Shown here in pieces: positions 1 through 64,000 of a stretch of DNA of 64,000 nt. Each line of letters begins with the position of its first letter. Positions within the stretch are counted from its first letter, which is position 1. Under the pieces are notes generated by a model. That model saw nothing but the letters and a program-made list of their open reading frames with translations, searched no databases and had not been told where the DNA came from. The DNA comes from Minisyncoccia bacterium (lineage in GTDB: Bacteria; Patescibacteriota; Minisyncoccia; Phycocordibacterales; UBA5272). The stretch lies in contig JBDHUS010000001.1 of the NCBI GenBank assembly GCA_039809325.1, positions 391 through 64,390 of the forward strand. The letters are read 5' to 3'. The position numbers were made by a program, and so were the translations under genes.

Positions 1-401
1 TTTTTTTCTGTTTCTTCAATCTTTTTTTCTTTTTCTATTTCTCTTTTATACTTCTTTAAATGATCCCAAAAATGTGGTACAGCTTTTTTATCTTTTACAA
101 CTTCTTCCATAAATTTATTCCTACTTTTAGCATAAATTTTATCAGAATAAGAAGAAATTTTTGCTACTAACATAACCCACCAGTGTAATATATTCCTATA
201 TATAATTTTAACAGAATAAAATATTTTTTTAATAAAAATTCTAAGAATAGCAAAAAATTTATTCAAAAAAACTTCATGTCCATCATATGATGGATTATAT
301 TTTTCTGGATATGTATTTAAAAAAGACATTCTAATTCTAACTATTAAAAATGCTGTTAGAAATAATACTGATGAAATTATCAAATAAGTATAAAATAACA
401 T
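1..401 (-). CDS. partial ORF of a hypothetical membrane protein; N-terminus at 401 and the ORF stays open to the window start
   Basis: Manual translation of the minus strand from the ATG at 399-401 stays open for 133 codons to position 2 (MLFYTYLIISSVLFLTAFLIV...HWW...HFWDH). The N-terminus is hydrophobic. It is absent from the ORF track because no stop lies inside the window. Confidence 0.3.
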   Translation of the reverse strand, partial: MLFYTYLIISSVLFLTAFLIVRIRMSFLNTYPEKYNPSYDGHEVFLNKFFAILRIFIKKIFYSVKIIYRNILHWWVMLVAKISSYSDKIYAKSRNKFMEEVVKDKKAVPHFWDHLKKYKREIEKEKKIEETEK

Positions 402-440
402 AAGATTTAAATCGTTAAGACTTTAGTCTTCGTAATTTTG

Positions 441-914
441 TTAGATACCATATCTAACAAAATTTCTAATTTGTGTATTTTCTCCAAATTTTTGTATTGC
501 TGCTTCAATTTTTTGTTCAATGGTTTGTGAAGGGTCTTTTATAAAAGACTGTTTAAGTAGTGCTGTATCCTCCCCTTCTTCATCTTCATTATTTATAGAG
601 GTAGGATTCATTGCTACTATATGAAATGCGATATCATTTGCTAAAGCTTTAAATTCTTCATTTTTAGCAACAAAATCTGTCTCACACATAAGCTCAACCA
701 TTGCTGCTGCAGTTCCTCCACCATATATATAAACCCCTATAACGCCAGCCCCTAATTCCCTATTCATCTTTTTAGCTGCCGCTTCTTTTGCTTTTAATGA
801 AAGTATTTCCAAAGCTTTAATTTTATCTCCATTAGAATCTTCTAATGCTTTCTTTATTTCAGAGAGAGAAAGTCCTGTTTCATCTCTCAATTCTTTAATT
901 ATTTCTGTATTCAT
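441..914 (-). CDS. tsf: elongation factor Ts (short form)
   Basis: 157 aa. The N-terminal UBA-like motif (LRDETGLSLSEIKKALE) and the core motif CETDFVAKN match EF-Ts. It lies immediately downstream of rpsB, the classic rpsB-tsf operon. Confidence 0.9.
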   Translation of the reverse strand: MNTEIIKELRDETGLSLSEIKKALEDSNGDKIKALEILSLKAKEAAAKKMNRELGAGVIGVYIYGGGTAAAMVELMCETDFVAKNEEFKALANDIAFHIVAMNPTSINNEDEEGEDTALLKQSFIKDPSQTIEQKIEAAIQKFGENTQIRNFVRYGI

Positions 915-937
915 AGTTTATATTTTTATTTTAAAAA

Positions 938-1612
938 TTAAATATTATTTTTAATAATATTTAAAATAGTTTCTACTGACGACTTTGATGAATCATTACA
1001 AATGATAGGATATTCTATAGTTGATATGTCGCAATCTGTATTAGATAATGATATTACAGGAATATGTGCTATAGCTGCTTCCCTAACTGGAATTACTTCA
1101 TGTTTTGAATCAATAACTACAATAGCTCCAGGTAAAGAGGTTAATCCTGTTAAACCGCCAAAATTTTTATCTAATTTTTCTAATTCTCTTTGCATTAAAA
1201 GTTGTTCTTTTTTTGTAAATTTTACCCACTCTCCTCTGTCTTTAGCATCAATCATATTTTGTAATTTTTCTACTCTTTTTTTAATTTGAGGAAAATTTGT
1301 AATAGATCCACCAATAAATCTATTAACTATATATGGCTCCCCTAAAGATAAAGCTATTTCTTTTACAGATTGAATAATCTCTGGTTTTTCACCAATAAAA
1401 ATAATTCTCTTTTTTTGCTCTCTTAATGATTTCAAGAAAGAAACTGCTTCTTTAATTTGATTTTTAGTTTGTTCAAGATCAATAATATCTACACCATTTT
1501 GAGTAGTATAAATTGATTTTTTGGTAGAAGGATGACGTCTAGTCTTTTGATAGCCATATCCTACACCAGCTTTTGCTAAATCTTCTATTTTGATATTTTC
1601 TATATCTGCCAT
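938..1612 (-). CDS. rpsB: 30S ribosomal protein S2
   Basis: 224 aa with uS2 signatures (GVGYGYQKTRRHPS, IIDLEQT, KRIIFIG). Confidence 0.95.
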   Translation of the reverse strand: MADIENIKIEDLAKAGVGYGYQKTRRHPSTKKSIYTTQNGVDIIDLEQTKNQIKEAVSFLKSLREQKKRIIFIGEKPEIIQSVKEIALSLGEPYIVNRFIGGSITNFPQIKKRVEKLQNMIDAKDRGEWVKFTKKEQLLMQRELEKLDKNFGGLTGLTSLPGAIVVIDSKHEVIPVREAAIAHIPVISLSNTDCDISTIEYPIICNDSSKSSVETILNIIKNNI

Positions 1613-1703
1613 ATTTTGTATAATAAATTAATAATATATATTTAAAAAGTCTATATATCTTACCAAATTTTTTAAATTTTAGCAAGATATATAATTTTTA
1701 AAT

Positions 1704-3050
1704 TTACTCACCATATTGTTTTAGATAATCAATTTTATCTTGAATTCCTGCTACTCTATTCATAACTTGAGTACCATATGAACAAGAACTTCCTCCTGTA
1801 CCATAATACTTACAAGCTGCCTTTACTTGTGATGAATATGAATTTGTAGCTCCTAATTGTGATAAATAATATGAAGAAGCTGTGATGGCATCTCTAGCAT
1901 TCCAAGGATTTGAAACTCCCGCTCTACTCTCTACTGAAAGCCAAGTAGAAGCAATAAACTGAGCTGGCCCCATAGCTCCACCATATCCTCCAGCTGATGG
2001 TATGGGACAAGATACTACAGTAGTTAGCGGATCAAGTCCAAGTCTCTTTGTTATAGCAATAAAAGGTTCTAGATCTCTCGTTGGCTTCATTACATTATTG
2101 TATTGTGTTTTAGTATTTATATTATATCCTGCACCACTTTCAAGATCTGACAAATAACATTTCCCTACATTTGCTCCAAGTGCTGATTCTTGAGTTAAGA
2201 TAGCAAGCACAAGTGCTGCTGGTACTCCTGTTTGATTTTCAGCTTGTTCTGCATATTTAAGAGCATCTCCAAAAGGTATTGCTTTTGTCTCTCCTCCAGC
2301 AAAACTAAATAATGCTGCTCTAATATCTGCTGCTTTTTTTTGCATTTTAACAAGTTCTTTTTTATACTCTTCTTCTTTTCCTTGTGTCTCTTTAAGAAGA
2401 GTATTTTTCTTTGCTTTATTATTATCTATTTTTGTTTGTACTGCCTTTTGTTCATTTTTAAGAGCTATTTGACTATCTTTATTATCTTCTAAGGAAGATT
2501 TCACTTTATTAACTTCATTTGAAGTTAATTTTATTTTATTTACATCTTCACTAACAGAAGATTGAAAAGCTACTATTTTATCTGCTTCTGTAAAAAATTC
2601 AGATATAGTCTTTTTGTCAAGTAAAAGATTTATAAAATTATTCGTTCCGTCAAAGAAATACATATTTCGAAGAGCATTTGATAAAGCAATTTTTTGTTTA
2701 TCTAAAGTGTTTGATAAATCATTTAATTCTATATTTTTATTCACTATTTGACTATTTAATAAAGATATATTTCCATCAATCTTTTTGATTTCTAATTTTT
2801 TCTCATCTATTTGAGCTTGTAGAAGCTTAATTTCTTTAGATAAAGTATTTTTTTCTTTTTCTGTAGAAGATATAATTTTTTGTTGCTCTAACATTAATTT
2901 ATCTAGATCAGCTAAATCTTTTAGTAATCTTATTTTTTTCTCTTCTTCTGTTTCAGCAAAAGTATTTTTTATACTTAAAAAAGAGAAAGGTATAATTAAA
3001 ATAAAAAAGGATAATATTATATATCTCTTATACTTATTTAAAAAACTCAT
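1704..3050 (-). CDS. secreted coiled-coil protein with a C-terminal lytic transglycosylase (SLT_2/MltB-like) domain
   Basis: N-terminal signal/TM segment, then a long heptad-rich K/E/L region. The C-terminus carries QESALG...GAMGPAQFIASTW, which resembles the GPMQF(M/I)PSTW motif of SLT_2 transglycosylases. Confidence 0.55.
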   Translation of the reverse strand: MSFLNKYKRYIILSFFILIIPFSFLSIKNTFAETEEEKKIRLLKDLADLDKLMLEQQKIISSTEKEKNTLSKEIKLLQAQIDEKKLEIKKIDGNISLLNSQIVNKNIELNDLSNTLDKQKIALSNALRNMYFFDGTNNFINLLLDKKTISEFFTEADKIVAFQSSVSEDVNKIKLTSNEVNKVKSSLEDNKDSQIALKNEQKAVQTKIDNNKAKKNTLLKETQGKEEEYKKELVKMQKKAADIRAALFSFAGGETKAIPFGDALKYAEQAENQTGVPAALVLAILTQESALGANVGKCYLSDLESGAGYNINTKTQYNNVMKPTRDLEPFIAITKRLGLDPLTTVVSCPIPSAGGYGGAMGPAQFIASTWLSVESRAGVSNPWNARDAITASSYYLSQLGATNSYSSQVKAACKYYGTGGSSCSYGTQVMNRVAGIQDKIDYLKQYGE

Positions 3051-3164
3051 ATAAGATAATTATATCATATACAAATAATTAAAAATATTAACTTAACTTT
3101 ACTTAACACTCAATCAAAAAAACACTTTTATAAAAAAGTGTTTTTTTGATGAAATATATAGAAT

Positions 3165-3782
3165 TTATTCTTGAGTTTCTTCCTTTTTTCCTTTTTCTGC
3201 TACTTCAATATTTGAAATATCGCTTTCTATTGGCGCTGAGAGATCTTCTTCTTTTGCTATAGAGGTAGAAGCTACAACTTCATCTTCATCTACATGATAC
3301 AATTTTACACCTGCTGGAAGTTTAATATCTTTTACTAAAATTACAGATTCAGCAGTAGTAAGTAATGATAAATCAACCTCTAAAGAGTGAGGTAAATGCG
3401 CCGCATCTGCTTCTATATGAAGATCATGCATAACTTTTGCAAGAGTTCCACCGTGAGTTTTAACACCTTCTGAAATCCCTATAAATTCTAATGGTACTTT
3501 TGCATCTATTTTTGCACCTTTTTCTACAATATAAAAATCAACATGTATAGGAACATATTTTACAGGATCATAAGAAACATCCTGAACTAAAGCTTGAATC
3601 TTTTTTTCTTCTCCCTCTAAAGAAATAATAGAGGATTGCCTAGCTTCTCTATAAACTTTCATAAAATCTATAGCATTAACAAAAATAGGAGTAGCTTTCT
3701 CTTTTGTTCCATAGTATACAGCCTTAAGCATATCTTCTTTTCTTTCTCCTTTTTCTCTTTTTGTAAAATTTAACGATAACAT
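3165..3782 (-). CDS. rplY: 50S ribosomal protein L25 / general stress protein Ctc
   Basis: 205 aa. The bL25 N-domain (KAVYYG...IPIHVDF, KLPAGVKL) is followed by an acidic Ctc-type C-terminal extension. Confidence 0.85.
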   Translation of the reverse strand: MLSLNFTKREKGERKEDMLKAVYYGTKEKATPIFVNAIDFMKVYREARQSSIISLEGEEKKIQALVQDVSYDPVKYVPIHVDFYIVEKGAKIDAKVPLEFIGISEGVKTHGGTLAKVMHDLHIEADAAHLPHSLEVDLSLLTTAESVILVKDIKLPAGVKLYHVDEDEVVASTSIAKEEDLSAPIESDISNIEVAEKGKKEETQE

Positions 3783-3819
3783 ATATTTATATTTAATAAT
3801 TAATACTATAAAAACAAAA

Positions 3820-3975
3820 TTACTTCTTAGTTTCTTTCATTATTACATGTTTACGAAGTTTTTTATCAAATTTTTTAAGTTCAATCTTTCTCGTGACTAG
3901 CTTTTTGTTTTTTTTTGTATAATAAGTTGTGCCTGTAGCTTTGTTTACAAGTTTAATTAATTTATCTTGAGCCAT
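3820..3975 (-). CDS. rpmG: 50S ribosomal protein L33 (Cys-less variant); below the 60-aa cutoff of the ORF track
   Basis: Manual translation gives MAQDKLIKLVNKATGTTYYTKKNKKLVTRKIELKKFDKKLRKHVIMKETKK (51 aa). This matches the bL33 pattern (IKLV...T...YYTTKNKK......KLEL.KFD...RKHV...E.K). Confidence 0.75.
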   Translation of the reverse strand: MAQDKLIKLVNKATGTTYYTKKNKKLVTRKIELKKFDKKLRKHVIMKETKK

Positions 3976-4056
3976 AATTTTATTAATAAATGATTAATGA
4001 AATATACTATATTTTTTACTTTTTTGCAAATAATTAAAGTAAAACTATAATAATAA

Positions 4057-5499
4057 TTAAAAATCAAACCTACTCTCTAAATACTTATCTAAATCTATAA
4101 TCTTCACTCTTTCCTGCTCCATAGTATCTCTATCACGGACTGTCACTGACTCATCACTCACACTATCGTAGTCAAAAGTTATACAATATGGAGTCCCTAT
4201 CTCATCTTGTCTTCTATATCTTTTTCCAATACTTCCAGAAATATCAAATTCTGCAAAATACTTTTTTGATAAATCTTTCCAGATCTTGCGAGCCGGCTCT
4301 AATAATTCTTCTTTTTTAAATAGTGGAAATACTGCTACTTTTACCGGAGAAAGCCTTTTATCTAATTTCAATACTACTCTCTCTTCTGTATTACTATTTT
4401 TATCTTGCAATTTTTCTTTTGTATATGCATTATCTATAAAAGCAAGCATCATGCGAGCAACTCCAACTGAAGTTTCTACAATGTGAGGAATAAATCTTTC
4501 ACGAGTAATTTCATCAAAATATGTTAAATCCTTCCCAGAAAATTTTTGATGTTGTGATAAATCCCAATCTCCTCTAGCATGAATTCCTTCTAATTCTTTT
4601 GGATCTCCACCCAACATTTTATATTTATACTCAATATCATATGCATCACTAGCATAATGAGCTAATTTTTCATGCTTATACCAATTAAGACTATCTTTTT
4701 CAATCCCATATTCTAAATAAAAATTCCATCTATATTTTTTCCACTCATTAAAATATTCTTCTGTGGTGTTACCGTCTGCGGAAACTGGATTAAAAAAATA
4801 CTGCATTTCCATTTGTTCAAATTCTCTTGTTCTAAAAATAAATTGTTTTGTTACTATTTCATTTCTAAAAGCTTTTCCAATTTGGGCTATACCAAAAGGA
4901 AGTTTTGGGTGTAAAGAGTCTAATGTATTTTTATACTCTAAATAAATTCCTCCACAAGTTTCTGGTCTTAAATATACAACATTTTCTTCATTAAGAGCTT
5001 CTGTTGGAGAACCAAGATTACTTTTTACCATTAAAGAAAATATTTTTGCTTCTGTTAATTCTGCTTTGCCACAATTTGCACATATTAATTTTTTTTCTAA
5101 TCCTAATTTGTCTAATTCTTTATTTATAAAGTCTAAAGAAGCTTTATCAGCATTTATATCAAAACTCTCTAAGATATGATCTGCTCGAAATCTCATTTTA
5201 CAATTCTTGCAATCTATTTGTGGGTCATTAAAGGTATCAATATGACCGGAAGCTTTCCAGGTTGTAGGATGCATAAATATTCCAGAGTCGAGAGCTAAAA
5301 CATCGTCTCTTTCTTGAATCATGCTTTTCATCCAAGCATCTTTAATATTTTTTAAAAGTAAATATCCATAATGTCCATAATCATAAACACCATTAAATCC
5401 TCCGTATATTTCACTTGAAGGATACACAAATCCCCTACTCTTTAGAAAAGCAATCATTTCTATCATTAAATTATTTTCTTCTTTTTTCTTTTCTGACAT
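4057..5499 (-). CDS. glyQS: glycine--tRNA ligase (class II, dimeric GlyQS type)
   Basis: 480 aa. The N-terminal motif IYGGFNGVYDYGHYG and class II aaRS motifs are typical of alpha2 GlyRS. Confidence 0.9.
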   Translation of the reverse strand: MSEKKKEENNLMIEMIAFLKSRGFVYPSSEIYGGFNGVYDYGHYGYLLLKNIKDAWMKSMIQERDDVLALDSGIFMHPTTWKASGHIDTFNDPQIDCKNCKMRFRADHILESFDINADKASLDFINKELDKLGLEKKLICANCGKAELTEAKIFSLMVKSNLGSPTEALNEENVVYLRPETCGGIYLEYKNTLDSLHPKLPFGIAQIGKAFRNEIVTKQFIFRTREFEQMEMQYFFNPVSADGNTTEEYFNEWKKYRWNFYLEYGIEKDSLNWYKHEKLAHYASDAYDIEYKYKMLGGDPKELEGIHARGDWDLSQHQKFSGKDLTYFDEITRERFIPHIVETSVGVARMMLAFIDNAYTKEKLQDKNSNTEERVVLKLDKRLSPVKVAVFPLFKKEELLEPARKIWKDLSKKYFAEFDISGSIGKRYRRQDEIGTPYCITFDYDSVSDESVTVRDRDTMEQERVKIIDLDKYLESRFDF

Positions 5500-5508
5500 A
5501 TATATTCT

Positions 5509-5799
5509 TTAATTAAAAAAGCTTGTTATAAATTTATATATTGATGATGCTGAATATATTATCACAAGGCCAAGAAGCCCCCAAAGCATATGATTTCTAC
5601 CTTTTATAACATCATCACCATGATTTTTAGCTTTAGCATATAAAAATACAAATACCCCCCATAAAAACCACACAAAAGCAAGAGCTGAAACAACATATAT
5701 AAGAGGATTTACAAATTCTGCAATTATTACATTAACGGTTTTATCTATTATTTCCATGTTTTTAATAATATAAAATATTATATCATAAATCAAAATCAC
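5509..5799 (-). CDS. small membrane protein carrying the two-helix pilin-like (VirB2/TrbC-like) module
   Basis: 96 aa. Two hydrophobic helices are separated by a charged loop (FLWGVFVFLYAKAKNHGDD...HMLWGLLGLVII). The module is shared with the 5851, 7649 and 8662 genes. Confidence 0.4.
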   Translation of the reverse strand: MILIYDIIFYIIKNMEIIDKTVNVIIAEFVNPLIYVVSALAFVWFLWGVFVFLYAKAKNHGDDVIKGRNHMLWGLLGLVIIYSASSIYKFITSFFN

Positions 5800-5850
5800 T
5801 ATTCTTAGAATAGTGATTTTGATTATTTAGATAATCTTAATAATTATTCC

Positions 5851-6477
5851 CTATCTAATAGGTAAAACTGGAGCATTTACCTGCACATTTGGATTGATTC
5901 CTATAAAGTCTCCAAAAAATGCAATAATCCCCCATAATGTAACCATTATAAATATAGCAATTAAAGAATACATCATGTTTTGAAGAGCCTCTTTTCTTTT
6001 TCCTGCATCATTCTTACCTTTAATTAAATACATTATTAAGAACCAGAAGAAGAATACTACACCTAATCCTAAAAGGATCGGTGGAAGTAATCTTACAATT
6101 CCTCCAATTCCTCCAATAAGATTACTAAAAAAAGATAAGTCTGCTTGATTTGCTCCCATTTGTCTTTGATAACTACCTTGTGTATATGATGGACCTCCTT
6201 GTGCTCCACCTGTACCATTTGGTTGACACATTGGTTGTCCATTTACATTTACAAGTGTATAACCTTGTTGACATGTTGGAATACCTGTTTGGCCTTGTTG
6301 CCCCGGTTGTCCAGTTGTACTACCACCTCCGACAGGAATACATACTCCACCAGAGATTTGTCCTGGTCCTCCATTTGCAGTAACACAAACTTGCTGTGCA
6401 GAAACACCTGAAAATGAGAATATGAAAGCAAAAGCTATCAATAATACAATAACATTTTTATTAATAAAGTTTTTCAT
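5851..6477 (-). CDS. secreted Gly/Gln/Cys-rich protein with a C-terminal two-helix pilin-like membrane module
   Basis: Signal peptide, then a G/Q-rich region with 4 Cys, then TM1-loop-TM2 (KEALQNMMYSLIAIFIMVTLWGIIAF). This is similar to KEFMMWGLISLFVMVSVWGIIKL in the 7649 gene. Confidence 0.45.
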   Translation of the reverse strand: MKNFINKNVIVLLIAFAFIFSFSGVSAQQVCVTANGGPGQISGGVCIPVGGGSTTGQPGQQGQTGIPTCQQGYTLVNVNGQPMCQPNGTGGAQGGPSYTQGSYQRQMGANQADLSFFSNLIGGIGGIVRLLPPILLGLGVVFFFWFLIMYLIKGKNDAGKRKEALQNMMYSLIAIFIMVTLWGIIAFFGDFIGINPNVQVNAPVLPIR

Positions 6478-6703
6478 AATTTTTATATTAATATAATTAT
6501 AATTTTAAGATTATCTTTCTAAATAACCTATGCATAAATTATAGCATTAAAAATGCTATTGCAATATAATTATTCACAATTAAAAATAGCCGCCAACTCG
6601 ACACAATCTTATATCAAAACCGTTGATATCGTCATGTGTTTTGTCATATGACGATATGTTATTTTAATATATATTGTGTGAATTAGCGACTAGTGAAGCC
6701 TGC

Positions 6704-6982
6704 CTATTTTGTCTTTTTCTTGCTTTTGTCCTCTTTAGTACCTAAAAGTACTACAAGGACAAACCAAATTGCTAAAATTATAATTCCTAATCTGAATATT
6801 CCATTCCATGGAATATGGCTAAGAAAATGATTAAAGAAACTTTGGAGTCCGCTGGATTGCAACCTGCCCGAGAACATAGAAATAAAGAAGATTGCCAAAA
6901 AAAATAGCGGAAAACCTACATACACAAAAGATTCTTTAATAGCTTCTTTTGGTGTGATTTCATCCTTTTTTTTGTCTGCCAT
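6704..6982 (-). CDS. hypothetical small membrane protein
   Basis: 92 aa ORF with two predicted TM helices and a Lys-rich C-terminus. Confidence 0.3.
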   Translation of the reverse strand: MADKKKDEITPKEAIKESFVYVGFPLFFLAIFFISMFSGRLQSSGLQSFFNHFLSHIPWNGIFRLGIIILAIWFVLVVLLGTKEDKSKKKTK

Positions 6983-6998
6983 TTTTACAGTTTTAAGG

Positions 6999-7313
6999 TT
7001 AAGATTTTTTTTCTTCTTTTTTTTCTTCTTTTGGTTTTGAGTCTTTCATAACTGAAACCAAAAATACAGGCATGATGCCAATAATTAAAGTTAGAAGAGC
7101 CACTAGGGTTGCAAGCATGTTTCCACCCTTATCAAGAATTTTAGAAACAATCGCCCCTCCTACAGTAAAAACTCCAAGCATATAAAGGACTGAAGCTAGG
7201 TGCATACTTTTTGCTTGTTCAAGGTTATCTTTGTTTATTGCCATAATAAAAATTTTTAAAGCTTTAAAAAATAAATAAAGAAAACCGCTCTCCGAAATAG
7301 GCATTCGCCTCAT
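6999..7313 (-). CDS. hypothetical small membrane protein
   Basis: 104 aa ORF with two hydrophobic segments and an EEKK-rich tail. Confidence 0.3.
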   Translation of the reverse strand: MRRMPISESGFLYLFFKALKIFIMAINKDNLEQAKSMHLASVLYMLGVFTVGGAIVSKILDKGGNMLATLVALLTLIIGIMPVFLVSVMKDSKPKEEKKEEKKS

Positions 7314-7408
7314 AACAAAGAACAGCTGATATCTTTTATAGTATATACATGATTAAAAAATTTGTCAAGAATTTGTATTAGTCCGTCAGATGATAGAGTT
7401 TTTAATCT

Positions 7409-7648
7409 TTATCTATTATCTTTCATATAAAAATAGCTTTTTCCAGTAGTTCCACAATATAATCCTGATTGACACTCATCATCTTCTTTACAAGTTGCAC
7501 CTAAGGGTAATGTTATAAAATTAGAAATAACACGTATCGATTTGTTAGTCACACCTCGAAAAGTAAAATCGTTGAGAATTTTACAATTTCCACTCTCACA
7601 ATCAGAATTCTCTTTACATTCTTGACCATTAGCTTTTTTATATGCAAT
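7409..7648 (-). other. in-frame continuation after the TAA stop of the 7649..8680 gene; encodes a further Cys-rich module
   Basis: The same frame stays open for 80 codons after TAA (7649-7651): IAYKKANGQECKENSDCESGNCK...CKEDDECQSGLYCGTTGK. The motif ECQSGLYC mirrors QCVSGLYC inside the upstream protein. Confidence 0.4.
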
Positions 7649-8680
7649 TTAAGGATTAGGACAATCTTTAACCACTATTCCTGTAAAAGTTGTTTTCTGC
7701 CCTGTTTGTACTACTAAAGCCTCCCATGTTTCTTTACCAACTTCTCCATCTACACCCAATCCATTTACTTTTTGAAAATTTTTAACAAAAGCAGCATCAG
7801 CTTCATCATATGTTGTACTAAAAGTATAATTACTTGGCATACAATTATGCTTTTTTAATAAATTCTCAAGTAAGGTAAAAGCTTTTTTATCTGGTGAAGC
7901 ACCTGCTTCTAATGTAGACTTTGCTCCTATTTTAATAACTGGATATAAGTCTTTATTATCAAATACATTTTCTCTTTTTACTCCTCCAGCATCATTTTGT
8001 ATAGGACTATTTTTAGGTCTACATTGCCCTACTTCACCTTTTTTTAATGAAGCGCCTCCAGGACCTAAACAATATAATCCTGAAACACATTGTGATTTTT
8101 CTCCTTCTTGTACAACACAAGTCTCACCAGTTTTTTTAGTATTAAGAAAATCATCTTCATTACCCAAAACATTTTTTTCAGGTTTTTTCTCACCACTACC
8201 AGTACCCCCTCCACTACCTGTATTTAATGTTGCAAATCTTACAGGTTCAATAACTATTTCATTCCCTTTTATTTGAAGTAGCCCTTGTGCTAATTTTATA
8301 ATTCCCCAAACGGAAACCATAACAAAAAGAGAAATAAGTCCCCACATCATAAATTCTTTTCCTTTTTTTAATTCATTACCATCTTTTCCTTGAGCTCTAT
8401 CGTAAATAAATTTTGCAAGCCCATAAAAAAATATAACAAATGCTGCAGTCATTAAAAGAGTGCTCGCACTAGTTAATACATTATTAGTAATATTGTTTGC
8501 TACTTCTTTAAAGCTTTGACTTGCTGTGTATGCATTATCTTGTGCGAAAACTAAATTTAAATTCAAAAGAAAAATAAAAAGAAAAATAGAAATTGATTTT
8601 ATTTTTATTTTTATATTATTTATTTTCATATTTTTATTTATTAAACTTTGATTTAAAATTATTAAGGTAATATTACACAT
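7649..8680 (-). CDS. secreted protein with a pilin-like two-helix module, a Cys-rich region and a C-terminal peptidoglycan-binding-like (PG_binding_1) motif
   Basis: Signal peptide, then TM1/TM2 (FFYGLAKFIYDRAQGKDG...FMMWGLISLFVMVSVWGIIKL). The C-terminal DEADAAFVKNFQKVNGLGVDGEVGKETWEAL resembles PG_binding_1. Confidence 0.5.
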   Translation of the reverse strand: MCNITLIILNQSLINKNMKINNIKIKIKSISIFLFIFLLNLNLVFAQDNAYTASQSFKEVANNITNNVLTSASTLLMTAAFVIFFYGLAKFIYDRAQGKDGNELKKGKEFMMWGLISLFVMVSVWGIIKLAQGLLQIKGNEIVIEPVRFATLNTGSGGGTGSGEKKPEKNVLGNEDDFLNTKKTGETCVVQEGEKSQCVSGLYCLGPGGASLKKGEVGQCRPKNSPIQNDAGGVKRENVFDNKDLYPVIKIGAKSTLEAGASPDKKAFTLLENLLKKHNCMPSNYTFSTTYDEADAAFVKNFQKVNGLGVDGEVGKETWEALVVQTGQKTTFTGIVVKDCPNP

Positions 8681-9744
8681 TTCCCCGTAGATCCTGCTTT
8701 TTGTGTAGAACTTTTACAATAATATCCTCCCACACATTCTGTGTTACTATTTCCACCTTCTAATACAGTACAAATTTCTCCTGGGGCTTTTTTAGAATCA
8801 GGAAGAATTGTACATTTTCCCGTAGATCCTGCTTTTTGTGTAGAACTTTTACAATAATATCCTCCCACACATTCTGTGTTACTATTTCCACCTTCTAATA
8901 CAGTACAAATTTCTCCTGGGGCTTTTTTAGAACCAGTTGGAGAAATAGCTTTTGATTCTAATTTACAAGTGCCTTTTTGTGTACCTATTAATTCTACTCC
9001 TCTTTCATCTTGACAAGAAAGACCTGGACCGCAACTATTAGATTCTGTTGTCATACCTCCTAAACATTGCTGATTAAGCTGTAGTCCTACTTTTCTACAT
9101 ATTCCTTCTCCACTTGATAATGGTCCTCCTGTTAATTTATCTCTACAACCTAAACCTGTATCACAAATAAATCCAGGGGTGGTCGCTCCGGCAGTGCAAG
9201 CATCTCCTTCTGAAATATTTGCTCCTACATCTCCTCCTACATCTCTACCTAATATACTAGGATCTGGCTTTTTCTCATCAAATACTCCACCTCCACCTTG
9301 AGAAGGTTTATCTGATTTGGTTGTATCACAAGATCCATTAACACAAATTCTTGGTAAATTTATATCATTATTACCTTGCATACCTAAAATACCTTGTACT
9401 AATTTTATAATGCCCCAAACAGATACAAGTATAAATAAGGCGCCTAGTCCCCAAGTCATACCTTTTTTATCTCTTGCTAAACTTTTTTCATCACCTCTTG
9501 CTCTGTCATAGATAAATTTCACAAGTCCAAAAAGAAATGCCGCAAGTGCTGCACCACTAAAAAGTATTACTAAATTATCTACTATATTTTTATTAAAATT
9601 TAAAATGATTCCTCCAACATCTGCAAAGTCTGGCGTGTTATTAAATATGTTACCAGAAGTAGCCGCTAAAGAATGATTTAAAATCAAAGCAAAAGATAAA
9701 ATAAAAACTATAATTAATTTAAATTTAATATTTTTTTTAGACAT
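8662..9744 (-). CDS. secreted protein with a pilin-like two-helix module and multiple Cys-rich knot-like modules, including a perfect tandem 45-aa repeat
   Basis: FLFGLVKFIYDRARGDEK...GMTWGLGALFILVSVWGIIKL is followed by repeated C-x-C-x(2)-G-L/Y-x-C modules. The final 45 aa are duplicated exactly. Confidence 0.5.
   Translation of the reverse strand: MSKKNIKFKLIIVFILSFALILNHSLAATSGNIFNNTPDFADVGGIILNFNKNIVDNLVILFSGAALAAFLFGLVKFIYDRARGDEKSLARDKKGMTWGLGALFILVSVWGIIKLVQGILGMQGNNDINLPRICVNGSCDTTKSDKPSQGGGGVFDEKKPDPSILGRDVGGDVGANISEGDACTAGATTPGFICDTGLGCRDKLTGGPLSSGEGICRKVGLQLNQQCLGGMTTESNSCGPGLSCQDERGVELIGTQKGTCKLESKAISPTGSKKAPGEICTVLEGGNSNTECVGGYYCKSSTQKAGSTGKCTILPDSKKAPGEICTVLEGGNSNTECVGGYYCKSSTQKAGSTGKCVILP
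8681..8950 (-). repeat. direct tandem duplication, 2 x about 135 bp, inside a coding region
   Basis: About 118 nt are identical between 8682-8800 and 8816-8934 (cccgtagatcctgc...ggggcttttttagaa). They encode KKAPGEICTVLEGGNSNTECVGGYYCKSSTQKAGSTGKC twice. Confidence 0.85.
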
Positions 9745-9798
9745 AGGTTTGTGGCAGAATTTATATCTAAAATTATACCATGATTATTTTCATTTTTT

Positions 9799-10392
9799 TT
9801 ATTTGAACAACATATTAAAATTATAAGTTTTTCCAACCTGATTATATTTCCTATGGTCTTTAGGAAGTGCCCGTAAACTTACACTCATTTTAAAGGTAAA
9901 AGGCCTGTCTTCTTTAGCGTTTTCTAGACCGTCTCTAAAATACAAAGCTAAATCTTCTGCGTTCATATAAAAACTCTTTTTGTTAGAAGAAATTCTGGCA
10001 TAATTTAAGCCCTGCAGATTAGAGTCTGCATCTTCCCCAGGAAAACTCCATGAAATCTCGGACAAGCTTTCGTCAAAACTATATTGGTCAGCATACTCAG
10101 GATTTATAGAAACTCTTAGTTCTGATGGGTTCCCTGTAGTGTCATATTTGTAAGTGTGCAAAAAGAGTTCTGAAGGATCCACGTCTTTTTTTGTATTATT
10201 TGATACGCTTGAATTATTTGTAGCTGGAGTATTATTGGTAGCTGGAGTATTTGTGGTTCTTTCATTTTGAGGTGAAGAGGTATGAAGAGGTATTTGTTTC
10301 TTCTTCTCCCTCCGCTTCAGCGGTTGTATTATTAGAATTAGAATTATTGTTCTTAGTGTCTGTAGTATTTTGAGTTCCAACATTTCCTCCAA
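9799..10392 (-). CDS. hypothetical protein with Asn/Thr-rich low complexity; N-terminal limit uncertain
   Basis: ORF from a TTG start. The TPATNNTPATNN region is encoded by short tandem DNA repeats at 10225-10260. Confidence 0.25.
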   Translation of the reverse strand: MEEMLELKILQTLRTIILILIIQPLKRREKKKQIPLHTSSPQNERTTNTPATNNTPATNNSSVSNNTKKDVDPSELFLHTYKYDTTGNPSELRVSINPEYADQYSFDESLSEISWSFPGEDADSNLQGLNYARISSNKKSFYMNAEDLALYFRDGLENAKEDRPFTFKMSVSLRALPKDHRKYNQVGKTYNFNMLFK

Positions 10393-10417
10393 CAGACGCG
10401 TTATTTTTATTGACTCC

Positions 10418-11302
10418 CTATTGAGAATTATTACTTGATGATTCTACTTTAACTTCTCCCGCAATATCATTTAATGTATTTAACATTACTGCCACTGCTG
10501 CGGAAGCTGCTGCCGCAATAGCAATACCAATAACTACCCGGACTGCAAAAGCTTTTGCTTTTTTTAAAGCCTCAGCATTGCCCTGTGCTTTTACAAATAG
10601 AAATCCAGACCAAATAGTAGCCCCAACAAGAGCGGGAGCTGCTATATAATTTATTAAAAATCTTATAGCTAGCAATATTAATGATGGGACAGTTTGATTT
10701 GGAAAAAAATTTGCATAACCAACACCTTCTTTCTCAGTTTCTCTAGCAAGATTCTCAGAAATATTATTAATAGGATCTGCGGCCATAGCATGATTAAATG
10801 GAAGGATACTATTACTTGTATTTGCTAGTAAATCCTTTAATAGATTTAAAACTTCTGTTTGCATACCAAGTGCAGCCATAATACCAAGCACAAGACCCAT
10901 ACCAACAACAATTATTAGAAGAGCATAAATAGAATTCTTAATACGTTTTTTCCATTTTATTAAAAATTGAGAATTGTTACCATTATATACATAACCTATG
11001 CCAGATATTATCAACATCAATACAAGAGAGATAATTACTAGATAAATAGCTAACTGCACCAAAACTTTAAGAAGTTTTATGGCATCTTTTGGGGTACATC
11101 TTTCATTTAAATCTGAAGAATATGGGTCACATGGCATTAATCCGTGACTTCCACTACTCAAATTTGATAAACCTTGAAGGGCTTTCTCTTCTGCACTTTG
11201 AGCTTCTGCTTTTTTTACTAAAGGTGAAGAAAAATTAAAAGCAAAAATAAATAATAATGCTATCAATAATATTTTTGCTTTTTTCATAAATCCTTTTTTC
11301 AT
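10418..11302 (-). CDS. polytopic membrane protein with signal peptide; possibly VirB6/TrbL-like
   Basis: Signal peptide followed by 4-5 TM helices and an Ala-rich last helix. The topology resembles VirB6/TrbL, but no specific motif is recognised. Confidence 0.3.
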   Translation of the reverse strand: MKKGFMKKAKILLIALLFIFAFNFSSPLVKKAEAQSAEEKALQGLSNLSSGSHGLMPCDPYSSDLNERCTPKDAIKLLKVLVQLAIYLVIISLVLMLIISGIGYVYNGNNSQFLIKWKKRIKNSIYALLIIVVGMGLVLGIMAALGMQTEVLNLLKDLLANTSNSILPFNHAMAADPINNISENLARETEKEGVGYANFFPNQTVPSLILLAIRFLINYIAAPALVGATIWSGFLFVKAQGNAEALKKAKAFAVRVVIGIAIAAAASAAVAVMLNTLNDIAGEVKVESSSNNSQ

Positions 11303-11311
11303 ATATCTTTA

Positions 11312-12682
11312 TTAATTTCCTCCACTATAAATAGTCTGTAGATTATCTGCAAATATTTTACTTGCTTCTACTGTACTTTTTTCTCCATTATACACTTGTC
11401 TTATAGCTTCACGCATTAATCGTTCTAAATCTGTTCTATGTAAATCATAAAAATCTTTACTTATAAGGGCACTATTTCCAAATATTTCAGCTCCTTGATC
11501 TCCTGAAGAAATTTTATTTGCTATTTCAGATTTTAAAACTGATATTCCTCCTGTTAATGCAACTAAATAAGAATTATATTTACCTGGTGAAGCAAAATAT
11601 TGCATAACTTGATAAGCTAAACTGCTGGGGCTAGCTCCGACACTGGTATTCAACATAAAAACTACATATAATTTTCCATAAGTCGCAGAAACTTTGCTTC
11701 CTAAAATTTGTGGCAAAAGAGTATAGTCAAAATATAATTTTTGATTTGCATTTTTAATATATCCAGCTTCTGATGCAAATCCTATATAAAAAGCAAGATT
11801 TCCAGAAATAAATTCATTTAAAGCGCTACCAGATCTCGGAGTCCAATTAAAAGTTGGTTTTTGAGTGTCTGCAAAATCTTTTGTAAATGCAAGCGATGAA
11901 TTAAGTGGTGATATTCCAGTATCTGTATTATATTCATCCATATTTATGGTATATTTTGCAGAATAATTTCCTAAAGAATCTCTTGTATATTCTTTACTTA
12001 TTGGATTTTGTCCTTGTTGAAGAATCATCGCCATAATAATGTCTGTTATGTGTGGAATATTATCATAAGTACCAAAAGCAATTGTAGATAATGTATTATT
12101 GCCCTCGGAGTCTTTTTTTGTAATTTTTTCTTCATAATTATAAAGATCCCCCCATGTGGTTGGCGGAGATACAAATCCATTACTAGAAAGTATATCCCTA
12201 TTATAATAAAGGACTAGTGGATCAACAGATATAGGTAAAGCTATATATCCTCTCGGCATATCTATTAAATTTGAAGCTATATCAGCATAAATATTTCTAA
12301 AAGTTGTTTCTCCTATGGTTGACGGTAATGTATAATATATTCTATTTAGATTAGAAAAAGCTATAGAAACAGGAGCTATTATTAAATCTGGAGGATAACC
12401 ATCTGCTAATGATATTAATAATTTATTATTAAATTCTTCTAAAGGGACTTCTGTATAATTCATTGTATAAGTTTTTGCATCTTTATCAAATTCATCAACA
12501 AATGAAGCCATCGCAGTATTAGATAAAGTTCCCCAAACACGCACTGTTCCTGTTAAGCGTTGTTTAGAAGAATTATTAAAAATTGGAAGCTTTCCTGAAA
12601 AGCCAAAAATAGCAATTACAACTGCAAAAATAGCAACTCCTATTAAAATATTTTTAAAATTTAAAAACCTATCAAAGTTCAT
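11312..12682 (-). CDS. membrane-anchored extracellular solute-binding protein (family 1-like)
   Basis: N-terminal anchor, then TVRVWGTL...YPPDLIIAP...LPISVDPLVLYYNRDIL...PTTWGDL. This pattern is typical of ABC-type SBP_bac_1 proteins. Confidence 0.45.
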   Translation of the reverse strand: MNFDRFLNFKNILIGVAIFAVVIAIFGFSGKLPIFNNSSKQRLTGTVRVWGTLSNTAMASFVDEFDKDAKTYTMNYTEVPLEEFNNKLLISLADGYPPDLIIAPVSIAFSNLNRIYYTLPSTIGETTFRNIYADIASNLIDMPRGYIALPISVDPLVLYYNRDILSSNGFVSPPTTWGDLYNYEEKITKKDSEGNNTLSTIAFGTYDNIPHITDIIMAMILQQGQNPISKEYTRDSLGNYSAKYTINMDEYNTDTGISPLNSSLAFTKDFADTQKPTFNWTPRSGSALNEFISGNLAFYIGFASEAGYIKNANQKLYFDYTLLPQILGSKVSATYGKLYVVFMLNTSVGASPSSLAYQVMQYFASPGKYNSYLVALTGGISVLKSEIANKISSGDQGAEIFGNSALISKDFYDLHRTDLERLMREAIRQVYNGEKSTVEASKIFADNLQTIYSGGN

Positions 12683-12729
12683 ATTTTAAATAAAAAGATT
12701 TCATAAAAATTATATCATATTTTATGAAA

Positions 12730-13260
12730 TTATTGTGATTCTATATTTTTAATAGAAAAAGCATAATGATAGTCTCCTGCAGGAAAATGCTTTATTACAT
12801 CAAAATTATATTTAGCCAATATGGCTAAAACTTTTTCTTCTTCTATAATGCTATGTCTTTTAAGTGTTATATTTTCTTCTGTATTTTTCCAGTCTGCTAT
12901 TAAAATTCTTCCATCAAACCTTAATATTCTTTTTGCCTCTTTTATTAAATTATCTATATTAACAACTTCTGATAAAATATTTGAAAGTATAATAAGATCG
13001 CAAGAATCATTATCTAAATAAATCTTTTCTTCTACATCTGCAACTATTCCGTCTATATTTATAATGCTTTTTTTTTCAGCTTCACGATTTATTTTGTCTA
13101 TCATATCTGTAAATCGATCTATAGCATAAACTTTTCCTCTATCTCCTACAAATTTAGAAGCTGCAAAAACATAAGCTCCTGCTCCACATCCAAAATCTGC
13201 TACAATATCACCTTCTTTTAAATTTAAACTATTTATGATCTGTTCTGGTGAGATAAACAT
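12730..13260 (-). CDS. class I SAM-dependent methyltransferase (start moved to MFISPEQ)
   Basis: Motif I DIVADFGCGAGAY plus an acidic motif II (DLIILSNIL). The upstream 27 codons of the track ORF look non-coding. Confidence 0.7.
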   Translation of the reverse strand: MFISPEQIINSLNLKEGDIVADFGCGAGAYVFAASKFVGDRGKVYAIDRFTDMIDKINREAEKKSIINIDGIVADVEEKIYLDNDSCDLIILSNILSEVVNIDNLIKEAKRILRFDGRILIADWKNTEENITLKRHSIIEEEKVLAILAKYNFDVIKHFPAGDYHYAFSIKNIESQ

Positions 13261-13315
13261 AATATTTATATAATATAGTTTATCATAATAATATGATACT
13301 CGAATAATCTTTATT

Positions 13316-15802
13316 TTAAAGTATAGCAATACTTGCCACACTATCTTTATCTCTTAATTTCATTATTCTTACTCCTTGTGTTGCCCTGCCTAATGTTGGT
13401 ATTGTTTTTAATTCTGTTTTGATAACTTGTGAATTTTTAGAAACTGCCAATATTTCCGCTTCTTCATTTACTATTACTTTTGCTACTATTAATTTTCCTG
13501 TCTTTTCTGTAATGCTTACTGTCTTTATTCCAGATCCACCTCTTCCTTGAGTTTTATACTCATCTAGCTTTGTCATCTTTCCATATCCGTTTTCTGTAGC
13601 GACTAGTAATTTTGCTTTTTTGGCATCACTTTTTTTAATCACATCACATGCTGCAATATTATCTTTCTTATCTAGTTTCATACCACGCACCCCACCTGCA
13701 GTTCTACCCATTTCGCGAACATCACTTTCTGCAAAACGTATTGATTGCCCTTCTACAGAAGTCATAATAATATCATCCCCAGGCTCTACAAATAACGCCG
13801 ATAGTAATACATCATTACTGTCAAGCTTAATAGCAATAAGTCCACTTCTTCGAACATCTTTAAAACTTTCAGCGCTAGACTTTTTAATAGTTCCGTCTCT
13901 TGTAATCATAGCAAGTGAAAATGTAGAATTTTTAATATCCTTTGGCATTGGAAGTATACTTGTAATTTTTTCATCACTTGAAACTTGAAGATAATTCATA
14001 ATACTCTTTCCACGAGTTGCGCGCCTTCCTTCTGGGATATCATACATTTTAATTTGATAAACTTTTCCTTTATTAGTAAAGAAAAGTAAATCGGAATGGG
14101 TACTTGTAGTTAAAGATATAGTAATAAAATCTTCCTCTTTTGTATTCATATCTACTACACCAACACCCCCTCTTTTTTGTGTCTTAAATTCATCCGGATC
14201 TGTTCTTTTTACATATCCTCCTGCTGTATAAATAAGAACAGCTTCTTTTTCAGCTATTAAATCTTCTGGATTAAATTCTTTTGCTTTGTGAGAGACTATT
14301 TTTGTCCTTCTATCATCACCATATTTTTCTCTTATCTCCAAAAGCTCATCTTTTATAATCTTTAGCATTTTCTTTTCACTTGCTAAAATCTCTTTTAATT
14401 CTTTTATCGCTTCTTGTACTTCTTTAAGTTCATCTTCTATTTTCTTTCTTTCAAGACCAGCAAGTCTTTGAAGCTTCATATCAAGAATAGCTTGAGCTTG
14501 TAGAGGACTAAACTTAAATTGTTTTTGAAGTTCATTATGAGCTTCTTCTACTGATTTTGATTTTCTAATTAATTTAATTATCTCATCAATATGATCTAAT
14601 GCTTTTTTTAATCCAAGCAAAATATGTTCTCTATCTTCTGCTTTTTTTAATTCAAATTCTGTTCTTCTTCTAACTACTACTTTTCTATGTTTTATAAATT
14701 CTTCAAGGGCAGATTTAAGATTAAGAGTCTGTGGTACTCCATCTACAAGAGAAACTAAATTGACATGAAAAGTATCTTCGAGCTGTGTATGTTTATATAA
14801 ATAATTTAAAATCTTTTGCGGCTCTATACCATTTTTTAGATCTATCACTACACGGATATCTTTTGTAGATTCATCTCTTAATCCTTTTATTCCTTCTATC
14901 TTTTTCTCACGCACCAAGTCTGCTATCTTTTCTATCATATTTGCTTTTACAACTCTGTATGGTATTGAAGTAATAACTATTTGATAGCTACCATTTTTTA
15001 ATTCTACTATTTCAGCTTCACCACGAGTTACTATTCCTCCACGACCTGTAGCATAAGCATGCATAATATCATTCTTACCATAAATAACTCCACCTGTTGG
15101 AAAGTCAGGACCTTTTACTATTTCGCAAAGATCTTCTGTAGTGGCGCTATTATTATCTATAAGATAAGTCGTAGCATCTATTAGCTCAGTTAAATTATGA
15201 GGTGGTATATTTGTTGCCATACCTACTGCAATACCAAGAGTCCCATTTAAAAGAAGATTTGGTACAGCGGTTGGAAGAACTGATGGTTCTTTTTTAGTAC
15301 CATCAAAGTTAGGCTTCATATCTATTGTGTCCTTTTCTATATCACGAAGCATTTCAGAAGATATTTTAGACATTTTTGCTTCTGTATATCTGTACGCTGC
15401 GGCTCCGTCTCCATCAATAGAGCCAAAGTTACCTTGTCCCCAAATTAATGGATAACGAGTTTTAAAATCTTGCGCCAAATTTACCATCGCATCATATACA
15501 GAAGAGTCTCCATGCGGATGATATGATCCAAGTACATCTCCTACCACTGTTGCAGATTTTTTAAAGCGAGCTCCAGCTGAAAGCCCGTTTTGATGCATGG
15601 AGTAAAGTATTCTACGATGTACCGGCTTTAATCCATCTCTAGCATCTGGCAAAGCGCGATCAGTAATCACACTCATCGCATAGTTGATATAGCTTTTCTT
15701 CATCTCTTCCACTATATCCATGTCTACAATTTTGTCGTGCTTCAAATTTTCAGAGTTTTCAAGATTAGAAGATTCTTCGATTTTTGTATTATTTTTTACC
15801 AT
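13316..15802 (-). CDS. gyrA: DNA gyrase subunit A
   Basis: 828 aa with the motif [29 protein letters not shown]. Confidence 0.95.
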
Positions 15803-15814
15803 AGTTTTTATAAT

Positions 15815-15870
15815 TTAATAAAAGAAAAAATGCTATATTTATATATAAATTATAGCATTTTTAAAATAGA
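15815..15870 (-). terminator. hairpin terminator downstream of the tailspike-like gene (AATGCTATA/TATAGCATT inverted repeat)
   Basis: Perfect 9-bp inverted repeat flanked by T/A runs between 15886 and the gyrA start. Confidence 0.4.
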
Positions 15871-15885
15871 TTTGAAAGTTAAAAA

Positions 15886-18800
15886 TTAGCTTGCAGGAGC
15901 GGGATCATCCGGATTTACCAAAGGTATTGTAGAGGAAGAATTATCAGTATTTTCTGGATCTGTAGAACTAGCAACAGTTGTGTCAAGATTATCTGCTGAC
16001 TCTCCTCCGCCTATTGATTCAGGTTCTTCTTCTGCGCCGCTCCCTCCGGTCGCGCCGCTTCCACCCGCATCCACACCACCTCCACCAATAGTATTAATTT
16101 TATTAATAGCATTTTCCAAAGTGTCACCATCAGTACAAAATCTTGATCCGTCAGATTTTTTGAAACAAAGTTTATTTTCTATTTCTACTCTATTAAAGTA
16201 TCCAACAACCGCAGTTATCTTTGCTACAACAAAATCATGAATAATAGAAATTTTATTATTAACTTTTTCTAAAATAATATTTAAGACAGATTTATTATAA
16301 TTATTATTTTCATTAATAATTAAATTAAGTGTGTTTGTTGCGTTTGTATTATCTATCATATCTGGAGTACTAGAACCTGTCAGAGTTGTGAATTGATCTT
16401 TCAAAGCATTCACAATAGTTGCTATGATTGGCCTATCTTGAAGAGATAAATATCCATTAGGTGATGTTGATACTGCTTCTGGTATTGCATTTTGTATGTT
16501 TTGAGCAGAGAAACCAGTATAGAAGTTATTAGTATCTAGTCCGGATGTTTCATTCCATTTGTATGAGATTGGGTTTATTTTTAATAGATCTAGTATAGAT
16601 CTATTGTATGGAGTTATGTTTTCTTTTAGTCTTTCGTCTGATGATACTGATAGGTTACCATTTGCGTCAGTGGTGAGTGTACCGGCTCCGAAACTAGAGA
16701 ATCTTATTGTACCTGATGCATGTAATGTAGCTGTTGGTGATGTTGTTCCTAGTCCTACTCCAATGTTACCTCGTAGGAATGTTTTAGTGATGGAGGTGTT
16801 ACCGAGGGTGACGGAGTTGGAGCCGTTTCCTGTGGCATTGTATCCTATTACTATTTCATTAGAACCACCATCTGTAAGAGCTTTAGTTAAAGAACCTAGA
16901 AGTACGGAAGTACTCATAAAAGTTAGCTTTACAGACCCTCCTGATATAAATTTTCCTGCGTCAGCACCAATTACAACATTATAATCTCCTTTTGTTACAT
17001 TAAGCATAGAGTTTATTCCTATAGAGCTATTCCCGTACCCAGCATCAAGGGAATATAAAGATTGTACTCCTATAGCCACGCTAGCGCTAGAACTTGTAGA
17101 ATTTCTTAAAGAAGATAGACCTATAGCAACATTACTTCCTCCATTTATATTATTAAAAAGTGTAGCTACGCCTACAGCAACATTCAAAGAACCCGTTCTA
17201 TTCTCTTTTAAAGACCCCTGTCCCAATGCCACATTATTATATCCGGTAGTATTTGAACTTAATGTATTATCTCCTACAGCTGTGTTGTAGGAACTTTCAT
17301 AATTGTATGTTGCCATTTTACCCATATTAAAATTACCTGAATTCTTACCTAAAAATATATTACTTCCTACAGTAGTCACTGCCCCATTATCTCCATAATT
17401 AAAATTATGTAAAAATGGGACTCCGTCTGAATATATTACTCCTATCACTTCTGATGAAGTAGAATTTTGTGTTGATGGTAGATATATATTTGATTCTGAT
17501 TTTAAAGAAGAAAATGTTCCAATATTTGGCTTAGCTATACCTATTGCCATTGGTGAAGAGAATATTGAAGAAAGATTACTTGCTAATAATACATTCGGTA
17601 TATTATTTACTATATTTTCTGTTTGAAAGTTTTCTTTTATGAATTTAGCTACTTGTTCTGCTACTACTTTATATCCATAGTTATTTAAATGCAGCCCATC
17701 GTAAGATAAAGAACTGGGTATTACATCATTATCAATATCTATTAAATCTTGCGCTGTTGGTATAATATTTGCATCTTGTAATCCTCGCTCTATTAAATAT
17801 GTACGGATATCAAAATAATTATTTGGATAAGTTGACGCAAGATCATTATTTAATTGTATAATGGTATTATAATTAACTTCTCCTTTTCTTTCTAAATTTT
17901 TATTTGCATTTATTACTGATAAAATTAAATACTTTTGATTTCCATTCAGATTTGCAACCATAGCAGCTATATCTGCTTCTGCTTGTGTTGGATTATTAAA
18001 ATTATTCCTTCCTGTCCAGATAACTGATATACCATTATTTAAATTTCTATTATCAATAATAAAAGTAGATGAAGTTGTAGAGACAATTAATCCGTTTACA
18101 TCTCTTGAAAATAAAATTGATCCAGAACTATATTTTAATGTACCATATATTCCAGCAAGTGTTCCTTTTATACCGTTAGCAGGACTTTGAGCTGTTACTG
18201 GCTCATATCCTATAGGAAAAGTAACAGTTACTGTCGCACCTGCTGTTGCTGGTATTTCTCCACCAACTATTGTTACAGTTGGTTGGTATGCTCCTTGACG
18301 GACAGCAATTTGAGTTGAGCCTTGACCACCTACTCCATTATTATAAACAAGAATATTCAATATTCTAGATAAAACATTTGGATAATTATTGCCAACCGTA
18401 GAGCCACCTCCCGATGTCAAACTATCCCCCCAAGCCGTCACAAAACTACTAGGATTTACTGTGCTTACTACCTCACTATTATCAGCAAAATTTAACCCTA
18501 ATGAAGCTAAAGTTGGTGTAGGATTATTTACTATTGTAGTGCTCTGTGTTGGGACAAATTGATATTGTGTAGAATTTGGAGTAAATATAGACGCCCAATT
18601 TGTATTAGTATTTGTTGTATTTATTGGTATATCTAAATTATTTGCTGTAGTAAATGATTTTTTATCTATTTCTGAAAGCTTTGCATTTAAAGTATTTATT
18701 TGTTTTTGTAAAGCATTTATTTCTTGAGAATAATCTTTATTATCAGTATTTTTATCTACTATTTCATTTGTTTTATTTATTTTTTCTGAACTCTTTGTAT

Positions 18801-19030
18801 CTGTATTATTTTCTACCCCTTCTGTATTTAGATTATTATTTTGATTATTAAGATTATCTATATTATTAACTGATGAAATAGATACTCCTAATACTTCCCC
18901 CCCCCCCCGCAGTATTTTGAGTATTTGTAGTATTTACTCCTTCTTTATTAGTATTATCTTTGTTTATTATAGTGAATACGGTAGTTGATACTATTGCTAA
19001 TCCTGCTATTGTGAGAAGTATGTTTTTCAT
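15886..19030 (-). CDS. large secreted tailspike-like protein: signal peptide, SGNH/GDSL esterase, Asn-rich repeats and a C-terminal intramolecular-chaperone (peptidase S74) domain. The reference sequence is frameshifted at a poly-G tract
   Basis: - The body (15886..18933) is one open frame containing the GDSLT block (AWGDSLTSGGG), DGLHLN, many N-x-G repeats and SSDERLKENI.
- The ATG at 19030 encodes a signal peptide (MKNILLTIAGLAIVSTTVF) in a frame that is +1 relative to the body.
- A G12 run (coding strand) lies between them; G11 or G14 would fuse the two. Confidence 0.6.
18897..18908 (-). repeat. homopolymeric C12 (+ strand) / G12 (coding strand) tract
   Basis: Read directly from the sequence. 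It is the only G/C run of 8 or more in a 30% GC window. Confidence 0.95.
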
Positions 19031-19070
19031 AGTTTTTTTATTTATATGAGTTTATTTTAACATGATATTT

Positions 19071-19120
19071 TAGAGAGAAGTGGAGAGAGTGGGTGGGGTG
19101 GGGAAAAGTGGAGGGAAAAA
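19071..19120 (+). promoter_or_regulatory. polypurine / G-run tract (GGGTGGGGTGGGG...GGAGGG) in a divergent intergenic region
   Basis: Seen directly in the sequence. It lies between the ATG at 19030 (-) and the ATG at 19139 (+). Confidence 0.5.
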
Positions 19121-19138
19121 GTACTATATTATTAAAAA

Positions 19139-19633
19139 ATGTTAAAATTAAATATAATGAAAACTAGTATATATATTGATGGAAATAACCTATACCGCTC
19201 TGCAAAAGAACTTGATTTTGAAATTGATTATAAAAAGTTCCGTGTCTGGATTACTCAAAAATACAATACTAAAAATATATTTTTATTTATAGGATTTTTA
19301 GAAGATAGAAAAGATTTTTATAAATATTTAGAAGATTGTGGATTTAATTTAATATTTAAGGAAGCAGTATTACACGAAGGAAATATCAAAGGTAATTGTG
19401 ATGCGGAATTAGTATTAAAATCAGTTGATGATTTTCATCTTAAAAATTTTGATAAATTTATCTTAATTTCTAACGATGGTGACTTTGGATGTTTGGTTGA
19501 ATTTTTAATAAAAAGAGATAGCTTTGATACTATCATATCCCCTGATAGAAAAAAGTGTTCTATTTTACTTAGAAACAAAACTAATAAGATTTTGTATTTA
19601 AATGAAGTTTATAAAAAATTCTCTAAAAAATAG
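19139..19633 (+). CDS. NYN-domain (LabA-like) putative ribonuclease
   Basis: Motifs IYIDGNNLY, GNCDAEL and ISNDGDFGCL match the NYN/PIN-like nuclease pattern. Confidence 0.6.
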   Translation: MLKLNIMKTSIYIDGNNLYRSAKELDFEIDYKKFRVWITQKYNTKNIFLFIGFLEDRKDFYKYLEDCGFNLIFKEAVLHEGNIKGNCDAELVLKSVDDFHLKNFDKFILISNDGDFGCLVEFLIKRDSFDTIISPDRKKCSILLRNKTNKILYLNEVYKKFSKK

Positions 19634-19655
19634 ATAATTATATGAAAAGAAAAAA

Positions 19656-19702
19656 CTCCCGATATGGACGCATCCATATAGGGATTTTTTTCATAGTGAT
19701 GT
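19656..19702 (+). terminator. rho-independent terminator after the NYN gene
   Basis: Hairpin CCCGATATGGA-CGCA-TCCATATAGGG followed by T7. Confidence 0.55.
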
Positions 19703-19752
19703 TATTAGTATATACCTAATAGGAAAACAATGCAAGAACAGACTTAACGAAT

Positions 19753-20085
19753 CTATCTATCACTACTTGTAGAAGTTGTTGCGTTATTAAAGACTCCTGA
19801 TAAAGAAGACTTTATGCTAGAAAATTGATTTCCTGTTTCTTTAAAAAAATTAATAAAAGAAGTCATTGGTGATTCCAGTTTTTCTTCTTCATTTTTATTT
19901 TCAACTTTTATTTCTTCTACTACAGCTTCTTTGTTGTGACCAATATTTAATAATCTATCTTTAAAAATAAAAAATAAAAATATTAAAACAATAGCAGATA
20001 ATATTATAGCAATAATGAGAGCAGATCTATGTTTAGTCTTTTCATCACTTGCTCTTAATTTATTAAGATAATTTATTATAGACAT
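19753..20085 (-). CDS. hypothetical single-pass membrane protein
   Basis: 110 aa with one TM helix (LIIAIILSAIVLIFLFFIF). Confidence 0.3.
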   Translation of the reverse strand: MSIINYLNKLRASDEKTKHRSALIIAIILSAIVLIFLFFIFKDRLLNIGHNKEAVVEEIKVENKNEEEKLESPMTSFINFFKETGNQFSSIKSSLSGVFNNATTSTSSDR

Positions 20086-20112
20086 AATTTATAAAAATTA
20101 TACCATAAGAAA

Positions 20113-20170
20113 ATAAGAAGCTGGGTTTTTGTAGCTGCTTTGCAATGCTACAAAAACCCAGCTTCTTATT
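20113..20170 (-). terminator. 21-bp perfect inverted repeat (terminator-like) downstream of the 20182 gene
   Basis: AAGAAGCTGGGTTTTTGTAGC ... GCTACAAAAACCCAGCTTCTT. Confidence 0.5.
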
Positions 20171-20181
20171 TAACTTAAAAA

Positions 20182-20823
20182 TTAAATCTTAAATAATATA
20201 ACTTCTCCTTGTTTTCCATCTAAATCTTTTCTTTTAATAGTTAATTTTTCTAATTTTTCAACCTTTTCTTTTCCAGCTTCTTTTAAAAACATCTTTAAAG
20301 AAGCATCATCATAGTCCATCGGTATAACGATACTAGGCTCTAATTTTGTAGCGAGCTTATTCGCATCATATGCATTTAACATTTCTTCATTACTAGAAGC
20401 TGGTATAAACAAAATATCTATATCATCTATCACTTCTCTTTGTTCAGGAGAAAGATCTTCTTTTAAAGCTCCAAGAAAACACATTTTAATATTATCTACA
20501 GTAAAGACATAACTAGTATTTTGTAATTTTATTTTTTCTTTTGATTTTGAATTTACTGATAAATCTACGAAAGTACCGAATCCTTTTATAAAAATATCTT
20601 TTACTTCATATTCTCCAGGACCAGAAATTACAAATGGTTGTCTATCACCATAATTCATTATATCTCCCCCGTTATAATCTGGATGATTTGTAGTTTCTAG
20701 AACAATATCTGCACCATACTTGTTTACATCTTCTTTACTATCTTTAGATACAGGGTTAATAGCTAAGGTCAAATCTCCAAGCTGAATTTTAAAATGTTGT
20801 TTATTAAAATGGGTAATAATCAT
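20182..20823 (-). CDS. MBL-fold (Lactamase_B_3-like) protein with a degenerate metal-binding motif
   Basis: 213 aa. DIVLETTNHPDY resembles the D-x-x-L-x-T-H-x-H-x-D-H region but lacks the His residues. Confidence 0.35.
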   Translation of the reverse strand: MIITHFNKQHFKIQLGDLTLAINPVSKDSKEDVNKYGADIVLETTNHPDYNGGDIMNYGDRQPFVISGPGEYEVKDIFIKGFGTFVDLSVNSKSKEKIKLQNTSYVFTVDNIKMCFLGALKEDLSPEQREVIDDIDILFIPASSNEEMLNAYDANKLATKLEPSIVIPMDYDDASLKMFLKEAGKEKVEKLEKLTIKRKDLDGKQGEVILFKI

Positions 20824-21140
20824 AAAAGTTTTTCTTTTAAATTAAATATATTCTAACATTTTTGAAATTAGTTTAACACTTTACTTTTTTAAGTAATGTG
20901 ATAAACTAAATTTGTTGTTCATTAAATTCTTTAATTTTTAAATTTATTGCCATGCCTAATGATTTACTTCTCCCGAAAGGGAGAAAAACAAATGAAAAGA
21001 AATGCTCTTATACAGTTGGTACATATAGTTGTATAAATTGTGTAACTGGCGGAAAATGTCCAAGTAATTTTAAAACCATCGAAAAAATCGGAAAGATCGA
21101 AAGAGGTTTAGAATATTGCTTCGGACGGCAGTAAAAAACA

Positions 21141-21165
21141 AAACCCGAGTAATCGGGTTTTAATT
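21141..21165. terminator. bidirectional terminator downstream of ftsH
   Basis: AAACCCGAGTAATCGGGTTT hairpin with T-runs on both strands. Confidence 0.5.
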
Positions 21166-23139
21166 TTATTTCTTCACTTCTATTCCATGCAATACTAATA
21201 TCTTTTCAAATTCTTCTCTTTCAATATTTTCTTTTTCTATTAATTCTTTTGTTATGTAATCAAGCACACTTCTTTTTTCTCGGACAATTCTCTTTGCTGT
21301 CTCAAGCCCCTCTTCACATATTTTCTTAATTTCACTATCTACTTTGTCAGCAAGATTTTCTCCAATTATATTTTTTGAGTCTGACAAATTTCCGTACACA
21401 ATTTTCTTCTCATCATTCTCAATTGCAAATGGTCCAACCTCTTCACTCATTCCATATTTCATCACCATATCGCGTGCAAGAGCTGAGATCATTTGAAGAT
21501 CGCCTGATGGTCCAGTAGAAACATCACCATATATTTCTACTTCTGCTGCATAGCCACCATATGCCACAGCTATATCATCAATAAAATTTTTACGAGTTAA
21601 AAGTCTTTTATCATCTAGTGGTAGCTTTAATGTATATCCTCCAGCACTACCACGGGAAATAATAGAAATTTTATGTACCGGATCAGCATTTGGTAAAAGT
21701 GAAGCAACTAGAGCATGCCCTGCTTCATGATAAGCTGTTTTTTCTTTTTCTTTTTCTGAAAGTAGATGCGTCTTTCTTTCTGGGCCAAGCATAACTTTTT
21801 CAATACTTCTTATTAAGTCATATTGAGATATTTGATTTCTCTCTTCTCTGGCTGCAAGTATTGCTCCTTCATTCATAACAGATGCTAGGTCTGCTCCAGA
21901 AAATCCAGGAGTTCTCTCTGCAATCACTTTAAGATTTACATCTTCTGCTAATGGTTTTTCTTTTTTATGTACTATTAAAATTTCTTCCCGACTTTCTCTG
22001 TCTGGTAAATCTATTATTACTCTTCTATCAAATCTCCCTGGGCGAAGAAGCGCTCTATCTAGAACATCTGGTCTATTTGTAGCTGCTATTACAATTAACT
22101 TTTCATTTGGTTCAAATCCGTCCATCTCTACAAGTATTTGATTTAATGTCTGTTCTCTTTCATCATTTCCTCCACCAAGCCCTACTCCTCTCGCCCTTCC
22201 AACCGCATCTATTTCATCTATAAAAATAATAGCTGGAGAATTTTGCTTTGCTTCTTTAAAAAGGTCACGCACACGACTTGCTCCCACTCCGACAAACATT
22301 TCTACAAATTCACTTCCTGACAAATGATAAAATGGAACTTTTGCTTCACCTGCTACCGCTCTTGCAAGTAATGTCTTTCCTGTTCCTGGAGCTCCCATAA
22401 GTAATACCCCTTTCGGAGTTTTGGCTCCTATCTCAATAAATTTTTTAGGATTTTTTAGAAAGTCTACAACTTCTTCTAATTCTTGTTTTGCTTCTTTTGC
22501 TCCAGCTACATCTTTAAAAGTTATTTTTTTACTAGCATCATTTGGATCTATTAGCTTTGCTCTTGTCTGTCCAAAAGAAAGTGCTTGCATATTTGCTCCT
22601 TTTACTCCACGAAGTAATGACCAAATTAAAATTATTAAAAATATAATAGGTAAAAATATTGGTAATAAAGTAGTCCAAAAATTAAAACCTCCATCTTCTT
22701 TTACTTTTATGTTTAAAGAATTAAGTGTATTTGTTGGCACCTCATAACTTTTTAAAATATTTAAAAATGTTTCTCCATTCTCTTTTTCTGCAACAAGTAA
22801 AGTATCTGTCCCAGATTCAAGATAAATTTTATTTCCTTCTATTAAAATATTTTTAAGTGTAGAAGTTGAAGTTGTAGCATTTGTAGAACTTGCATTTGTA
22901 CTTGTGGCTATGATTGTACTTTCATTTATATTTTTAATAATCTCATTCATTGAGACTTTTTCTTCTTTTCTCTCATCTTTATTTATAAAAAGATTTGATA
23001 TTAAAGAAAAAGTAAAAACTATTAATATTACAAAAATAACAGCATTAAAAAGCCAAGCAAATAAATTTTTTGGTTTTTTATTTTTTTTATTTTTATTATT
23101 TAATGGCGATTTTACTCTTTTAATTTTTATTTTTAACAT
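21166..23139 (-). CDS. ftsH: ATP-dependent zinc metalloprotease FtsH
   Basis: Walker A GAPGTGKT, the AAA second region of homology and HEAGHALV; N-terminal TM segments. Confidence 0.95.
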
Positions 23140-23212
23140 AGATTAGTATCTGTATAAAGATAAGGAAATATTAACATAATTATGTTAAAATGTGAAAAAT
23201 AAATAAAATAAA

Positions 23213-23656
23213 ATGTCTCTTATAGAAAATAAAAAATTACATCTAGATTATGAAATAAAAGAAAGATTTGAAGCTGGAATTGAGCTTCTTGGAAATGAGG
23301 TAAAAGCAATCAGAAATAATAAAGCACAAATCACAGGAGCAAAAATTATAATTCGTGGCGGCGAAGCTTTTATTGTTGGAATGAATGTTTCCCCTTATCA
23401 AGCAAATAGTAAAGAATACAAATCTAAAAATACAGATAAAAATGATAGGACAAGAAAATTACTTATGAAAAAATCGGAAATTTTAAAACTTACTACTGAA
23501 TCTGAAAAAGGATTATCTATACTCCCTATTAAAATTTACGATTCTCACGGACTTTTAAAATTAGAAATTGGATTAACTAAGAGGAAAAATAAAGTAGACA
23601 AAAGAGAAACCATAAAATTAAAAGATTTTAAGAGAGAGGAGAAGAGATTTATATAA
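23213..23656 (+). CDS. smpB: SsrA-binding protein
   Basis: 147 aa with LDYEIKERFEAGIELLGNEVKAIR...GGEAFIVGMNVSPYQ. Confidence 0.9.
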   Translation: MSLIENKKLHLDYEIKERFEAGIELLGNEVKAIRNNKAQITGAKIIIRGGEAFIVGMNVSPYQANSKEYKSKNTDKNDRTRKLLMKKSEILKLTTESEKGLSILPIKIYDSHGLLKLEIGLTKRKNKVDKRETIKLKDFKREEKRFI

Positions 23657-23661
23657 AAAAT

Positions 23662-23698
23662 ACAGGGCGGCGCCTTCAACACCGCCCTGTATTTTTTA
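23662..23698 (+). terminator. GC-rich hairpin terminator (CAGGGCGGCGCC...CCGCCCTG + T-run)
   Basis: Seen directly in the sequence; it sits between convergent smpB and the helicase gene. Confidence 0.6.
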
Positions 23699-23703
23699 TA
23701 TTT

Positions 23704-25077
23704 TTATTCCACAAAAGTAAATGCTTTTCCTAATTTTCCACCCCTCCCTGTTCTCCCAATCCTATGAATATAATCTTCATAAGTAGAAGGTAAATCATAA
23801 TTTATAACATGAGAAACATTTGGTACATCAAGTCCTCTTGCTGCCACATCTGTCGCAATAAGAATCTTTGCTTTATTGTCTTTAAAACTTTTTAAAGCAA
23901 AATTTCTCTCTCTTGGTCTTTTATCTCCATGAATAGCAATAGCATTATGTCCAAGAATTTTTAAATGTTTTTCTATTCTATCAACTCCTATCTTAGTCTC
24001 TCCAAAGATAATAACTTTTTCAAAATCATCACCCAAAAGTAAATCATGAAGTATATTTATTTTATTTTTTCCATTTAGATAAACCACATCTTGCTCTATT
24101 GTCGCTGCTGTATCTCTTGTCTTCACTTCTACAAATACTGGATTTACAAGAAATTCTTTTATTATTTTATTAACACTAGGATTAGTTGTAGCTGAAAAGA
24201 ATAATGTCTGATGAGGCTTTGACATTTCATTCATTAGGAATTTCATATCATCCACAAATCCCATATCTAGCATTCTATCTGACTCATCAAGTACTATAGT
24301 TTTAAATTCTTTTATATTTAAAACCCCTCTATTTATTAGATCTTTTAACCTCCCAGGAGTACCTATTACAAAATTATGCTCATATTTAAAATCTTTTATT
24401 TGATTATAAATTGGCATACCGCCAACAGCAGAAATACTCCAAAGTTTTAATCCTTTTGTAAACTTTTTAAATTCATTATCAATTTGAACTGCCAGCTCTC
24501 TTGTTGGCGCGAGTATTATGACCATTTCTTTTTTATTTTTTAAAACTTTGTCTATAAGAGGCAGTAAAAATGCTGCTGTCTTTCCAGTACCAGTATTTGC
24601 AATACCAACCATATCTCGTCCATCTAAAATATTATTTATAGATTTATCTTGTATAAGAGTAGGTGTGGTATAGCCACTTTCTAAAATATTTTTCTTTAAT
24701 CTTTCATCAATTTTTAAATTTTCAAAAGTATTTTCTGGAATATATACTTCCTCTACTTCTTTAATTTCTTTTGCATTTGATTTGTTGATAAATTTTGTGA
24801 TGTCATTAAAAACAGACCTTTTCTTTCCACCTCTTCTTCCAGCAAACCTATTTCTTCCTCCGATTCTACTTCCTCCACCAAAATTATTTCTTGAGCAATA
24901 TCTTGAAAAATTTCTTTCTCTTTTTCCTTCTTTATTATTATCTGTTTTTTTTCCACCATTATTTTTAAAATTATTTTTAGAAGAAAAATTATTTTTTCTT
25001 TCAGCGCTACCTCCTCTACGCACACTATTATTAGATGATCTTGAATGATCATTTCTATTATTTGATTTTTTTAACAT
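23704..25077 (-). CDS. DEAD-box ATP-dependent RNA helicase with an N-terminal RGG/Asn-rich tail
   Basis: Q-motif, GTGKT, DESD (DEAD variant) and ILIATDVAARGLD; about 100 aa of N-terminal R/G/N-rich low complexity. Confidence 0.85.
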   Translation of the reverse strand: MLKKSNNRNDHSRSSNNSVRRGGSAERKNNFSSKNNFKNNGGKKTDNNKEGKRERNFSRYCSRNNFGGGSRIGGRNRFAGRRGGKKRSVFNDITKFINKSNAKEIKEVEEVYIPENTFENLKIDERLKKNILESGYTTPTLIQDKSINNILDGRDMVGIANTGTGKTAAFLLPLIDKVLKNKKEMVIILAPTRELAVQIDNEFKKFTKGLKLWSISAVGGMPIYNQIKDFKYEHNFVIGTPGRLKDLINRGVLNIKEFKTIVLDESDRMLDMGFVDDMKFLMNEMSKPHQTLFFSATTNPSVNKIIKEFLVNPVFVEVKTRDTAATIEQDVVYLNGKNKINILHDLLLGDDFEKVIIFGETKIGVDRIEKHLKILGHNAIAIHGDKRPRERNFALKSFKDNKAKILIATDVAARGLDVPNVSHVINYDLPSTYEDYIHRIGRTGRGGKLGKAFTFVE

Positions 25078-25275
25078 ATTTATTTGAAGTCCTATTATTT
25101 CTAAATCTAAGCCGGACTTCTGATCTCCTACTTTCTATTTAGATCATAAATAAATTATGTTTTTAGTTTCTGTATTATCAGGAAACTCAGAATAAAGAGA
25201 TTAACTTATAAATTCATTATAATATAATTTATACCCCTTGTCAAATAATATTATTTACACATTTCTTAATCTACT

Positions 25276-25307
25276 ATTGACTATGTTAAGAATAGTGTGC
25301 TATAATA
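25276..25307 (+). promoter_or_regulatory. sigma70-like promoter (TTGACT-18-TATAAT) for ssrA
   Basis: TATAAT at 25302-25307 lies 7 nt upstream of the GGGAGTG 5' end. Confidence 0.5.
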
Positions 25308-25314
25308 AATATAT

Positions 25315-25701
25315 GGGAGTGTCAGGATTCGACACATAATTCTTTGTAAATGTGGTTTCCGATAATGAAAATATATCGTTAAATCTTTTCAAAATATGTT
25401 GCAAACAAAACTGCAAAAGCTGTGCCTTCTCCTTTCGGATGGGCATTCGCTCCGGTAGCCGCTTAATTAAGCCGCTTTGGTGCTGACCTTTATTTACATA
25501 TCGTAAAGAGCTCGGCAATATAAAGAATATGTGTAGAAAATTTTAAGTTAGCTTTCTCTAAAATTTTTGAAAAATAAAAAGCTAAGCGGAGCTATTTTGT
25601 TTATTTAATAAGCTTCGACGAAAATCAATAAATAAACTATGAAACTAGACTCATTTATAAAAATTATCTGCACGGGGGTTCAACTCCCCCCACTTCCACA
25701 A
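25315..25701 (+). ncRNA. ssrA: tmRNA (SsrA); CCA not encoded
   Basis: - The 5' end GGGAGTGTCAGGATTCGACAC resembles GGGGCUGAUUCUGGAUUCGAC.
- The 3' end CGGGGGTTCAACTCCCCCCACTTCCAC-A forms a T-arm plus an acceptor strand that pairs with the 5' GGGAGUG.
- The tag ORF ends ...GWAFAPVAA-TAA (25464-25466) followed by TTAA. Confidence 0.7.
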
Positions 25702-25852
25702 AAATAATGGAGAAAAAGCAATGCTTTTTTGTAGTATATTTTTTGAGATGTGGAGGAAGTTGAACTGAGTCGCCTGCGAAGCCACGAGCAAAACGAGTGA
25801 GGCGGCGAAGCGGGGTCGAGAAACAAGGAGCAAAGCGACTATGTTTGGTGAC

Positions 25853-25876
25853 CAACTCCCCCCACTTCCACAAAAA
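25853..25876 (+). repeat. exact 24-nt direct repeat of the ssrA 3' end (CAACTCCCCCCACTTCCACAAAAA); att-like
   Basis: Identical to 25681-25704 and 172 bp downstream. The intervening segment is GC-rich with partial inverted similarity. Confidence 0.7.
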
Positions 25877-25922
25877 ATATAATATGCTATAATATTATTA
25901 TAATTTATAAAATATAGACACA

Positions 25923-26210
25923 ATGAATAATACAATAAATACAACAGCTTTAACTTCTGATATAAATAATTTTATTTATGCATCTGGAATAAGTTTAATT
26001 ATTCTTGTTTTAGTTATTATTTTAATCTGGAGCTCGATATGGAAAGGTATTGCTTTATGGAAGGCTGCAAAAAATGGTTCAAAATTTTGGTTTATACTTT
26101 TATTTATAATCAACACACTTGGCATTCTTGAAATACTCTATATATATGTTTTTTCTAAAAAAACTAAATTAAAAAATAAGAATAACGCTACAGCTCTTAA
26201 TCATAATTAA
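25923..26210 (+). CDS. hypothetical two-TM membrane protein
   Basis: 95 aa with two hydrophobic helices. Confidence 0.3.
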   Translation: MNNTINTTALTSDINNFIYASGISLIILVLVIILIWSSIWKGIALWKAAKNGSKFWFILLFIINTLGILEILYIYVFSKKTKLKNKNNATALNHN

Positions 26211-26220
26211 TAAAAACCAA

Positions 26221-26778
26221 ATGAATAAACCTACTTTTAGTTCTAAAAATTTTCAAAAGAAAAATTTAAATAAAGCGAGTATTAATAATCAAATACGCGC
26301 TCTTGAGATGCGCGTTATAGACGAAAAGGGTAAAAATCTTGGAGTAATAAGTAAAGAGGAGGCTCTTTCTCTTGCCAAAAATGCTGGATTAGACTTGATA
26401 GAAATTTCTTCGAGTGTAAATCCACCTATTTGCAAAATAGCAGATTATGGTAAACATACATATGACATGAGTAAAAAGAAAAAAGAAGTAAAAAGTAAAC
26501 AAATAATAAGTGAAACAAAAAATATACAAATTAGCGTAGAGATTAGTGATAATGATATTTTAATAAAAAGTAAAAGAGCTGCCGAATGGCTTAAAGAAGG
26601 TCATAGGGTAAAGATAGATTTACAATTAAAAGGTAGAACAAAATATATGGAAGATACTTTTCTAAGATCAAGAATGGATAGAATTCTAGCTATAATCCCT
26701 TGTGAGTATAAAGTAGCTGAACCGGTTAAAAAAGTAGGCAATAAATCATTTATCACAATACTTGAAAAAGTTAAATAA
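26221..26778 (+). CDS. infC: translation initiation factor IF-3
   Basis: IF3_N/IF3_C pattern (RVIDEKGKNLGVISKEEALSLAKNAGLDLIEIS...PPICKIADYGK); infC-rpmI-rplT operon. Confidence 0.9.
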   Translation: MNKPTFSSKNFQKKNLNKASINNQIRALEMRVIDEKGKNLGVISKEEALSLAKNAGLDLIEISSSVNPPICKIADYGKHTYDMSKKKKEVKSKQIISETKNIQISVEISDNDILIKSKRAAEWLKEGHRVKIDLQLKGRTKYMEDTFLRSRMDRILAIIPCEYKVAEPVKKVGNKSFITILEKVK

Positions 26779-26844
26779 TTATGCTATTATTCTAAAACTA
26801 GCTTAATAAAAATTAATTCTTTAATTTTTATTTGGTATAAATTT

Positions 26845-27036
26845 ATGAAAACGAACAAATCTTTAACAAAAAGATTAAAAATCACAAAAACTGGAAAGAT
26901 TTTAAAGAGAAAATCTGGTTTTAATCATTTTAATTCAAGACAAAGTAGAATAAAACAATTAGCTGGTAAAAAAATGTCAGAATTTATAATGACAAATAAA
27001 GCAAAAAGAAGATTCCTACCAGGACTCGTTAAATAA
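26845..27036 (+). CDS. rpmI: 50S ribosomal protein L35
   Basis: 63 aa, Lys/Arg-rich (MKTNKSLTKRLKITKTGKILKRKSG) in the conserved operon position. Confidence 0.85.
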   Translation: MKTNKSLTKRLKITKTGKILKRKSGFNHFNSRQSRIKQLAGKKMSEFIMTNKAKRRFLPGLVK

Positions 27037-27058
27037 TTTTTAATTTAATAATAAATAT

Positions 27059-27403
27059 ATGGCAAGAGTAAAAAGAAGCAAAATAGCAATGAAGCGTAGA
27101 AGAAATCTACTTAAAAGAGCTAAAGGATATCAATTTGGAAGAAGTAAAAAAGAAGTTGAAGCGAAAGTAGCACTGCGAAAAGCTGGAGCGCATGCATTCG
27201 CTCATAGAAAAGATAAGAAAAATGATATGAGAAAGCTTTGGAATGTAAAAATGAATGCAGCTTTAAGAGAACTTGGTACTACATATAGCAAATTTATCAA
27301 TGCTTTAAAGAAAAAAAATATAGAACTAGATAGAAAAATAATGGCAGATCTAGCAGAAAATCATCCAAATGTATTTAATAAAGTAGTTGAAGCCACAAAG
27401 TAA
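27059..27403 (+). CDS. rplT: 50S ribosomal protein L20
   Basis: Starts MARVKRSKIAMKRRRNLLKRAKGY, a typical bL20 N-terminus. Confidence 0.9.
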   Translation: MARVKRSKIAMKRRRNLLKRAKGYQFGRSKKEVEAKVALRKAGAHAFAHRKDKKNDMRKLWNVKMNAALRELGTTYSKFINALKKKNIELDRKIMADLAENHPNVFNKVVEATK

Positions 27404-27416
27404 AAAATAGTTTAAA

Positions 27417-27456
27417 TAAATCAAACCTCGCGAATGCGAGGTTTGATTTATTTTTT
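27417..27456 (+). terminator. rho-independent terminator after rplT
   Basis: AATCAAACCTCGC-GAAT-GCGAGGTTTGATT followed by T6. Confidence 0.65.
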
Positions 27457-27472
27457 AAATAGAATTTTGAAA

Positions 27473-28195
27473 TTAATTAAGAATTCTCGATATCTTTTCT
27501 CCTATCTCATTTTGTTTCTTTCTTAAATTTTGAACTTCCAAATAAGATAAAATCTTTCCTGAAAAATCCTCATTACGAATTTCTTTAAGAAAATTTATAT
27601 ACTTTAAAGCGTTTTCATAATTAACTCCTCCGTTTTCACCAGTGAATTTATTTAAATCCTGAAGAAAACTCTCGATATAACCTCTATCATTTGGCCTATT
27701 AGATAAATACTGCTTTTTCTCTTCTTCTGAAAAAGTCGCTAGAATTTCTCTAGGCTCCTCCATTATCTTATTACCAAGCTTACCGTACTCTTCTCTCAAG
27801 GATTCAAGATCTTCCAAATTTTCTTCTATTTCCTCATTATTAACTTCTTGATTATCTTTTTTTTCTACCTTCAGATCTTCTTCCGTAGAAGAGTATGGTA
27901 CATCATATTTTTCTGCCATTTTTGCCATATAAGCTTCTTTTTCTGCTTCTAATTTTTCTTTTTCGGCTTGTTCATTTTCTAATCTATGATTTTCATTTAT
28001 TGATTCATTTCTATTATTAACTAATTCTTCTTTTGCATCTTGATATCTTTCTGTACCTTTTTCTTTATTTAAAATATCTTGTGCAAAATCTTTTATTCTC
28101 CCACCTTGACTTCTCATATCTTTTAAATCTTTTGCGAGACTATCTCTATATTCTTGATTATCTTTATTTATTTTTGAGGCTCCTCCTAATGACAT
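27473..28195 (-). CDS. hypothetical highly charged coiled-coil protein
   Basis: 240 aa, E/K-rich; no recognisable motif. Confidence 0.3.
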   Translation of the reverse strand: MSLGGASKINKDNQEYRDSLAKDLKDMRSQGGRIKDFAQDILNKEKGTERYQDAKEELVNNRNESINENHRLENEQAEKEKLEAEKEAYMAKMAEKYDVPYSSTEEDLKVEKKDNQEVNNEEIEENLEDLESLREEYGKLGNKIMEEPREILATFSEEEKKQYLSNRPNDRGYIESFLQDLNKFTGENGGVNYENALKYINFLKEIRNEDFSGKILSYLEVQNLRKKQNEIGEKISRILN

Positions 28196-28353
28196 ATATT
28201 TATTATATTATTTATATTATTATTTTTAATTCTTTCTTTAAGAATACTATAATCAAAAAAAAGAAAATTTGACAAAGGATATTTTCTGTGATCGGATTAT
28301 AATATATAAAAAAAATATCTCATACCTTTAACACAAAATATTCTTTTTTAATA

Positions 28354-28962
28354 TTACACTTTTGCTTTTAATTCTGTGACCATATCCATATCCCCCAACT
28401 CTTTTCTTTCTTTATTTTCATTAACCATTACTATTAATCTTTCTACGAGCCTCTTTGGATTTGAATCAAAAATAACATTTGTATTTACTCTATTACTATT
28501 TCTAATAATGTCTCTTATAACTTCATCTGTAGTCCAAGGACCTTCTAAAATACCAAGTGGCATATTTGATTCAAAAGCTACTGTGAATTCATGTATAGTT
28601 CCTATTCTTCCACATCCCACTATCATAGCATGAGAGCTTTTTGTTAATAAAATATCTCTTAAAGGAAATCCAAAACCTGTATAAATTATGATATCAGAAT
28701 AATCAATTGGTAATAAATATAAATCCTTATGCTCTTTTAAATTTGCAGCTGGAGACAATCCTAAAGAAAAAATACCCTCAGCTTCCTTATAACCTTGAGC
28801 TGAAGCAAAAGGAAATCCGCTTGTTGCTCCTGTTGCTAAAACACAACCCTGTAGAGCTATTTCTCTACCTAATTCTTTTGCTATATTTATAACCTCTTTT
28901 CCACAATGTCCAACTTCAGCCGCTCCAGAAACTGAAATAACTATCTTCTTTTGAAAATTCAT
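28354..28962 (-). CDS. SLOG/LOG-like Rossmann-fold protein (TIGR00725-like); paralogue of the 35857 gene
   Basis: GCGRIGTIHEFTVA aligns with GGRIGTLSEFTIA in the 35857..36378 protein. Confidence 0.4.
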   Translation of the reverse strand: MNFQKKIVISVSGAAEVGHCGKEVINIAKELGREIALQGCVLATGATSGFPFASAQGYKEAEGIFSLGLSPAANLKEHKDLYLLPIDYSDIIIYTGFGFPLRDILLTKSSHAMIVGCGRIGTIHEFTVAFESNMPLGILEGPWTTDEVIRDIIRNSNRVNTNVIFDSNPKRLVERLIVMVNENKERKELGDMDMVTELKAKV

Positions 28963-28997
28963 ATTATTTTTTTAAATTAGATTAATTATAACATAAG

Positions 28998-30380
28998 TTA
29001 TAAATTAATCTCTATAACCTCGTCTAGTTTAGGAACTTTTACATCTAAATGATATTTTTCTATTAATTTTTGAGCCAGGAAATTTTGGCTTTTTGGTTCA
29101 CCTAAAACTACAAAAACTTTTTTTAAAGTATCTTTCATATTACTTATCCATTCTTGTATAGCATTTGAATCTTTATGAGCAGAAAAACCAGAAATTTGAA
29201 TTATTTCTGCTCTTATAGGAATTTTTTCTCCATTTATTTTGACCTCTTTCATACCGTCTTGTATTTTCCTTCCTAATGTTCCAGCTGCTTGATATCCTAC
29301 TAAGAGCAAAATATTATTGTGATGTGGTAAATATCTTGCTTCATGATGTACTATTCTTCCTCCATTACTCATTCCAGCTCCAGCTATTATAACCTTAGGA
29401 GCTTTAACACTATTTATCGCTTGTGATTCTTCTTTTGTTTTAGAAATTGTAAGCCCCGCAAAAGAAAATATATCATCCCCGCTATGAATAATTTCTTTTA
29501 CATTCTCATTAAAATCTTTCTCATACTTCTTATATACTTTTGTAATTGCTATACCTAAAGGTGAATCTAAAAATACTGGTATTAGAGGTATTTCTTTATT
29601 TTCTACCATATTATTAAATACATATATTAATTCTTGTGTCCTTTCTACAGAAAAAGCCGGTATCATTAAAGTTCCTTTTTTTGTTATTATTCTTTTAATC
29701 GTAGCCTTTAAGAGCTTTATTCTATCTTGAGAATCTTCATGATTTCTGTCCCCATAAACACTTTCAGTAATTAAATAATCTATGTCTTTTATAATCTCTG
29801 TTTCTTTTAAAAGAGGAGATGGAGAATTGCCTAAATCTCCCGTAAACATTATTTTTTTGCCTAAAATATTAAACACTATTAAACTACTTCCTAAAATATG
29901 TCCAGAATTATATAAGACTACTTCTATTTTTCCTATAGAAAGATCTCCTGTTTCTAAAAATATTTTTTCATGATATTTTATTGTTTCCCACAAACTCATT
30001 GTCCTCTCTACATCTTCCTCTTCAAAAATTGGAGAAAGATTATCTCTGAGTGCTTCTTTTGATAATATAGATACTGAATCTCTTAAAACAAATTCTCCAA
30101 TATCTTTAGTTGCAGGAGTCGATATTATAGTTCCACTAAAACCATCTTTTACTAGCTTAGGAATTCTTCCAACATGATCGAGATGGCCGTGTGAGACAAA
30201 AAGTAAATCAATTTTTTTAGGATCATATGAAAAATTTTCTCTATTTCTATTCTCAGAAACTTTTTCTCCTTGATATAGCCCGCAATCTATCATTATTTTT
30301 AATTTGCCAACTTGAAGAATAAAATTAGAGCCTGTAGCTGTACCTGCTCCTCCTGCGAATAATATTTTTATTTTAGACAT
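28998..30380 (-). CDS. MBL-fold beta-CASP family ribonuclease (RNase J/CPSF-like)
   Basis: HGHLDH motif, beta-CASP region and C-terminal RMMBL-like segment; 460 aa. Confidence 0.6.
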   Translation of the reverse strand: MSKIKILFAGGAGTATGSNFILQVGKLKIMIDCGLYQGEKVSENRNRENFSYDPKKIDLLFVSHGHLDHVGRIPKLVKDGFSGTIISTPATKDIGEFVLRDSVSILSKEALRDNLSPIFEEEDVERTMSLWETIKYHEKIFLETGDLSIGKIEVVLYNSGHILGSSLIVFNILGKKIMFTGDLGNSPSPLLKETEIIKDIDYLITESVYGDRNHEDSQDRIKLLKATIKRIITKKGTLMIPAFSVERTQELIYVFNNMVENKEIPLIPVFLDSPLGIAITKVYKKYEKDFNENVKEIIHSGDDIFSFAGLTISKTKEESQAINSVKAPKVIIAGAGMSNGGRIVHHEARYLPHHNNILLLVGYQAAGTLGRKIQDGMKEVKINGEKIPIRAEIIQISGFSAHKDSNAIQEWISNMKDTLKKVFVVLGEPKSQNFLAQKLIEKYHLDVKVPKLDEVIEINL

Positions 30381-30636
30381 AAAAATATTATAACATTAAT
30401 TAAAATAAAATCTCACAATTTAAATTGTAAGATTTTATTAGGTACTTAATTATATGTATCTACCTTTAAAAAAAATTTAAAGTGGGTAGAGAAAACTTGA
30501 GTCCACAGACATAAGTCAATATCTCATCACCCGTAAGATACTTATAAAGATAAATAATATGAATTAAGTACCTATTCATATTTTAACCTTTTTAATTTTT
30601 TATGCAAAATTGACTAATTTGTAATATTAATACAAA

Positions 30637-31251
30637 TTATTCTAAATGCCCATCCAGATCTATATCGTATAGCATTTTTTCTTGTATAGATTTCCATTTT
30701 ATAAGCTCATTTTCTTCAAACCAAACTGAAATTTCTCTTTCTGCCGCACCTTCTCCATCTGCTGGATCAGTACAATGAATTAAATTTCTTACAGCTCTTC
30801 CTCCGTCCGCGTCAGCTAAATAATAAGTATCAAGTGTATAATCTCCTCTTATCGTACCTGTGTCAGCTTTTGCTGGTTCAGTACCTCCTACCAATCTTTT
30901 AACGACTGTTTGGGCACTATTACCTTCTAAAACTAGAACAACAACAGGAGAACATATAAGATACTTTACTAAACCATTTAATATGTCTTGTCCGTACTCC
31001 TTAGCACTTTTTTCTATAGGTAGTCCCAAAACTTTTCTATTAGAAATAACATTTTTTTCGCCTTTTTCAATAAGCCAAGCATCATCCTTATTATAATGAG
31101 CTAAAGCTTGTTCTTCACTGGCCAATATCATTTTCATGCCTATAATTTTTAAACCTATTTTTTCAAATCTTTGTATTATATTGCCTACAAGACCTCTTTG
31201 TACTGAGTCTGGTTTTAAAATAATAAAAGTTCTTTCTTTTTTTGGATGCAT
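30637..31251 (-). CDS. ndk: nucleoside diphosphate kinase (extended form)
   Basis: ERTFIILKPDSVQRGLVG and NLIHCTD (NxxHgSD-type active-site region). Confidence 0.8.
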   Translation of the reverse strand: MHPKKERTFIILKPDSVQRGLVGNIIQRFEKIGLKIIGMKMILASEEQALAHYNKDDAWLIEKGEKNVISNRKVLGLPIEKSAKEYGQDILNGLVKYLICSPVVVLVLEGNSAQTVVKRLVGGTEPAKADTGTIRGDYTLDTYYLADADGGRAVRNLIHCTDPADGEGAAEREISVWFEENELIKWKSIQEKMLYDIDLDGHLE

Positions 31252-31311
31252 ATAAATTTAATTTTAAAATAATAAGACTATAATAACATAGAAAAGAAAA
31301 AATGAAAATAA

Positions 31312-31968
31312 TTACTTAATTTTTATTTCTGGCTTGAATATTGATGACACAGTAAAGGTTGCAGTAAATATATCTAGATTATAAGCCCCATATTTAACCT
31401 CTATATCTTGACTATCATTACAGTCGTTAATATATAGAAGTGGATTTCTATTCATATTTTTTGCTCCTAATGTATAGTCCCCCGCCTTTTCTAAAATAAA
31501 AGAATTTACCCAATTACTACTAATAAATTGAATGTCTTTATTCCCATCATTATATGTATATGCTTCTAAATTTGAAACTAACATATTTGCTGGAATAGTT
31601 TTATTGTATTTTGCTGGACAAATCACAGAAATATCTGTAGAGTTAAATAATGGAACAATCTCTTCTCCTTTCATATATTCCTTTTTCTTTGTATTGAACG
31701 TTATAATATGTGATAAAGTTAAAGTATTATTATCACCACCTGTCCAATTTGTTCTAGGAGAACAAATTTCTCCTGAAGTTCCTGGTGGACATCCTCCCTC
31801 TAAATATACTTTACTTATAGTAGTGCAGTCTACTCTTGGTAGCATTTCACTTATAGGATTTACACATCCTATATCTCTATAGGTAATATATTCAGTGAGA
31901 GCTGAAGAGTTATTAATAAGTATAAAACTTATAAAAGTAAAAAGTATATATAATTTTATTTTTTTCAT
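31312..31968 (-). CDS. hypothetical secreted Cys-containing protein
   Basis: Signal peptide and 9 Cys; no recognisable domain. Confidence 0.3.
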   Translation of the reverse strand: MKKIKLYILFTFISFILINNSSALTEYITYRDIGCVNPISEMLPRVDCTTISKVYLEGGCPPGTSGEICSPRTNWTGGDNNTLTLSHIITFNTKKKEYMKGEEIVPLFNSTDISVICPAKYNKTIPANMLVSNLEAYTYNDGNKDIQFISSNWVNSFILEKAGDYTLGAKNMNRNPLLYINDCNDSQDIEVKYGAYNLDIFTATFTVSSIFKPEIKIK

Positions 31969-32003
31969 ATAAATAAATTATATCATGTTATTTTTCAGAA
32001 AAT

Positions 32004-32036
32004 AAAAACCTCTGTATTTTATACAGAGGTTTTTAT
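32004..32036 (-). terminator. hairpin terminator downstream of rpsR
   Basis: AAAACCTCTGTA-TTTTAT-ACAGAGGTTTT. Confidence 0.5.
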
Positions 32037-32243
32037 TTATCTTGAGATATAAGGCATAAGACCTATAAATCTTGCTCTTTTAATAGCGTTAGATAAAGCC
32101 CTTTGATTTTTAGCGGACAAATTAGTCTTTCTACGATTCAAAATCCTACCATTAGGATTTATAAATTTTTGAAGCAAATCTATAGCTTTATAATCTACTT
32201 TAATATTATTTTCTTTGAAATAATCTTGTCTTTTATTCTTCAT
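32037..32243 (-). CDS. rpsR: 30S ribosomal protein S18
   Basis: 68 aa; DYKAIDLLQKFINPNGRILNRRKTNLSAKNQRALSNAIKRARFIGLMPY. Confidence 0.9.
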   Translation of the reverse strand: MKNKRQDYFKENNIKVDYKAIDLLQKFINPNGRILNRRKTNLSAKNQRALSNAIKRARFIGLMPYISR

Positions 32244-32264
32244 AATTTTCTAATTAGTTAATAT

Positions 32265-32720
32265 TTAAAAAGGAATGTCGTCTGGATTTATATCGATATC
32301 GCCATAATCAATGGTATCAAATTCATCTTCTTTTAAAACAGATTCTTTTTCTGTTGTATTAGTAGTAGAAGTATTAAAATCTCCTGATTTTGTAGTTGGA
32401 CCAAATTGAAAATTCTCTGCTACAATTTCAGTACGATACTTCTTACCTCCACCATTCTGATCTTCCCAACTTCTAGTCTGGATTCTTCCTTCTATATACA
32501 CAGGTTTTCCTTTTTTAAGCCACTGAGCAAAAACTTCAGCTAATTTACCGAAAGCTACCACATTATGAAACTCCGCTACTTCTTTTTTTGTACCACTTTG
32601 ATCTTTGTAAGATCTATTTGTAGCTAATCCAAAAGAGATTACTTTATTTCCATTTGGAAGACTTTTTAAATCTGGATCGCTAGTGAGATTACCATATAAC
32701 ATTACCTTATTTAAATACAT
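32265..32720 (-). CDS. ssb: single-stranded DNA-binding protein
   Basis: OB-fold with NKVMLYGNLTSDPDL and the C-terminal DDIPF tail. Confidence 0.9.
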   Translation of the reverse strand: MYLNKVMLYGNLTSDPDLKSLPNGNKVISFGLATNRSYKDQSGTKKEVAEFHNVVAFGKLAEVFAQWLKKGKPVYIEGRIQTRSWEDQNGGGKKYRTEIVAENFQFGPTTKSGDFNTSTTNTTEKESVLKEDEFDTIDYGDIDINPDDIPF

Positions 32721-32804
32721 ATTTTTATATTTATTTATATTTATTAATATTTATCGATTCTTGAGATAATACAATTATATCACAAAAATAGCATAATTAT
32801 ATTT

Positions 32805-33329
32805 TTATAAATCTTGTATTTCTTCTTCAAGATCTTTTTTCACCTCTTCGTCAAGATCTTCTTCTTTATCATCTTGATTTGTTGTGTCGATATCAGAATT
32901 AATGCTTAAAACATCATCTTTTTGAGAAGGTGCTATAGTAGGGTCTGCTTTCATCACTGGTATATCTTTGGTGAAAATATTATCTTCTTTTGTTGTTTTA
33001 ACAATTAAAAATCTAATAATCTCTTCATCTAATTTAAGTCTTTTATTTATTTCTTCTATAAAAGAAGGAGCTATTTCGAATTTAATCCACCCAAAATAAC
33101 CTTCTGTAAATCTTGTATTTACATTATTCACTACTCTAATCATCTCATAAGATAGCTCACGCATGTATGGAGTTTCTTCTGAAATGAAGCTTCCTTCGAA
33201 GGAAGCGATATCTTTTTTTAGGCTTTCAGCTTTATCTAAAGCTTTTTCCTCTGTTAAACGATTGTCAAAAATAAATGATATTTCATATATTTTTTTCTCG
33301 TCTGACATCATGGATTCATTTTCATTCAT
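32805..33329 (-). CDS. rpsF: 30S ribosomal protein S6 with an acidic C-terminal tail (true start may be the internal Met)
   Basis: YEISFIF...RELSYEM...IRFLIVK pattern in the rpsF-ssb-rpsR operon. Confidence 0.8.
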   Translation of the reverse strand: MNENESMMSDEKKIYEISFIFDNRLTEEKALDKAESLKKDIASFEGSFISEETPYMRELSYEMIRVVNNVNTRFTEGYFGWIKFEIAPSFIEEINKRLKLDEEIIRFLIVKTTKEDNIFTKDIPVMKADPTIAPSQKDDVLSINSDIDTTNQDDKEEDLDEEVKKDLEEEIQDL

Positions 33330-33381
33330 ATTTTTATTTTTAAATAACTAATAATATATCTATTATAACACAAAAAAACTT

Positions 33382-34254
33382 TTATTTCAAGAAGCTATTT
33401 TTAAAATTATCTTTCAAAATATTTTTAAATTCTTCCCTATTTTCAATTTCTTTTATTTCACAAATTTTATTAAAAACATCAACTACAAAGCTAGGCTCAT
33501 TTCTTTTAGCTTCTTTCCTGCGAGATTTTGGCATGACAAATGGGGAGTCTGTCTCGATGTGAATTTTATCAAGCGGGATACTTTTTATCATTTCATTATA
33601 TTCATCAGTAAAAGTACAAACTGCTGGTATTGAAACTGTAAAATTTGGAAGACTATTTAAAATATTTTCTACGACATTTTTTGTCCCAACAAAAAAGTGA
33701 AAATTGCCTTTTGCTTCTTTGTATTCTTTTAAAATTTCTATACCATCCAAATATGCATCTTCTTTATTATCATTCACCTCACTTGGGCGAATGTGTAGCA
33801 TGAGAGGAATATTCAATTCTAAAGCTAATTTAATTTGCTCTCTAAAGACTTTTTTCTGCTTTTCTATTTCACTTTCTAATTCTTCTTTTGTGATTTTACT
33901 TGCTTCAAGATCTTTATATAAATAAAAATAATCAAGGCCACACTCTCCTATACAAAGACATTTTTCTCCAAAAAGATTTTTTAATTTTGAAAAATATTCT
34001 TTACTATTTTCTGAAGCAAAATTAAATTCTTCTTTATTGTCTGCTGGATGAAGACCAATACTATAAAAAATATTTCGATTTTCCTCTGACAACTTCTTTG
34101 CCAATTCTGACTCTTTAAAAGCTGTCCCGATACAAATTGTTACGATTCCCGCGTCATTCATTCTTTTTATAGTTTCTTCTCTCTCATTGTCATATCCGTC
34201 AAATTGCAGATGAGAATGAATATCAATGTATTCTATTTTAGATAAATCAATCAT
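33382..34254 (-). CDS. tatD: TatD-family metal-dependent hydrolase/DNase (start moved to MIDLSK)
   Basis: IDIHSHL, GLHPADN, IGECGLDY and MLHIRP motifs. Confidence 0.75.
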   Translation of the reverse strand: MIDLSKIEYIDIHSHLQFDGYDNEREETIKRMNDAGIVTICIGTAFKESELAKKLSEENRNIFYSIGLHPADNKEEFNFASENSKEYFSKLKNLFGEKCLCIGECGLDYFYLYKDLEASKITKEELESEIEKQKKVFREQIKLALELNIPLMLHIRPSEVNDNKEDAYLDGIEILKEYKEAKGNFHFFVGTKNVVENILNSLPNFTVSIPAVCTFTDEYNEMIKSIPLDKIHIETDSPFVMPKSRRKEAKRNEPSFVVDVFNKICEIKEIENREEFKNILKDNFKNSFLK

Positions 34255-34255
34255 A

Positions 34256-35749
34256 TTAAACTCTAGCAAAAAGTGGCTTTTCTGGCATTTTGTTTTCTTT
34301 TACAAGTTCATATATTTTCATACTAGTTTTAGGCATAAAGAAATATAAGTGGTGAGATATAAATAATAAATCGATAATACATTTTTTTAAAATCTCTTTT
34401 CCATCTACTATTTCTTTTTGATTTTCACTTTTTAAAAGTTTAAATGGTGCAGTTTCTTGAATATATTCATCTAGCTTTTTTTGTTTATCTGTCACAAAAT
34501 GAATTGCTTCATTTAATTTAAAATTATTTAGATAATTTTTATAATTTTCATTTAAATTAATTTTTTCTACTTCTTCTATTATTTTAGAAATTTCTAGCTC
34601 ATTTAAATATTGATTTGATAATTTCATTATACGATTTACTTGGTTACCAAGTCCATTTTGTAAAAAAATAATATATGAATTTTTAATTGATTCATGAGTA
34701 ATGTCACTATCTTCAAAATTTGATACTTCATGAGTAAGTACAAATCGCAGTACTTCTTCTGGGTATTCTGCTACTTCTTTATAATTATTAATAACTTCAA
34801 AAGGGCTTATCACATTTCCAATACTCTTACTCATTTTCTGTCCTCCTGAAATTATAAAACCATTAATAATAATATTTGTAGAATTTGGAATGTCTGCTGC
34901 CATTAGCATGGCTTGCCAAATTGCTGACTGATATCTAAGATTGTCCTTACCGCAATATTGTACCACTTCCCTTTTATCATTCTCTTTTTGGACCCAAAAC
35001 TTTTCAAAATTTTCTCCGTTTGGCCAAGATAAAGTTGAAATATAATTTGTAAGAGCGTCAAACCAAACATACATTACATGTTCCTCATCATCTGGCACTG
35101 GTATACCCCAACTCATTTTGGAAGCAAGACGAGAAATGGAAAAATCTTGTAAACCATTTTTTACAAAATTTTTAATCTCATTAAATCTAAAATCAGGAAT
35201 AACAAAATTAGGATTTTCTTCGTAAAATTTTAAAAGTCTTTCTTCTAACTTTGAAAAAGCAAAAAAATAATTTTCCTCTTCTCTTATTTCTATTTTTCTA
35301 TTTGAATGTATAGCACAATCTCCATTTTCATCAAGTTCATTATCTTGCTTTTCTGATTCACAACCAACACAATATTTCATTTTATAATTTTTTTTATAGA
35401 TAAAACCATTTTCTTTTACTCTTCTCCATATCTCTTGAGCTGCTTCTATATGTTTTTTTTCTGTTGTACGAATAAAAGTATTATTAGAAATATTTAAAAG
35501 TTCCAATGCTTCAATAAATTTTTGAGCATTTCGATCAACATACTTTTGTGTATCTATATCCTCTTCTTTTGCGGCCTCAAAAAGTTTTTGACCATGCTCA
35601 TCGGTACCGGTATTGAAAAATACATTATATCCCTCGCTTCTTTTATATCTTACAACAACATCCGCTCTCACAATTTCAAGAGCAAAGCCAATATGTGGAT
35701 TTGCATTCACATATGGAAGAGTGGTTGTTAAATAAAAATTCTTATTCAT
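34256..35749 (-). CDS. metG: methionine--tRNA ligase
   Basis: P-Y-V-N-A-N-P-H-I-G (HIGH region) and KMSKS (GQKMSKSIGN). Confidence 0.9.
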   Translation of the reverse strand: MNKNFYLTTTLPYVNANPHIGFALEIVRADVVVRYKRSEGYNVFFNTGTDEHGQKLFEAAKEEDIDTQKYVDRNAQKFIEALELLNISNNTFIRTTEKKHIEAAQEIWRRVKENGFIYKKNYKMKYCVGCESEKQDNELDENGDCAIHSNRKIEIREEENYFFAFSKLEERLLKFYEENPNFVIPDFRFNEIKNFVKNGLQDFSISRLASKMSWGIPVPDDEEHVMYVWFDALTNYISTLSWPNGENFEKFWVQKENDKREVVQYCGKDNLRYQSAIWQAMLMAADIPNSTNIIINGFIISGGQKMSKSIGNVISPFEVINNYKEVAEYPEEVLRFVLTHEVSNFEDSDITHESIKNSYIIFLQNGLGNQVNRIMKLSNQYLNELEISKIIEEVEKINLNENYKNYLNNFKLNEAIHFVTDKQKKLDEYIQETAPFKLLKSENQKEIVDGKEILKKCIIDLLFISHHLYFFMPKTSMKIYELVKENKMPEKPLFARV

Positions 35750-35814
35750 AGTATTAAATTAAGTCTAATATATCACGAAAGAGATTTTGGAAAAAGGGAG
35801 AAAGATACAGAAAA

Positions 35815-35851
35815 TACTGGGCGACACCTTCGGTGTCGCCCAGTATTTTTT
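35815..35851 (-). terminator. GC-rich hairpin terminator (ACTGGGCGACACC-TTCG-GTGTCGCCCAGT)
   Basis: Seen directly in the sequence. Confidence 0.55.
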
Positions 35852-35856
35852 GTATT

Positions 35857-36378
35857 CTATTCCCCCACCATCTCCACCAACCTATCTATTCCCTTTTTAT
35901 AGTCTTTTTCAAAGATTATTTGATTTGGAAATTCTTTATTTGCAACTTGCAATATATACTCTAAATGATCTGCAATACCTCCAGAATCTTTTATAACCAA
36001 AACTTTTTTACCTTCTTCTAAAGCAATAGTAAATTCTGATAAAGTTCCGATTCTTCCACCAATTAGAATAATAGCATCAGAATCTTCTATCATTTTTAAA
36101 CTTCTTGCAGTAAAGCCTTGTATAAATTTCATTTCAGAGAAGTATTTAGAGTTTAAGTTATCATTTTGTAGATTATGACTATCTTCATCAATGTCAGGAG
36201 AATAAGCGATAATATTTTTACTATTACAACTTTTTACAATAAGTCCAGGAATACCATCACACCCACCTGTTAGAATAGAAATATCTTTTTCTTCCAAATA
36301 TTTACCCACACCACCGCAAAGACTTACAAGATTTTTATCTTTGGTAGTTTCTGCTGAACCGATAATTGCTATTTTCAT
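35857..36378 (-). CDS. SLOG/LOG-like Rossmann-fold protein (TIGR00725-like)
   Basis: MKIAIIGSAE...GGRIGTLSEFTIALEEGK. Confidence 0.4.
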   Translation of the reverse strand: MKIAIIGSAETTKDKNLVSLCGGVGKYLEEKDISILTGGCDGIPGLIVKSCNSKNIIAYSPDIDEDSHNLQNDNLNSKYFSEMKFIQGFTARSLKMIEDSDAIILIGGRIGTLSEFTIALEEGKKVLVIKDSGGIADHLEYILQVANKEFPNQIIFEKDYKKGIDRLVEMVGE

Positions 36379-36380
36379 AA

Positions 36381-37061
36381 TTATTTTTTACGAGCTTTGA
36401 TGATGAAATAACCAGGATATTTATTTTGATTAATTTGTTCTGAGGCAGGATCCCAAGATTCTCTAAAATCTATCAGCTCAAATCTTTCAAAGAAAGATTT
36501 ATTTAAGTATTCATTCATAGTATGAGTTGGCTCTTGCAATTCTACTGTACCATCAAGAATTAAACAATTAACTATTTTTTGTTTAAAATAATCTCCATTA
36601 TTTTCTTTTCTCTCTATAAATTGTCTAAGTGGGTGTGTTACTAAATAAATAAATTCTCCACCCTGTTTTAAAACTCTATATACCTCATCAAATATAGGCT
36701 GGATATTTTTAGAAGTCATTAGAGCATATTTAGAATAAACACTATCAAATGAACTATTTTCAAAAGGTAGATTTTCTGCTAAACAGTTAACATATTCAAT
36801 ATTTGGATATTTCTTTTTGGCTATTTCCAATAATCCTTCTGATGAATCTATACCTACAACTTCACCACCTAAAAATCTATAATATTCCGCATCTATACCG
36901 TCTCCACATCCAACATCTAATACTTTTTTATCCTTTAACGATCCTTCTAAAGTTTTGTAGAAATCATATTTAGATATATGATTATTATCTTTAAGACTAG
37001 TTTCTTTCTCAAATAAGTTAGCTATGGAATTATATTGTTTATCTAAATTATTTATTTTCAT
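36381..37061 (-). CDS. class I SAM-dependent methyltransferase
   Basis: VLDVGCGDGID motif I plus a Methyltransf_11-like core. Confidence 0.7.
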   Translation of the reverse strand: MKINNLDKQYNSIANLFEKETSLKDNNHISKYDFYKTLEGSLKDKKVLDVGCGDGIDAEYYRFLGGEVVGIDSSEGLLEIAKKKYPNIEYVNCLAENLPFENSSFDSVYSKYALMTSKNIQPIFDEVYRVLKQGGEFIYLVTHPLRQFIERKENNGDYFKQKIVNCLILDGTVELQEPTHTMNEYLNKSFFERFELIDFRESWDPASEQINQNKYPGYFIIKARKK

Positions 37062-37170
37062 ATTTTTATTTATATAAAGATTCTACATAAAAAGTATTGA
37101 CATATCAATAAAATATGTCTTTATATAGTCATTTTTAACTAAAAAGTTAAAAATGTGATATAATTAAAAA

Positions 37171-38016
37171 ATGATTTTTTCTGAAAAACCTACAGTAAAA
37201 GATATTGTAATAATGGAATTATTACAATCCGCAAGAAATGCGGAAGACTTAAGAAACTTATTAAAAAATGAGTATAATAAGAATTTAACTATATTTGGTG
37301 TATATAAAATTTTGAGAGAACTTAAAAAAGAGTATTTAGTAATAAAAACAGAAAAAATATATAGTATTTCTGAGGAATGGAAAACTAAATTGTATAAAAA
37401 TATTAAAAGTAGCCATGAAGAAAATAGTTTGTTAAATATAGAAGATGGTGAAAAAATAGAATTTAAATTTACTTCCCTTTCTGGTTTAGACTATCAGTGG
37501 AAAAATATAATGTTATACATAAAATCAATTAATCCAAAATATCCTATTTTCTTTCAAATGGAACATCAATTTTGGACAATGTTGAATGATAATAGAAAGA
37601 AAAGTGAGTATGAGTATATACAATCTTTTAATAAAGAAAAAAGTTTTGCTTTTTATTCAGTAGGAGGAAATACAAAATTTGATAAATCGTTTAAAAAAGA
37701 TTTTTCTAATGAATATATAAAAATAAATACAGGTGAAGAATTATTGAATAACAATAATAAGCAAATTAGTATATATGATGAATATATAATATTTACAATT
37801 ATACCTGAATTAGAAGCAAAAAAAATAAACAATTTATTTGAATCAGTTGAGAAGGTAGAAGATTTACAGAAAAGTATAGAAAATCTACACATAGAGAAAA
37901 GAAATATAAAATTGGTAGTTGAAAGAAATAAAAAGAAAGCTAAAATACTTCGTAAGAAATTATCAAAGAATTTTTACATTCCAAAAGATTTGATAGAGAA
38001 GTATGAGTTATTTTAA
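37171..38016 (+). CDS. hypothetical protein, possibly with an N-terminal winged helix
   Basis: 281 aa; preceded by an extended -10 element (TGATATAAT at about 37151). Confidence 0.3.
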   Translation: MIFSEKPTVKDIVIMELLQSARNAEDLRNLLKNEYNKNLTIFGVYKILRELKKEYLVIKTEKIYSISEEWKTKLYKNIKSSHEENSLLNIEDGEKIEFKFTSLSGLDYQWKNIMLYIKSINPKYPIFFQMEHQFWTMLNDNRKKSEYEYIQSFNKEKSFAFYSVGGNTKFDKSFKKDFSNEYIKINTGEELLNNNNKQISIYDEYIIFTIIPELEAKKINNLFESVEKVEDLQKSIENLHIEKRNIKLVVERNKKKAKILRKKLSKNFYIPKDLIEKYELF

Positions 38017-38018
38017 AA

Positions 38019-38056
38019 ATTCAGGGCGATGCCTTTGGCATCGCCCTGAATTTTTC
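38019..38056. terminator. GC-rich hairpin terminator (TTCAGGGCGATGCC-TTT-GGCATCGCCCTGAA)
   Basis: Seen directly in the sequence, between convergent genes. Confidence 0.6.
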
Positions 38057-39451
38057 TTAATTCGAAGATACTATCCAAGTTTTGTCTATTGATATATCTT
38101 GATTATTAGAAACATTATCTTCTGAATTTCTATCTCCTTTACCAAAAACTACAAATCTAAAGAGATCTCCATTTTTAGCTTCATTTTTAATTCTTACACG
38201 TAAACGTATATTACCAGTTCCATATGCTGGTATTTGTGCAAAATCTACCTTAGAACTCTTATCCCAAACAAAAAGATTATTTTCTTCACCAAGATATCCT
38301 TCTTCTGCTAAAGAATTTTCTATATCTATATCTTTTGTTATTAATTTAGCTTGAATACTTAGATTATCTAGAGGATATGCTGTATTATTTCTATAAATCA
38401 TTTCTATAATAATTGTTTGTCCCGGACTAATATTGTTAGAAGAAAAAAGATCATTAGATATGTCAATATCTAAATATTGCCCTGATATTAGTATATTTTT
38501 CTCTACTTTAGAATAAATATTACTTATATCGAAATTATAATTATCAAAGTTTGATAGAGTATTTGTTGCAATATTTGTGCTGGTAGCATCTTCTTTTTTA
38601 ATCCCTGTAAAAAATGAAAAATTTGCAACTTCCCCTATATTGCCATCTATTTTACCAGACATTATTATATTTTTTTCAGAATTTGCTGGCAAATTATTTA
38701 TTATCCAAGATGGCACATCATTAAATGGCATTAAGGAGGATGTTGCATAAACAAAATTATGTGGATTTCTCGCTGAAATTATTAAATCTTTTATATTATC
38801 TTTTGTATTATTTTTAACAGAGATAGTAAAAGTTGCTACATGTCCTTGATGAATCTCTTTTAAAGCTTTTACATTTATAATTACAGGAGCTGATTTTAAT
38901 ACAATAGAAACAGAATTACTTTCTTTTGTAAATTCTGCTTTTGTTTTTGGTATTTTATAAAAAAGAATAGGTTTAATTTCTTTAATAGATCCTTCGCTTC
39001 CAAAAATAGAAAAATTAAAAGACTTTGTTATTGTGGTATTAGATAATATATCTCCTATTTGTATTTCTTTATTTGTTAAATTCCTACTTCCGTCAATATT
39101 TTCTCCTGAGTCATAGGTTGCCATAATATATGCTTCTGTCAGAGGTATATTATTATTATTACTTATTATTACTTCTATCTTATTATTTTCTCCGCTTGTA
39201 ATAGATCCTGGACCTGTTGAGCTTACAACTATTTTATTTTCAGAAAAAGAAGCTCCTTTATTAATAAAAGAAAAAAGTACAGCCCCACCAGCAATTAAAA
39301 ATATAAATATAGAAAATAAAAATAATTTATAAGTAAAACTTAGTTTCTTTTTAGATTTATGCTCTCCATTTATATTTAAAATATTCAAATCAGAATCTTC
39401 CCACTTCTCAGGAATGTAAGAACTATTTTGTTTCGTCTCTAAATCAATCAT
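38057..39451 (-). CDS. hypothetical membrane-anchored extracellular protein
   Basis: N-terminal TM followed by about 400 aa that is Asn/Ser/Ile-rich. Confidence 0.3.
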   Translation of the reverse strand: MIDLETKQNSSYIPEKWEDSDLNILNINGEHKSKKKLSFTYKLFLFSIFIFLIAGGAVLFSFINKGASFSENKIVVSSTGPGSITSGENNKIEVIISNNNNIPLTEAYIMATYDSGENIDGSRNLTNKEIQIGDILSNTTITKSFNFSIFGSEGSIKEIKPILFYKIPKTKAEFTKESNSVSIVLKSAPVIINVKALKEIHQGHVATFTISVKNNTKDNIKDLIISARNPHNFVYATSSLMPFNDVPSWIINNLPANSEKNIIMSGKIDGNIGEVANFSFFTGIKKEDATSTNIATNTLSNFDNYNFDISNIYSKVEKNILISGQYLDIDISNDLFSSNNISPGQTIIIEMIYRNNTAYPLDNLSIQAKLITKDIDIENSLAEEGYLGEENNLFVWDKSSKVDFAQIPAYGTGNIRLRVRIKNEAKNGDLFRFVVFGKGDRNSEDNVSNNQDISIDKTWIVSSN

Positions 39452-39463
39452 ATGTAATTATAA

Positions 39464-40048
39464 TTATATCATGCTATGATTTAGTACAAAAACAATATGC
39501 TCCTTGACTTCTTTTTCATTTAAGAGAAAGTGCGTAAAAAAATCTTTCATTTCAAAATTTTTGTATTCTATAATATCTTTCACCCCTATAACTTTTGCAT
39601 CAGCATATCCTGTGTCTACAAGCACCAAATAATAAATCAATATTTTTAACTTAAGCGGGTCCATCTGGGTAAGACCATTTGAACAAATCGTTAAAAATTT
39701 TAACTTTTCAAAAAGCTTTTTATATGTTTTCTTTTCCTCTAAGAATCTACTTATTGTTTCAGAGATTAATGATTTTATTTCAGAAAAATATTGTGAAGTG
39801 CCAAGATTTTCTTTTATCTCTTCTACCCCAGTGAGTCTCCAAATATCTTTTCCTTTTACAAGAGTCATATTTAAAAACTCATTTTTTTTAGCATTCATGC
39901 GGAGCTTGGCATTTATTTTTCTTATACTTCTTGCAAGTACAAAAATAATACCAAAATCTTTGGTCCAAACTTTATAAACAAGATCATTTTCGTCTTGTGC
40001 ATATTCTTTCAAAATAAAAGCTTCAGTTGTGTATTTTTCAATGGACAT
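39464..40048 (-). CDS. possible short RecO-like protein
   Basis: The N-terminal OB-fold-like pattern EAFILKEYAQDENDLVYKVWTKDFGIIFVLARSIRK resembles the RecO N-domain. Confidence 0.35.
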   Translation of the reverse strand: MSIEKYTTEAFILKEYAQDENDLVYKVWTKDFGIIFVLARSIRKINAKLRMNAKKNEFLNMTLVKGKDIWRLTGVEEIKENLGTSQYFSEIKSLISETISRFLEEKKTYKKLFEKLKFLTICSNGLTQMDPLKLKILIYYLVLVDTGYADAKVIGVKDIIEYKNFEMKDFFTHFLLNEKEVKEHIVFVLNHSMI

Positions 40049-43000
40049 TAATTTTCCAAGCTAATTTTTTCCTCATTTCCTTCAATAAATTTAATTATAG
40101 AAAGCTTACAATCTTTTTTTAACTCTTCTTCAAGAGATTTGATAAAATCAATCCTTTCTTTACCAGATTCTACAAATAGTACAGCAATATCGCTTGGAGT
40201 AAGATTTTTATCTTTTCTTAAATCTTTTATTTTCCTTGTTAGCTCACGATAATCACCTTCCTTTTTAAGTTCTTGTGTTATTTCTAAATCAAGAATTACA
40301 TTTTGATTTTCAAAATATTCTTTAGTATTGTCTAACAATGCCTCTTTTACATTTATTTCCTCTTTCAAAATATCAAGATATTTTTTATCTATTTTTTTAT
40401 TTATAAATAATTTTGAAAGTGGCTGACGAACTGGAATATTATTTTTTTGTCTTTGCATCAAAGCTTCTGTTACAAGAGCTCTCACCTCATCCATTTCTTC
40501 TATAACTTTTTCATCTATAACAAATATATTCTTTGGCCAAGCTTCTAAATGTGCAGATTCTTTTTTCTCTAAAGTGTATTTATTTATAGACAAATAAATT
40601 CTCTCTGCCAAAAATGGCATAAATGGAGCAATTATCTTTGAGAATTCATTGAGTATTTTGTAGAGTGTAAATTCGGCATTCATTTTCTCTTCCTCGCCAG
40701 ACTCTCCTTTTAACCTTTCACGAGATCTTCTTAGCCACCAAGTAGAAAGGTCGTCGATGAACTTTTCAAGTGGACGAGTCGCTTGATCAAGCTTATACTC
40801 ATTCATATTTTTTGTTACTATCTCTAAAACTTCGGCAACTCTTGTGAAAATCCAAATATCCATTGGATTTTCTATTTTTCTTTCTTTTGGAGGAAGTTCA
40901 ATATTTAACATTTCATAAAAACTCAAAACATTTTCTAATTTTGCCACAACTTTTTTATAAGTCTCTTCTACGTTTGCATCTGAAAATGGAATATTTTCTG
41001 CACACATTGCTGGCGACGAAAGCAGAGTCTGACGAAAAGCGTCAGCACCATATTTTTCAACTAGCACCATAGGATCAGTATAATTCCTTTTGCTCTTACT
41101 CATTTTTTCTCCATCAGCTGCCGTTAAAAGACCATTTACTATTACATTTTTATATGGAGATTTTTCAAAAATACCTACAGAAATATTTAAAAGAGAATAA
41201 AACCAACCTCTAGTTTGATCAAGGCCTTCTGCTATAAAATCAGCTGGAAAATTTTTATTAAAAATATTCTGATTTTCAAATGGATAATGAATTTGTGCCA
41301 TCGGCATAGAACCTGACTCGAACCAACAATCAAATACATCTGGGATTCTCTCCAATTCTTCTTTATTCTCTCCTAATAATTTAATATTATCTATATAAGG
41401 TTTATGAAGATTTATTTTTCCTGTTTCATCTCTTGGCACTAATTTTAAATCTAATTTTCTTATTTCTGCATTTTTAGGATAGAGTTTCGTTTCTTCTGTC
41501 AATTCATCTTCTATAAGTTTTTCTTTCGTTATAAGCTCTCCTGCAAAAGCTATCATTCTCATAGGGCCTCCATGAGTTACTATTAAAATATTTTTTCCTT
41601 CATATCTATTTTCTAATTCATATATTCCTTTCATCACTCTTTTTATCACATCATTATGTGATTCTCCTCCGCCGAGTTTTAGATCTAAATTTAAATAATT
41701 AATACCGTAATCTTTTTCTATTTCTGTATTAGGTTTTTTGCTATAAGTTCCTAGATTGATTTCTGTAAAGTGCTCATCTATTATTACTTCTTTTTCTTCT
41801 GCCATTATTTTAGCGGTTTCAAAAGCTCTAAGATACGGAGAAGATATTATTATGTCAAAATCTATACCTATTTCTTCTCTTGCTTTTTTAACCTGCTCTA
41901 TACCATTTTCTGTAAGATGATTATCTGGATCCATGTCTGTTTCCTCTATACCTAATACATTGTGTTTTGCCTCACCATGCCTCATTATATAATATTGGTT
42001 TTTTGGTTTATTAATATTTTCTTTAGCTAATTCTTCCAAAGAAGATACTATTTTTATCTCATTTCCATTTTTATTTTTCCATATAGGTATAGGAGCCCCC
42101 CAATATCTACTTCTTGATACTGCCCAATCACGTGCCCCTTCAAGCCATTTTCCAAATCTCCCATCACGAATATTTTCTGGTATCCAATTTACTTTAGAAT
42201 TCTCTTTTAATAATTCAGATTTTATTTCTGGAACTTTTATAAACCAAGAACTAGTAGCATAATTAAGAAGAGGTGTCTCACATCTCCAACATGTAGGATA
42301 AGCATGTATTAATTTTTCTTTTGCAAAAATAAGCCCTCTACTTGCTAAACTTTTTATAATTAAAATATCAGCTCCTTGATTATCGTCTTTTGTCTTAACT
42401 TTCACTCGAGGAAAATCTATGACTTCTTTTGTAAACTCTCCATTCATTTCTACATGTCTTATAACTGGTAAAGATTTTTCTTTAGATAAATTCAAATCAT
42501 CTTCTCCAAAAGCTGGAGCAATATGTACTATACCTGTCCCTGTATCCAAAGAGACAAATTCACCATTTACTATGATATAAATATTCTCTTTATTTTCTAA
42601 TTTACTATTTATGAAATAATCAAAAACTGGTTTATACTTTTTTCCAACTAATTTTTCTCCAAAAAAAGTTTCAATTATTTCTACATTCAAATTTACTTTT
42701 TTAAATACTTCTTCTGCTCTTTCTTTTGCTAGAATATAAATCTCTCCTGATTCAGCTTTAGCTTTTATATATTCAAATTTTTCATTTATGGCAAGTGCAA
42801 CATTCCCTGGAAGAGTCCACGGCGTAGTAGTCCAAGCTAAAAGAAAAGTATTTGGCTCATTTTCAAGCTCAAATTTTGCGGTTACAGAAATATCTGTTAA
42901 ATCTTTATATCCTTGCGCCACTTCAGATTGAGCAAGTGTTGTCTCACATCTTGGACAAATATGCATACTTTTATATCCTTCAAATACAAGGCCTTTTTTG

Positions 43001-43500
43001 TAAAGCTCAGAAAAAGCCCACCAGACTGACTCTGTATAATTTGGATCCATTGTGCTGTATGGATTTTCCATATCTATCCATCTACCAAATCTTGGTATTG
43101 TTTCTTTCCATTCTTTTTCATATGCAAATACACTTTCTTCTGCTTTTTTATTAAAATTATTTATTCCAAATCCTTCTATTTCTTTTTTAGAATTTAATTT
43201 AAATTTCTTTTCAATCAAATTTTCAATCGGAAGCCCATGTGTATCCCAACCCCATACACGACGAACATATTTACCATTCATGGTTTGAAATCTTGGTATT
43301 GCGTCTTTTATTGTTCCAGCTAAAAGATGGCCATGATGAGGAAGACCTGTTGCAAATGGAGGCCCGTCATAAAAAGTAAAACTTTCTGGATTTTCTACCT
43401 CACCGGGATTCTTAAGAGATTTTTCGAATATTTTATTCTCTTTCCAAAATTTTAATATCTCTAATTCTTTTTCGTTTATACTTTTGTTTTTATTATTCAT
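40048..43500 (-). CDS. ileS: isoleucine--tRNA ligase with an inserted histidine-phosphatase (PGM-like, RHG) domain; start moved to MNNKNK
   Basis: HIGH (PHHGHLLAG), WDTHGLPIE, WTTTPWTLP and KMSKS (GEKMSKSKRN). A roughly 185-aa insert (aa 520-705) carries YYIMRHGEAKHN and LIVTHGGPMR. Confidence 0.9.
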   Translation of the reverse strand: MNNKNKSINEKELEILKFWKENKIFEKSLKNPGEVENPESFTFYDGPPFATGLPHHGHLLAGTIKDAIPRFQTMNGKYVRRVWGWDTHGLPIENLIEKKFKLNSKKEIEGFGINNFNKKAEESVFAYEKEWKETIPRFGRWIDMENPYSTMDPNYTESVWWAFSELYKKGLVFEGYKSMHICPRCETTLAQSEVAQGYKDLTDISVTAKFELENEPNTFLLAWTTTPWTLPGNVALAINEKFEYIKAKAESGEIYILAKERAEEVFKKVNLNVEIIETFFGEKLVGKKYKPVFDYFINSKLENKENIYIIVNGEFVSLDTGTGIVHIAPAFGEDDLNLSKEKSLPVIRHVEMNGEFTKEVIDFPRVKVKTKDDNQGADILIIKSLASRGLIFAKEKLIHAYPTCWRCETPLLNYATSSWFIKVPEIKSELLKENSKVNWIPENIRDGRFGKWLEGARDWAVSRSRYWGAPIPIWKNKNGNEIKIVSSLEELAKENINKPKNQYYIMRHGEAKHNVLGIEETDMDPDNHLTENGIEQVKKAREEIGIDFDIIISSPYLRAFETAKIMAEEKEVIIDEHFTEINLGTYSKKPNTEIEKDYGINYLNLDLKLGGGESHNDVIKRVMKGIYELENRYEGKNILIVTHGGPMRMIAFAGELITKEKLIEDELTEETKLYPKNAEIRKLDLKLVPRDETGKINLHKPYIDNIKLLGENKEELERIPDVFDCWFESGSMPMAQIHYPFENQNIFNKNFPADFIAEGLDQTRGWFYSLLNISVGIFEKSPYKNVIVNGLLTAADGEKMSKSKRNYTDPMVLVEKYGADAFRQTLLSSPAMCAENIPFSDANVEETYKKVVAKLENVLSFYEMLNIELPPKERKIENPMDIWIFTRVAEVLEIVTKNMNEYKLDQATRPLEKFIDDLSTWWLRRSRERLKGESGEEEKMNAEFTLYKILNEFSKIIAPFMPFLAERIYLSINKYTLEKKESAHLEAWPKNIFVIDEKVIEEMDEVRALVTEALMQRQKNNIPVRQPLSKLFINKKIDKKYLDILKEEINVKEALLDNTKEYFENQNVILDLEITQELKKEGDYRELTRKIKDLRKDKNLTPSDIAVLFVESGKERIDFIKSLEEELKKDCKLSIIKFIEGNEEKISLEN

Positions 43501-43504
43501 AATT

Positions 43505-43745
43505 TTGATTGAAAATTTGTTAATAAATTCTTTAAATTTTTCTAAAATAAAAATCACCCAAAACTCTTTCAAGTTCAAGGGCGATTTTGTCGCGGTACCA
43601 CCTTGATTCCAGAAAATATTTCTGCTTCATTTATGAGGGTCTATTTGGAGCGACACCTCCGGCGTCGCCCCTTTCTTCCTCAAGCTCTGGAGTGATTAGT
43701 TCCGTCTCTGCTTTATACTTTTATTATATCAAAAAATATAAAAAT
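43505..43745 (-). promoter_or_regulatory. T-box leader upstream of ileS
   Basis: - The minus strand reads AATCAAGGTGGTACCGCGACAAAATCGCCCTTG, matching the T-box consensus AAUNAGGGUGGNACCGCG with its antiterminator.
- The competing terminator is AAAATCGCCC...GGGTGATTTT followed by a U-run.
- An AUC (Ile) triplet followed by A lies upstream (CUAAUCACU). Confidence 0.55.
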
Positions 43746-43751
43746 ACAAAA

Positions 43752-44177
43752 TTAAAAATCTTTTACATGTTCATACACTTTAGAATATTTTGACGTGACA
43801 AATCCATGTTTTTTATAAAAATTTAAAGATTCTTCAGTAGCATTTAAGAAAATCCATTTCAATCCTGCACCTTTTACCTTTTCCTCAAAATATTTTAAAA
43901 GCTGGCCACCAAGACCCATACCTGTCTTTTCTGGAACTGTCGCAATATACCAAAGTATACAGCCTCCATGTAAAAGCTTTTCAGAAATCAAGACAGAAAC
44001 TAAAATATCTTTATCAAAAAGTCCTAAGGCAAAAGCTTTTTCTTCTTGTCTTCCTCTTATCAAATCTCCAACCCATCCAGAACTAGGAAGCTCACCATCC
44101 GCATATCGCAATGTATCTTGATTTAATATTTTTAAAACATTATCTAAATCTTGTAGTGTTAAATTTTTTATTTCCAT
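43752..44177 (-). CDS. GNAT family N-acetyltransferase
   Basis: Acetyl-CoA binding motif GMGLGGQLLKYFEEKVK...KHGF. Confidence 0.7.
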   Translation of the reverse strand: MEIKNLTLQDLDNVLKILNQDTLRYADGELPSSGWVGDLIRGRQEEKAFALGLFDKDILVSVLISEKLLHGGCILWYIATVPEKTGMGLGGQLLKYFEEKVKGAGLKWIFLNATEESLNFYKKHGFVTSKYSKVYEHVKDF

Positions 44178-44181
44178 TTTT

Positions 44182-45984
44182 TTACATCCTCTCCACCTCT
44201 TCTATACCAATAGTATTTAAGCTAGACTTAAATACTTTCAAGAAATATTTTACTAAAATAATATTTGAATTTGTTTCTTTTTTATCCTCAGAAATAATTT
44301 TTTCTTTTCCATAAAAAGTATTAAAAGCTTGAGCAAGTTCAAAAAGATACTTTACTACAAGTTGTGGTGACAATTCTTCTATCCCTCTTTTAATAATCGA
44401 CTCTGACTCTATTAACTTTTTATATAAAGGTAGAGAATTTATAGAAATACTTTTTACTTCTTCATTAAAATCATTATTCACTTTTTCTAAAATAGAATTT
44501 GCTCTTGCATATGTATAAAGAAGATATGGACCAGTATTCCCTTCGAAATTAAGAGAATTCTCTAAGTCAAAATCTATACTGAGTCCTGGCTTTGATTTTA
44601 ATATTACTACTTTTAATGCTGATAATGATATATTTTTTATTAAATTATTTTTCTGTATTTCATTTAAATCTTTTGTTTTCTCCCCAAGTCTTTCTTCTAC
44701 TTTTTTATTTACCATTCCAAGCAATTCTTCTACTTTAAGTACATTTCCAAGTCTACTAGAGATTCTTTCTCCTTTTAAATTAAGTCTGCCGTGTGGTATA
44801 TGATTACTTTTTTCTGCTATTTCAGCATAAACACCTCCTAATTCTTTTGCTACTTGAAGAACTATATTAAAATGTGGCACTTGCTCTATATCTGTTATAA
44901 AAATATTATAATCAAAAGGAAAATACCCATATTTAAGATCGATTAAGCCCAAATCTTTTGCTTCATATGTTGGATGTCCTTCACTATTTATAAAAATACT
45001 TTTTATAGTTTCATCGCTCTCTTTATTTTTTAATTTTTTAGTATCAAAAAACACAGCTCCATTTTCACCTATTTTAAATATTTCTTGGCTCTCTGGTTTA
45101 TTTAAATTTTCTTTTACTATTTCTTCTCCTCTTATTCCAGCTTCTGATTCATAAATAAAATAATCGAAATGACTACCTAAATTCTCTAAAATATTTTTAA
45201 AATAATTTATATTTATATCTTTTGCTTTTTGAAATATTTGATAGTCTTCTGTTTCAGAATTTCTTTCAAAAAGATTTCTAGCAACTAATTTTATTTCGTC
45301 TTGTTTATCAGGATTTTCTTCGTAAAATTTTACCCCTTCTACATATGCATCACCCAATATATTTATAATATTCTGATTAAAAAAAGACCAATTCTTTTTA
45401 TTTTTTAATATATATATTGCTTTTGCAATACCGACAGAAATATCTGAAGGAAAAGACACAATTCGCATATCGCTACCACTTTTCTTTATCATAGAAACTA
45501 TAGCTTCACCTATAATATTATTCATAAGATGCCCGATATGAAATGGCTTAAAAAGATTTGGAGAAGAATGTTCTATTAAGATTTTTTTATCTGAAAATTT
45601 TGTTTCTATAAATTTTAAATCAGAAATTCTCTTTACTTCCTTAATCAAAAATTCTTCTTTTAAAGAAAAATTTATAAATCCATTTGGAGCAAGAGAGACT
45701 TCTTTTATGATTTTTGAAAAATTATTTTCATTATTATTTAAATTAAAATTAATCTCTTTTATAATTTCCTCCCCTATAACCTTTGGAGTTTTTCCAACTT
45801 TCTTTGCCAGAGTTAAAGCTATATTTGTAGCCACATCTCCAAATTTACTATTAACTTCATCTATAAATGAAACATCAAATTTAAATTTTTCCACTTCTTC
45901 TCCATCAGTTTCTTCAGAAGTTAAATAGCTTAGCCTGTAAGCAATATAAGAAAGTTCATTTTTTAAGTTTTCTAGCAATGTCAT
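44182..45984 (-). CDS. argS: arginine--tRNA ligase
   Basis: HIGH (PFHIGHLMN) and a C-terminal DALR-type anticodon-binding region; 600 aa. Confidence 0.9.
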   Translation of the reverse strand: MTLLENLKNELSYIAYRLSYLTSEETDGEEVEKFKFDVSFIDEVNSKFGDVATNIALTLAKKVGKTPKVIGEEIIKEINFNLNNNENNFSKIIKEVSLAPNGFINFSLKEEFLIKEVKRISDLKFIETKFSDKKILIEHSSPNLFKPFHIGHLMNNIIGEAIVSMIKKSGSDMRIVSFPSDISVGIAKAIYILKNKKNWSFFNQNIINILGDAYVEGVKFYEENPDKQDEIKLVARNLFERNSETEDYQIFQKAKDININYFKNILENLGSHFDYFIYESEAGIRGEEIVKENLNKPESQEIFKIGENGAVFFDTKKLKNKESDETIKSIFINSEGHPTYEAKDLGLIDLKYGYFPFDYNIFITDIEQVPHFNIVLQVAKELGGVYAEIAEKSNHIPHGRLNLKGERISSRLGNVLKVEELLGMVNKKVEERLGEKTKDLNEIQKNNLIKNISLSALKVVILKSKPGLSIDFDLENSLNFEGNTGPYLLYTYARANSILEKVNNDFNEEVKSISINSLPLYKKLIESESIIKRGIEELSPQLVVKYLFELAQAFNTFYGKEKIISEDKKETNSNIILVKYFLKVFKSSLNTIGIEEVERM

Positions 45985-46049
45985 AAATATCTATACATTT
46001 TAACAAAATAAGAGACAAAAGAAAACTAAAAATAACTTTCCAAAATCAG

Positions 46050-46126
46050 TATAAAATGATAGTATAAGCGAGATAGCTTGCCATTTGGCATAGCAAAAAA
46101 AAATTGCTCATTTAAAAAATTTAAAA
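46050..46126 (+). promoter_or_regulatory. thyA promoter/leader module (TGaTAGTAT ... ATTGCTCATTTAAAAAATTTAAAA), duplicated before folA
   Basis: The 32-nt sequence ending in ATGAAAAA is identical at 46103-46134 and 47141-47172. Confidence 0.5.
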
Positions 46127-47059
46127 ATGAAAAAAGAAAAAGACTTATTAAAAAAGTATGGTTGGGAATATCCCTATCTATACGGTATGCAATTAGCAAT
46201 GAAAGGCAACCGTAGAGAAACCAGAAACGGTGTTACATATGCTAAATTTGTACACCAAATGAGATTTGATCTTAAAAAAGGTTTTCCACTTTTAACTACC
46301 AAAGAAGTAAACTTTGATTTAGTAAAGGCTGAACTGCTTTGGTTTATAGAAGGTGGAAGAAAACCAAACAAGTCTCGCGGAGAGATATACAGAAGACTTT
46401 CTACTCATCGCCTTTCTGAAATATACGGTAAAAAAGCCAGTATATGGGATGGTGATGCAGAGAATCTGAAAAAGAGAGGCTTGTCTCAATTTGATGGAGA
46501 CTGTGGACCGATTTATGGTGCTCAGTGGAGACTTTGGAGAAAACCAGATGGAAGCTATGAGGATCAAATTGCAGAATTAATAACCAAATTAAAATCTGAC
46601 TATACTGGTCGTTATGCAAAAGTAACAGCCTGGAATCCTGGAGAAATAAAAGAGATGTCTCTCCCATCATGCCACACTGACTTTCAATGCTTCGTAAGAG
46701 AAGAAAAAGGAAAATACTATCTCTCTCTTCATATGAACCAAAGAAGCTGTGACGTGTTTCTCGGTGTGCCTTTCAACATTGCGAGCTATGCTTTACTAGC
46801 CATTATGATTGCTCAAGTGTGTGAATATGAAATTGATGAACTTATAATCACATTAAATGATTATCATGTGTATGAAAAACATTTGGAAGCTGTAAAAACC
46901 CAGCTGAGCCGCACACCTCACAGGTTTCGTCCAAAGTTGTGGCTAAATCCTGATGTGAAAGACATAGATTCTTTTACTATGGATGATATTCAAATATTGA
47001 ATTATTATCCACAGAAAAAAATTAAAGCCGAACTTTTGACAGCCAATGTCAAAAAATAA
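46127..47059 (+). CDS. thyA: thymidylate synthase
   Basis: [36 protein letters not shown] and the active-site PSCH motif. Confidence 0.9.
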
Positions 47060-47063
47060 ACAT

Positions 47064-47099
47064 TATTCCTTTCAAGAAATTGAAAGGAATTTTTATTTG
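47064..47099 (+). terminator. terminator after thyA
   Basis: ATTCCTTTCAA-GAAA-TTGAAAGGAAT followed by a T-run. Confidence 0.6.
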
Positions 47100-47112
47100 C
47101 CACCACAAATTT

Positions 47113-47164
47113 AAAATGTTAGTATATTTTTAGAAAAAAGATTGCTCATTTAAAAAATTTAAAA
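47113..47164 (+). promoter_or_regulatory. folA promoter/leader module (duplicate of the thyA module)
   Basis: TGTTAGTAT followed by ATTGCTCATTTAAAAAATTTAAAA immediately before the ATG. Confidence 0.5.
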
Positions 47165-47713
47165 ATGAAAAAGTTAAAAATCATTGTAGCTATGGATAAA
47201 AATGGAGTTATAGGTCATGGAGATAAAATCCCTTGGATTTTAGCTGATGACTACAAACAAAATTTTGTCCCCAAAACAACTGGATGTCCTGTAATAATGG
47301 GAAGAAAAACAGCGGAAACATTACCTAGTTCACTAAAAAATAGAACTAATATTGTCGTAAGCAGCAAGGGATACTTACAAATTAACGGTAAATTTAAATT
47401 TTTCCTTACCAATAATATTTGGGATGCTCTATTTGTTGTAGCCAACGAATCAAATGGAGATACTATGTGGTGCATTGGCGGTGCACAAATATACAAAGAA
47501 TTTGAAACAAACTTTACAATTGATGAATACCACATCACTTATGTTGACGGAGAATTTGAATCTCCTTTTGGAGTAGAAGAAATTATTTTTAATCCAAATT
47601 TAAATGGATATAAGATTATTTCCGAAACTTCTTTTAAGAAAAGACCACCAAATCCCGAATTAAAAGACAGAGGTAATAGCCATGACTTTAAAGTTGTAGT
47701 TTATTCACTTTAA
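47165..47713 (+). CDS. folA: dihydrofolate reductase
   Basis: IIVAMDKNGVIGHGDKIPW, PVIMGRKT and a DHFR fold-sized protein (182 aa). Confidence 0.85.
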   Translation: MKKLKIIVAMDKNGVIGHGDKIPWILADDYKQNFVPKTTGCPVIMGRKTAETLPSSLKNRTNIVVSSKGYLQINGKFKFFLTNNIWDALFVVANESNGDTMWCIGGAQIYKEFETNFTIDEYHITYVDGEFESPFGVEEIIFNPNLNGYKIISETSFKKRPPNPELKDRGNSHDFKVVVYSL

Positions 47714-47716
47714 AGT

Positions 47717-47758
47717 TAAATCCCTTTCAAAACAAATTTGAAAGGGATTTTTTATTTT
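47717..47758 (+). terminator. terminator after folA
   Basis: AAATCCCTTTCAAA-ACAA-ATTTGAAAGGGATTT followed by a T-run. Confidence 0.6.
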
Positions 47759-47760
47759 CT

Positions 47761-47799
47761 AAATTAAAAAAACAAAATCGCCTTTTGGCGAATTTTGTT
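47761..47799 (-). terminator. terminator after rplK
   Basis: ACAAAATCGCC-TTTTG-GCGAATTTTGT with a T-run on the minus strand. Confidence 0.5.
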
Positions 47800-47803
47800 T
47801 TTG

Positions 47804-48229
47804 TTATTTGATTTCAAGACCCATACTTCTTGCAGAACCTTCGATTATTTTCATTGCTTCTTCTACTGTATTTGCTGTAAGGTCTTTCATTTTAGCTTCG
47901 GCGATTTCTTTAATCTTATCTTTGGTGATAGTTCCAGATTTTGAAAGCTTAGGCTTTACTGATCCCTTCTCAATTCCTGCTGCTTGTTTAATTAAATAAC
48001 TTGCCGTTGGAGTTTTTATAACATAATCATATGTCCTATCTTCATATACATAGATCTTTACAGGTAAAGTCCCTTTCATATCTTTTGTATCAGCATTAAA
48101 CTTATTTACAAAATCTCCGATTTGAACTCCTGCCTGTCCAAGAGCAGGCCCAAGCGGTGGAGCCGGGGTTGCTTTTCCTGCCGCAATTTCAACCTTTACA
48201 TATTTTAATATTTTCTTTTTTGCTGCCAT
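47804..48229 (-). CDS. rplK: 50S ribosomal protein L11 (start moved to MAAKKK)
   Basis: PAPPLGPALGQAGVQIGDFVNKFN. Confidence 0.9.
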   Translation of the reverse strand: MAAKKKILKYVKVEIAAGKATPAPPLGPALGQAGVQIGDFVNKFNADTKDMKGTLPVKIYVYEDRTYDYVIKTPTASYLIKQAAGIEKGSVKPKLSKSGTITKDKIKEIAEAKMKDLTANTVEEAMKIIEGSARSMGLEIK

Positions 48230-48287
48230 AGTTTTAATTCTTAATGTGTGCATTCTAACACAAAATACCAATTTTTCAAATTATATT

Positions 48288-48833
48288 TTATAATTTCTTT
48301 ACTTGTAAAAAGTCTAATTCGATAGGCGTTTCTCGACCAAACATAGATACTAAGACTTTCAATTTTCCTCTAGCTTTGTCTACCTCTCCCACTCTTCCTT
48401 CATAATCTTTAAATGGGCCGTCAACAATCGAAACAATTTCCCCTTCTTCTACAGATATGTCATGGGTAATTTCTGTCTCTCTCATTCTTGAGAATATATA
48501 GTCTAACTCTTTCTTTGCGAGGGGTACTGGCGTTGTACCGCTACCTACAAATCCTGTCACTCTTGGTGTATTTCTTACTTGATACCAAGAGTCATCATCT
48601 ACAATCATATCAACCAAAACATATCCTGGATATATTTTTTCCTCCACTTCCACTCTCTTTGTACCTTTTACTTTTATTTTCTTTTCAACTGGTACTATAA
48701 CATCAAAAATCTTGTCTTCTAATCCTAATGATGCTATTCTTTGTTTTAAATTGCGGAGTACAGCATTTTCATATCCACTATAAGTATGTACTGCATACCA
48801 ATGTCTTTCTCCACCTAATTCTTGTTTTGCCAT
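48288..48833 (-). CDS. nusG: transcription termination/antitermination factor NusG
   Basis: NGN domain (WYAVHTYSGYEN) plus a KOW motif (GEIVSIVDGPFKDYEGRV). Confidence 0.9.
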   Translation of the reverse strand: MAKQELGGERHWYAVHTYSGYENAVLRNLKQRIASLGLEDKIFDVIVPVEKKIKVKGTKRVEVEEKIYPGYVLVDMIVDDDSWYQVRNTPRVTGFVGSGTTPVPLAKKELDYIFSRMRETEITHDISVEEGEIVSIVDGPFKDYEGRVGEVDKARGKLKVLVSMFGRETPIELDFLQVKKL

Positions 48834-48845
48834 ATTATTAAAAAA

Positions 48846-49028
48846 TTATTTGATAAAAATATTTAAAATCTTCGCAAAAAGGCCATCTATTTCAAATAAA
48901 AATACAGCTACTATAGTAGAAATTACAACCACTAAAATAGTGTGGTTTATTGTAGCTTTTTTTGTGGGCCAAACTACATGTTTAAGTTCATTACGCACAG
49001 ATTTTAAATAATTAATAATAGTATTCAT
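48846..49028 (-). CDS. secE: preprotein translocase subunit SecE
   Basis: 60 aa with a single TM helix, upstream of nusG (secE-nusG-rplK order). Confidence 0.7.
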   Translation of the reverse strand: MNTIINYLKSVRNELKHVVWPTKKATINHTILVVVISTIVAVFLFEIDGLFAKILNIFIK

Positions 49029-49139
49029 ATATTTGTTAATAAAATTCTAACACAAATTTTTCATTTTTAAAACGCCTTTCGGCGCTTTAAAACTATATAT
49101 ATAGTATACTCTTTTTAAATAAAAAGTCAAATTAATATA

Positions 49140-49958
49140 CTAATCCGTTATTTGAAATGTTATGGTTATATTTGAATTAATTTTTTGCTCTCCTTCTGCT
49201 ATATTTGCATTTCTTAAAACAGAGCCCGCGGAAGCACTCATAATATCCATTTTCGCAGAATACATAGGAATATTAGGTATCTCATTTTCTTCATTATCAT
49301 AATAACTTACTATTTTTTTAATCTTAACTCCTAAAGACTTTGATAAATCTTTAGCCTTTTCCTTTGCGTCTTTGATGGCTAAATTTCTTGCTTCATTTTT
49401 CAAATTTTCTACATTATCAATCTCAAAATTTGGACCATACACTTCTGTTATTTTTTCTTCTGCTAATATATTTAATACTTTAGCTACATTTTCTGTATTT
49501 CTTACTTTTACATTTATATTTTCACTTGCTTCATAACCTACAATATTTGAAGAGCCATCTTTATAATTATATTTTGGATTTACTGAATAATTTGTAGTTT
49601 GTATATCTTTTTCTTGAATCTCTAATTCTCTTAATTTCTCAAAAACTTTATCAGCTTTTTTTGCTACTTCATCTTGCAAGGTTTTAGTATCATTATTAAC
49701 ATTTGATGCTCTAATTGTTAAATTAATAGTTGATATATTTGGTACAGCCAAAACCTCTCCACTACCTACAATTGATATTGTCCTTGGATTTGTATAATCA
49801 GCATAAGTTTTAACTACTAAATTAAGCACTATACCCAGTCCTAAAAAAACTAATACTAAAAAAATTAATTTTTTATAACAAGGCATTGAATTGTCTTTGC
49901 ATTTATTACAATTCCCACTCCCGCATATATTACATTTTTTATCTTGATTATTATCCAT
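49140..49958 (-). CDS. SIMPL-domain (DUF541) protein with an N-terminal Cys-rich segment and a TM helix
   Basis: CNICGSGNCNKC, a TM helix, then ISIVGSGEVLAVPN...TINLTIRASN, a SIMPL-like pattern. Confidence 0.45.
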   Translation of the reverse strand: MDNNQDKKCNICGSGNCNKCKDNSMPCYKKLIFLVLVFLGLGIVLNLVVKTYADYTNPRTISIVGSGEVLAVPNISTINLTIRASNVNNDTKTLQDEVAKKADKVFEKLRELEIQEKDIQTTNYSVNPKYNYKDGSSNIVGYEASENINVKVRNTENVAKVLNILAEEKITEVYGPNFEIDNVENLKNEARNLAIKDAKEKAKDLSKSLGVKIKKIVSYYDNEENEIPNIPMYSAKMDIMSASAGSVLRNANIAEGEQKINSNITITFQITD

Positions 49959-50053
49959 ATAAAATTATTTATGATTTATTTTTTAATCTACTAATATACT
50001 AATTGTAGCATATATAAATCTATATATATATTATTTAAAAAATAGTCTTTAAT

Positions 50054-51217
50054 TTAATTTTTATTTATAAGATTCAAGACTATATTTTTATCTAGACAAA
50101 CATCTTGCGTATTTATAATATTAGTACTAGAAGCAATATCTCTAAAGCATACACTTTCTGAATTTAAAATATTAAGAATAGTAGTAGTGGAGAAAGGAAT
50201 AATATCTTGTGTATTGTCTGTATATTTTATCAAGAATCCTGTCGAAGTAGCGTCAACACTAAGTATTCCACGTCCATTTTTCCCAGCGGGTCCTCTTTGT
50301 GATATGTATTTTATTATTGTTTTTTCTTCTGCTTTTGAATTCTTGTATTTTTCTAATTCATTTTTCAAGTTATTTATTTCTTTTTTTAATTCTTCAATAT
50401 TTGTATTATTTACTAAGGCTCCATTATTTGTATCATTTTTTTCTAAAATATTTGAAGTATTTGAAGAAGAGCTGGTCGTAATCTTATTGTATTCTTCAAT
50501 ATTATTTTGAATAGTATTATTTGGAAATGTATTTACTTTAATAGAATTTTTATCATTTTCTACTATTAATCTATCCGTCTCTTTTATATTAAAAAAACTT
50601 TTATTCACATATTGATTAAACTCTGGTAAAAACATATAAGCTGAAAGAATACTTAATACGAAGAATAATAAAATATAAAACAAAATCTTTCCTGCCCTAT
50701 TGCTTCTTTTTTCTTTTATTTTTCCTGTACCTAAGGATTTTCCATATTCCTCGGATGTTGAAGAAAGAAAACTATTTTCTAGAGTATTATTATCTTTTTC
50801 TTTTTTAATATTTAGAGAATAAGGAGCGTTTAAGTTCTCTTTATTCTCGTTTATTATTTCAATATTTGTAGGAATTGTGTCTTTTGTATCATTTTCCATA
50901 GAAAAAACTTTATTTTCTTCTGTGTCTTCTATATTTCTTTTTAAATTAAAAGAATATGGATTATTTGAAGAGATTTCATTCTTTTCTTCTGTTTTACTCT
51001 CTTCTTCTTTTTTTTCAGTAATATCTAAAATGTCCCTTCTAAAAGATATTCCCTTAATATTATTTTTATTTCTAGTGCGAAATATTCTAAGTCCTTCCAT
51101 TATATCCTCTCTGTCCCAACCGCTAGCAGAAAGTAAAGTCTTTAAAGATTCTTCTGTAAGACTTTTATTAAGACTCATTATACGCTCCATTACATCTTCT
51201 ATATTCTGAATTGTCAT
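50054..51217 (-). CDS. hypothetical membrane protein with Asn/Ser-rich regions
   Basis: 387 aa with one central TM helix and a short GPAGKNGRG collagen-like triplet. Confidence 0.3.
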   Translation of the reverse strand: MTIQNIEDVMERIMSLNKSLTEESLKTLLSASGWDREDIMEGLRIFRTRNKNNIKGISFRRDILDITEKKEEESKTEEKNEISSNNPYSFNLKRNIEDTEENKVFSMENDTKDTIPTNIEIINENKENLNAPYSLNIKKEKDNNTLENSFLSSTSEEYGKSLGTGKIKEKRSNRAGKILFYILLFFVLSILSAYMFLPEFNQYVNKSFFNIKETDRLIVENDKNSIKVNTFPNNTIQNNIEEYNKITTSSSSNTSNILEKNDTNNGALVNNTNIEELKKEINNLKNELEKYKNSKAEEKTIIKYISQRGPAGKNGRGILSVDATSTGFLIKYTDNTQDIIPFSTTTILNILNSESVCFRDIASSTNIINTQDVCLDKNIVLNLINKN

Positions 51218-51328
51218 AATGTATTATCTATTATTTATATTTCTATTATATCTCATATACATAGATAATATTTGATTTTTTATCTCTTATGTGGATAATT
51301 GATATATTTTAATGCTATTATATATAAT

Positions 51329-52084
51329 ATGTTTAAAAAATATTTTTACTTAGTCCGTCATGGTGAGACTATTTTAAATAGTCAAAAAAGAAGACAAGAC
51401 GATAAAGGTAGACTTTCTGAAAGAGGTATGAAAGAAGTTGAAGATTTAGGTAACAGACTTCTTAATATGCATATAGAGAAAATGTTTGTTTCTCCGTATG
51501 AAAGAACAATGGAAACAGCGAAAATAATCAATAAATATTTAAAATTAAAAGAAAACAGGATTATAATCACAGATCTTATAGCTGAAAGAAAAAATCCGTC
51601 TAATATTATTGGTTTACATTATGATGATCCGATTGCCAAATCTTTTATAGATAGAATGGATAAAAGTATTCATGATCCAAATTTAAGAATTGCAGACGAA
51701 GAAAATTTTCAAGATTTGAAAGAAAGAGCAATAAAAGCTCAAAAATTTTTAATAAATAATAGTAAGAAATATAATTTGTGTGTTACTCATGGAATATTTC
51801 TTAAAATGTTTTTATCAACTCTTTTGTATGGTAAAGATTTGAGAGTAAAAGATTATATACAAATGAATTTATATAATCCTTCGGATAATGCTGGGGTAAC
51901 TTTTATTAAATATTCCCCTCTTAAAAATTTCTTTATGCCACTACGAAAATTTTTCGACTCAATCTTTGGTGATGAAGTAGATGGCGATGATGATGGAAAT
52001 CCTAAACCTGACAAATATTCACCTTGGGAAATTCTCGCCTATAATGATTATACAAGGGACGGATTTAAAAGACTTCGTATTTAA
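51329..52084 (+). CDS. histidine phosphatase family protein (PGM-like); start moved to MFKKYFYLVRHGE
   Basis: LVRHGET and CVTHGIF motifs. Its architecture resembles the domain inserted in IleRS. Confidence 0.65.
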   Translation: MFKKYFYLVRHGETILNSQKRRQDDKGRLSERGMKEVEDLGNRLLNMHIEKMFVSPYERTMETAKIINKYLKLKENRIIITDLIAERKNPSNIIGLHYDDPIAKSFIDRMDKSIHDPNLRIADEENFQDLKERAIKAQKFLINNSKKYNLCVTHGIFLKMFLSTLLYGKDLRVKDYIQMNLYNPSDNAGVTFIKYSPLKNFFMPLRKFFDSIFGDEVDGDDDGNPKPDKYSPWEILAYNDYTRDGFKRLRI

Positions 52085-52219
52085 CTTGCATTTTTAGGAG
52101 TTTATGTTTATATCTAAATATATAGAATGTTCATATTATATTTTTTAACATCATTCTTAACTAAAAAAATTAAACTCAAAAAAGCCAGACCAAAGTCTGG
52201 TTTTTATATTTCCAAAAAA

Positions 52220-52264
52220 TAAAGGGGCGGCGCCTTCGGCGCCGCCCCTTTATTTTTTTATTTT
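52220..52264. terminator. bidirectional GC-rich terminator (AAAGGGGCGGCGCC-TTCG-GCGCCGCCCCTTT) serving tRNA-His and the 51329 gene
   Basis: Seen directly in the sequence; T/A runs lie on both sides. A second hairpin (CCAGAC-CAAA-GTCTGG) sits at 52185-52205. Confidence 0.6.
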
Positions 52265-52270
52265 CTACCT

Positions 52271-52346
52271 TGGTGTGCCTATCCGGATTCGAACCGGAAC
52301 TGAGGGCTCCACAAACCCTAGTGCTAACCATTACACCATAGGCACC
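52271..52346 (-). tRNA. tRNA-His (GUG) with encoded G-1 and CCA
   Basis: - The reverse complement is GGTGCCTATGGTGTAATGGTTAGCACTAGGGTTTGTGGAGCCCTCAGTTCCGGTTCGAATCCGGATAGGCACACCA.
- It folds into a cloverleaf with anticodon loop TTGTGGA (anticodon GTG) and T-loop TTCGAAT.
- An extra 5' G precedes a 7-bp acceptor stem, and the discriminator is A. Confidence 0.85.
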
Positions 52347-52442
52347 ATACTCTAACTTTTTGTTAGACTACTATTCTAACAAAAAAATACGAAAAAATCC
52401 ACCTGTCAAATCAAACTTCTAAATATTTCTCAAATCAAATTT

Positions 52443-52983
52443 TTAACTTACTCCATTATCTATTTCCCCTTCATAAATTATATAATCTACTTTTTCAAAA
52501 ATGTCTTTATCTAGATTTTCGAGATTTGTCATATAACTTTCCCCTGACTTGTTTACTGAAGTTGTTACAAATGGAGCATTTGATTCTTTTATAAATTCAG
52601 TAAACCACACATCCGGAATTCTCACCCCTACACTTTGATTATTATCTTGTGGATTGATAGCTGTAGCTATAGAATTTTTATTTTTTAAACTTAAGAAAAA
52701 TGTATATGGTCCAGGAAGTAGTTTTAATTTTTCTTCTGCTTCGCGATTTACTACACAATTTTCAAAAACAAAATTAATATCGGGAACAATAATTGAAAAA
52801 GGTTTTTCGTCTCTTTCTTTTATTTCTCGAATCCTCGAAACCGATTCTTCAATCAAAGCATTTGTACCGATTCCATAAATAGTATCAGTTGGATAAATAA
52901 AAATCTTACCTGCTTTTATAGCTTCAATAATTTTTTCTTTATTTATTTGAAAAACAGTATTCTTTGTCTATTATTTTATCCAT
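52443..52983 (-). pseudogene. tsaC: L-threonylcarbamoyladenylate synthase (TsaC/YrdC/Sua5 family) with an apparent +1 frameshift near the 5' end
   Basis: - The body encodes ...KIFIYPTDTIYGIGTNA...VGVRIPD...TSVNKSG.
- The ATG at 52981-52983 is in a different frame and hits TAA after 14 codons.
- Deleting one T from the T5 run at 52950-52954 restores a full-length protein. Confidence 0.5.
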
Positions 52984-53328
52984 AAATAATTATTCATGAG
53001 TTTCGTTATTTTACTGTGCCCCATCTCGGTCTATAACTTTTTTATATAAAGAAGTAAAAGAGTTCTCAAAGAGAGATAAGAAACAAATTAAGTGACACTT
53101 CGGTCTATCCCTAATATTGTTGATAGTATCATAACATATTTTTGTTGATATGTATACCTAACCCATAAAACAAATTTATAAAGGTTATTAGGATTTTATT
53201 TTTATAATGACTCACCTAGGTCTATAACTAGACAAATGCCAACAAATGCCAATTTTTTGAAATAATAAAATAAGGTGTAGATTATTCTTAGATACCTAGT
53301 CAGTATCATAAATATAATAGATAAATAT

Positions 53329-53994
53329 ATGGAAAATAGAAAAGAAACAGTAGAAAAAGTAAAAGAACTTTATAGAGAAAATGATGAGGAGATTACAGAT
53401 GAAAAAGCTGAGGAAGCAACTAATAATTTAGTTGGTCTTGTTAATCTTTTGTTTGAAATGAGTATGACAGAATCAAGAAGAAAAAAGAGATTAAAATCTG
53501 AACCAGACGGATTTCCAGTAGACGGTATGTATACATGTTTAGTTTGTAAAAATGGAATAAATGAAAATACTGGTTGGTATAGTTGCTATGGAAACACTTG
53601 TTTTAATTGTCTTAAAGCTTTAAAAGAAAAACTCATACCAAAATATATTCTAGATGATAGTAATAGTTACTTTACTATGTATGATCTAAATTCAACTTTT
53701 AATATAAAAACTCAACTTGCTAAAAAATATATAAAAGAAGAAAAGCTGATTCCAAGAATTATTTTAGATAATGAGGGCAAATCTTATTATTATATTTTTC
53801 TTAAAAAAGAAAATCCTGCTTTAATAAAAAGATATTCTCCTACTAGAAAATCTTACGATAGACATCGTAATAAAAAATTAAAAAAATGGTCTAGAGAGAC
53901 AGAGAAAAAATTAATTGATGACTTAAGAAAAAATAGAGAAAAACAAAGAAAGCAAATAGTTAGAGATAGATATGGAAGAGAAGTTGTTTTATAA
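53329..53994 (+). CDS. hypothetical protein with a Cys4 zinc-ribbon-like motif
   Basis: CLVCKNG...CYGNTCFNC; a charged, Lys/Arg-rich C-terminus. Confidence 0.3.
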   Translation: MENRKETVEKVKELYRENDEEITDEKAEEATNNLVGLVNLLFEMSMTESRRKKRLKSEPDGFPVDGMYTCLVCKNGINENTGWYSCYGNTCFNCLKALKEKLIPKYILDDSNSYFTMYDLNSTFNIKTQLAKKYIKEEKLIPRIILDNEGKSYYYIFLKKENPALIKRYSPTRKSYDRHRNKKLKKWSRETEKKLIDDLRKNREKQRKQIVRDRYGREVVL

Positions 53995-54032
53995 AAATTA
54001 ATATTTTTATTTTATAGAGATATATTTTAATT

Positions 54033-54551
54033 TTACTTAAATTTCATAATTCTAGAATTTAAAAGTTTTATAGTAAGAACTTCTTTGCTTACATTATATT
54101 TTTTCGATAAGAAATCTAGATTAGAATTTTTATTATAATCCTCCTTAAGGAATTTTTTAGGAACTAATAATTCTCCAGCAAATAAATCGGCTTCTGATTC
54201 ATTTATTTTTGACTTAGGGTCGTCATAATCATTACAGGAGTATCCTAATAATAAATGTCCTATCTCATGAGCAATTGTAAATCTATTACGAACCCAAGGA
54301 TGATTTTCATTAAAACCTAAAGTATAAACTTCTTCATCATAGATATCTATTTCTTTTTTTAGAAAACCAGAAACTTCATCCTCTAGTTTATTAGACTTTA
54401 AGATTTTTAGATCATAATTATCTTTAAGATAATTTAAAATATTCCATAAGCTTATAGGAGTTTCAATAATCTTACAAGACTTTAATAAATTTGAAACTTC
54501 AGCTTCTATAAACTTCTTTCTAGGTTTGTCTTGAAAATTATCTTCTTCCAT
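54033..54551 (-). CDS. ImmA/IrrE-family zinc metallopeptidase (DUF955)
   Basis: HEIGHLLLGY (HExxH) together with ESEADLFAGELLVP. Confidence 0.65.
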   Translation of the reverse strand: MEEDNFQDKPRKKFIEAEVSNLLKSCKIIETPISLWNILNYLKDNYDLKILKSNKLEDEVSGFLKKEIDIYDEEVYTLGFNENHPWVRNRFTIAHEIGHLLLGYSCNDYDDPKSKINESEADLFAGELLVPKKFLKEDYNKNSNLDFLSKKYNVSKEVLTIKLLNSRIMKFK

Positions 54552-54554
54552 AAA

Positions 54555-54887
54555 TTATTTATCTAGTTTCAAAATGTTTTGAATAACTTGTTTAGTCTTT
54601 GGCGATATAGATTTATCAGTTCTTAAAGCAACTTGAATGTCACCTGTATATTTAGAATCTTTACCTAAGAAAAAATAAATATCTTTATGTAAAACCTCAG
54701 CTATCTTTTCTAGATTCTCTGCGGTTATCTTTCTACTTCCCGATTCTATTAAAGATATCGCTGTAGAAGATTCGAAGTTTAAAGCTTTAGCAAGATCGGT
54801 CTGAGACACACCTTCTTCTTCTCTTGCTTTCTTTATTTGTCCACCAATAAACTCTGCTTTATTATTATTATTTTTCATATATTTCAT
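54555..54887 (-). CDS. XRE-family helix-turn-helix transcriptional regulator
   Basis: Cro/C1-type HTH (QIKKAREEEGVSQTDLAKALNFESSTAISLIESGSRK), paired with ImmA. Confidence 0.7.
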   Translation of the reverse strand: MKYMKNNNNKAEFIGGQIKKAREEEGVSQTDLAKALNFESSTAISLIESGSRKITAENLEKIAEVLHKDIYFFLGKDSKYTGDIQVALRTDKSISPKTKQVIQNILKLDK

Positions 54888-55042
54888 ATTGATATGATAG
54901 CATTTTCAAAATGATTTGACAATATATTTTCAATTTGCTATACTTAATATATCAAAATGATAAATAGATTTTTATTACTTTATTATTTTGATAACCTTTA
55001 TAAAAACAAATTAATTTAAATTACAAATATATATATAAATAT

Positions 55043-55315
55043 ATGAATACATTAATAATTTCATATGATCTTAAAAAGCCAGGGAAAGATTATACGAAAG
55101 TGCACAATTATATACAAAGTTTTCCTGAATGGGCTAAACCTTTAGAATCTTTCTATATTATAAAAACTAACTTAACAGCACAGACGGTTATAAACCAACT
55201 TCTTCAACATGTTGATTACAATGACAAAGTAATTGTTATAGACGTCAGAAATAACTTTGCTACATGGAATAATCTTCCTTCAGAGATCTCTGAGTGGATT
55301 AAAATCAATTTTTAA
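55043..55315 (+). CDS. hypothetical small protein (weak Cas2/VapD-like ferredoxin-fold pattern; no CRISPR nearby)
   Basis: 90 aa (MNTLIISYDL...LESFYIIKT). Confidence 0.25.
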   Translation: MNTLIISYDLKKPGKDYTKVHNYIQSFPEWAKPLESFYIIKTNLTAQTVINQLLQHVDYNDKVIVIDVRNNFATWNNLPSEISEWIKINF

Positions 55316-55319
55316 TTAT

Positions 55320-55718
55320 ATGCAAACACAATTAAAAATCAGTCCTTATATCCCCAAAAAAGGAAATAAGACTATACGGATAACATTAACGAATATACAA
55401 TTACACTCATCTGTAAAAAGACAGACACCTTCTGTTGGAAAATCTATAGGTAAATCTATACAAAACAATGAAGAAGGAAGAATATATTTTTCTTCTCCTA
55501 AATTTGAAAAAACATCTGAGGAGAATAAAATGAAGATATCTATAGAAGATATAATTTCAAAAGATGAAAATTTAATGAAATTAGTTCAAAATTATCAATC
55601 TCAAGGTATACATGTTATAATAGAAATACCTAAAGAGATACCAATATTCTTAGGTAAAGACACGAAAGAATTTTTTGACAGTAAAAACGGAAAAAGAATC
55701 TTTCGTAAAATGAAATAA
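55320..55718 (+). CDS. hypothetical protein (start moved to MQTQLK)
   Basis: The in-frame ATG at 55320 avoids overlap with the 55043 gene. Confidence 0.3.
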   Translation: MQTQLKISPYIPKKGNKTIRITLTNIQLHSSVKRQTPSVGKSIGKSIQNNEEGRIYFSSPKFEKTSEENKMKISIEDIISKDENLMKLVQNYQSQGIHVIIEIPKEIPIFLGKDTKEFFDSKNGKRIFRKMK

Positions 55719-55892
55719 AACAATTGATTAGTTAATCAATGCGTAGTAAAAAGTAGAATAGAGTATCGCCTAAAAACCATGCCTATTCCGCGCAAGAAAT
55801 AGCAGGATTCGGACCCCTATTATTTCGTGTGTGGAATAGGCATTTTTCTATTTCATACATTTTATTAAAAAATAAATAAATTTAATAAAATT

Positions 55893-57206
55893 ATGCAAAA
55901 TAAAAATAAAGACCAAAAATTATCTTGGTCAATCACAACAAAAAATGTTTCTCAATTATTAGGCGCATCATACAACCCTCGTAAGATGTCAGAGAGTGAG
56001 AGAAGAGATCTAGAAGATTCTATTAAGAACTTTGGAACAGTAGTTCCTATAGTTCTAAATATTGGAAGTAGAGAGAATATATTAATTGGAGGTCATGCCA
56101 GAATTTCTATTTACGCCGATCTTGGTATAGAAGAAATTGAATGTATGATCCCCTCTCGTGAGTTAGATGAAAATGAAGAAAAAGAACTCAACCTGAGACT
56201 TAATAAAAATACAGGATCTTGGGATGAAGAACTTTTGAAAGCATTTGATCTCAATATGCTTCTAGAAGTAGGTTTTGGAGATGAAGAATTACAAAATATA
56301 TTTGATGATATAGATTTAGCAGAAGATGACTTTGATTTAGAGAAAGCTATTAAAGCTACCCATATTGATAAAGTAAAAGATGGGGAAATTTATGAGCTCG
56401 GAGAAAATAGATTACTCGTAGGAGATAGTACAGATGAAGTTAAAGTTAAAGAATTAATGCAAGAAGATAAAGCAGATATAGTTTGGATGGATCCAAACTA
56501 TGGTATAGGTTTAGATTACAATAAAGGTTTAGGTGGAAAATCTAACTATGGTGGAACTCTATCTAGTAAAGATGATTCCAAACCAGAAACAGAATACTCT
56601 CAATTTATTAATAAGAGTATGGAAGTTGCTAAAAAGTTTGTTAAAGATAACAGTCACTGGTTCTATTGGTCAGATCCAAATAGTATAGGATTAATCCAAA
56701 GTTTGTATGATAAGAATAAGATAGAAAAAAGAAGAGTCTGCCTTTGGATAAAATCTAACCAGAACTGTACTCCGAAAATTGCATGGAACAGACTCTATGA
56801 ACCGTGTATATATAGCACTATTGGGAAACCCTACCTAAATAATAATTTCAGAAATGCTAATGAGATATTTAATCAAGAAGTAAGTACTGGTAATCAAGTC
56901 TTAGACGAAGCAGGAGAAATGATAGATCTCTGGCTAGTTAAACGTGATAATGTGCAGAGATATTTACATCCGACCCAGAAGCCTGTAACTCTAAACGAAA
57001 AACCCCTCAAAAGATGCTCTGCACCCGGACATATAGTCTTCTCTGGTTTTGCAGGTAGTGGTAGTGATTTAATTGCTTGCGAAACTTTGCAAAGAAAATG
57101 GCGTGGAGTAGAAAAAGATCCTATCTTTGCAACTATCATTATTGATCGATGGGAAAAGTTCACAGGTAAGACAGCAAAATTATTAACTAATAATAAATCT
57201 AACTAA
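55893..57206 (+). CDS. ParB-like nuclease domain fused to a beta-class amino (N6A/N4C) DNA methyltransferase
   Basis: N-terminal ParB/Srx motifs (YNPRKMSE...GGHAR). The MTase part has motif IV DPNY before motif I FSGFAGSGSD. Confidence 0.75.
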   Translation: MQNKNKDQKLSWSITTKNVSQLLGASYNPRKMSESERRDLEDSIKNFGTVVPIVLNIGSRENILIGGHARISIYADLGIEEIECMIPSRELDENEEKELNLRLNKNTGSWDEELLKAFDLNMLLEVGFGDEELQNIFDDIDLAEDDFDLEKAIKATHIDKVKDGEIYELGENRLLVGDSTDEVKVKELMQEDKADIVWMDPNYGIGLDYNKGLGGKSNYGGTLSSKDDSKPETEYSQFINKSMEVAKKFVKDNSHWFYWSDPNSIGLIQSLYDKNKIEKRRVCLWIKSNQNCTPKIAWNRLYEPCIYSTIGKPYLNNNFRNANEIFNQEVSTGNQVLDEAGEMIDLWLVKRDNVQRYLHPTQKPVTLNEKPLKRCSAPGHIVFSGFAGSGSDLIACETLQRKWRGVEKDPIFATIIIDRWEKFTGKTAKLLTNNKSN

Positions 57207-57210
57207 ATAT

Positions 57211-57960
57211 ATGATAGACATTAAAGTAAAAACTGGTGAGATATATAAAGTGGGAGAAAATATTATTGCTTGTGGTGATTCTCTTGATAAAGAATTTGTA
57301 GAGAAAGTTATTGGAGAGCACAAGATTAAGTGTGTACTTTGCGATCCTCCCTACGCCGTAGCTTATGGTAAAAATATAATGAATAATATTTCTAAAGATA
57401 AAGAAATATTAAATGATCATCTTCAATCTGAGGATGAATACAAAGAATTTACTAAAGGTTGGTTATCTTTAGTTCTTCCTCATCTTACCGAATACAATGC
57501 CTGCTATATATTTAATTCTGATGCAATGTATTCAGCTTTAAGATTAGCTATTAAAGAAGTAGGTCTTTATTATTCTCAAATGCTAATTTGGGTTAAAGGA
57601 CAACCGGTTATGGGTAGAAAAGATTATCTTCCTCAGTTTGAATTGATAGCTTATTCATGGTTTGGAAAACATAAGATGGAAAGGAGTAAAGCTAAAAGTG
57701 TACTCTTTTATCCTAAACCTCAATCATCTAAACTTCATCCAACAATGAAGCCTATTGGATTATTAAGAAAGATTATTCCAAACTCTACAAGATATGGAGA
57801 ATATATCTATGACCCATTCTTAGGTAGTGGATCTACTCTTATAGCCTCTACAGAACTTGGTCGAAAGTGTATTGGAATTGAGATAGAACCTGAATATGTA
57901 GAAGTCTCATTGCAGAGAATAGAGAAACTAACAGGTCTTACTAGAGTAAAGATTAATTAA
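57211..57960 (+). CDS. beta-class amino DNA methyltransferase (N6A/N4C)
   Basis: DPPY motif IV (LCDPPYA) precedes motif I (DPFLGSGST); homologous to the MTase part of the upstream gene. Confidence 0.75.
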   Translation: MIDIKVKTGEIYKVGENIIACGDSLDKEFVEKVIGEHKIKCVLCDPPYAVAYGKNIMNNISKDKEILNDHLQSEDEYKEFTKGWLSLVLPHLTEYNACYIFNSDAMYSALRLAIKEVGLYYSQMLIWVKGQPVMGRKDYLPQFELIAYSWFGKHKMERSKAKSVLFYPKPQSSKLHPTMKPIGLLRKIIPNSTRYGEYIYDPFLGSGSTLIASTELGRKCIGIEIEPEYVEVSLQRIEKLTGLTRVKIN

Positions 57961-57967
57961 TAAATTT

Positions 57968-58333
57968 ATGAAGGAAGCACCTTATAAATCTCAAGATTTT
58001 GAAAGCTATGTTCTTTGGAAGAGTCTTCCTTCTATTTTGCGTGGACAGCCAAGAGCTATTCTAGAAAAACAAGGAATTGATGATGAACTAGCATTAGAGT
58101 TATTACAAGTAAAAACTCAAAAAGAGTTTGCTATTAAATTTGGAATTAAAGATGCAGGAACTCTTACTGATTGGAATAAAAGAATAGAAAAGGAAGGACT
58201 GCTGAAAGAGATTAATAGTTGGGCAAGAAAACTTACTCCAAATGTTGTTCATTCACTCTATAAAAATATTATTAAAAACGGTAAAGCTCAAGAAGTCAGA
58301 GCTTGGTATGAATTAATTGAAAACAATAATTAA
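57968..58333 (+). CDS. HTH protein, possibly terminase small subunit-like
   Basis: The HTH-like segment KTQKEFAIKFGIKDAGTLTDWNKR resembles TerS N-domains. Confidence 0.3.
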   Translation: MKEAPYKSQDFESYVLWKSLPSILRGQPRAILEKQGIDDELALELLQVKTQKEFAIKFGIKDAGTLTDWNKRIEKEGLLKEINSWARKLTPNVVHSLYKNIIKNGKAQEVRAWYELIENNN

Positions 58334-58532
58334 AATTATTACAAATATTAATTTAAAAGAAATAAATGAAATACTTTCAAAAACTTTAATAGATGTGGTT
58401 GAAAGAAAAGTATCTTTAAAGCAAGCCGATATGATAGCTAAACTAGCTACTGCCCTATCGAAAAATATATCAAATACAGAACTCGAGGATAGGATTCAAT
58501 TATTAGAAAGAGTATTAAAAGAAAGAATATAA
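58317..58532 (+). CDS. hypothetical coiled-coil ORF overlapping the previous gene by 17 nt in another frame
   Basis: 71 aa, helical (LKQADMIAKLATALSKN...LEDRIQLLERVLKE). Confidence 0.25.
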   Translation: MKTIIKIITNINLKEINEILSKTLIDVVERKVSLKQADMIAKLATALSKNISNTELEDRIQLLERVLKERI

Positions 58533-58537
58533 AATAT

Positions 58538-59494
58538 ATGAAAGGATTAACAAAGATATTAAATAAAGACACATTATCTGGTAAAGACAGAGCTTTACTT
58601 TTAATTTACAGTAGTATAGAAAAAGAAAAGAATGGAAAAGCTATTCTAGAAGAACATGATATTACAGCAATTAGAAGTTTTAATGATATTAAAATAAAAG
58701 GACCAGATGGTAAGTTAAATTATTTTAAAAGAAATAGAGTTATTGATGAATTCAATCTATACATTGAAAACATGAATAGTTTTCAAGAAGTCAGAGCTCA
58801 AATAAAAGTTATCTATTTAGATTTACAAAATAGGATCAATAAAGTTGGAAGAGTAATTGATCATTTTGTCTGGAAAGAAAATCCTGATTTTAAAAATATT
58901 GATAAATATATATTAGAAGAAGAAGGTGTCTTAGATCTAATCTTAGATAATACATATATAGTCTATGAAGATCTTATTAATGAGATAGACGATAAAGAAA
59001 AGAAAGCTATTGAAGAACTGATTAAGAATCAAGAAATAGAGATCGTAAACAATAAAGACGGAATATCTCTCATCACTGGTAGGAGTATATATAACCTAAA
59101 AAGTGAGCATGAATTCAAAAAGGATTACTTAAACGAAATTGATAAGTTAAAAGATTTCTTTAAGATTATTTGGTTTATAAAAGAAAGAAAAATAGAAGAA
59201 GATTATTCTAATTTCTTGAAATTTAAAAACATAATGGAAAAAGCTTCAGAATTCTTTGAAATAGAATTAGATGGAGAAATCAAAGAATACATAGAAGAAT
59301 TAGAAGATGATTTTAGAAGTATGAATATCTCCTTATTATACATCTTTGAGAAATCAATTAAAAATTGTGTATCTTTATCTATACCGCTAGAGATAGATTT
59401 TGATAAGATACTGCTAAGAAATAATATTGAAACAGAAGATTCTAAAATCTATCTAAAAGCTTTAGATCTTTTGAAAGATATATTTATAGATTAG
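58538..59494 (+). CDS. hypothetical protein
   Basis: 318 aa, acidic; no recognisable motif. Confidence 0.3.
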   Translation: MKGLTKILNKDTLSGKDRALLLIYSSIEKEKNGKAILEEHDITAIRSFNDIKIKGPDGKLNYFKRNRVIDEFNLYIENMNSFQEVRAQIKVIYLDLQNRINKVGRVIDHFVWKENPDFKNIDKYILEEEGVLDLILDNTYIVYEDLINEIDDKEKKAIEELIKNQEIEIVNNKDGISLITGRSIYNLKSEHEFKKDYLNEIDKLKDFFKIIWFIKERKIEEDYSNFLKFKNIMEKASEFFEIELDGEIKEYIEELEDDFRSMNISLLYIFEKSIKNCVSLSIPLEIDFDKILLRNNIETEDSKIYLKALDLLKDIFID

Positions 59495-60245
59495 TTATTT
59501 CTTCTTTCTTTTCTTCTGTAAGAACTTCCACTTTTTCTTCTTTTGCTTTTGGTATAGATTTAGTAGTATTAGTCTTCATCTTTGGTTTTGGGACATCTAA
59601 AGCTAAAACTATTATTTGATAAATAGAATCTAATATATCTTCATTAGAAAAATTAACTCCAGTTTTAGTTTTAAGATTCTTTTTAAGAAGTTTGATAACT
59701 GATTCATCAAAAAGATATTTAGATAAAGATAATGGAGATAGACTATCTATCTTTTTCCAATATTCATCTAAAAGATTTTTATTAATAGACTTTTTAGTTA
59801 TTAATTCAAATAGATTAAAACATTCTTTATAACTAGAATCATTTAATAAATCTATATCAAATACTAATTTAGAAAAGACTGGTTTAGCAAACATTACTTT
59901 GTATAATTGAAAATTACGACCATTTAAAAGTAATATCCAATCAATACCCTCACCTGCGGCATAACCTAGACTTTGTCTTAAATGACTATCACTTAATTTT
60001 GTTCCCAGTGATTTTACTTCAACGACTATTTTCTTTTTCTTACCTATTTGGATAACATAATCAGCATAACCTCCCCCTATCTCATATTCTGTTTTGATTT
60101 CTTCATTTGGAATATATCCTAAGACATTTCTTAGAAAATCATTAACTAAAAGTCTAGTTCCACTCTCATTAAGTTTTGGATTATTTTTAAATGCTATAGT
60201 TAGTTCTTTTTTATAATCCTTGATTTCATCTTTAAAAGTTTTCAT
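59484..60245 (-). CDS. PD-(D/E)xK nuclease-like protein (HsdR_N / restriction-endonuclease-like fold)
   Basis: GGGYADYVIQIGKKKKIVVEVKSLG fits the D...E-x-K core of HsdR_N-type domains. Confidence 0.45.
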   Translation of the reverse strand: MKTFKDEIKDYKKELTIAFKNNPKLNESGTRLLVNDFLRNVLGYIPNEEIKTEYEIGGGYADYVIQIGKKKKIVVEVKSLGTKLSDSHLRQSLGYAAGEGIDWILLLNGRNFQLYKVMFAKPVFSKLVFDIDLLNDSSYKECFNLFELITKKSINKNLLDEYWKKIDSLSPLSLSKYLFDESVIKLLKKNLKTKTGVNFSNEDILDSIYQIIVLALDVPKPKMKTNTTKSIPKAKEEKVEVLTEEKKEEITNL

Positions 60246-60249
60246 ATGA

Positions 60250-60711
60250 TTAATTTTTAGCTTTATCTTTTAATTCATCTAAGACCTTTTTTAATTCATA
60301 AGGTTCAGAGATATATTTTAAAACTACTTCTTTACCTCCTGTCCCTGCTGTATCGATAGCGATAGCTCCAGTCTTAAAAATAACTCTATCTAAAAATGGT
60401 TCTCTGATAAGAACATCAGTAATCTTATGATAATCAATACTTACTAAACTTGTAGAAAGCCAACCTTTGTGTATTAAAACTCTTTTATTTGTAAAAGCGT
60501 AAGCATTTGCTCTTTTGATATAGAAAAGGAAATAGAAAAGATGAAAAATTAAAAATGGAATTCCTATGAAAGCAAAACTTAAAAGACCCCATATTATTAT
60601 TCCAGCTATTAAGCTTATCTTTATATATTGCCCACTTATAGAAAATTCTTTTTCTATAACTTCATCTTTTGACAAAACTTTTTTCCAAACATTTTCGTTA
60701 GTTGTTTGCAT
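60250..60711 (-). CDS. membrane-anchored bacterial PH-domain (bPH_2/YdbS-like) protein
   Basis: Two TM helices followed by YAFTNKRVLIHKGWLSTSLVSIDYHKITDV. Confidence 0.5.
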   Translation of the reverse strand: MQTTNENVWKKVLSKDEVIEKEFSISGQYIKISLIAGIIIWGLLSFAFIGIPFLIFHLFYFLFYIKRANAYAFTNKRVLIHKGWLSTSLVSIDYHKITDVLIREPFLDRVIFKTGAIAIDTAGTGGKEVVLKYISEPYELKKVLDELKDKAKN

Positions 60712-61017
60712 AAATTTGTAGCGGTTTTAATTTTTAATATCTAAATGAGTCTCTCTGACAAAAGACTCTCCACCATTGCGATTCTTGTTTCCAAGAACCC
60801 ATATCCGTTTCCAGATATGACCGCTACAGTGACTCTGATGGAGAGTCTTTTATACTGTAGCGGATATTTTCTAACCATGCCTAGCAAATGCTAAGTTTAG
60901 GCTATTTGTAATAATATTTTAGCATAAATACGAGAGTATTTATAGCATTGTGTATCTTAGCTTAAATAAAGGAAAAATAATAACGTGAATGCTAAGATAA
61001 TGCTAAAAAAAGAAAAA

Positions 61018-63132
61018 CTATCCCTCCACAACTTGTCTGACTTTTTCTGCTAGTTTTTCCGAAAATTCTTTTATATTAACATTTGCTATATTATCTGAAT
61101 AAAATGTTTTAACATGCTCAGTACCTGAACCTATACCAAGCCCAATAATATGAACATCTTTTTCCTGTTCTATCTTTTTTACTATTTCTTTCAAATCATA
61201 TCCTTCATGCTGTGGAGACTCTACTGGAACACCATCAGATAGCACAAATAATATTTTCTTTTTTTCTTCTCTATTTTTTATTTTCTTATACATTTCGTCC
61301 ACAGCCCATCCATCATCATTATAATCTGCTCTACCACCACTATGATTATCAACTTCACTTAACATATCTTCTGTACCCTCTCTAAGATCATCAGTATAAT
61401 CTTCGTCAAATTCTTTATATTCATATAGTCTATCATTAAATCCTGCCACAGATAATTTAATCCCTATATTTCTAAGAGCTTCGCAAAGGACTACTACAGC
61501 CTTATAAGTTTCACTGATTTTCGTACCACTCATACTTCCAGATAAATCTACCAATATTTGAATTGCGTAGTCTTTTTCTAAAGGTAATTCTTTTTTCATA
61601 AAAACGTTTAGACTGTCTACTCCTGTGGCTTCACCTCTAATTTCTCTTTTTACGTCTATCATCATTCCACTTCTATAACCAGAATTCCAAGCGTTTCTTT
61701 TTCTCTCAATAAAAATATCTCTTAATTCATTTTCTAACTTAAATATTATGGGAGATACATCTTCAAGAACCTTTTGGTAACTATTTTGTCCATTATATTT
61801 TTCTCTATCAAAATCTTTTTTAGCTTTTTCAATAGCTTCCTTTAAAGCTTGTCTCATTTTATCTCTTCTTTCTCTCTCATTATCTTTTGAGTAATCTTTT
61901 TCTTCTCTTTGAGATTTATCATCTTTGGATTTTTCTTCCGAATCACTACTTGTTTCTTTCTCTTTTTGTAGTTCAGCTTTAGATTCTAAGTATTCATTCA
62001 TCTCTTTCTCTATTTCTCTAATTATTTGATCTGCTTTTTCTTTTATTTCTTGATCAGACATTTTAGAAGGATTGGATTTATTATCTTGAATATCTGGATC
62101 ACTTAGAGTAGAGTTTACATCTTGTTGTGAATTTTCATTTTGTTTATTAGATTTTTCTCCATCCATATTATCAGGTCTTTGTTCTTCTTCAGTCTTATTA
62201 GAATTATCTTTAGTTTCACCTTCTTTACTTTGTGGTTTCCGATTATCTTTTTCACCCTCTCCAGAATTTTGCTCTTTATTTACTTCTTGATTTTTATTTT
62301 CACTTTTTTGATTATCATCTTGTCTTATTTTATCTTCTGTGTCCTTTGTATCTGAATCAACTAAAGTTTTAAAAACAGGCCAGACTTCTTCTAGATTTAT
62401 TTTATATGACTCTCTAGCATACTCTTGTACGACTTGCTCTCCATCTAATTTTTCTCCATTTAACAGCATACCTTTCTCTACCTCTTTTCTAAGTGGATAA
62501 GTTAGCCAACTTCTTCTTGCAGAACTAAGAGTTTTTTCTACCACTTCTATTACTTCCTTTGGAAGTTCTTTGTCTATTTCTATCTTTTCTCCTTTTGTCT
62601 CAGCAATCCATTGCTTTATGTATTCAAGTCCTGCTTGCATGAATCTGGGGACTCTTCCAACTTTTTGTTTTGCTTTTTCTTTCATTTTTCTTTCAAATTC
62701 AGCATCGAGATCATACGAAAATATCATCTCTTGCTTAAACTTTGGTACATTGTCGGCGACATAGTTATTCATCCTAGGATCTTCTATTGCATTCATCATA
62801 GAAGAAAACCCTGGTTGATTCCATATTTCATCTGGAATGATACCTATAACCCTAGAAATTTTTCTATGTCCAGCTTCATGTTGAATAACAAAACGTAGAT
62901 AATCAATTGGTTTTTCCAATAAATCTTTTGCGTCACACCTCACAATATTATTCTTAAAATCCCAATGCCAACCTTGACCCTCATTAACCTCTACCTTCAT
63001 ACTTACATCAGTTGCTACCATTCTACAAAGTGGAGTCAACAAAGATAATCTTTGTTTTATTATTTTTCTGTCTTCATAATTAAAATTATCAAGAATACTG
63101 TGTTTTTTACCAAAAGATTCTAATCTGTCCAT
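61018..63132 (-). CDS. vWA-domain protein with an N-terminal HExxH (DUF2201_N-like) domain and a long acidic low-complexity linker
   Basis: HEAGHRK; roughly 250 aa rich in E/K/D/S/N; C-terminal MIDAS motif ILVDLSGSMSG ... VLSDG. Confidence 0.6.
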   Translation of the reverse strand: MDRLESFGKKHSILDNFNYEDRKIIKQRLSLLTPLCRMVATDVSMKVEVNEGQGWHWDFKNNIVRCDAKDLLEKPIDYLRFVIQHEAGHRKISRVIGIIPDEIWNQPGFSSMMNAIEDPRMNNYVADNVPKFKQEMIFSYDLDAEFERKMKEKAKQKVGRVPRFMQAGLEYIKQWIAETKGEKIEIDKELPKEVIEVVEKTLSSARRSWLTYPLRKEVEKGMLLNGEKLDGEQVVQEYARESYKINLEEVWPVFKTLVDSDTKDTEDKIRQDDNQKSENKNQEVNKEQNSGEGEKDNRKPQSKEGETKDNSNKTEEEQRPDNMDGEKSNKQNENSQQDVNSTLSDPDIQDNKSNPSKMSDQEIKEKADQIIREIEKEMNEYLESKAELQKEKETSSDSEEKSKDDKSQREEKDYSKDNERERRDKMRQALKEAIEKAKKDFDREKYNGQNSYQKVLEDVSPIIFKLENELRDIFIERKRNAWNSGYRSGMMIDVKREIRGEATGVDSLNVFMKKELPLEKDYAIQILVDLSGSMSGTKISETYKAVVVLCEALRNIGIKLSVAGFNDRLYEYKEFDEDYTDDLREGTEDMLSEVDNHSGGRADYNDDGWAVDEMYKKIKNREEKKKILFVLSDGVPVESPQHEGYDLKEIVKKIEQEKDVHIIGLGIGSGTEHVKTFYSDNIANVNIKEFSEKLAEKVRQVVEG

Positions 63133-63164
63133 ATTAGCTTGATTATAACATACTAACCATAATC

Positions 63165-64000
63165 TTATTCTAGATAAATAGATCTTTTAATTTTATAACA
63201 ATTGCCCCATTTTAAAAGACCTTTATATGAATTTTTATTATTTTCATTTAGGTTTTTTACCATCTTTATTTTTGTTGTCTTTCTTAGGATTCTGTATTTT
63301 GGGAAATTTATAAAACCTAGAAAATCCATTCCACTATAGACTGTCCTAATAATTTCCTTATGTACTACCAAGTGTAAATGTTCAAGACAAAATGTTTTTA
63401 ATATATATCTAAATTCTTCTGCTTCTTGAAGAGAATCAAAAAAACATACTATATCATCTGCATACCTAATATAATATTTAATTTTACAAATATGTTTAGA
63501 GAAGAAGTCCAACTCATTTAAATAAACATTTATAAATAATTGGGAAGTTAGATTTCCTAAGGCCAGTCCTTTTTCTTGGCTAAATATTATCTCCCTACAT
63601 AAATTGATAATATCTTTGTCAGAAATATATTTTGATAATATCTTAATTAAAATATCTTGATCTATACTCTGGAAACACTTTTTTATATCAAACTTCAAAA
63701 CCCAAGCTTGCTTTGTATAATTCAGAGTTATCTCTCTAGAAAATTTTTCATATCTAAGTATAGCTTTATGTGTACCTTTAAATTTCCTAGAACTATAGGA
63801 ATCATAAATAAATCTTTTATCAAAATAATCGTATAAGAAATTATATACCAATTTGTGAACTATTCTGTCTATAACAGTAGCTTTATTAATCAATCGAGTT
63901 TTTGTATCGACTATTTTAAAATTTGTATAAGGCCCATGTTTATATGAATTATTTTTCAAATCTTTAAATATATCAAATAATTGATCACCAGATTTAAAAT
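63165..64000 (-). CDS. diversity-generating retroelement (DGR)-type reverse transcriptase; 5' end beyond the window
   Basis: - YKHGPYTNFKIVDTKTRLI ... IDRIVH ... DSYSSRKFKGTHKA (RT motifs 1-2).
- KGLALGNLTSQLFINVYLNELD, the (I/L)GxxxSQ signature.
- YADD catalytic motif.
- The frame stays open upstream of the TTG at 63959 through to position 64000. Confidence 0.8.
   Translation of the reverse strand, partial: FKSGDQLFDIFKDLKNNSYKHGPYTNFKIVDTKTRLINKATVIDRIVHKLVYNFLYDYFDKRFIYDSYSSRKFKGTHKAILRYEKFSREITLNYTKQAWVLKFDIKKCFQSIDQDILIKILSKYISDKDIINLCREIIFSQEKGLALGNLTSQLFINVYLNELDFFSKHICKIKYYIRYADDIVCFFDSLQEAEEFRYILKTFCLEHLHLVVHKEIIRTVYSGMDFLGFINFPKYRILRKTTKIKMVKNLNENNKNSYKGLLKWGNCYKIKRSIYLE

Follow-up and report, generated by a model that had tools for sequence, protein, structure and literature searches.

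What separates the tmRNA gene ssrA from an exact second copy of its own 3' end in this DNA, and how did the intervening segment come to lie there? Integration into ssrA with duplication of the gene's 3' end is a textbook event. The Patescibacteria, to our knowledge, have tiny genomes and few described mobile elements. We examined the locus within a stretch of 64,000 nt (hereafter the window). An earlier note on this DNA had read the repeat as an att duplication left by an ssrA-integrating element, the intervening DNA being either a decayed remnant or a mini-insertion.

The ssrA Gene and the Duplication of Its 3' End

The GC fraction of the AT-rich window is 0.21-0.36 in every 1-kb bin, and the nearest database relatives of its genes come from Patescibacteria (CPR) MAGs labelled Nomurabacteria, Parcubacteria or Paceibacterota. 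Gene order around ssrA is ftsH (-), smpB (+), a DEAD-box helicase gene (-), ssrA (+), a DUF5652 gene (+), infC, rpmI and rplT. ARAGORN called an intact one-piece tmRNA gene on the plus strand at 25315-25699, with the tag AKAVPSPFGWAFAPVAA and its stop, and the Rfam model RF00023 matched 25315-25701 over its full length (model positions 1-374) with 105.7 bits against a gathering score of 47. These searches, the second of which the earlier note had proposed, set the gene at 25315-25701 and bear out its recognition from tRNA-like ends and a tag frame. A consensus scan placed a promoter-like site (TTGACT, an 18-nt spacer and a TG-extended TATAAT; 11 of 12 matches, with the TG) at 25277-25306 on the same strand, ending 8 nt ahead of the tmRNA 5' end. 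The smpB gene lies at 23213-23656 (Pfam SmpB, 5e-39), 1.66 kb from ssrA, in line with the roughly 1.6 kb given before. Across the clade, the 3' 60 nt of ssrA are almost invariant.

The duplication is as the note had described it. The 24-mer CAACTCCCCCCACTTCCACAAAAA occurs on the plus strand at 25681-25704 and again at 25853-25876, with 100% identity and a spacing of 172; it has no further match in the 64 kb when 3 mismatches are allowed, and none of 100 shuffles gave a match. It starts inside the T-loop (GGGGGTT/CAACT, the slash marking the junction here and below) and ends 5 nt beyond the last tmRNA base. The left, attL-like copy holds the functional T-loop, the 3' T-stem and the acceptor 3' strand of the tmRNA, followed by AAAAA. 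An assembly artefact was ruled out, since an independently made ENA assembly (L001) agrees at every base of 25315-25922, a span that takes in the whole intergenic region; a Logan contig (L002) also matches at 100% up to its end inside the insert.

Between the copies lie 148 bp, whose core (25746-25871) has a GC fraction of 0.56 against the 0.21-0.36 of the 1-kb bins, so that the spacer is indeed GC-rich, as first noticed. Reading along the plus strand, the insert opens with a terminator-like hairpin (AAAAAGC-AAT-GCTTTTT, 25713-25729; sequence reading and folds), which forms the tip of a long palindrome. An inverted ("anti") copy of the ssrA 3' end, GTGGAGGAAGTTGAAC, follows at 25750-25765, where the earlier note had seen a degenerate inverted copy; it was recovered by repeat search, and in predicted folds it can pair with either repeat copy. 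It forms the end of a 40-nt imperfect palindrome (25678-25717 with 25726-25765, 73% complementary) that involves the ssrA 3' end. Two folded arms, P2 and P3, make up the remainder, and the last base of P3 is the first base of the right repeat copy. The final conserved block of the insert, TGGTGAC-CAACTCCCC, abuts the displaced original end of ssrA.

Empty Sites in Related Genomes

Related contigs were fetched using the helicase and the DUF5652 protein as anchors. The most informative is L040 (Logan, SRR10839918). It encodes the same tag peptide, and its alignments to the window show 98.5% identity on the left (1,497 nt) and 99.6% on the right (474 nt). By blastn, positions 1-1496 of this contig correspond to 24209-25704 of the window and positions 1473-1946 to 25853-26324, and the two blocks overlap by exactly the 24-nt repeat. 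Past the second copy, the window (AAAAAATATAATATGCTATAAT...; from 25877 on, ATATAATATGCTATAAT...) continues as the empty-site flank of L040, with resemblance to the flanks of L012 and L008. The 172-bp segment (25705-25876, plus strand; 25681-25852 is an equally valid placement) is therefore a strain-level presence/absence polymorphism, with limits set by the repeat. The filled left junction reads CCACAAAAA/TAATGGAG, and in the empty site CCACAAAAAATATAAT stands directly after ssrA.

Single-copy empty sites were found not only in L040 but also in L006, L008, L011, L012-15, L016, L020/21, L044/45 and L047. In these relatives the second copy is absent, and ssrA is followed by the downstream -10 box, either directly or after an AT-rich stretch of up to about 200 nt. 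The window carries this TG-extended -10 box, TGCTATAAT, at 25885-25893 (+), outside the insert; from its sequence and its recurrence directly after ssrA in empty-site relatives, we read it as the putative promoter of the downstream DUF5652-infC-rpmI-rplT genes.

The right, attR-like copy thus appears to be the ancestral junction, a displaced ssrA end still joined to the ancestral flank, as the repeat search and the L040 alignment suggest. Since the flank past it is that of the empty site, the 172 bp were either inserted here or precisely lost elsewhere; for the two near-identical strains, this means a gain by the window lineage or an exact loss from L040. The comparison of ssrA 3' flanks that the earlier note had called for thus yields a single-copy site in a near-identical strain and in further relatives, and of its two options the mini-insertion fits.

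A Conserved Fold in the Spacer

A GTDB scan yielded a homologous insert after ssrA in L007 (CAZWMQ010000001). Its parts follow the same order as in the window: an A-rich tract (AAAATAATG), a terminator-like hairpin of differing sequence, a strand rich in G and A that complements the ssrA end, and finally the GC-rich core with TGGTGACCAACTCCCC as its end. For the window and L007 cores, RNAalifold predicted 26 pairs, none of them broken and 4 compensatory. A hand-refined structure holds 32 pairs, 100% standard in both sequences, with 5 changed on both sides. When the partners were slid by 1-3 columns as a control, 30-50% paired and none was compensatory. With two or three sequences only, the statistics are limited, and a shuffle control equalled the observed values in 17 of 500 trials.

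The core has two arms, both described here for the plus strand. Arm P2 (25765-25810) consists of a helix with tandem G.A pairs, a GCGAAGC mini-hairpin (25776-25782) and a terminal hairpin (25783-25799); its 15 pairs are kept in both the window and L007, 4 of them with both sides changed. Arm P3 (25814-25853) consists of GGTCG...TGACC, an A/U-rich inner helix and a loop containing AAGGAG. All 12 of its pairs are kept, one through a compensatory change (A-U to C-G), and the arm is near-identical in L007 and in a third variant, L041. By hand count, 13 substitutions separate the window and L007 cores: 10 fall in five compensatory pairs, one switches between G.U and G-C, and two lie at unpaired positions. 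All 13 are compatible with the fold, which argues for purifying selection and not decay. In place of the tip hairpin, L007 and L041 have hairpins of different sequence, and for this tip RNAalifold gives pairs that are kept although both sides have changed. At the position of the anti-copy, these two variants hold different G/A-rich sequences that are likewise complementary to the ssrA end.

Tandem G.A/A.G pairs occur in two helices, and G.U pairs are also present; in the modelled structure, such pairs would make sense only on the ssrA-sense strand. For L007, folding of the sense strand is stronger (-48.1 kcal/mol, z -3.6) than that of the antisense strand (-32.5 kcal/mol, z -0.5). The window copy folds without strand asymmetry.

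We also considered known RNA families and coding potential. Rfam 15, run in E-value mode on the window, L007 and L041 variants, gave only noise-level matches for the GC-rich core, and no intron model matched 25650-25950 at E up to 10. A group I intron in the tmRNA T-loop was ruled out, with no intron family match and with ssrA contiguous and complete upstream of the insert. A protein-coding spacer was also ruled out for want of a conserved ORF. The minus-strand ORFs (69 and 97 aa) are not conserved because of a 5-nt indel in L007. A plus-strand frame through P2 has period-3, synonymous-looking substitutions but meets an early stop in L007. Finally, an AAGGAG+ATG mini-ORF in P3 would give unrelated peptides, its frame being set by a variable C-run (L041 compared with L042).

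Taken together, the comparisons suggest that the spacer is a conserved, structured module and not the product of random decay. The idea of a decayed element thus fares poorly, given the structure, the compensatory changes and the occurrence of the module at the same site in two other lineages.

Homologous Modules and Their Probable Movement

We built a covariance model from the window and L007 cores. It recovered L007 with 157.8 bits and the Logan contigs L041-43 with 63-67 bits, all at the same site after ssrA. It found one copy in the 64-kb window, where the next best match reached 11.3 bits (E 0.12); among the loci searched in relatives, the module was found nowhere besides the ssrA site. 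Three carrier lineages were thus found (the window, L007 and L041-43), each with one copy per locus. The variant in L041-43 has lost arm P2 through a clean 35-nt deletion and has its own, different tip hairpin.

Outside the swapped hairpin and this deletion, the L007 and L041 modules are about 96% identical by hand count, and their similarity extends to unpaired AT-rich stretches (TATAAAATAATGAA; TGATTTATTTTATTGGGAGAGG). By comparison, infC is 71.8% identical between the two hosts. The left flank of L041, TATAAAATAATGAA, equals that of L007, and its right flank equals the empty-site flank of L047 for 52 nt. The repeat is intact in the window (24 of 24) and decayed in the other two: the right copy of L041 is imperfect (CAACCCCCCCCTTCCAC), and that of L007 retains CAACTCCCC, followed by a 10-nt insertion and a degenerate remainder.

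The distribution of the module is patchy: in the helicase tree, the carrier L007 has L011 as its sister and the window falls with L016, and both of these relatives have empty sites. Every carrier has a closer empty-site relative, by helicase or infC/IF3 identity. These closer empty relatives, the three states of repeat decay and a similarity between modules that exceeds that between hosts point the same way, namely that the module would move, or at least be exchanged, as a small unit and is probably not a vertically inherited scar. The earlier note had held that an att duplication would be excluded if relatives carried both copies with a conserved spacer, as expected of a structural part of the tmRNA or a terminator. 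In L007 and L041 the spacer is indeed conserved, yet their second copies are degenerate, and the closer empty relative of each carrier speaks against a fixed structural part of the tmRNA.

The Junction at the T-Loop

In the T-loop of its ssrA, L007 has a host-specific G (TTCGACT; an A in all relatives), whereas the element-type CAACT is found in its right copy. GGTGAC/CAAC is the common end of the three modules. This combination suggests that host sequence gives way to element sequence within ACTCCCC, in the T-loop and 3' T-stem. With the boundary there, the functional tmRNA of carriers would take its last 19 nt, together with its terminator-like hairpin, from the insert. Att repeats of tyrosine recombinases measure 8-60 bp (PMC5704250), a range that includes the 24-nt repeat found here, and the T-loop is a classical sublocation of integrase crossover (PMC3146451). 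A hypothetical excised circle would have the junction GTTTGGTGAC/CAACTCCCCCCACTTCCACAAAAA/TAATGGAG, and an attP-like sequence would read TGGTGACCAACTCCCCCCACTTCCAC.

The ssrA end is also used by other elements in the clade. Starting with the final 9 nt of ssrA, contig L046 agrees with L047 at 99.97% of positions; the DNA upstream of that point is foreign and encodes a MerR-type HTH protein and a protein that matches several PHROG families. Its junction differs (CACTTCCAC only), and its end is without apparent similarity to the module.

Judged as an integrase-mediated island at a t(m)RNA gene, the locus has a direct repeat that starts at TT/CAACT of the T-loop and has empty sites in L040 and other relatives; no integrase gene was found next to the att site or among the 30 window ORFs scanned. 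In anatomy and in its empty sites, the locus agrees with an att duplication at ssrA, and we consider that part of the earlier proposal essentially right, while its alternative of a decayed remnant does not fit.

Possible Origins of the Insert

Given the patterns above, we rank first the reading that the 172 bp are a non-autonomous, ORF-less mini-element at the ssrA att site, mobilised in trans by a site-specific recombinase, and we give it about an even chance, with recombination by no dedicated enzyme as its main rival. The insert would carry a replacement for the last 19 nt of the tmRNA and a short A-rich tail, so that the tmRNA would stay intact, along with the terminator-like hairpin, the inverted ssrA-end copy and the GC-rich two-arm folded core. 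The unit would move by recombination of its CAACTCCCC end with the identical T-loop/T-stem segment of ssrA, the most likely agent being a tyrosine-type site-specific recombinase acting in trans from an unseen parent element. Such an element would resemble a cis-mobilizable element cut down to little beyond its att arms, and the conserved fold would be recombination arms or a small RNA carried by the element.

Several results stand against mobilisation in trans, first of all that neither recombinase, parent element nor attP-like junction was found. A Pfam scan of 30 window ORFs revealed no integrase, and the insert itself lacks a conserved ORF; no recombinase gene was found in or beside it. IMG/VR yielded 0 matches to the core and 0 to the ssrA end, and neither a parent element nor an attP-like junction; all 15 of its matches to TGGTGACCAACTCCCC come from unrelated contigs (44-66% GC) in which the upstream core is missing. 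BLAST searches of GenBank phages and PLSDB plasmids returned nothing relevant and no parent element, and in JGI metagenome contigs the pattern GCGAAGCGGGGTCN{20,50}GGTGACCAAC gave two chance matches in GC-rich, apparently coding sequence. Moreover, the module occurs once per locus and in three carrier lineages only, and att function at the DNA level has no obvious need of G.U pairs, tandem G.A pairs or compensatory changes.

A further difficulty lies within ssrA itself. Aligned with L040, the window shows a patch of about 20 differences at 25573-25637 (plus strand), in the second-to-last stem-loop of the Rfam tmRNA alignment. The rest of the comparison shows 2 substitutions in 1.5 kb on the left, both within 869 nt of the helicase gene and none in the intergenic region or the first ~258 nt of ssrA, and one 2-nt indel in 0.47 kb on the right. 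Between patch and insert there are no differences. The patch beside the insert looks like a recombination tract, and such a cluster fits homologous recombination with a diverged donor and not a clean site-specific crossover.

This evidence favours the main rival, in which a small structured-RNA locus would pass among strains and species by ordinary recombination after DNA uptake, with no dedicated recombinase. The body of ssrA would be the left homology anchor and CAACTCCCC(CCACTTCCAC) the right (micro)homology, as in homology-facilitated illegitimate recombination; the direct repeat would arise automatically from such an event. A tract imported from inside ssrA through the insert would account for the patch, the near-invariant 3' 60 nt of ssrA would make a good anchor, and the right junction is always GGTGAC/CAAC. 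The lack of an integrase among the window ORFs scanned also agrees with this explanation, and L007, which has no proper right repeat, could be a source-like locus. On the other hand, 9-24 nt is very short for a homologous crossover, the same exact right junction recurs in all three events, and the repeat starts at the T-loop crossover sublocation (PMC3146451). The patch could also be an unrelated event, with either the window or L040 as the recombinant; in the closest relative by helicase (L018), consulted to decide between the two, ssrA does not adjoin the helicase gene. We regard ordinary recombination as a possible but rather unlikely origin.

We think it improbable that the insert is a passive scar, that is, a kb-scale prophage or island at ssrA reduced to its att arms, vertically inherited and repeatedly lost by slippage. 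The larger element at ssrA in L046 would be a precedent in the clade, and precise loss would be easy between 24-nt repeats 148 bp apart. The "empty" flank of L011 (TATAAAATAG-TTATATTTTATT) is similar to the left-hand portion of the module in L007 and could itself be a partial scar. Against such a history, the L007 and L041 modules agree at ~96%, unpaired AT-rich parts included, compared with 72% for infC. The repeat, intact in the window and decayed in L007 and L041, implies different ages, and the 13 of 13 window-L007 core substitutions that fit the fold would not be expected of a scar.

We assign a similarly low probability to a new kind of ORF-less mobile element of 150-190 nt, almost wholly self-paired as a unit-length circle or strand, with a conserved folded RNA or ssDNA core and a built-in imitation of the T-loop and acceptor end of tmRNA. 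The structure of the element would itself direct it to the T-loop of ssrA, by way of an RNA/ssDNA intermediate or a hijacked host enzyme, with no conventional element-encoded integrase.

The conserved fold with its compensatory changes could instead reflect a host-beneficial RNA, a 3' trailer or sRNA co-transcribed with tmRNA, whose alternative pairings would affect tmRNA 3' folding or processing, termination, or expression of DUF5652-infC-rpmI-rplT. The G.U and tandem G.A pairs favour the ssrA-sense strand, the L007 sense fold is stronger than the antisense, the anti-copy can pair with either repeat copy, and all three variants are complementary to the ssrA end despite their differing sequences. 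Yet the module is missing from a near-identical strain and from most relatives that have the same ssrA and downstream promoter. It is located past a terminator-like hairpin and ahead of the downstream promoter, and a promoter scan found none of its own. Arm P2 is dispensable in L041, and the window copy folds without strand asymmetry. A benefit to the host is thus very improbable as the explanation.

Least credible of all is a rearrangement of ssrA, whether part of the gene was duplicated in tandem or the locus is on its way to a permuted two-piece tmRNA with the anti-copy as a second acceptor 5' strand: all three variants do match RF04321 (tmRNA_permuted; 19.7, 26.8 and 22.3 bits), in an alignment that puts GGGGUUG as the acceptor 5' strand after the intervening loop, but these scores lie below the gathering score of 47, derive mostly from the genuine T-arm and extend only over roughly model positions 34-105 out of 213, ssrA is complete and in one piece, the local score of spacer against the rest of ssrA (26) is equalled by 52 of 500 shuffles, and the presence/absence polymorphism fits an insertion better. 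A decayed partial ssrA duplicate was likewise ruled out, as this alignment is no better than the shuffles and the sequences directly ahead of the two copies show no similarity.

Comparison With Known Systems

With the trans-mobilised mini-element as the leading reading, we compared the insert with described systems. Its resemblance to an integron attC site (an 88-nt palindrome, GTTCAAC...GTTGAAC) is by eye only; GTTCAAC is the T-loop consensus, and the window holds no cassette array or integrase. Permuted tmRNA (RF04321) shares the acceptor 3' strand, an intervening hairpin and a complementary G-rich strand. It differs in that here the scores are sub-threshold, ssrA is in one piece, and the extra strand lies in a strain-variable insert.

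AT-rich genomes harbour MITEs and small palindromic elements, for example Rickettsia palindromic elements and mitochondrial GC clusters. Like these, the insert is small, ORF-less, self-complementary, GC-rich in an AT-rich genome and strain-variable. Unlike them, it is single-copy and site-specific, with a 24-nt gene-derived repeat instead of a short target duplication, and the repeat search lists no inverted pair joining the insert ends. For the DNA examined, a multi-copy MITE was ruled out by this lack of terminal inverted repeats, the 24-nt gene duplication and the single copy found with the covariance model.

Cis-mobilizable elements (CIMEs) are decayed ICEs or IMEs and hence, as far as is known, kb-scale. 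They are described as att-flanked elements without recombination and transfer genes (PMC5704250), and the insert resembles them in having attL/attR-like repeats in a gene's 3' end, both retained, with recombination and transfer genes missing, such that a helper in trans would be needed. It differs in its size (150-190 bp), in keeping the same compact form in three lineages, and in having no known cognate autonomous element; none with the same att specificity was found in IMG/VR, phages, plasmids or JGI contigs.

Islands and prophages at the 3' end of ssrA share with our locus a repeat that starts in the T-loop, an intact gene on the left, a displaced fragment on the right and empty relatives. 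In Dehalococcoides islands, a 15-bp conserved element motif lies right upstream of the right repeat, the position taken here by TGGTGAC. Such islands differ in being kb-scale, whereas the present insert has 172 bp, no integrase, cargo or ORF, and an interior that is a conserved folded module.

What sets the locus apart from the compared ssrA elements, which are kb-scale and have or once had their own recombinase, is a gene-less structured module of 150-190 bp that varies between near-identical strains and appears to move between Patescibacteria species. If it is mobilised in trans, it points to an unseen ssrA-specific recombinase system in the phylum and would be a minimal natural att substrate; if its fold acts as RNA, it would be a small structured RNA of a new type, one that brings its insertion site along. 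Either way, the tmRNA of carriers would owe its last 19 nt to the element, and the recombination patch next to the insert suggests that ssrA is a hotspot of exchange in these genomes. In architecture the locus matches an ssrA-integrated island reduced to its att arms, for which the closest named concept is the cis-mobilizable element.

Sequence Features of the Insertion and ssrA

Two signals resembling those of coding sequence were observed in the core of the ORF-less insertion at the 3' end of ssrA. Where the window and the homologous module of the relative L007 differ in arm P2, the substitutions of its 5' half (window 25769-25794; alignment A3, columns 25-49) are spaced at a period of three. 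They would be synonymous in a single reading frame, whichever strand is read, and every one of them is compensated by its pairing partner. No ORF is conserved, and the period of three may be a coincidence. Arm P3 (25824-25848) carries a Shine-Dalgarno-like AAGGAG with an ATG 10 nt further on, and both are kept in all three variants of the module (those of the window, L007 and L041). The peptides predicted after this ATG are unrelated among the variants, their frame being set by a variable run of C.

Immediately upstream of the insertion, within ssrA itself, about 20 differences from L040, a near-identical strain with an empty ssrA site, are packed into a single tmRNA stem-loop (25573-25637), while the two are otherwise 99+% identical. 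The Rfam alignment places this stem-loop as the second-to-last of the tmRNA, and both strands of its helix vary among the genomes whose sequences were aligned. The stretch looks like a recombination patch within ssrA.

Other Genes of the Window

A reverse transcriptase (63165-63959, minus strand; Pfam RVT_1, 6.8e-21) had a generic reverse transcriptase model as its top PADLOC match, and group II and Drt families scored below threshold. Next on that strand comes a CobT_C/VWA protein of 704 aa (61018-63132), and after it a LOOT RNA (60780-60903, minus strand; Rfam RF03000, 83.8 bits). Together, this reverse transcriptase, protein and structured RNA (60780-63959) form a cluster. Elsewhere in the window, two N6/N4 DNA methylase genes stand next to each other at 55893-57206 and 57211-57960, and the protein encoded at 7649-8680 has both T4SS-pilin and peptidoglycan-binding domains.

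ssrA Loci of Related Genomes

The 'empty' site of the relative L011 lies directly after ssrA (~1420-1475, minus strand) and reads CCAC-TATAAAATAG-TTATATTTTATT. This sequence is similar to the base of the long hairpin in the L007/L041 module (TATAAAATAATGAA...TGATTTATTTTATT), and is either a partial scar of that module or the host flank that gave the L007/L041 subfamily its left arm. In L018 (1-670), the contig bearing the closest relative of the helicase adjoining ssrA in the window (P0002, 86% aa), the 165 nt upstream of the helicase are conserved. Past them, a protein-coding gene stands where ssrA would be, and thus ssrA has moved or the locus has been rearranged.

The contig L046 (GCA_964398405.1, CAYNMJ010000001.1; 1-2960 compared) is 99.97% identical to the empty-site contig L047 starting at the final 9 nt of ssrA (CACTTCCAC). 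Upstream of the shared CACTTCCAC, L047 has ssrA, whereas L046 has foreign DNA encoding a MerR-HTH protein and a protein with matches to phrog_13160 and other PHROG families. What L046 carries here is probably one end, attR, of a larger prophage or island that sits at ssrA but has a different crossover point.

Follow-up and report, generated by a model that had tools for sequence, protein, structure and literature searches.

A predicted histidine phosphatase nested in the CP3 subdomain of Parcubacteria isoleucyl-tRNA synthetase

Few enzymes are as conserved and as thoroughly studied as the aminoacyl-tRNA synthetases (aaRS). That the catalytic core of class Ia can house a second, nested active site which serves the tRNA 3' end is established for the CP1 editing domain; to our knowledge, this is the sole catalytic domain known to be nested there. 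A sequence-only reading of the DNA analysed here was not aware of any described isoleucyl-tRNA synthetase (IleRS) with a phosphatase domain. This needs to be corrected in one respect, as Kantor et al. 2013 (mBio 4:e00708-13, PMC3812714) mention in one sentence that "phosphoglycerate mutase domains" split the IleRS of SR1 (Absconditabacteria). According to the same paper, that enzyme contains two PGM domains and a nudix domain, and a similar IleRS is found in genome ACD80 (PMC3812714). In the literature on IleRS or other aaRS with histidine phosphatase or PGM domains we found only this sentence, and no later analysis came to light. A function was not published for that enzyme, and the site mapping and the conservation analysis below are new relative to that work.

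The host synthetase and its nested domain

In the window, i.e. the whole stretch of 64,000 nucleotides that was analysed, ileS is one unbroken open reading frame (40048..43578 (-) when counted from a TTG). The true start is the ATG at 43500, which results in 1150 codons (40048..43500 (-), stop codon 40048..40050), and the 1150-residue product has the same sequence as database protein P0005. The product passes as IleRS against the TIGR00392 ileS equivalog (853.5 bits, cut-off 621.4), and its closest PDB chains are human, yeast, P. megaterium IleRS2 and T. thermophilus IleRS (E ~1e-195 to 1e-211), whereas the S. aureus type 1 IleRS matches less well (E=7e-89). As the nearest PDB relatives are type-2 IleRS, we assign the product to this eukaryote-like class.

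With domain limits taken from yeast IleRS (PMC7955072), residues 1-492 (42025..43500 (-)) comprise the first half of the Rossmann fold, the CP core, the CP1 editing domain, CP2, the CP2-3 linker and the start of CP3, and they align to residues 14-489 of human and 6-489 of yeast IleRS. The translation contains the HIGH signature as HHGH (residues 55-58, 43327..43338 (-)), with H55 and G57 unchanged in 117 homologues, and the CP1 editing domain is present, intact and aligned to 1wk8, 1wny and 1ue0. Residues 697-1150 (40051..41412 (-)) add the remainder of CP3 (beginning NLHKPYID), the second Rossmann half, the KMSKS signature (residues 799-803 of the translation, 41092..41106 (-); K799, S801 and K802 unchanged in the 117 homologues), the anticodon-binding domain and a C-terminal DUF5915; from residue 697 onward the protein aligns to human IleRS 498-888, and Pfam recognizes Anticodon_1 (E=6.6e-28) and DUF5915 (E=8e-10). 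Since HIGH, KMSKS, CP1 and the anticodon-binding domain are all intact, the host IleRS looks functional, which agrees with the initial impression of a continuous frame with preserved downstream regions.

Between RYWGAPIPIW (residues 465-474) and PDVFDCWFESG (residues 720-730), 245 residues were counted, in good agreement with the roughly 250 estimated at first, and the corresponding interval comprises about 50 residues in the alignment with human and yeast IleRS. The PDB alignments stop at query residue 492 and restart at 697, while the solved chains move only from 489 to 498, and the extra segment is therefore residues 493-696 (41413..42024 (-)), with boundaries that are uncertain by about 8 residues. 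This segment encloses the interval 41460-42010 proposed earlier and consists of the histidine phosphatase domain and two linkers, both of them short, modelled with confidence and conserved in part (KPKN..., ...VPRDETG). A domain of about 200 residues takes the place of about 8 residues of insert-free IleRS. CP2 had been suspected as the insertion segment, but alignment to IleRS structures places the insert in CP3. This subdomain adjoins the CP2-3 linker, which forms the tRNA-A76/reveromycin pocket (PMC7955072), and it is structurally variable among IleRS lineages, with a Zn motif in T. thermophilus, three helices in S. aureus and a beta-beta-alpha-alpha arrangement in Candida (PMC7191050). Judged from its sequence, CP3 of the ileS product has no Cys knuckle.

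The view that this is a domain insertion and neither an intein nor a pseudogene is upheld by the single open reading frame and the retained catalytic residues: no Hint or intein family is among the Pfam matches to the ileS product, and the junctions (...LEELA/KENINK... and ...DETGKI/NLHKPY...) lack the Cys/Ser/Thr...His-Asn residues of splice junctions.

That the inserted domain is of the histidine phosphatase type is borne out by Pfam, AF2 and Foldseek alike. The Pfam His_Phos_1 match (PF00300, residues 504-651, 41548..41991 (-), E=4.7e-32) scores 111.7 bits against a gathering threshold of 21.7, which contradicts the possibility, raised in advance, that His_Phos_1 similarity might be absent. 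The AF2 model of residues 486-706 reaches a pLDDT of 93.5 and a pTM of 0.90, and its best Foldseek matches are PspA, PSP, PhoE, GpgP and CobC (E 1e-13 to 1e-11, TM ~0.7); of 292 PDB matches at E<=1e-3, the best 50 listed belong to the histidine phosphatase family throughout. A phmmer search of PDB sequences with the insert returned PspA (4ij5), PSP (6m1x/5zkk), PhoE (1h2e) and CobC (6e4b) with E values of 7e-12 to 1e-6. The PSP and PspA enzymes compared here are metal-independent phosphoserine phosphatases, and the PhoE class comprises broad-specificity phosphatases.

Both catalytic motifs noticed at the outset were located in the translation, namely RHG with Arg507, the nucleophile His508 and Gly509 (41974..41982 (-)), and THGG with the second catalytic histidine, His643 (41572..41574 (-)). 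To these come Arg558, the second phosphate-binding arginine, in an SPxxR motif (41827..41829 (-)), and Glu580, the predicted proton donor, in an ExxxG motif (41761..41763 (-)). In a set of 76 sequences (75 GTDB genomes and the window's own insert), Arg507, His508, Arg558, Glu580 and His643 are conserved in 76/76 and Gly509 in 74/76. The roles given to R507, H508, R558, E580 and H643 are those that we take to be established for the family. As to a more specific assignment, the best NCBIfam matches are dPGM_arch and ribazole_cobC, both below cut-off. The cut-offs of the dPGM models (NF038349 dPGM_arch, 85 vs 225 bits; TIGR01258 pgm_1, 24 vs 81.7 bits) and of the PspA/CobC equivalogs (NF045917, 65.8 vs 350; NF009994, 68.9 vs 277; TIGR03162, 82.7 vs 162.9 bits) all exceed what the insert scores, and the residues following the Glu (RHY, RR) that presumably contact the dPGM substrate are missing. 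Pfam score, fold and motifs place the insert in branch 1 of the histidine phosphatase superfamily, with the small-substrate PhoE/PspA/CobC type, and the ileS product thus combines a complete type-2 IleRS with a complete branch-1 histidine phosphatase, two enzymes in a single polypeptide.

Conservation, spread and further copies

The distribution figures come from a homologue search with the whole protein and a GTDB scan, and the lineage names (Parcubacteria, Gracilibacteria, Peregrinibacteria) are those attached to the database matches; a word-indexed search with the insert alone as query gave 4 matches. The comparison of ileS orthologues, recommended by the sequence-only reading, gave a clear picture: PF00300 is present in 120/120 best homologues of the ileS product, insert-bearing IleRS occur in at least 264 species-level GTDB genomes of Parcubacteria, and the insertion site is identical in every full-length sequence aligned. 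The single CP3 insert is thus a trait that the IleRS of Parcubacteria share throughout the lineage, and with parallels in ValRS of CPR bacteria, an oddity of one gene is ruled out. In every Parcubacteria homologue recovered, the IleRS core houses a second enzyme whose active site is preserved in full.

R507, H508, R558, E580, E613, R621 and H643 are identical in the 75 GTDB species and in the 117 database homologues, while the overall identity to the window's insert ranges from 29 to 63% among the 75 species. The insert does not diverge faster than two domains of its host (0.37, vs 0.39 for the anticodon-binding domain and 0.37 for the C-terminal domain), and its length is confined to 189-206 residues. 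A catalytic set that is fixed while the remainder drifted suggests that selection preserves catalysis of the nested domain.

Regarding the origin of the insert, the resemblance to the stand-alone phosphatase gene at 51329..52084 is real, as both are His_Phos_1 proteins (E=3e-8), but it is of family level only, and at 27% identity a recent duplication of this gene is ruled out. A recent horizontal insertion is likewise ruled out by base composition (GC/GC3 of 29.2/16.2 in the insert vs 30.5/17.8 in the remainder of the gene). GNAT toxins acetylate charged tRNA, and a GNAT gene is located upstream of ileS; it was rejected as functional partner, as this adjacency was found in only 1/80 loci.

Other IleRS carry two to three His_Phos_1 copies, at four or more sites (multi-copy IleRS recovered are P0127, P0132, P0137, P0130 and P0280), and one of the further sites is a loop of the anticodon-binding domain near residues 863-870, distant from CP3. 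ValRS with one to four copies make up 71/120 clusters (Gracilibacteria, Peregrinibacteria), and their commonest site is the CP3-equivalent loop between RIPVWY and DTWFSSG. ValRS copies keep the catalytic residues less well (Glu donor in 60/87, second His in 76/87). Only one ValRS is among the 76 aaRS in the top 150 matches to the window's insert, which means that the ValRS inserts are no close kin of it, consistent with separate acquisitions. Among these best 150 relatives, all long proteins with any IleRS or ValRS similarity are IleRS or ValRS, and no insert was found in the MetRS, the ArgRS and one class II aaRS of the same window. A neighbor-joining tree of 180 domain copies is star-like, with copies from other sites outside the main CP3 clade, and fragments of genes probably account for many of its short "stand-alone" sequences. 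Taken together, the sequences suggest that the same kind of domain was fixed repeatedly, in varied loops and copy numbers, in IleRS and its paralogue ValRS.

Possible functions of the nested phosphatase

What could a phosphatase do inside a synthetase? We tentatively favor an active phosphomonoesterase that is functionally tied to the class Ia synthetase, possibly at the tRNA 3' end, and give this reading a probability of about 0.45. In a first step, the insert would be catalytically active through the standard mechanism of the family, with His508 attacking a phosphomonoester that is gripped by Arg507, Arg558 and His643, Glu580 protonating the leaving group, and the phospho-histidine being hydrolyzed thereafter. 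In a second step, this activity would be bound to the function of the synthetase rather than being a mere passenger. Such a coupling is suggested by the repeated fixation in IleRS and ValRS, in varied loops and copy numbers, and by the fact that one of the sites is the homologous CP3 loop, which directly follows the CP2-3 linker lining the tRNA 3'-end pocket. The insert-free MetRS, ArgRS and class II aaRS of the window point in the same direction, as they suggest specificity. The third step is the weakest: the substrate may be a phosphomonoester that is encountered at the aminoacylation site, such as a 2'/3'-phosphorylated adenosine end (e.g. of a blocked tRNA 3' end), a nucleotide by-product, or an inhibitor. 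Phosphorylated tRNA 3' ends are a genuine, tRNA-specific block of charging that is made by toxSAS enzymes (PMC11559606). PADLOC defence models matched neither the insert nor its stand-alone paralogue.

A more specific version of this coupling, which we regard as improbable, is that the phosphatase works in cis on the acceptor end of the tRNA that IleRS has bound, and that the synthetase repairs this tRNA before charging it. The group taken off would be a 3'(2')-phosphate or what is left of a toxSAS-type 3'-pyrophosphate, the ValRS of sister lineages would likewise first repair and then charge their tRNA, and in the SR1 enzyme the nudix domain could supply the pyrophosphate-cleaving step. If true, this would be a third active site in a class Ia synthetase, besides synthesis and editing. 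A repair of tRNA ends that is fused only to IleRS and ValRS would benefit those tRNAs alone, which counts against a coupling of this kind.

The alternative that deserves most attention, although we consider it rather unlikely, is a Rosetta-stone passenger, i.e. an ordinary metabolic phosphatase or mutase that is independent of aminoacylation and settled in surface loops where insertions are tolerated, within an essential, highly expressed protein of streamlined CPR genomes. A phosphoserine phosphatase, a short dPGM of the archaeal type and a PhoE-like phosphatase of broad specificity would be examples. The nearest structures and sequences are indeed metabolic (PspA, E. histolytica PSP, PhoE, GpgP, CobC) and the top NCBIfam matches are dPGM_arch and ribazole_cobC, and by analogy with such relatives, which act on small metabolites, a tRNA-related role may appear less plausible. 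The varied sites and copy numbers, cited above in favor of coupling, could equally mean that the exact geometry is irrelevant, and the less complete catalytic sets of the ValRS copies may also count against coupling. Moreover, the net charge of the insert ranges from -18 to +15 across homologues, and the consistently basic surface that an RNA-handling domain might show is not seen. The full-length AF2 model (50-sequence alignment) is only of moderate confidence (pLDDT 77.5, pTM 0.66) and lacks a confident docking of the domain, and CP3 as a variable element is presumably tolerant to insertions (PMC7191050). What speaks against a passenger is that the association recurs and, in the set of the best 150 relatives, is specific to the two synthetases IleRS and ValRS, that the other aaRS of the window are insert-free, and that the domain resides within the catalytic core and is not an end fusion. 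Up to four copies per chain are hard to reconcile with a housekeeping metabolic enzyme, the insert stays below all NCBIfam equivalog cut-offs (85 vs 225, 82.7 vs 162.9, 65.8 vs 350), and a stand-alone His_Phos_1 gene is already present 8 kb away.

With a distinctly smaller chance, the domain may be a regulator or sensor, whose phospho-histidine state or ligand (2,3-BPG, 3-PG or a nucleotide) alters the conformation of CP3 and the CP2-3 linker and thereby tunes tRNA 3'-end binding, which would link Ile (or Val) charging to the metabolic state. The position in CP3 beside the linker from which the pocket for the tRNA 3' end is formed, the full conservation of the phosphate-binding and phospho-acceptor residues, and the short, confidently modelled and partly conserved linkers would fit, but copies also occur in loops far off CP3, such as the one near residues 863-870, and the conserved Glu proton donor indicates full turnover beyond mere binding. 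Our literature search on aaRS yielded no such regulation, and we know of no aaRS that is regulated in this way.

It is very unlikely that the insert is a non-catalytic structural or tRNA-binding module, which would provide bulk or a phosphate-binding grip on the tRNA in place of the Zn-knuckle or helical elaborations of CP3. Pseudo-enzymes usually lose the nucleophile or the acid, whereas the catalytic residues are invariant over 75 species despite 29-63% overall identity, and the charge is not consistently positive. In favor of such a module, one can state that CP3 differs by IleRS lineage (PMC7191050) and that the CP3 of the window protein lacks a Cys knuckle. Finally, an artefact or selfish element, be it a chimeric assembly, an intein or a mobile in-frame cassette useless to the host, has practically no chance, as the several sites and the copies in essential genes resemble inteins and homing elements only superficially, whereas the same protein exists in an independent ENA assembly (which speaks against the misassembly that had been considered a possible refutation), the insertion site is identical in hundreds of orthologues, the insert contains no intein or any other additional Pfam family and no splice junctions, its GC and GC3 agree with the gene, and its enzymatic residues are under purifying selection.

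The recurrence of the domain speaks for a need of these episymbionts, whose genomes contain few genes, for a phosphatase that is physically joined to IleRS and ValRS. A coupling of the phosphatase to aminoacylation, be it by tRNA-end repair, by removal of phosphorylated inhibitors or by-products, or by metabolic gating, would add a new layer of function to translation, and the domain would also mark the lineage and might be a weak point of CPR bacteria. Even as a passenger, it would stand out as an example of domain nesting in an essential enzyme.

Comparison with known systems

The SR1 enzyme is the nearest described case: like it, the window protein is a CPR IleRS whose reading frame is interrupted by at least one His_Phos_1 domain. 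Unlike the SR1 enzyme, it belongs to Parcubacteria, has a single CP3 copy, as does every homologue and genome of that lineage recovered here, and shows in Pfam one His_Phos_1 stretch and no NUDIX match. With the free-standing phosphatases H. thermophilus PspA (4IJ5), E. histolytica PSP (5ZKK/6M1X), B. stearothermophilus PhoE (1H2E) and CobC (6E4B), the insert shares the fold, the size of about 200 residues and the catalytic residues, but it is only 23-27% identical to them and it is nested.

Two further systems also carry an additional enzyme domain. NCBIfam NF040702 (ileS_w_GNAT) is a curated IleRS with an extra enzyme domain, on which we found no literature when looking for an IleRS with an N-acetyltransferase domain; the model finds its match in the IleRS portions of the window protein, but the extra domain is a GNAT, the lineage is another one, and with 296 bits vs a cut-off of 1999 the window protein is no member. 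In case of the bifunctional RNase H/acid phosphatase (M. tuberculosis Rv2228c type, NF005567), a CobC-like His_Phos_1 domain is joined to a nucleic-acid enzyme, and the insert matches its phosphatase half (E=1.6e-17), with 63.9 bits below the cut-off of 326. There, the fusion is end-to-end and the partner enzyme differs, whereas the domain in the window is nested.

In terms of architecture, the insert can be compared with the CP1 editing domain of IleRS, ValRS and LeuRS, a hydrolytic domain that is likewise set into the Rossmann fold of class Ia synthetases. While CP1 is universal, has another fold and cleaves aminoacyl esters, the insert described here is lineage-restricted, resides in CP3 and is a predicted phosphomonoesterase.

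Host synthetase and nested domain

The ileS gene lies in a single unbroken ORF (40048..43578, minus strand, ORF search), in which the gene itself begins with the ATG at position 43500, which gives a 1150-aa product identical to the database protein P0005. In total, five Pfam families match this protein, namely tRNA-synt_1 (6e-133), whose match is divided into two halves flanking a phosphatase domain, tRNA-synt_1g (1.4e-18), Anticodon_1 (7e-28), DUF5915 (8e-10), and the phosphatase domain itself, His_Phos_1, at residues 504-651 (41548..41991; E=4.7e-32, 111.7 bits vs a gathering score of 21.7). The protein reaches 853.5 bits with the NCBIfam ileS equivalog (cut-off 621.4). It retains HHGH (55-58) and KMSKS (799-803) together with the CP1 editing and anticodon-binding domains, all of them conserved, and has the look of a functional IleRS. 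The closest solved structures are human, yeast, P. megaterium (IleRS2) and T. thermophilus IleRS (E 1e-195 to 1e-211), whereas the type-1 enzyme of S. aureus reaches only 7e-89, and by these nearest relatives the window IleRS is classed as type-2, eukaryote-like.

RYWGAPIPIW (residues 465-474) and PDVFDCWFESG (residues 720-730) are separated by 245 residues, compared with about 50 in human and yeast IleRS. Alignments to solved IleRS break at residue 492 of the query and restart at 697, while the solved chains only proceed from 489 to 498, and the insert is therefore residues 493-696 (41413..42024), with an uncertainty of about 8 residues on either side. The sequence-only reading, which had recognized a histidine phosphatase domain at 41460-42010 from its motifs, in an unbroken reading frame and with intact KMSKS and anticodon-binding regions downstream, agrees with this in all these respects. 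Its mention of CP2 for this region needs correction: in yeast IleRS, CP2 comprises residues 420-458 and CP3 residues 459-526 (PMC7955072), and since the break maps to yeast 489/499, the insertion is in CP3. The yeast CP2-3 linker, 453-ARDWNVSRNRYWG-465, lines the pocket for the tRNA 3' end and reveromycin (PMC7955072). No other part of the IleRS core varies as much as CP3, which contains a Zn motif in T. thermophilus and three helices in S. aureus, and in Candida is arranged as beta-beta-alpha-alpha (PMC7191050).

The identical protein is encoded in an independent ENA assembly, with the same neighbors in the order argS-GNAT-ileS-recO, which argues against misassembly. Pfam detects no intein or other extra family in the window IleRS, the junctions have no splice residues, in agreement with the earlier view of an insertion rather than an intein, and GC/GC3 of the insert (29.2/16.2%) resemble those of the rest of the gene (30.5/17.8%). 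An artefact, an intein and a recent transfer are rejected on these grounds.

As to the neighbors, the start of recO (39464..40048, minus strand) overlaps the ileS stop at 40048, and the order ileS then recO is retained in 46 of 80 GTDB loci (L002-L081). The 141-aa GNAT acetyltransferase encoded between argS and ileS (43752..44177, minus strand) is adjacent in only one of the 80 related loci and thus probably unrelated to the insert. Three other synthetases encoded in the window, MetRS (34256..35749), ArgRS (44182..45984) and a class II enzyme with HGTP anticodon domain (4057..5499), all on the minus strand, carry no extra domain.

AF2 modelled residues 486-706 with high confidence from 26 homologues (pLDDT 93.5, pTM 0.90), and the best Foldseek matches of this model in the PDB all belong to the histidine phosphatase family (top matches E 1e-13 to 1e-11, TM about 0.7): metal-independent phosphoserine phosphatases (4ij5/4ij6, 6m1x/5zr2), a mycobacterial hydrolase (6s2q), PhoE (1h2e), glucosyl-3-phosphoglycerate phosphatase (4qih) and CobC (6e4b). 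True mutases rank below the phosphatases, and a PDB sequence search agrees. The insert misses every NCBIfam equivalog cut-off (dPGM_arch 85 vs 225; CobC 82.7 vs 162.9; PspA 65.8 vs 350), so that it is not identifiable as a PGM, PSP or CobC and is assigned to the generic compact branch-1 phosphatases, in their small-substrate wing.

A stand-alone His_Phos_1 protein, extended at its C-terminus by about 60 aa, is encoded at 51329..52084 (plus strand, E=2.5e-24). The likeness noted earlier between this protein and the insert holds as family resemblance but not as close kinship, and with only 27% identity (E=3e-8) a recent duplication is rejected. Matches to the phage family phrog_12933, for which no function is assigned, are found for the stand-alone protein and the nested domain alike (6e-27 and 2e-15). 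Elsewhere in the window, there is a tmRNA gene (25315..25699, plus strand) with the predicted tag peptide AKAVPSPFGWAFAPVAA, and a 704-aa protein (61018..63132, minus strand) with a C-terminal VWA/CobT_C domain and 500 N-terminal residues without Pfam match. An 851-aa protein (15886..18441, minus strand) has Peptidase_S74, the intramolecular chaperone of endosialidase and phage tail-spike proteins, as its sole Pfam match (residues 601-657), and could be a surface fiber or a prophage remnant.

Conservation in Parcubacteria

PF00300 is present in each of the 120 best-matching IleRS homologues, the lowest at 53% identity; these carry the names Nomurabacteria, Paceibacterota, Parcubacteria, Pacebacteria and, in one case, Gracilibacteria. 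In GTDB, scanned with one genome per species, at least 264 genomes have the insert. Among the matches listed, those named by lineage are mostly Parcubacteria lineages (Paceibacterota, Nomura-, Campbell-, Taylor-, Kaiser-, Colwell-, Yanofsky- and Zambryskibacteria, Minisyncoccia), about half are labelled 'uncultured Candidatus Saccharibacteria', which looks like a generic label on many loci, and others 'bacterium' or 'Patescibacteria group bacterium'. Two insert-bearing ileS genes on short contigs of Crocinitomicaceae- and Caldimicrobium-labelled genomes (L051, JBLIKX010000016.1; L078, CAYTDX010000203.1) probably represent CPR contigs mis-binned into other MAGs.

All of 75 full-length GTDB proteins have the insert at the same site, and its length stays within 189-206 aa. 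Between these 75 species and the window protein, identity is 39-75% in the IleRS core and 29-63% in the insert, yet R507, H508, R558, E580, E613, R621 and H643 are identical in all sequences. As the catalytic residues are invariant while the insert drifts like two other domains of the protein (mean identity 0.37 for the insert, 0.39 for the anticodon-binding and 0.37 for the C-terminal domain), the pattern indicates that the insert is kept for catalysis.

Further copies in IleRS and ValRS

With the insert as query, an exhaustive HMMER search over 1.84 billion representatives yielded 608 matches below 1e-10. The best 150 of these include 86 proteins of at least 260 aa, of which 76 are aminoacyl-tRNA synthetases (75 IleRS, 1 ValRS); the other ten have no IleRS/ValRS similarity and are mostly tandem two-domain phosphatases. 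Two to three His_Phos_1 copies occur in the IleRS homologues P0127, P0130, P0132, P0133, P0137 (and P0274-P0278) and P0280. P0127 and P0133 have copies in CP3 and around residues 863-870, in a loop of the anticodon-binding domain, P0280 has a tandem pair in CP3, and P0130 has one copy in a Zn-knuckle CP3, past the DLHK helix, one after HYPFANQ, and a third. In P0132 and P0137, from contigs of up to 1.06 Mb, CP3 is free of copies; after WFESGSMPYAS, a copy takes the place of the HYPFEN loop, and a further copy lies near residues 862-877.

P0210 is a ValRS with four copies (valS 411 bits vs ileS 199), and 71 of the 120 nearest ValRS clusters found with it have one to four copies (e.g. P0282, P0283, P0287, P0308, P0314 and P0345); named cases are Gracilibacteria and Peregrinibacteria. 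The related ValRS without copies are 880-985 aa long and include one from Nomurabacteria. The main ValRS site, between RIPVWY and DTLDTWFSSG, is in a loop homologous to the CP3 site of the window IleRS, and a second follows SNQWFVDV. The nucleophile His is kept in 87 of 87 ValRS copies, the Arg residues in 85-86, the second His in 76 and the Glu in 60. The ValRS inserts are distant from the window's insert, as only one ValRS is among the 76 synthetases of the best 150 matches, and in a rough, poorly resolved tree, other-site copies lie outside the CP3 clade, which is consistent with, but no proof of, repeated capture of the phosphatase domain.

Possible function and relation to known systems

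Judged by its conserved residues, the window IleRS is a bifunctional polypeptide with intact synthetase and phosphatase active sites, fixed across a major lineage. It is one member of a large family that is visible in public data and uncharacterized, with database labels of IleRS or 'class I tRNA ligase family protein' only. Such an enzyme had been thought undescribed, but one sentence in Kantor et al. (2013, PMC3812714) mentions an SR1 IleRS split by 'phosphoglycerate mutase' domains, the only mention found in the literature. As far as can be told, the mapping to CP3, the insert in every recovered Parcubacteria IleRS homologue, the strict catalytic-residue conservation, and the multi-site, multi-copy spread into ValRS are new.

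With fair confidence, the nested domain would turn over a phosphomonoester by the phospho-histidine mechanism of its family. Less confidently, this activity would be tied to the synthetase, because domains of this kind have been fixed time and again in IleRS and ValRS, apparently as a specific association, and lie within the catalytic core, in many cases in the loop after the pocket for the tRNA 3' end. Against such a mechanism counts that the full-length AF2 model (pTM 0.66) does not fix the phosphatase orientation, that the insert has no consistent positive charge, that its nearest relatives act on small metabolites, that defense models do not match it, and that geometry may be irrelevant, given the varying sites and copy numbers. 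For these reasons, the main rival explanation is a passenger metabolic phosphatase. A regulatory phospho-sensor is less likely, as is a purely structural role.

Adenosine-type 2'/3'-phosphates are attractive but speculative candidate substrates, be it a blocked tRNA end or a nucleotide by-product or inhibitor. Phosphorylated CCA ends are a real, tRNA-specific charging block, known from toxSAS enzymes (PMC11559606). The IleRS of SR1 has been reported to carry a nudix domain (Kantor et al., PMC3812714), which, equally speculatively, would fit a two-step pyrophosphate removal.

Follow-up and report, generated by a model that had tools for sequence, protein, structure and literature searches.

The left arm of a probable integrative element, joined at one exact base to three genomic contexts and carrying a LOOT RNA

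We report that the last part of a 64,000-nucleotide stretch of DNA (the window), from position 53015 to beyond 64000, is probably the left arm of an integrative element of at least ~13 kb in total, which is moved by a 436-aa large serine recombinase (LSR) whose gene lies at its far end. The host is a low-GC bacterium, probably of the candidate phyla radiation (Patescibacteria). Sequence comparison supports a block that is both accessory and mobile, in that ~100% identical sequence begins at one base in three contexts, for one of which an empty site was found. An initial annotation had placed an accessory island at 53329 to 64000; the block is real, but it starts at 53015 and runs past 64000, and the presence/absence comparison suggested at that time yielded both the empty site, at a tRNA-Tyr/HIT locus, and the three left contexts. 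The element also carries LOOT, a structured RNA about which little is known so far.

The left boundary is defined to the base. Contigs L005, L006 and L008 share a homology breakpoint at 53015/53016 with a different left flank in each, and in contigs of other samples the identity to the window is ~100% rightward of 53015, while the sequence leftward is unrelated. Besides the window's own tsaC, the contexts joined at this base are a HIT gene and one further locus. The junction-bearing assemblies stem from different pipelines, the tsaC junction was found again in L009 and L011, and in a single sample, ERZ27298980, L011 carries the tsaC junction and L005 the HIT junction; five samples gave contigs collinear with the window over 56204-64161. 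The window copy occupies a secondary site near tsaC, 30 nt upstream of the gene; there the left junction was recovered and the right junction and empty site were not. The tsaC gene is indeed frameshifted, as first noted, with an identical 5' frame break in three independent assemblies.

The empty site itself was found where tRNA-Tyr directly abuts HIT, in at least nine contigs. Its attB reads GGCGCACA followed by AAGATT, while in the occupied form the tRNA-side junction is GGCGCACA followed by CGATAG and the HIT-side junction is GGGGCACA followed by AAAAGT; a GCACA core is common to all four att sites. At the tRNA-Tyr/HIT locus all three marks of an LSR element are present, namely discrete junctions, the empty site and a common short core. 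The tRNA-His gene that had been favoured as the insertion landmark lies 670 nt away, beyond tsaC, and must give way to the 3' end of tRNA-Tyr as the site with an empty form. The far junction, in which tRNA-Tyr is followed by the LSR gene, was recovered on L045, L046 and L053, and probably supplies the integrase that, as first suggested, might lie beyond 64000. This 436-aa protein, which is encoded outside the window and whose gene is preceded by the 16-nt end motif described below, contains Resolvase, Recombinase and Zn_ribbon_recom domains (L045, L046), matches the PHROG integrase family phrog_95 (E 1e-61) and, by sequence, the SPbeta and A118 integrase structures, and reaches no more than 28% identity with deposited phage integrases. 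No single contig among those recovered spans the window's left arm and the recombinase end, and the window's own contig runs on for at most ~1 kb beyond 64000; the two ends are linked by the shared 16-mer, by co-occurrence in samples (ERZ27298990, the source of L046, also gave the element contigs L010 and L015) and by conserved co-occurrence in relatives.

The end motif occurs in three direct copies in the left arm (Table 1), which are its only exact matches in the 64 kb, where 0.75 would be expected even allowing two mismatches. On L046 the identical 16-mer CACCTAGGTCTATAAC is found ~55 nt in from the far end, and the similar motifs CTTCGGTC and TCTCGGTC are found upstream of the homologous gene in L058. 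These core-flanking repeats are direct, whereas inverted half-sites are typical of serine-integrase att sites. The 221-aa Zn-ribbon protein may serve as an accessory or directionality factor, or may be a regulator binding the end repeats: its family has 231 representatives, its AlphaFold model is of high confidence (pLDDT 90.6) and the top local fold matches, which are weak (E 0.17), are to BldC and P2 Cox-like proteins; no match to it was found in deposited phage genomes. We predict that the LSR pairs an attP (about ..GAGATGGGGCACACGATAG..) with the 3' end of tRNA-Tyr and that it also uses looser secondary sites, such as that upstream of tsaC, with the 221-aa protein perhaps binding the direct GGTCTAT repeats and aiding directionality.

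Table 1. Features of the left arm and of the adjoining host gene, in window positions.
Feature	Position	Strand	Evidence or remark
tsaC/YrdC-family host gene, 5' frame break	52443-52985	-	ATG 30 nt from element end
Left att junction, core TGTGC (reverse complement of GCACA)	53015-53019	.	host DNA leftward
End motif CAYYTNGGTCTATMMC, three direct copies	53022-53037, 53096-53111, 53213-53228	+	
Zn-ribbon + MerR/Xis-like (HTH_17-type) DNA-binding protein, 221 aa	53329-53994	+	four Cys invariant across homologues
ImmA/IrrE M78 metalloprotease	54033-54551	-	Peptidase_M78 E 6e-17; PHROG metalloprotease family
XRE HTH repressor	54555-54887	-	HTH_3 E 1e-13; PHROG repressor family
Overlapping back-to-back promoter-like sites	54894-54944	both	consensus matches alone
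90-aa early ORF	55043-55315	+	phrog_1090 E 2e-24; Cas2 weakly, E 0.003
Small early ORF, ~132 aa	55320-55718	+	absent from the initial annotation
Long hairpin then U-run	55779-55845	+	MFE -44.4 kcal/mol, z-score -7.3
ParB_N + N6_N4 methyltransferase fusion	55893-57206	+	domain matches
Second methyltransferase	57211-57960	+	
TerS-like HTH protein, 121 aa	57968-58333	+	phrog_24579, weak, E 0.005
Small ORF, 64-71 aa	within 57968-59494	+	
318-aa protein	within 57968-59494	+	without family match
253-aa PD-(D/E)xK/HSDR_N-like protein	59484-60245	-	phrog_17239 E 5e-45
bPH_2 membrane protein	60250-60711	-	
LOOT RNA (Rfam RF03000)	60780-60903	-	83.8 bits (gathering threshold 46.4)
704-aa protein	61018-63132	-	HEAGH (HExxH) at residue 85; C-terminal VWA/CobT_C
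DGR-type reverse transcriptase (RT)	63165-64000, runs off window end	-	LGNLTSQ; phrog_1423 E 2.5e-82

Domain, family and motif matches (Table 1) agree with the first calls of an XRE/ImmA pair, a ParB-methyltransferase fusion with a second methyltransferase, a Zn-ribbon protein, bPH and vWA/HExxH proteins and a DGR RT, and the strand switches noted at 55043 and 59484 are real. Other calls hold in part. The ORF described as Cas2/VapD-like has a strong phrog_1090 match and a weak Cas2 component; the TerS-like protein matches only weakly in direct comparison, although a TerS-like HTH occupies the matching position in relatives; and the supposed PD-(D/E)xK nuclease matches PD-(D/E)xK and HSDR_N below threshold only, its strong match being to phrog_17239. 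The LOOT RNA and the ORF at 55320-55718 had been missed. The 318-aa protein gave a poor single-sequence model (pLDDT 37) and does not resemble the TerL-like protein encoded on L058.

The divergent promoter-like sites of the switch are consensus matches, TTGACA-17-TATACT on the + strand (11/12, with TG) and TTGTCA-17-TATCAT on the - strand. Across them the XRE repressor and ImmA, as an antirepressor-protease, would set lysogeny-like maintenance against induction, after which the rightward operon of the ParB-methyltransferase, second methyltransferase and TerS-like HTH protein would act. The hairpin at 55779-55845 is likely to be a terminator or attenuator preceding the methyltransferase operon. 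No restriction enzyme is adjacent to the two methyltransferases (55893-57960); methylation by this operon may shield the element's DNA from restriction, and the operon possibly handles DNA for packaging.

The leftward block would be cargo, made up of the DGR RT, the vWA/HExxH protein and then a unit in which a promoter and LOOT leader drive the bPH membrane protein and the PD-(D/E)xK-like protein. The complete RT has 350 aa and starts at ~64217, beyond the window, and its LGNLTSQ conforms to the [LIV]GxxxSQ pattern of DGR RTs. No repeat suitable as a template/variable pair was found in 51000-64000 and no DGR target gene in the window, and both probably sit in the unassembled stretch. LOOT matches its model at full length (positions 1-121 of 121), has a -10-like TGCTAAAAT upstream, lacks a terminator and probably serves the bPH cassette as its 5' leader. 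It is present in nine of ten LSR-bearing relatives, and all 14 copies are followed by an ORF on the same strand, which starts 15-85 nt downstream in 10 of them and, as called, overlaps the 3' end of LOOT by 16-32 nt in the other four. The promoter, LOOT, bPH gene and 5' part of the nuclease-like gene share 85% nucleotide identity with L018, whose surroundings are otherwise unrelated to the window; since the unit also occurs there, outside such an element, some of the block may have been exchanged or nested as a module.

Related loci from IMG/VR and JGI have a common backbone of the Zn-ribbon/HTH protein, a repressor module, the ParB-methyltransferase, the TerS-like HTH, LOOT-led cargo and the LSR. 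The 221-aa homologue, ParB-methyltransferase and LSR occur together in all four IMG/VR loci and in many of those from JGI. Collinearity with the window element is seen in L085, which runs from a rightward 221-like gene through a leftward LexA-like repressor to the rightward ParB-methyltransferase, methyltransferase and TerS-like HTH genes, then a leftward membrane protein gene led by LOOT, and finally a rightward LSR gene. The best-resolved relative is ~10 kb. The backbone is prophage-like, in keeping with the phage half of the earlier suggestion of phage or ICE hallmarks; the ICE half did not hold, the visible part having no match to a relaxase, coupling protein or T4SS family, as an ICE or mobilisable element would require.

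A complete temperate prophage, with virion and lysis genes between the DGR and the LSR and a DGR that diversifies the tail fibre like that of Bordetella phage BPP-1, is the strongest competing explanation and in our judgement an unlikely one. It would account for the lysogeny-type switch, the TerS-like HTH and the DGR RT, it can draw on the unseen stretch between the RT and the LSR, and the relatives are labelled viral by IMG/VR, two of them having TerS together with a TerL-like ATPase. Against it, the 11 kb of 53015-64000 gave no Pfam or PHROG match to a capsid, portal, tail or TerL family, the related loci examined yielded no capsid, portal or tail genes, and in L085, where only ~8 kb separate the 221-like gene from the recombinase, the intervening ORFs tested have no virion-family match; deposited phage genomes gave no Megablast match, in addition to the low LSR identity and the lack of a 221-aa match noted above. 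Because neither the visible part nor the relatives examined show virion genes, the integrative element looks, as far as its sequence allows, less like a complete prophage than like something cryptic or satellite-like.

Less probable still is a fixed variable region or defence island of the host, the left contexts of which arose by chromosomal rearrangement between strains. Its composition is compatible with this, the expected GC and codon shift being absent (GC3 0.18 against 0.16, per-gene codon z-scores within ~1.9), as are its defence-flavoured genes (methyltransferases, nuclease-like protein, RT) and the recurrence of the bPH/nuclease-like/LOOT unit in another context. Rearrangement does not, however, fit a base-exact breakpoint in three contexts with ~100% identity on the inner side, a clean empty site with both junctions at the tRNA-Tyr locus, or a recombinase at the far end. 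The defence content first suggested is also weakly supported: PADLOC found no complete defence system in the block, its matches being to orphan/type II methyltransferase models, generic RT models and, weakly, Cas2 (E 0.003) and mad2 (E 3.5e-6). Finally, a Tn7/Mu-type DDE transposon, for which the TGTG at the element end, three spaced repeats within 215 nt of it acting as transposase sites and three insertion contexts produced by transposition might be cited, is scarcely credible given a serine recombinase rather than a DDE transposase at the far end, a far-end repeat that is direct and not inverted, a junction core common to the empty site with no target duplication, and a tRNA 3' end as the site for which an empty form can be shown.

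The integrative element can be set beside several known systems. Its RT, with LGNLTSQ and phrog_1423, is 50-57% identical to Patescibacteria RTs and resembles those of CPR DGRs, although the template/variable pair and target gene that accompany them are not in the window. In the ImmR/ImmA switches of ICEBs1 and phage phi105 the XRE repressor adjoins an M78 protease and is divergent from the element's operon. The layout here is the same, and by analogy the protease may cleave the repressor; the repressor of L085, in contrast, is of LexA/S24 type. With PICI-like satellites the element and its small relatives share an integrase at one end, a repressor with divergent promoters, a TerS-like protein and a visible part free of capsid and tail genes, and by analogy it may be a satellite. 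It differs from PICIs in that it has no known helper phage, no recognised primase or replicase, and a serine rather than a tyrosine recombinase, and in that two relatives carry a TerL-like ATPase. As in Bacillus SPbeta (SprA/YokA), Listeria A118, Bxb1 and Streptomyces phiC31, the recombinase has a Resolvase, Recombinase and Zn-ribbon layout, and as in serine-integrase prophages the att sites have only a short core in common and the part of directionality factor may plausibly fall to a separate small DNA-binding protein. Unlike those prophages, the element has no visible virion genes, its core repeats are direct rather than inverted, it occupies at least three contexts within one population, and its host is probably a candidate-phyla-radiation bacterium. 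[quoted passage not shown] 2022, PMC10083194). The LSR and its element are likewise found here at several unrelated loci, which have only a short core (GCAC) and A-rich flanks in common; the case differs in that three contexts were found, DUF4368 was not detected and a classical tRNA 3' end is among the sites.

The accessory genes to the right of the host gene tsaC form the left arm of a mobile element, whose left end is placed to the base by comparison with six contigs obtained by exact look-up, in public assemblies, of the 221-aa zinc-ribbon and MerR/Xis-like DNA-binding protein. From 53015 rightwards, two of these (L005 and L006) match the window at 100% identity, and a third (L008) is 99.9% identical from 53016; to the left of this point all three are unrelated to it. 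The left flank of L005 and L006 consists of HIT, a 323-aa gene, IscS and NifU, and that of L008 is a third context, which differs from both the tsaC and the HIT contexts. The tsaC junction of the window is itself reproduced in contigs L009 and L011, and one sample (ERZ27298980) holds both the tsaC (L011) and the HIT (L005) junctions. The island proposed in the initial annotation is real and mobile, though it starts at 53015 and not at 53329, and extends past the window and does not end at 64000.

The element end reads TGTGCCCCATCTCGGTCTATAAC, and a 16-nt motif, CAYYTNGGTCTATMMC, occurs in three direct copies at most 215 nt from it, with no further exact match in the 64 kb. The distance from the element end to the ATG of the neighbouring gene is 30 nt for tsaC in the window and 8 nt for HIT in L005, and the element may supply upstream signals for the flanking HIT gene. 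In L005 the gene caller lengthens HIT by six codons (MGHKKF; proteins P0137 and P0190), with the ATG lying inside the element end; P0190 resembles a recombinant of two HIT alleles. Within a T/A run, the reading frame of the tsaC 5' end breaks from that of the rest of the gene. Two independent assemblies of other samples carry the same sequence (three with the window), which excludes an assembly error, and the frame break marks a genuine pseudogene or variant start, or else a programmed shift. A tsaC search of GTDB genomes for the flank gave only a 46% (archaeal-labelled) and a 31% match and no useful synteny, and a 22-mer of the left end had no match in IMG/VR or in the JGI metagenomes.

The suggestion that tRNA-His marks the insertion is rejected, as the empty site is found instead at a tRNA-Tyr/HIT locus. 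HIT variants that lack the MGHKKF extension (P0188 and P0189) lead to contigs in which tRNA-Tyr(GTA) stands directly before HIT, the empty site reading ..CCAACCCGGCGCACAAAGATT-ATG. The far junction was reached through a 53-aa ORF upstream of tRNA-Tyr, which leads to three contigs (L045, L046 and L053) where tRNA-Tyr is followed by ..GGCGCACA/CGATAGTTAGACAGACCGG.., '/' being the junction and, some 140 nt further on and on the opposite strand, by the gene for a 436-aa large serine recombinase (LSR). Some 55 nt in from this end, CACCTAGGTCTATAAC is found, which is identical to the third repeat at the left end of the element, with similarity reaching about 28 nt; internal contigs of the element (L010 and L015) come from the sample that yielded L046. 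The LSR combines Resolvase, Recombinase and Zn_ribbon_recom domains, matches the phrog_95 integrase (E 1e-61) and, by sequence, the structures of the SPbeta YokA/SprA and A118 integrases, so that the integrase anticipated beyond the window has been recovered as a serine integrase at the far junction.

The core common to all four attachment (att) sites is GCACA and, as the third context reads GGGGCACC, the exchange is placed within GCAC. No target duplication is present, and every copy of the repeat is directly oriented across the core; together these rule out a Tn7/Mu-like transposon, an idea prompted by the terminal TGT and the subterminal repeats and abandoned when the far end proved to carry a serine recombinase and a repeat in direct orientation. 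In a related organism, the same tRNA-Tyr/HIT site holds a second element of about 10.4 kb, flanked by GGCGCACA and encoding a 556-aa serine recombinase, a MutH-like protein, a C5 methyltransferase and a 504-aa reverse transcriptase. It has no protein in common with the element of the window and was rejected as a relative; the presence there of a second, unrelated element identifies the site as an integration hot spot. Upstream of the intact tRNA-Tyr, four contigs (L024, L025, L031 and L037) show a tRNA-Tyr 5' fragment and spacer in a variable tandem duplication, at which many contigs break and which may be a scar of past integrations.

Features of the window and of related contigs, with the attachment sites of the element ('/' marks the junction)
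Feature	Sequence	Position	Strand	Remarks
IleRS	window	40048-43578	-	1176 aa; His_Phos_1 (histidine-phosphatase) domain inserted at residues 530-677, E 5e-32
His_Phos_1 gene	window	51329-52084		stand-alone
tRNA-His	window	52271-52345	-	
tsaC (YrdC/TsaC family)	window	52443 to ~52985	-	
tsaC 5' end	window	52930-52985	-	out of frame
Element left end	window	53015		
221-aa protein	window	53329-53994	+	zinc-ribbon; first gene of the block
ImmA/IrrE (M78) peptidase and XRE repressor	window		-	
90-aa protein	window			phrog_1090; Cas2 similarity weak only
Hairpin of ~26 bp, then U-run	window	55779-55845	+	z-score -7.3; between small early ORFs and ParB-methyltransferase gene
ParB_N and N6_N4 methyltransferase fusion, then second methyltransferase	window			
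121-aa protein	window			weakly TerS-like
Two proteins of unknown function	window			listed between the 121-aa and 253-aa proteins
253-aa protein	window			PD-(D/E)xK/HSDR_N matches sub-threshold; phrog_17239 match strong
Unit shared with L018	window	59748-60967		85% identity
bPH_2 membrane protein	window			
LOOT RNA (RF03000)	window	60780-60903	-	full length; between vWA and bPH genes; 83.8 bits against a gathering score of 46.4 (Rfam scan)
704-aa protein	window			HEAGH motif; VWA/CobT_C at C-terminus
Reverse transcriptase	source contig	from within the window to past its end		DGR hallmark LGNLTSQ; strong phrog_1423 match
Further LOOT-bearing loci	L018, L054, L056-L059, L065-L067, L069, L070, L074, L079, L085, L092			
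HIT extension	L005	3791-3809		
LOOT/bPH/truncated nuclease-like cassette and surroundings	L018	1-12789		adjoins T5orf172/MUG113 protein, NYN-domain fragments and housekeeping genes
Second element at tRNA-Tyr/HIT	L037	~6260-15937		with L020, ERZ27248697 k141_285780
Group I intron	L080	14535-14862		
Group I intron	L092	4014-4231		
attB	tRNA-Tyr/HIT empty site			GGCGCACA/AAGATT
tRNA-side junction				GGCGCACA/CGATAG
HIT-side junction				GGGGCACA/AAAAGT
attP (inferred)				..GAGATGGGGCACACGATAG..
Circular attP (predicted)				..GTTATAGACCGAGATGGGGCACACGATAGTTAGACAGACC..

The window itself is low-GC (~28%), bacterial DNA with tmRNA, NusG, L11, IleRS, ArgRS, ThyA and DHFR present, and its core genes extend as far as tRNA-His and tsaC. 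To the right of tsaC the gene list of the initial annotation largely holds, with the Cas2, TerS and PD-(D/E)xK similarities being weak. The expected shift in composition is absent: GC3 is 0.18 in the island against 0.16 in the core, codon-usage z-scores per gene run from -1.9 to +1.6 and the tetranucleotide distance is only marginally raised. The defence-like reading of the block is weak, its PADLOC matches being to methyltransferase and generic reverse transcriptase models only. No meaningful match to the 90-aa or the 253-aa protein came from sequence searches of the PDB, and a structure model of a 318-aa protein, made without an alignment, was useless (pLDDT 37).

Over 56204-64161, contigs of five further samples run collinear with the window, inside which neither a second boundary nor a further end motif was found. 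The source contig is 65,082 nt long and the reverse transcriptase has 350 aa, so that no more than about 0.9 kb of contig remains upstream of the latter gene. A DGR template repeat would be expected at this point, and such a repeat would be a plausible cause of the break in the assembly. At the other end, the gene adjoining the LSR (121+ aa, no family match) points towards the reverse transcriptase. No contig covers the stretch between reverse transcriptase and LSR, exact look-up of the full reverse transcriptase (P0001) returned no record, and the element measures at least 13 kb.

The LSR is independently tied to the arm in the window by the conserved co-occurrence of 221-like, ParB-methyltransferase and LSR genes in relatives. 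The family of the 221-aa protein has 231 representatives at E <= 1e-3, in which four Cys are invariant. The AlphaFold model of the 221-aa protein is confident (pLDDT 90.6), and its winged-helix part has weak matches, with E 0.17 at best and a probability of 0.93, to BldC and to P2 Cox-type proteins, which are MerR/Xis-like and bind direct repeats. Alignments of this family were used to search IMG/VR and JGI contigs; in IMG/VR the homologue alignment was needed, single-protein scans with the 318-aa and 221-aa proteins giving no match. All four IMG/VR loci carry a ParB-methyltransferase and a recombinase 51-57% identical to the 436-aa LSR, and a fifth locus was reached via the recombinase itself. 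Many of the 34 JGI loci show a 221-like gene followed by ParB-methyltransferase, with the recombinase some 7-8 kb away where the locus is long enough. Locus L085 is collinear with the element of the window: a rightward 221-like gene, leftward helicase and LexA/S24 repressor genes, rightward genes for ParB-methyltransferase, a methyltransferase and a TerS-like HTH protein, a leftward membrane protein gene and LOOT and, lastly, the rightward LSR.

The best-resolved relative is about 10 kb long. Extra genes in L054 and L058 encode TerS and a TerL-like ATPase, an anti-repressor, a KAP NTPase and DUF2779; pairwise comparison of the 318-aa and 121-aa proteins with their TerL-like and TerS-like counterparts in L058 revealed no similarity. 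No capsid, portal or tail family was matched among the ORFs tested in the relative loci, and GenBank phages contain no close relative, a megablast of the island against them being empty. Group I introns above the Rfam threshold lie near 221-like or recombinase genes in the JGI loci L080 and L092. The host is probably a Patescibacteria/Paceibacteria-like organism, as relatives of HIT and of the reverse transcriptase are so named in their sources.

The most unexpected by-product of the analysis is the association of the element with LOOT, a metagenome-based structured RNA of about 43 base pairs and six helices (PMC7779021, PMC7657543), for which neither report gives a function or genomic context and on which the main text of PMC5737381 is silent. 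LOOT scores above threshold in all four IMG/VR relatives scanned, in ten JGI relatives and in L018, and in nine of the ten scanned loci that also show a recombinase. Its strand is opposite to that of the 221-like gene in 12 of the 12 loci oriented by that gene; the one exception, L092, has only a weak 221-like match (E 1e-5). In L054, L065 and L085 it lies ~150-200 nt from the start of the recombinase and diverges from it. Most copies are preceded by a -10-like hexamer, which in many is followed by a TTAACAAnTTAAT-like stretch. Downstream of LOOT there is in each case an ORF of the same orientation, at a distance of 15-85 nt for ten copies; in four, the called ORF runs over the 3' end of LOOT by 16-32 nt. 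No terminator was found for the copy in the window. The downstream ORFs are mutually unrelated, most having an N-terminal hydrophobic segment and two being PD-(D/E)xK-like by motif.

What contig L018, from a related organism, shares with the window is confined to the promoter, LOOT, bPH and a 5' portion of the nuclease-like gene, which form one unit in surroundings that otherwise differ. A further contig, L017, resembles a recombinant of the L018 and window alleles. We infer that LOOT is the leader RNA of a moron-like cargo cassette; a bolder reading, which gives LOOT a direct role in recombination or in the choice between lysis and lysogeny, is much less likely. Tentatively, and with somewhat less than even confidence, we propose that the element stands for a family, as yet undescribed, of small elements with serine integrases in Patescibacteria and other uncultured bacteria, which carries LOOT in its conserved backbone (some 150-200 nt from the recombinase gene in the simplest members) as a promoter-proximal leader controlling variable cargo. 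The cargo would then be mostly membrane or exported proteins, together with PD-(D/E)xK-like proteins.

Mobile elements of the candidate phyla radiation are poorly characterised, whereas the ends of the present one are defined to the base and its empty site, both junctions and the recombinase have been recovered. It shows evidence of recent movement between sites within natural populations and so provides a directly testable case. Collections of integrase tools may take an interest in its serine integrase, for which an attP/attB pair is defined and secondary sites are apparent. LOOT, for its part, gains a first genomic context, recurring in the element family just upstream of a variable gene, and an orphan motif thereby acquires a testable role.

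The ends, empty site, junction sequences, recombinase and conserved backbone are established, and the following mechanism is the most likely one. The LSR would integrate a circular form at the 3' end of tRNA-Tyr and at looser secondary sites, of which the tsaC-proximal site of the window would be one. The XRE/ImmA pair, placed over back-to-back promoters, would act as a switch for maintenance and induction, the methyltransferases would protect the DNA of the element and the 221-aa protein would bind the direct repeats around the core, with the leftward block as putative cargo. Multi-site behaviour of LSRs has been described by Durrant et al. 2022 (PMC10083194); only three contexts are seen for the present enzyme, in which DUF4368 was not detected.

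What the first reader, a model, noticed from the sequence alone, without database searches (positions are those of the whole stretch)
63165..64000. Diversity-generating retroelement reverse transcriptase at the window edge (TR/VR not visible)
- The partial ORF has the RT 1-2 region shared by DGR and retron RTs (HGPYTNFKIVDTKTRLI...IDRIVH...DSYSSRKFKGTHKA).
- It also has the DGR-diagnostic replacement of the usual QGxxxSP motif by LGNLTSQ, in the context KGLALGNLTSQLFINVYLNELD (compare Bordetella bRT QGLPIGNLTSQ).
- YADD is present.
- DGRs are abundant in CPR and DPANN genomes and hypermutate C-terminal variable regions of surface or ligand-binding proteins.
- The template repeat, avd and cognate target would normally lie upstream of the RT, which here is beyond position 64000.
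- No TR/VR pair was found inside the window. The perfect tandem repeat at 8681-8950 has no adenine-specific differences.
Basis: partly seen in the sequence, partly recalled or inferred. Interest (0 to 1): 0.8.

Follow-up and report, generated by a model that had tools for sequence, protein, structure and literature searches.

The report
Reverse transcriptase of a CPR-type DGR
The window ends inside the reverse transcriptase gene of an ordinary Patescibacteria-type diversity-generating retroelement; its helper gene (avd) and template repeat lie just past the window edge, but the gene it mutates was not recovered.

Summary
Window 63165-64000 (minus strand) holds the C-terminal 277 codons of a 350-aa reverse transcriptase (RT) with LGNLTSQ and YADD. 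Its best solved relative is the Bordetella DGR RT bRT (E 1e-30, against about 1e-12 for group II intron RTs).

An independent assembly (L013), 100% identical over 421 nt, extends the window by 780 nt. It shows a divergently oriented bAvd-family gene. Beyond that lies a 123-nt template repeat (TR) that is GC-rich, rich in Asn codons, and aligns with proven TRs of relatives.

This TR-(avd)-RT order is the published "B3" architecture, which Wu et al. 2018 found in 90% of CPR DGRs. Nine of ten relatives with enough sequence, and 58 of 80 metagenomic loci, have TR/VR pairs whose mismatches fall almost only on adenines.

The cognate variable repeat (VR) was not found. It is not in the window. It should lie about 300 nt beyond the TR, roughly where the 65,082-nt source contig ends.

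Syntenic relatives suggest the target is a MoxR-like AAA_5 ATPase that partners the HExxH-VWA gene next to the RT.

Verdict: a correctly identified new member of a known kind, of modest interest.

The parts
63165..64000 (-). C-terminal 277 codons plus stop of the DGR reverse transcriptase. The full protein is P0001 (350 aa), with its start codon at window-equivalent 64217. Motif 4 LGNLTSQ is at 63540-63560 and the catalytic YADD at 63453-63464.
   Evidence: Translation. Pfam RVT_1 E 7.8e-21. Best PDB match is 8ub7_A, which is bRT, at E 1e-30, against 3e-12 for group II intron RTs. P0001 is 100% identical and sits on a 65,082-nt NCBI contig. bRT R74 aligns with an Arg here, and bRT I181-G182...Q187 aligns with L-G...Q.

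Off-window parts, read from L013 (L013 position + 63579 = window coordinate; 421-nt overlap at 100% identity):
- G-run element, about 64190-64216.
- avd (P0121, 113 aa) on the plus strand, 64229-64570. Pfam bAvd 45.9 bits against a cut-off of 40.
- Terminator-like hairpin on the minus strand, 64558-64580.
- Template repeat on the minus strand, about 64592-64714.
61018..63132 (-). A 704-aa protein with an N-terminal HExxH motif (HEAGH at residue 85) and a C-terminal VWA/CobT_C domain. It starts 32 nt after the RT stop codon on the same strand. It is the inferred partner of the AAA_5 (MoxR-like) DGR target, not a core DGR part.
   Evidence: Pfam CobT_C 8.4e-19 and VWA 2.4e-09. It is 75% identical to the gene after the RT in L011, and 53% identical over its full length to the gene after the RT in L007, whose DGR target is an AAA_5 protein. 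HExxH-VWA genes also flank the DGRs in L004, L006 and L019. The linkage is not general: 0 of 45 metagenomic B3 loci have this gene after the RT.
60780..60903 (-). LOOT RNA (Rfam RF03000), in the leader of the bPH_2 gene at 60250-60711. It is a neighbour of the DGR/VWA block. Any link to the DGR is unproven.
   Evidence: Rfam 83.8 bits against a gathering score of 46.4. The same LOOT-plus-bPH_2 pair lies next to the DGR of L007, at 4550-4672 and 4024-4620. The two bPH proteins are 56% identical.

Best explanation
The ORF is the reverse transcriptase of a chromosomal diversity-generating retroelement of the Patescibacteria (CPR) type, with the published 'B3' layout: target/VR - TR - (avd, opposite strand) - RT.

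Shown here:
- The RT has the DGR-type motifs.
- A bAvd-family gene starts 11 nt beyond the RT start codon and is transcribed divergently.
- A 123-nt template repeat lies 21 nt past the avd stop codon, on the RT strand. It is 45% GC in a 25-28% GC neighbourhood and has 10 AAY (Asn) codons in 41.
- The TR is followed by a 9-bp hairpin and a U-tract.

Inferred, by analogy with the Bordetella phage DGR:
- A short TR RNA, ending at the hairpin, is bound by an RT-Avd complex.
- It is reverse-transcribed with random misincorporation opposite template adenines.
- The cDNA replaces the variable repeat at the 3' end of a target gene, recoding about ten Asn positions of a C-terminal ligand-binding domain.

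From synteny with L007, L021 and L020, the target is most likely a MoxR-like AAA_5 ATPase. It would lie about 300 nt beyond the TR, and it would work with the HExxH-VWA protein encoded right after the RT. The VR and target of this organism were not recovered, so present-day activity is not shown.
For: RT identity:
- Motifs and frame are confirmed, with Pfam RVT_1 at 7.8e-21.
- The best solved relative is bRT (8ub7_A), E 1e-30, against 3e-12 for group II intron RTs.
- The chain is identified as bRT from its residue numbering, I181/G182/Q187/D215/D216.

Same contig:
- P0001, P0121 and four window proteins are all listed on one 65,082-nt NCBI contig.
- L013 overlaps the window by 421 nt at 100% identity and encodes P0001 residues 1-212 and P0121 exactly.

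avd and TR:
- avd scores 45.9 bits on Pfam bAvd, above the cut-off of 40.
- The TR aligns with validated TRs of ten relatives, including the TR-specific upstream element.
- Its composition and AAY content are given.

Relatives:
- TR/VR pairs whose mismatches fall almost only on adenines occur in L001-L007, in L020 and L021, and in 58 of 80 metagenomic loci found with an Avd profile.
- The RT is on the strand opposite to avd in 63 of 63 loci.
- The B3 architecture TR-(avd)-RT accounts for 90% of CPR DGRs (Wu et al. 2018, PMC5758913).

Hairpin after the TR:
- It is terminator-like in L013.
- It is present in 62 of 65 loci. A T-run follows in 50 loci on the TR-sense strand, against 1 on the other strand.
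- Folding z-scores average -3.5.

Target inference:
- Targets are AAA_5 proteins in L004, L006, L007 and L021.
- The C-terminus of the L020 target matches AAA_5 protein P0242.
- The window's VWA protein is 53% identical to L007's.
Against: - The defining TR/VR pair was not seen for this organism. There is no VR in the 64-kb window.
- There was no match in JGI metagenomes to the TR with adenines masked.
- None of the 120 best homologues of the L021 AAA_5 target has a C-terminus matching this TR.
- avd and the TR were read from another assembly of the same population (L013), not from the source contig itself.
- The annotated RT start, a TTG inside a G-run giving MRGGGGGEN..., is uncertain.
- NCBIfam has no model that places the protein. 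The best hit, group II intron RT/maturase, scores 121.7 bits against a cut-off of 300.
Confidence: 0.9

Rival explanations
1. It is an orphan or decayed DGR. RT, avd and TR are present, but the target/VR has been lost or lies far away and is no longer diversified, so the cassette is currently inactive.
For: No VR was found by any route. The sequence beyond window-equivalent 64780 is unknown.
Against: - The RT, avd and TR reading frames are intact. The catalytic YADD and LGNLTSQ motifs are intact. The TR keeps 10 AAY codons and has no stop in the VR frame.
- In every relative with enough sequence, the VR lies 294-375 nt upstream of the TR. Here that is at about 65,010-65,090, the end of the 65,082-nt contig.
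- Contigs of six other assemblies break exactly at the 3' edge of the TR (L011, L012, L014-L017). A missing VR is therefore the expected assembly artefact.
Confidence: 0.12
2. It is a non-DGR reverse transcriptase: group II intron, retron, CRISPR-associated, or a defence RT of the DRT/UG/Abi kind.
For: Generic RT models also hit the protein: NCBIfam group II RT/maturase at 3.7e-35, and PADLOC Cas1_IIIb at 1.6e-23, RT_UG26 at 9.6e-21 and RT_UG17 at 5.5e-19.
Against: - All NCBIfam scores are far below their cut-offs: 121.7 against 300, 46.7 against 200, and 46 against 235.
- At 350 aa the protein has no maturase/X or endonuclease domain.
- Rfam finds no group II intron or retron RNA in the window or in L013.
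- There are no cas genes nearby.
- Motif 4 is LGNLTSQ, not QGxxxSP.
- An Avd gene and a TR are adjacent.
- Relatives have adenine-specific TR/VR pairs.
Confidence: 0.02

Closest known systems
CPR/Patescibacteria DGRs of architecture B3, TR-(avd)-RT (Wu et al. 2018, NAR, PMC5758913; 'DGR clade 2' of Roux et al. 2021, PMC8144416)
   Same: - Gene order and strands are the same.
- The RT is about 330-350 aa and avd about 110-130 aa.
- The TR is about 120 nt, lies immediately 3' of the avd stop, and is on the RT strand.
- The VR sits at the extreme C-terminus of the target and ends ...RF(L/V)(F/C)VRK.
- A subset of CPR targets (UVR4) were reported to match a Midasin/AAA ATPase domain, as inferred here.
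   Different: No substantive difference. The VR/target of this organism is not in hand. The tight RT-to-HExxH-VWA adjacency is limited to this subclade (0 of 45 other B3 loci) and did not appear in the passages of those papers that I read.
Bordetella phage BPP-1 DGR (bRT, Avd, TR, mtd)
   Same: - RT palm and finger motifs match: [I/L]GxLTSQ, Y(M/A)DD, and the Arg equivalent to bRT R74.
- The closest solved structure is bRT-Avd.
- An Avd-family accessory protein is present.
- The TR is rich in AAY codons.
- There is a stem-loop just 3' of the TR. In bRT-Avd RNPs such a stem-loop binds Avd (Handa et al., bioRxiv 10.1101/2023.10.23.563531).
   Different: - The element is chromosomal and cellular, not from a phage.
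- avd is inverted and sits between the TR and the RT. The roughly 140-nt 'Sp' spacer of the Bordetella RNA therefore has no obvious counterpart.
- The TR RNA appears to end at a terminator-like hairpin about 12 nt after the TR.
- A long-range upstream/downstream 'cPRT-stop'-like duplex was looked for and not supported.
- The target is probably an intracellular AAA+ ATPase, not a tail-fibre protein.
vWA-MoxR (VMAP) ternary conflict systems linked to DGRs in cyanobacteria and gammaproteobacteria (Kaur et al. 2020, eLife, PMC7159879)
   Same: A MoxR-type AAA+ ATPase and a vWA protein are encoded together with a DGR that diversifies a C-terminal domain of one of them.
   Different: In VMAP systems the variable FGS/CLec domain is fused to the vWA component. 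In the relatives here it is fused to the AAA_5 ATPase, and the vWA protein carries an HExxH motif instead. No third VMAP component was identified. For the window itself the ATPase is only inferred.

Membership tests
Diversity-generating retroelement (DGR) | RT with DGR-type motif 4 [I/L/V]GxxxSQ (in place of QGxxxSP) and catalytic YxDD | tested here: met
   LGNLTSQ is at 63540-63560 and YADD at 63453-63464. They align with bRT I181-Q187 and Y213-D216.
Diversity-generating retroelement (DGR) | RT groups with DGR RTs rather than with group II intron, retron or other RTs | tested here: met
   bRT scores E 1e-30 and 110 bits, against 50 bits or less for group II intron and related RTs. Homologues at 47-63% identity sit in cassettes with adenine-specific TR/VR pairs. 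No formal phylogeny was built.
Diversity-generating retroelement (DGR) | Template repeat next to the RT | tested here: met
   Found off-window in L013 at window-equivalent 64592-64714, minus strand. It aligns with validated TRs and with their TR-specific upstream element. It is 45% GC and has 10 AAY codons in 41. It is identified by homology and position, not through its own VR.
Diversity-generating retroelement (DGR) | Cognate variable repeat differing from the TR (almost) only at TR adenines, at the 3' end of a target gene | tested here: inconclusive
   It is absent from the 64-kb window, from JGI metagenomes, and from the best 120 AAA_5 target homologues. The region where relatives carry it, about 300-375 nt beyond the TR, is not available.
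Diversity-generating retroelement (DGR) | Avd accessory protein (present in about 74% of DGRs; Wu et al. 2018) | tested here: met
   P0121 (113 aa) scores 45.9 bits on Pfam bAvd, above the cut-off of 40. It is on the same 65,082-nt contig and lies 11 nt from the RT start, divergently oriented.
Diversity-generating retroelement (DGR) | Demonstrated adenine mutagenesis or VR diversity in the population | not testable with these tools
   This needs reads from DRR236213 or from the runs behind ERZ27298986 and ERZ27298990, or an experiment.
CPR DGR architecture B3 (Wu et al. 2018) | Order TR-(avd on the reverse strand)-RT | tested here: met
   L013 shows the layout directly. The same layout is seen in 63 of 63 metagenomic loci with an RT and in L001-L007, L011, L018, L020 and L021.
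Group II intron RT/maturase | Maturase (X) domain, an intron RNA with domains I-VI around the ORF, and TIGR04416 at 300 bits or more | tested here: not met
   TIGR04416 scores 121.7 bits against a cut-off of 300. Rfam finds no group II intron in the window or in L013. The protein ends about 45 aa after the thumb region.
Retron RT | Retron-family RT score and an adjacent msr/msd RNA | tested here: not met
   NF038233 scores 46 bits against a cut-off of 235. PADLOC retron models give E of about 1e-7 or weaker. There is no retron RNA hit.

The most novel reading that the evidence does not exclude
In this subclade of Patescibacteria, the DGR is built into a two-gene MoxR-like AAA_5 ATPase / HExxH-VWA module, possibly together with the neighbouring LOOT-RNA-led bPH gene. 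It hypermutates the C-terminal domain of the ATPase. That would make a CPR counterpart of the DGR-linked vWA-MoxR conflict or sensor systems, but with the variable domain on the ATPase instead of the vWA protein. In other words, an intracellular, ATP-driven recognition machine with a programmable specificity domain.
Probability: 0.35. Interest if true: 0.5.

Novelty: new member of a known kind. Interest (0 to 1): 0.25.

Why it matters
This adds one more Patescibacteria genome to the thousands already known to carry a DGR, so it changes little by itself. Two practical points follow.

First, contigs in this clade break at the TR/VR repeat, so scans that judge a window in isolation will routinely see orphan RTs.

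Second, the closest relatives show a recurring arrangement: a DGR-diversified AAA_5 (MoxR-like) ATPase together with an HExxH-VWA partner. This hints at what these DGRs do in organisms whose DGR targets have mostly been described as lacking recognisable domains (Roux et al. 2021).

Tried and rejected
1. Exact look-up of P0001 to extend the contig: not on record. The extension came through the VWA neighbour and then through the Avd homologue P0121.

2. The genome-contig scan did not contain the source genome.

3. VR searches all failed:
- window self-BLAST;
- TR against the window, including an adenine-masked scan;
- adenine-masked TR pattern against JGI metagenomes, 0 hits;
- homologues of the L021 target, none with a matching C-terminus;
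- tblastn of relatives' targets against the window, nothing below E 0.1.

4. Hypothesis: the 5' flank of the TR (the GGTGG element) pairs with the antisense of the conserved Avd GGW codons, as a counterpart of the Bordetella 'cPRT stop' duplex.
- It appeared in the MFE folds of L013 and L002.
- A cross-locus permutation over 65 loci gave no signal. Matched pairs averaged -18.78 kcal/mol against -18.91 for mismatched pairs, and 3250 of 5000 permutations did at least as well. Matched pairs were also no better than shuffled sequence.
- The hypothesis is rejected.
- Pairing of the 5' flank with the first 60 nt after the TR was only marginal (152 of 3000).

5. Hypothesis: RT-to-VWA adjacency is general for B3 DGRs. 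Rejected: 0 of 45 loci.

6. Pfam on the N-terminal 259 aa of the VWA protein found no metallopeptidase family. The HExxH motif is seen by eye and regex only.

7. The source gives no names for the window proteins, so the taxonomic assignment to Patescibacteria is inferred from homologues.

Full report
**1. What is in the window**

Window 63165-64000 is read on the minus strand. It translates without a stop into 277 residues ending in a stop codon at 63165-63167.

- HGPYTNFKIVDTKTRLI at 63888-63938
- IDRIVH at 63855-63872
- DSYSSRKFKGTHKA at 63762-63803
- LGNLTSQ at 63540-63560
- YADD at 63453-63464

The fragment matches Pfam RVT_1 with E 7.8e-21 and has more than 1,400 homologues. The N-terminus is cut by the window edge. 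The 264-aa TTG ORF in the mechanical ORF list is a truncation artefact.

**2. Which kind of reverse transcriptase (RT)**

Among solved structures the best match by far is 8ub7_A, at E 1e-30 and 110 bits over residues 8-248. Group II intron RTs reach only about 1e-12.

That chain is the Bordetella DGR RT, bRT. Its residues I181, G182, Q187, D215 and D216 in the printed alignment match the numbering used in the bRT-Avd cryo-EM preprint. bRT R74 aligns with an Arg here. bRT IGSLTSQ aligns with LGNLTSQ, and YMDD aligns with YADD.

Other classifications fail:
- NCBIfam has no model that places the protein. Group II RT/maturase scores 121.7 bits against a cut-off of 300, Drt3a 46.7 against 200, and retron St85 46 against 235.
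- PADLOC gives only generic RT hits.
- Rfam finds no group II intron or retron RNA.

**3. Extending past the edge**

A 100%-identical full-length protein, P0001 (350 aa), is recorded on a 65,082-nt NCBI contig. Four other window proteins are on the same contig. The source contig therefore continues at least 219 and at most 1,082 nt beyond position 64000.

The genome collection did not hold this genome, and P0001 itself could not be looked up. The 81%-identical relative P0002 has a bAvd gene next to its RT. Searching with that Avd found P0121, which is 83% identical and sits on the same 65,082-nt contig. P0121 is also encoded on an ENA contig, L013.

L013 overlaps window 63580-64000 at 100% identity over 421 nt. 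It encodes P0001 residues 1-212 and P0121 exactly. I use it as a proxy for window-equivalent positions 64001-64780 (L013 position + 63579).

It shows the following features:
- The annotated RT start, a TTG, at 64217 inside a G-run.
- avd (113 aa) on the plus strand at 64229-64570, divergent from the RT. Pfam bAvd gives 45.9 bits against a cut-off of 40.
- A 9-bp hairpin followed by a T-run on the minus strand (CTCTCGTAA-ATTAA-TTACGGGAG TTTTCTTTTT).
- A 123-nt element at about 64592-64714 on the minus strand.

In the target frame that element reads NVLDGNMQVPIVNWNGDNRNLNANNWDDDWNDKYRFLFVRK. It is 45% GC, against 25-28% in the flanking genes, and has 10 AAY codons in 41.

It aligns with the proven TRs of ten relatives. 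The alignment includes an upstream element that TRs have and VRs lack. This is the template repeat.

**4. Evidence from relatives**

- RT homologues at 47-55% identity from Patescibacteria MAGs carry TR/VR pairs of 117-130 nt with 8-20 mismatches each. Summed over the seven loci, 101 of 109 mismatches are at TR adenines. This holds in 7 of 8 loci.
- L020 (63% RT identity) and L021 (closest Avd and TR with a complete cassette) do the same.
- A scan of JGI metagenomes with an Avd profile returned 80 loci. Of these, 58 have an adenine-biased TR/VR pair on the strand opposite to avd. In 63 of 63 loci with an RT, the RT is opposite to avd.
- The order VR/target - TR - (avd) - RT is architecture 'B3' of Wu et al. 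2018, which they report for 90% of CPR DGRs and hardly anywhere else.
- Roux et al. 2021 describe a DGR clade restricted to Patescibacteria.

The element is therefore a typical member of a well-described class.

**5. The missing variable repeat (VR)**

No adenine-biased repeat exists within the window. The recovered TR has no counterpart in the 64 kb: the best identity at non-A positions is 46%. The Cys-rich proteins at 5.5-9.7 kb are therefore not targets.

An adenine-masked TR pattern found nothing in JGI metagenomes. None of the 120 best homologues of the L021 target has a C-terminus that fits this TR.

In relatives the VR ends 294-375 nt upstream of the TR. Here that is about 65,010-65,090, which is where the 65,082-nt contig would end if the window starts at its first base.

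Contigs from six other assemblies of the P0002-type relative all stop exactly at the 3' edge of the TR (L011, L012, L014-L017). A break at the TR/VR repeat is therefore the likely reason the VR is absent. This is an inference. An orphan cassette is not excluded (I give it about 0.12).

**6. How it probably works**

The following is shown:
- The RT, avd and TR are intact.
- A hairpin lies within 75 nt after the TR in 62 of 65 loci.
- A T-run follows the hairpin in 50 loci on the TR-sense strand, against 1 on the other strand.
- This region folds far better than shuffled sequence, with a mean z of -3.5.
- The stems differ between loci while keeping their pairing: GTAA/TTAC in L018 and in L013, AGAC/GTCT in L021, and GCT/GGC (with a G-U pair) in L022.

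The following is inferred:
- The TR is made as a short RNA that ends at this hairpin.
- The hairpin may also be the counterpart of the Avd-binding stem-loop that sits just 3' of the TR in the Bordetella RNA.
- RT-Avd copies the TR with misincorporation opposite adenines, and the cDNA replaces the VR.

I tested whether the 5' flank of the TR pairs with the antisense of the conserved Avd GGW codons, as a counterpart of the Bordetella 'cPRT stop' duplex. The pairing shows up in single-sequence folds. A cross-locus permutation test gives no signal, so I reject it. Where priming occurs in this layout remains open.

**7. The likely target**

The gene 32 nt downstream of the RT (61018-63132) encodes an HExxH...VWA/CobT_C protein.
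- Its homologue follows the RT in L011 and L014-L017 (75% identity), in L007 (53% over the full length), and in L019 and L020.
- HExxH-VWA genes also flank the DGRs of L004 and L006.
- In every one of these loci where the target is visible (L004, L006, L007), it is an AAA_5 (MoxR-like) ATPase with the VR at its C-terminus. L021, the relative with the closest Avd and TR, also has an AAA_5 target, although its own VWA gene is not visible because that contig begins inside avd. The C-terminus of the L020 target matches the AAA_5 protein P0242.
- Relatives with non-AAA targets that were checked (L002) lack a VWA neighbour.

MoxR-type ATPases pairing with VWA proteins is established background knowledge.
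- Wu et al. noted Midasin/AAA matches for one group of CPR targets.
- Kaur et al. 2020 described DGR-linked vWA-MoxR systems in which the vWA protein carries the variable domain.

I therefore predict an AAA_5 target for this organism. The tight RT-to-VWA adjacency is limited to this subclade: 0 of 45 other B3 loci have it.

**8. Verdict**

The prediction that the TR and avd lie beyond position 64000 is verified. The element is a new member of a known kind, the CPR B3 DGR. Its own VR is still unseen, so its completeness and activity are not shown. The interest is modest. The most interesting residue is the possible DGR/AAA_5/VWA functional module.

Noticed in passing
window 60780-60903 (-), with the bPH_2 gene at 60250-60711 (-); also L007 4550-4672 and 4024-4620: A LOOT RNA (Rfam RF03000, 83.8 bits) sits in the leader of a bacterial PH-domain gene, directly downstream of the VWA gene. 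The same LOOT-plus-bPH pair (proteins 56% identical) lies beside the DGR of L007, but on the other side of the cassette. This suggests LOOT is a cis-element of bPH genes, and possibly that both are linked to the AAA_5/VWA/DGR block.
   Followed up: partly
window 61018-63132 (-): The 704-aa protein after the RT combines an N-terminal HExxH motif (HEAGH at residue 85; no Pfam family matches that region) with a long acidic, Lys/Glu-rich linker and a C-terminal VWA/CobT_C domain. All seven DGR-adjacent homologues keep an HExxH motif at residues 85-137.
   Followed up: partly
window-equivalent about 64190-64216 (L013 612-636); L011 409-426; L002 about 10003-10040: A G-run (C-run on the avd strand) lies in the short divergent avd/RT intergenic region and is conserved across relatives. 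Gene callers start the RT inside it, giving MRGGGGGEN... One independent assembly of the same sequence (L009) begins 57 nt inside the RT ORF, about 30 nt past the G-run. Its role is unknown: it could be a ribosome-binding site, a structure, or simply a sequencing-coverage hole.
   Followed up: partly
L013 979-1001 (window-equivalent 64558-64580, minus strand); 62 of 65 related loci: A hairpin lies immediately 3' of the TR and overlaps the avd stop codon. A T-run follows it only on the TR-sense strand (50 loci against 1). The stems differ between loci while keeping their pairing. It may both terminate the TR RNA and act as an Avd-binding stem-loop.
   Followed up: yes
about 20-60 nt upstream of the TR in L022-L101 and L001-L007 (sequences listed): A hairpin upstream of the TR appears to covary: for example GCCCC-GAGAGTATTCAA-GGGGC, ATCCC...GGGAT, GTCCG...CGGAC and GCTTTTC...GAAAAGC. 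It is followed by a conserved (G/C)(A/G)GTGG motif. This was seen by eye only. As a whole, the 60 nt upstream of the TR did not fold notably better than shuffled sequence (z -0.76).
   Followed up: partly
L011, L012 and L014-L017 (contig ends); L009 and L010: Independent assemblies break at the same places: exactly at the 3' edge of the TR (six contigs), just inside the RT ORF about 30 nt past the G-run (L009), or inside the RT (L010). Isolated RTs at contig ends should be expected for this DGR clade.
   Followed up: partly
window 8677-8936: A tandem duplication with a 135-nt period, 1.9 copies and 98% matches spans the junction of the ORFs at 7649-8680 and 8662-9744. Its seven mismatches are not adenine-biased, and it has no similarity to the DGR TR.
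   Followed up: partly
L005 about 9430-9600: This relative has an extra insertion of about 120 nt between the TR and avd. The avd GGW codons lie 179 nt after the TR end, against 20-80 nt elsewhere. The cassette therefore tolerates insertions at this point.
   Followed up: no
window 25315-25699 (+) and 52271-52345 (-): A tmRNA (tag AKAVPSPFGWAFAPVAA) and a tRNA-His(GTG) are the only other RNA genes found. The window is 28.9% GC.
   Followed up: no
window 59484-60245 (-): A 253-aa protein has weak, sub-threshold matches to the type I restriction HSDR_N_2, MmeI_N and PD-(D/E)XK nuclease families (E 3e-4 to 9e-3). It may be a stand-alone nuclease next to the bPH gene.
   Followed up: no
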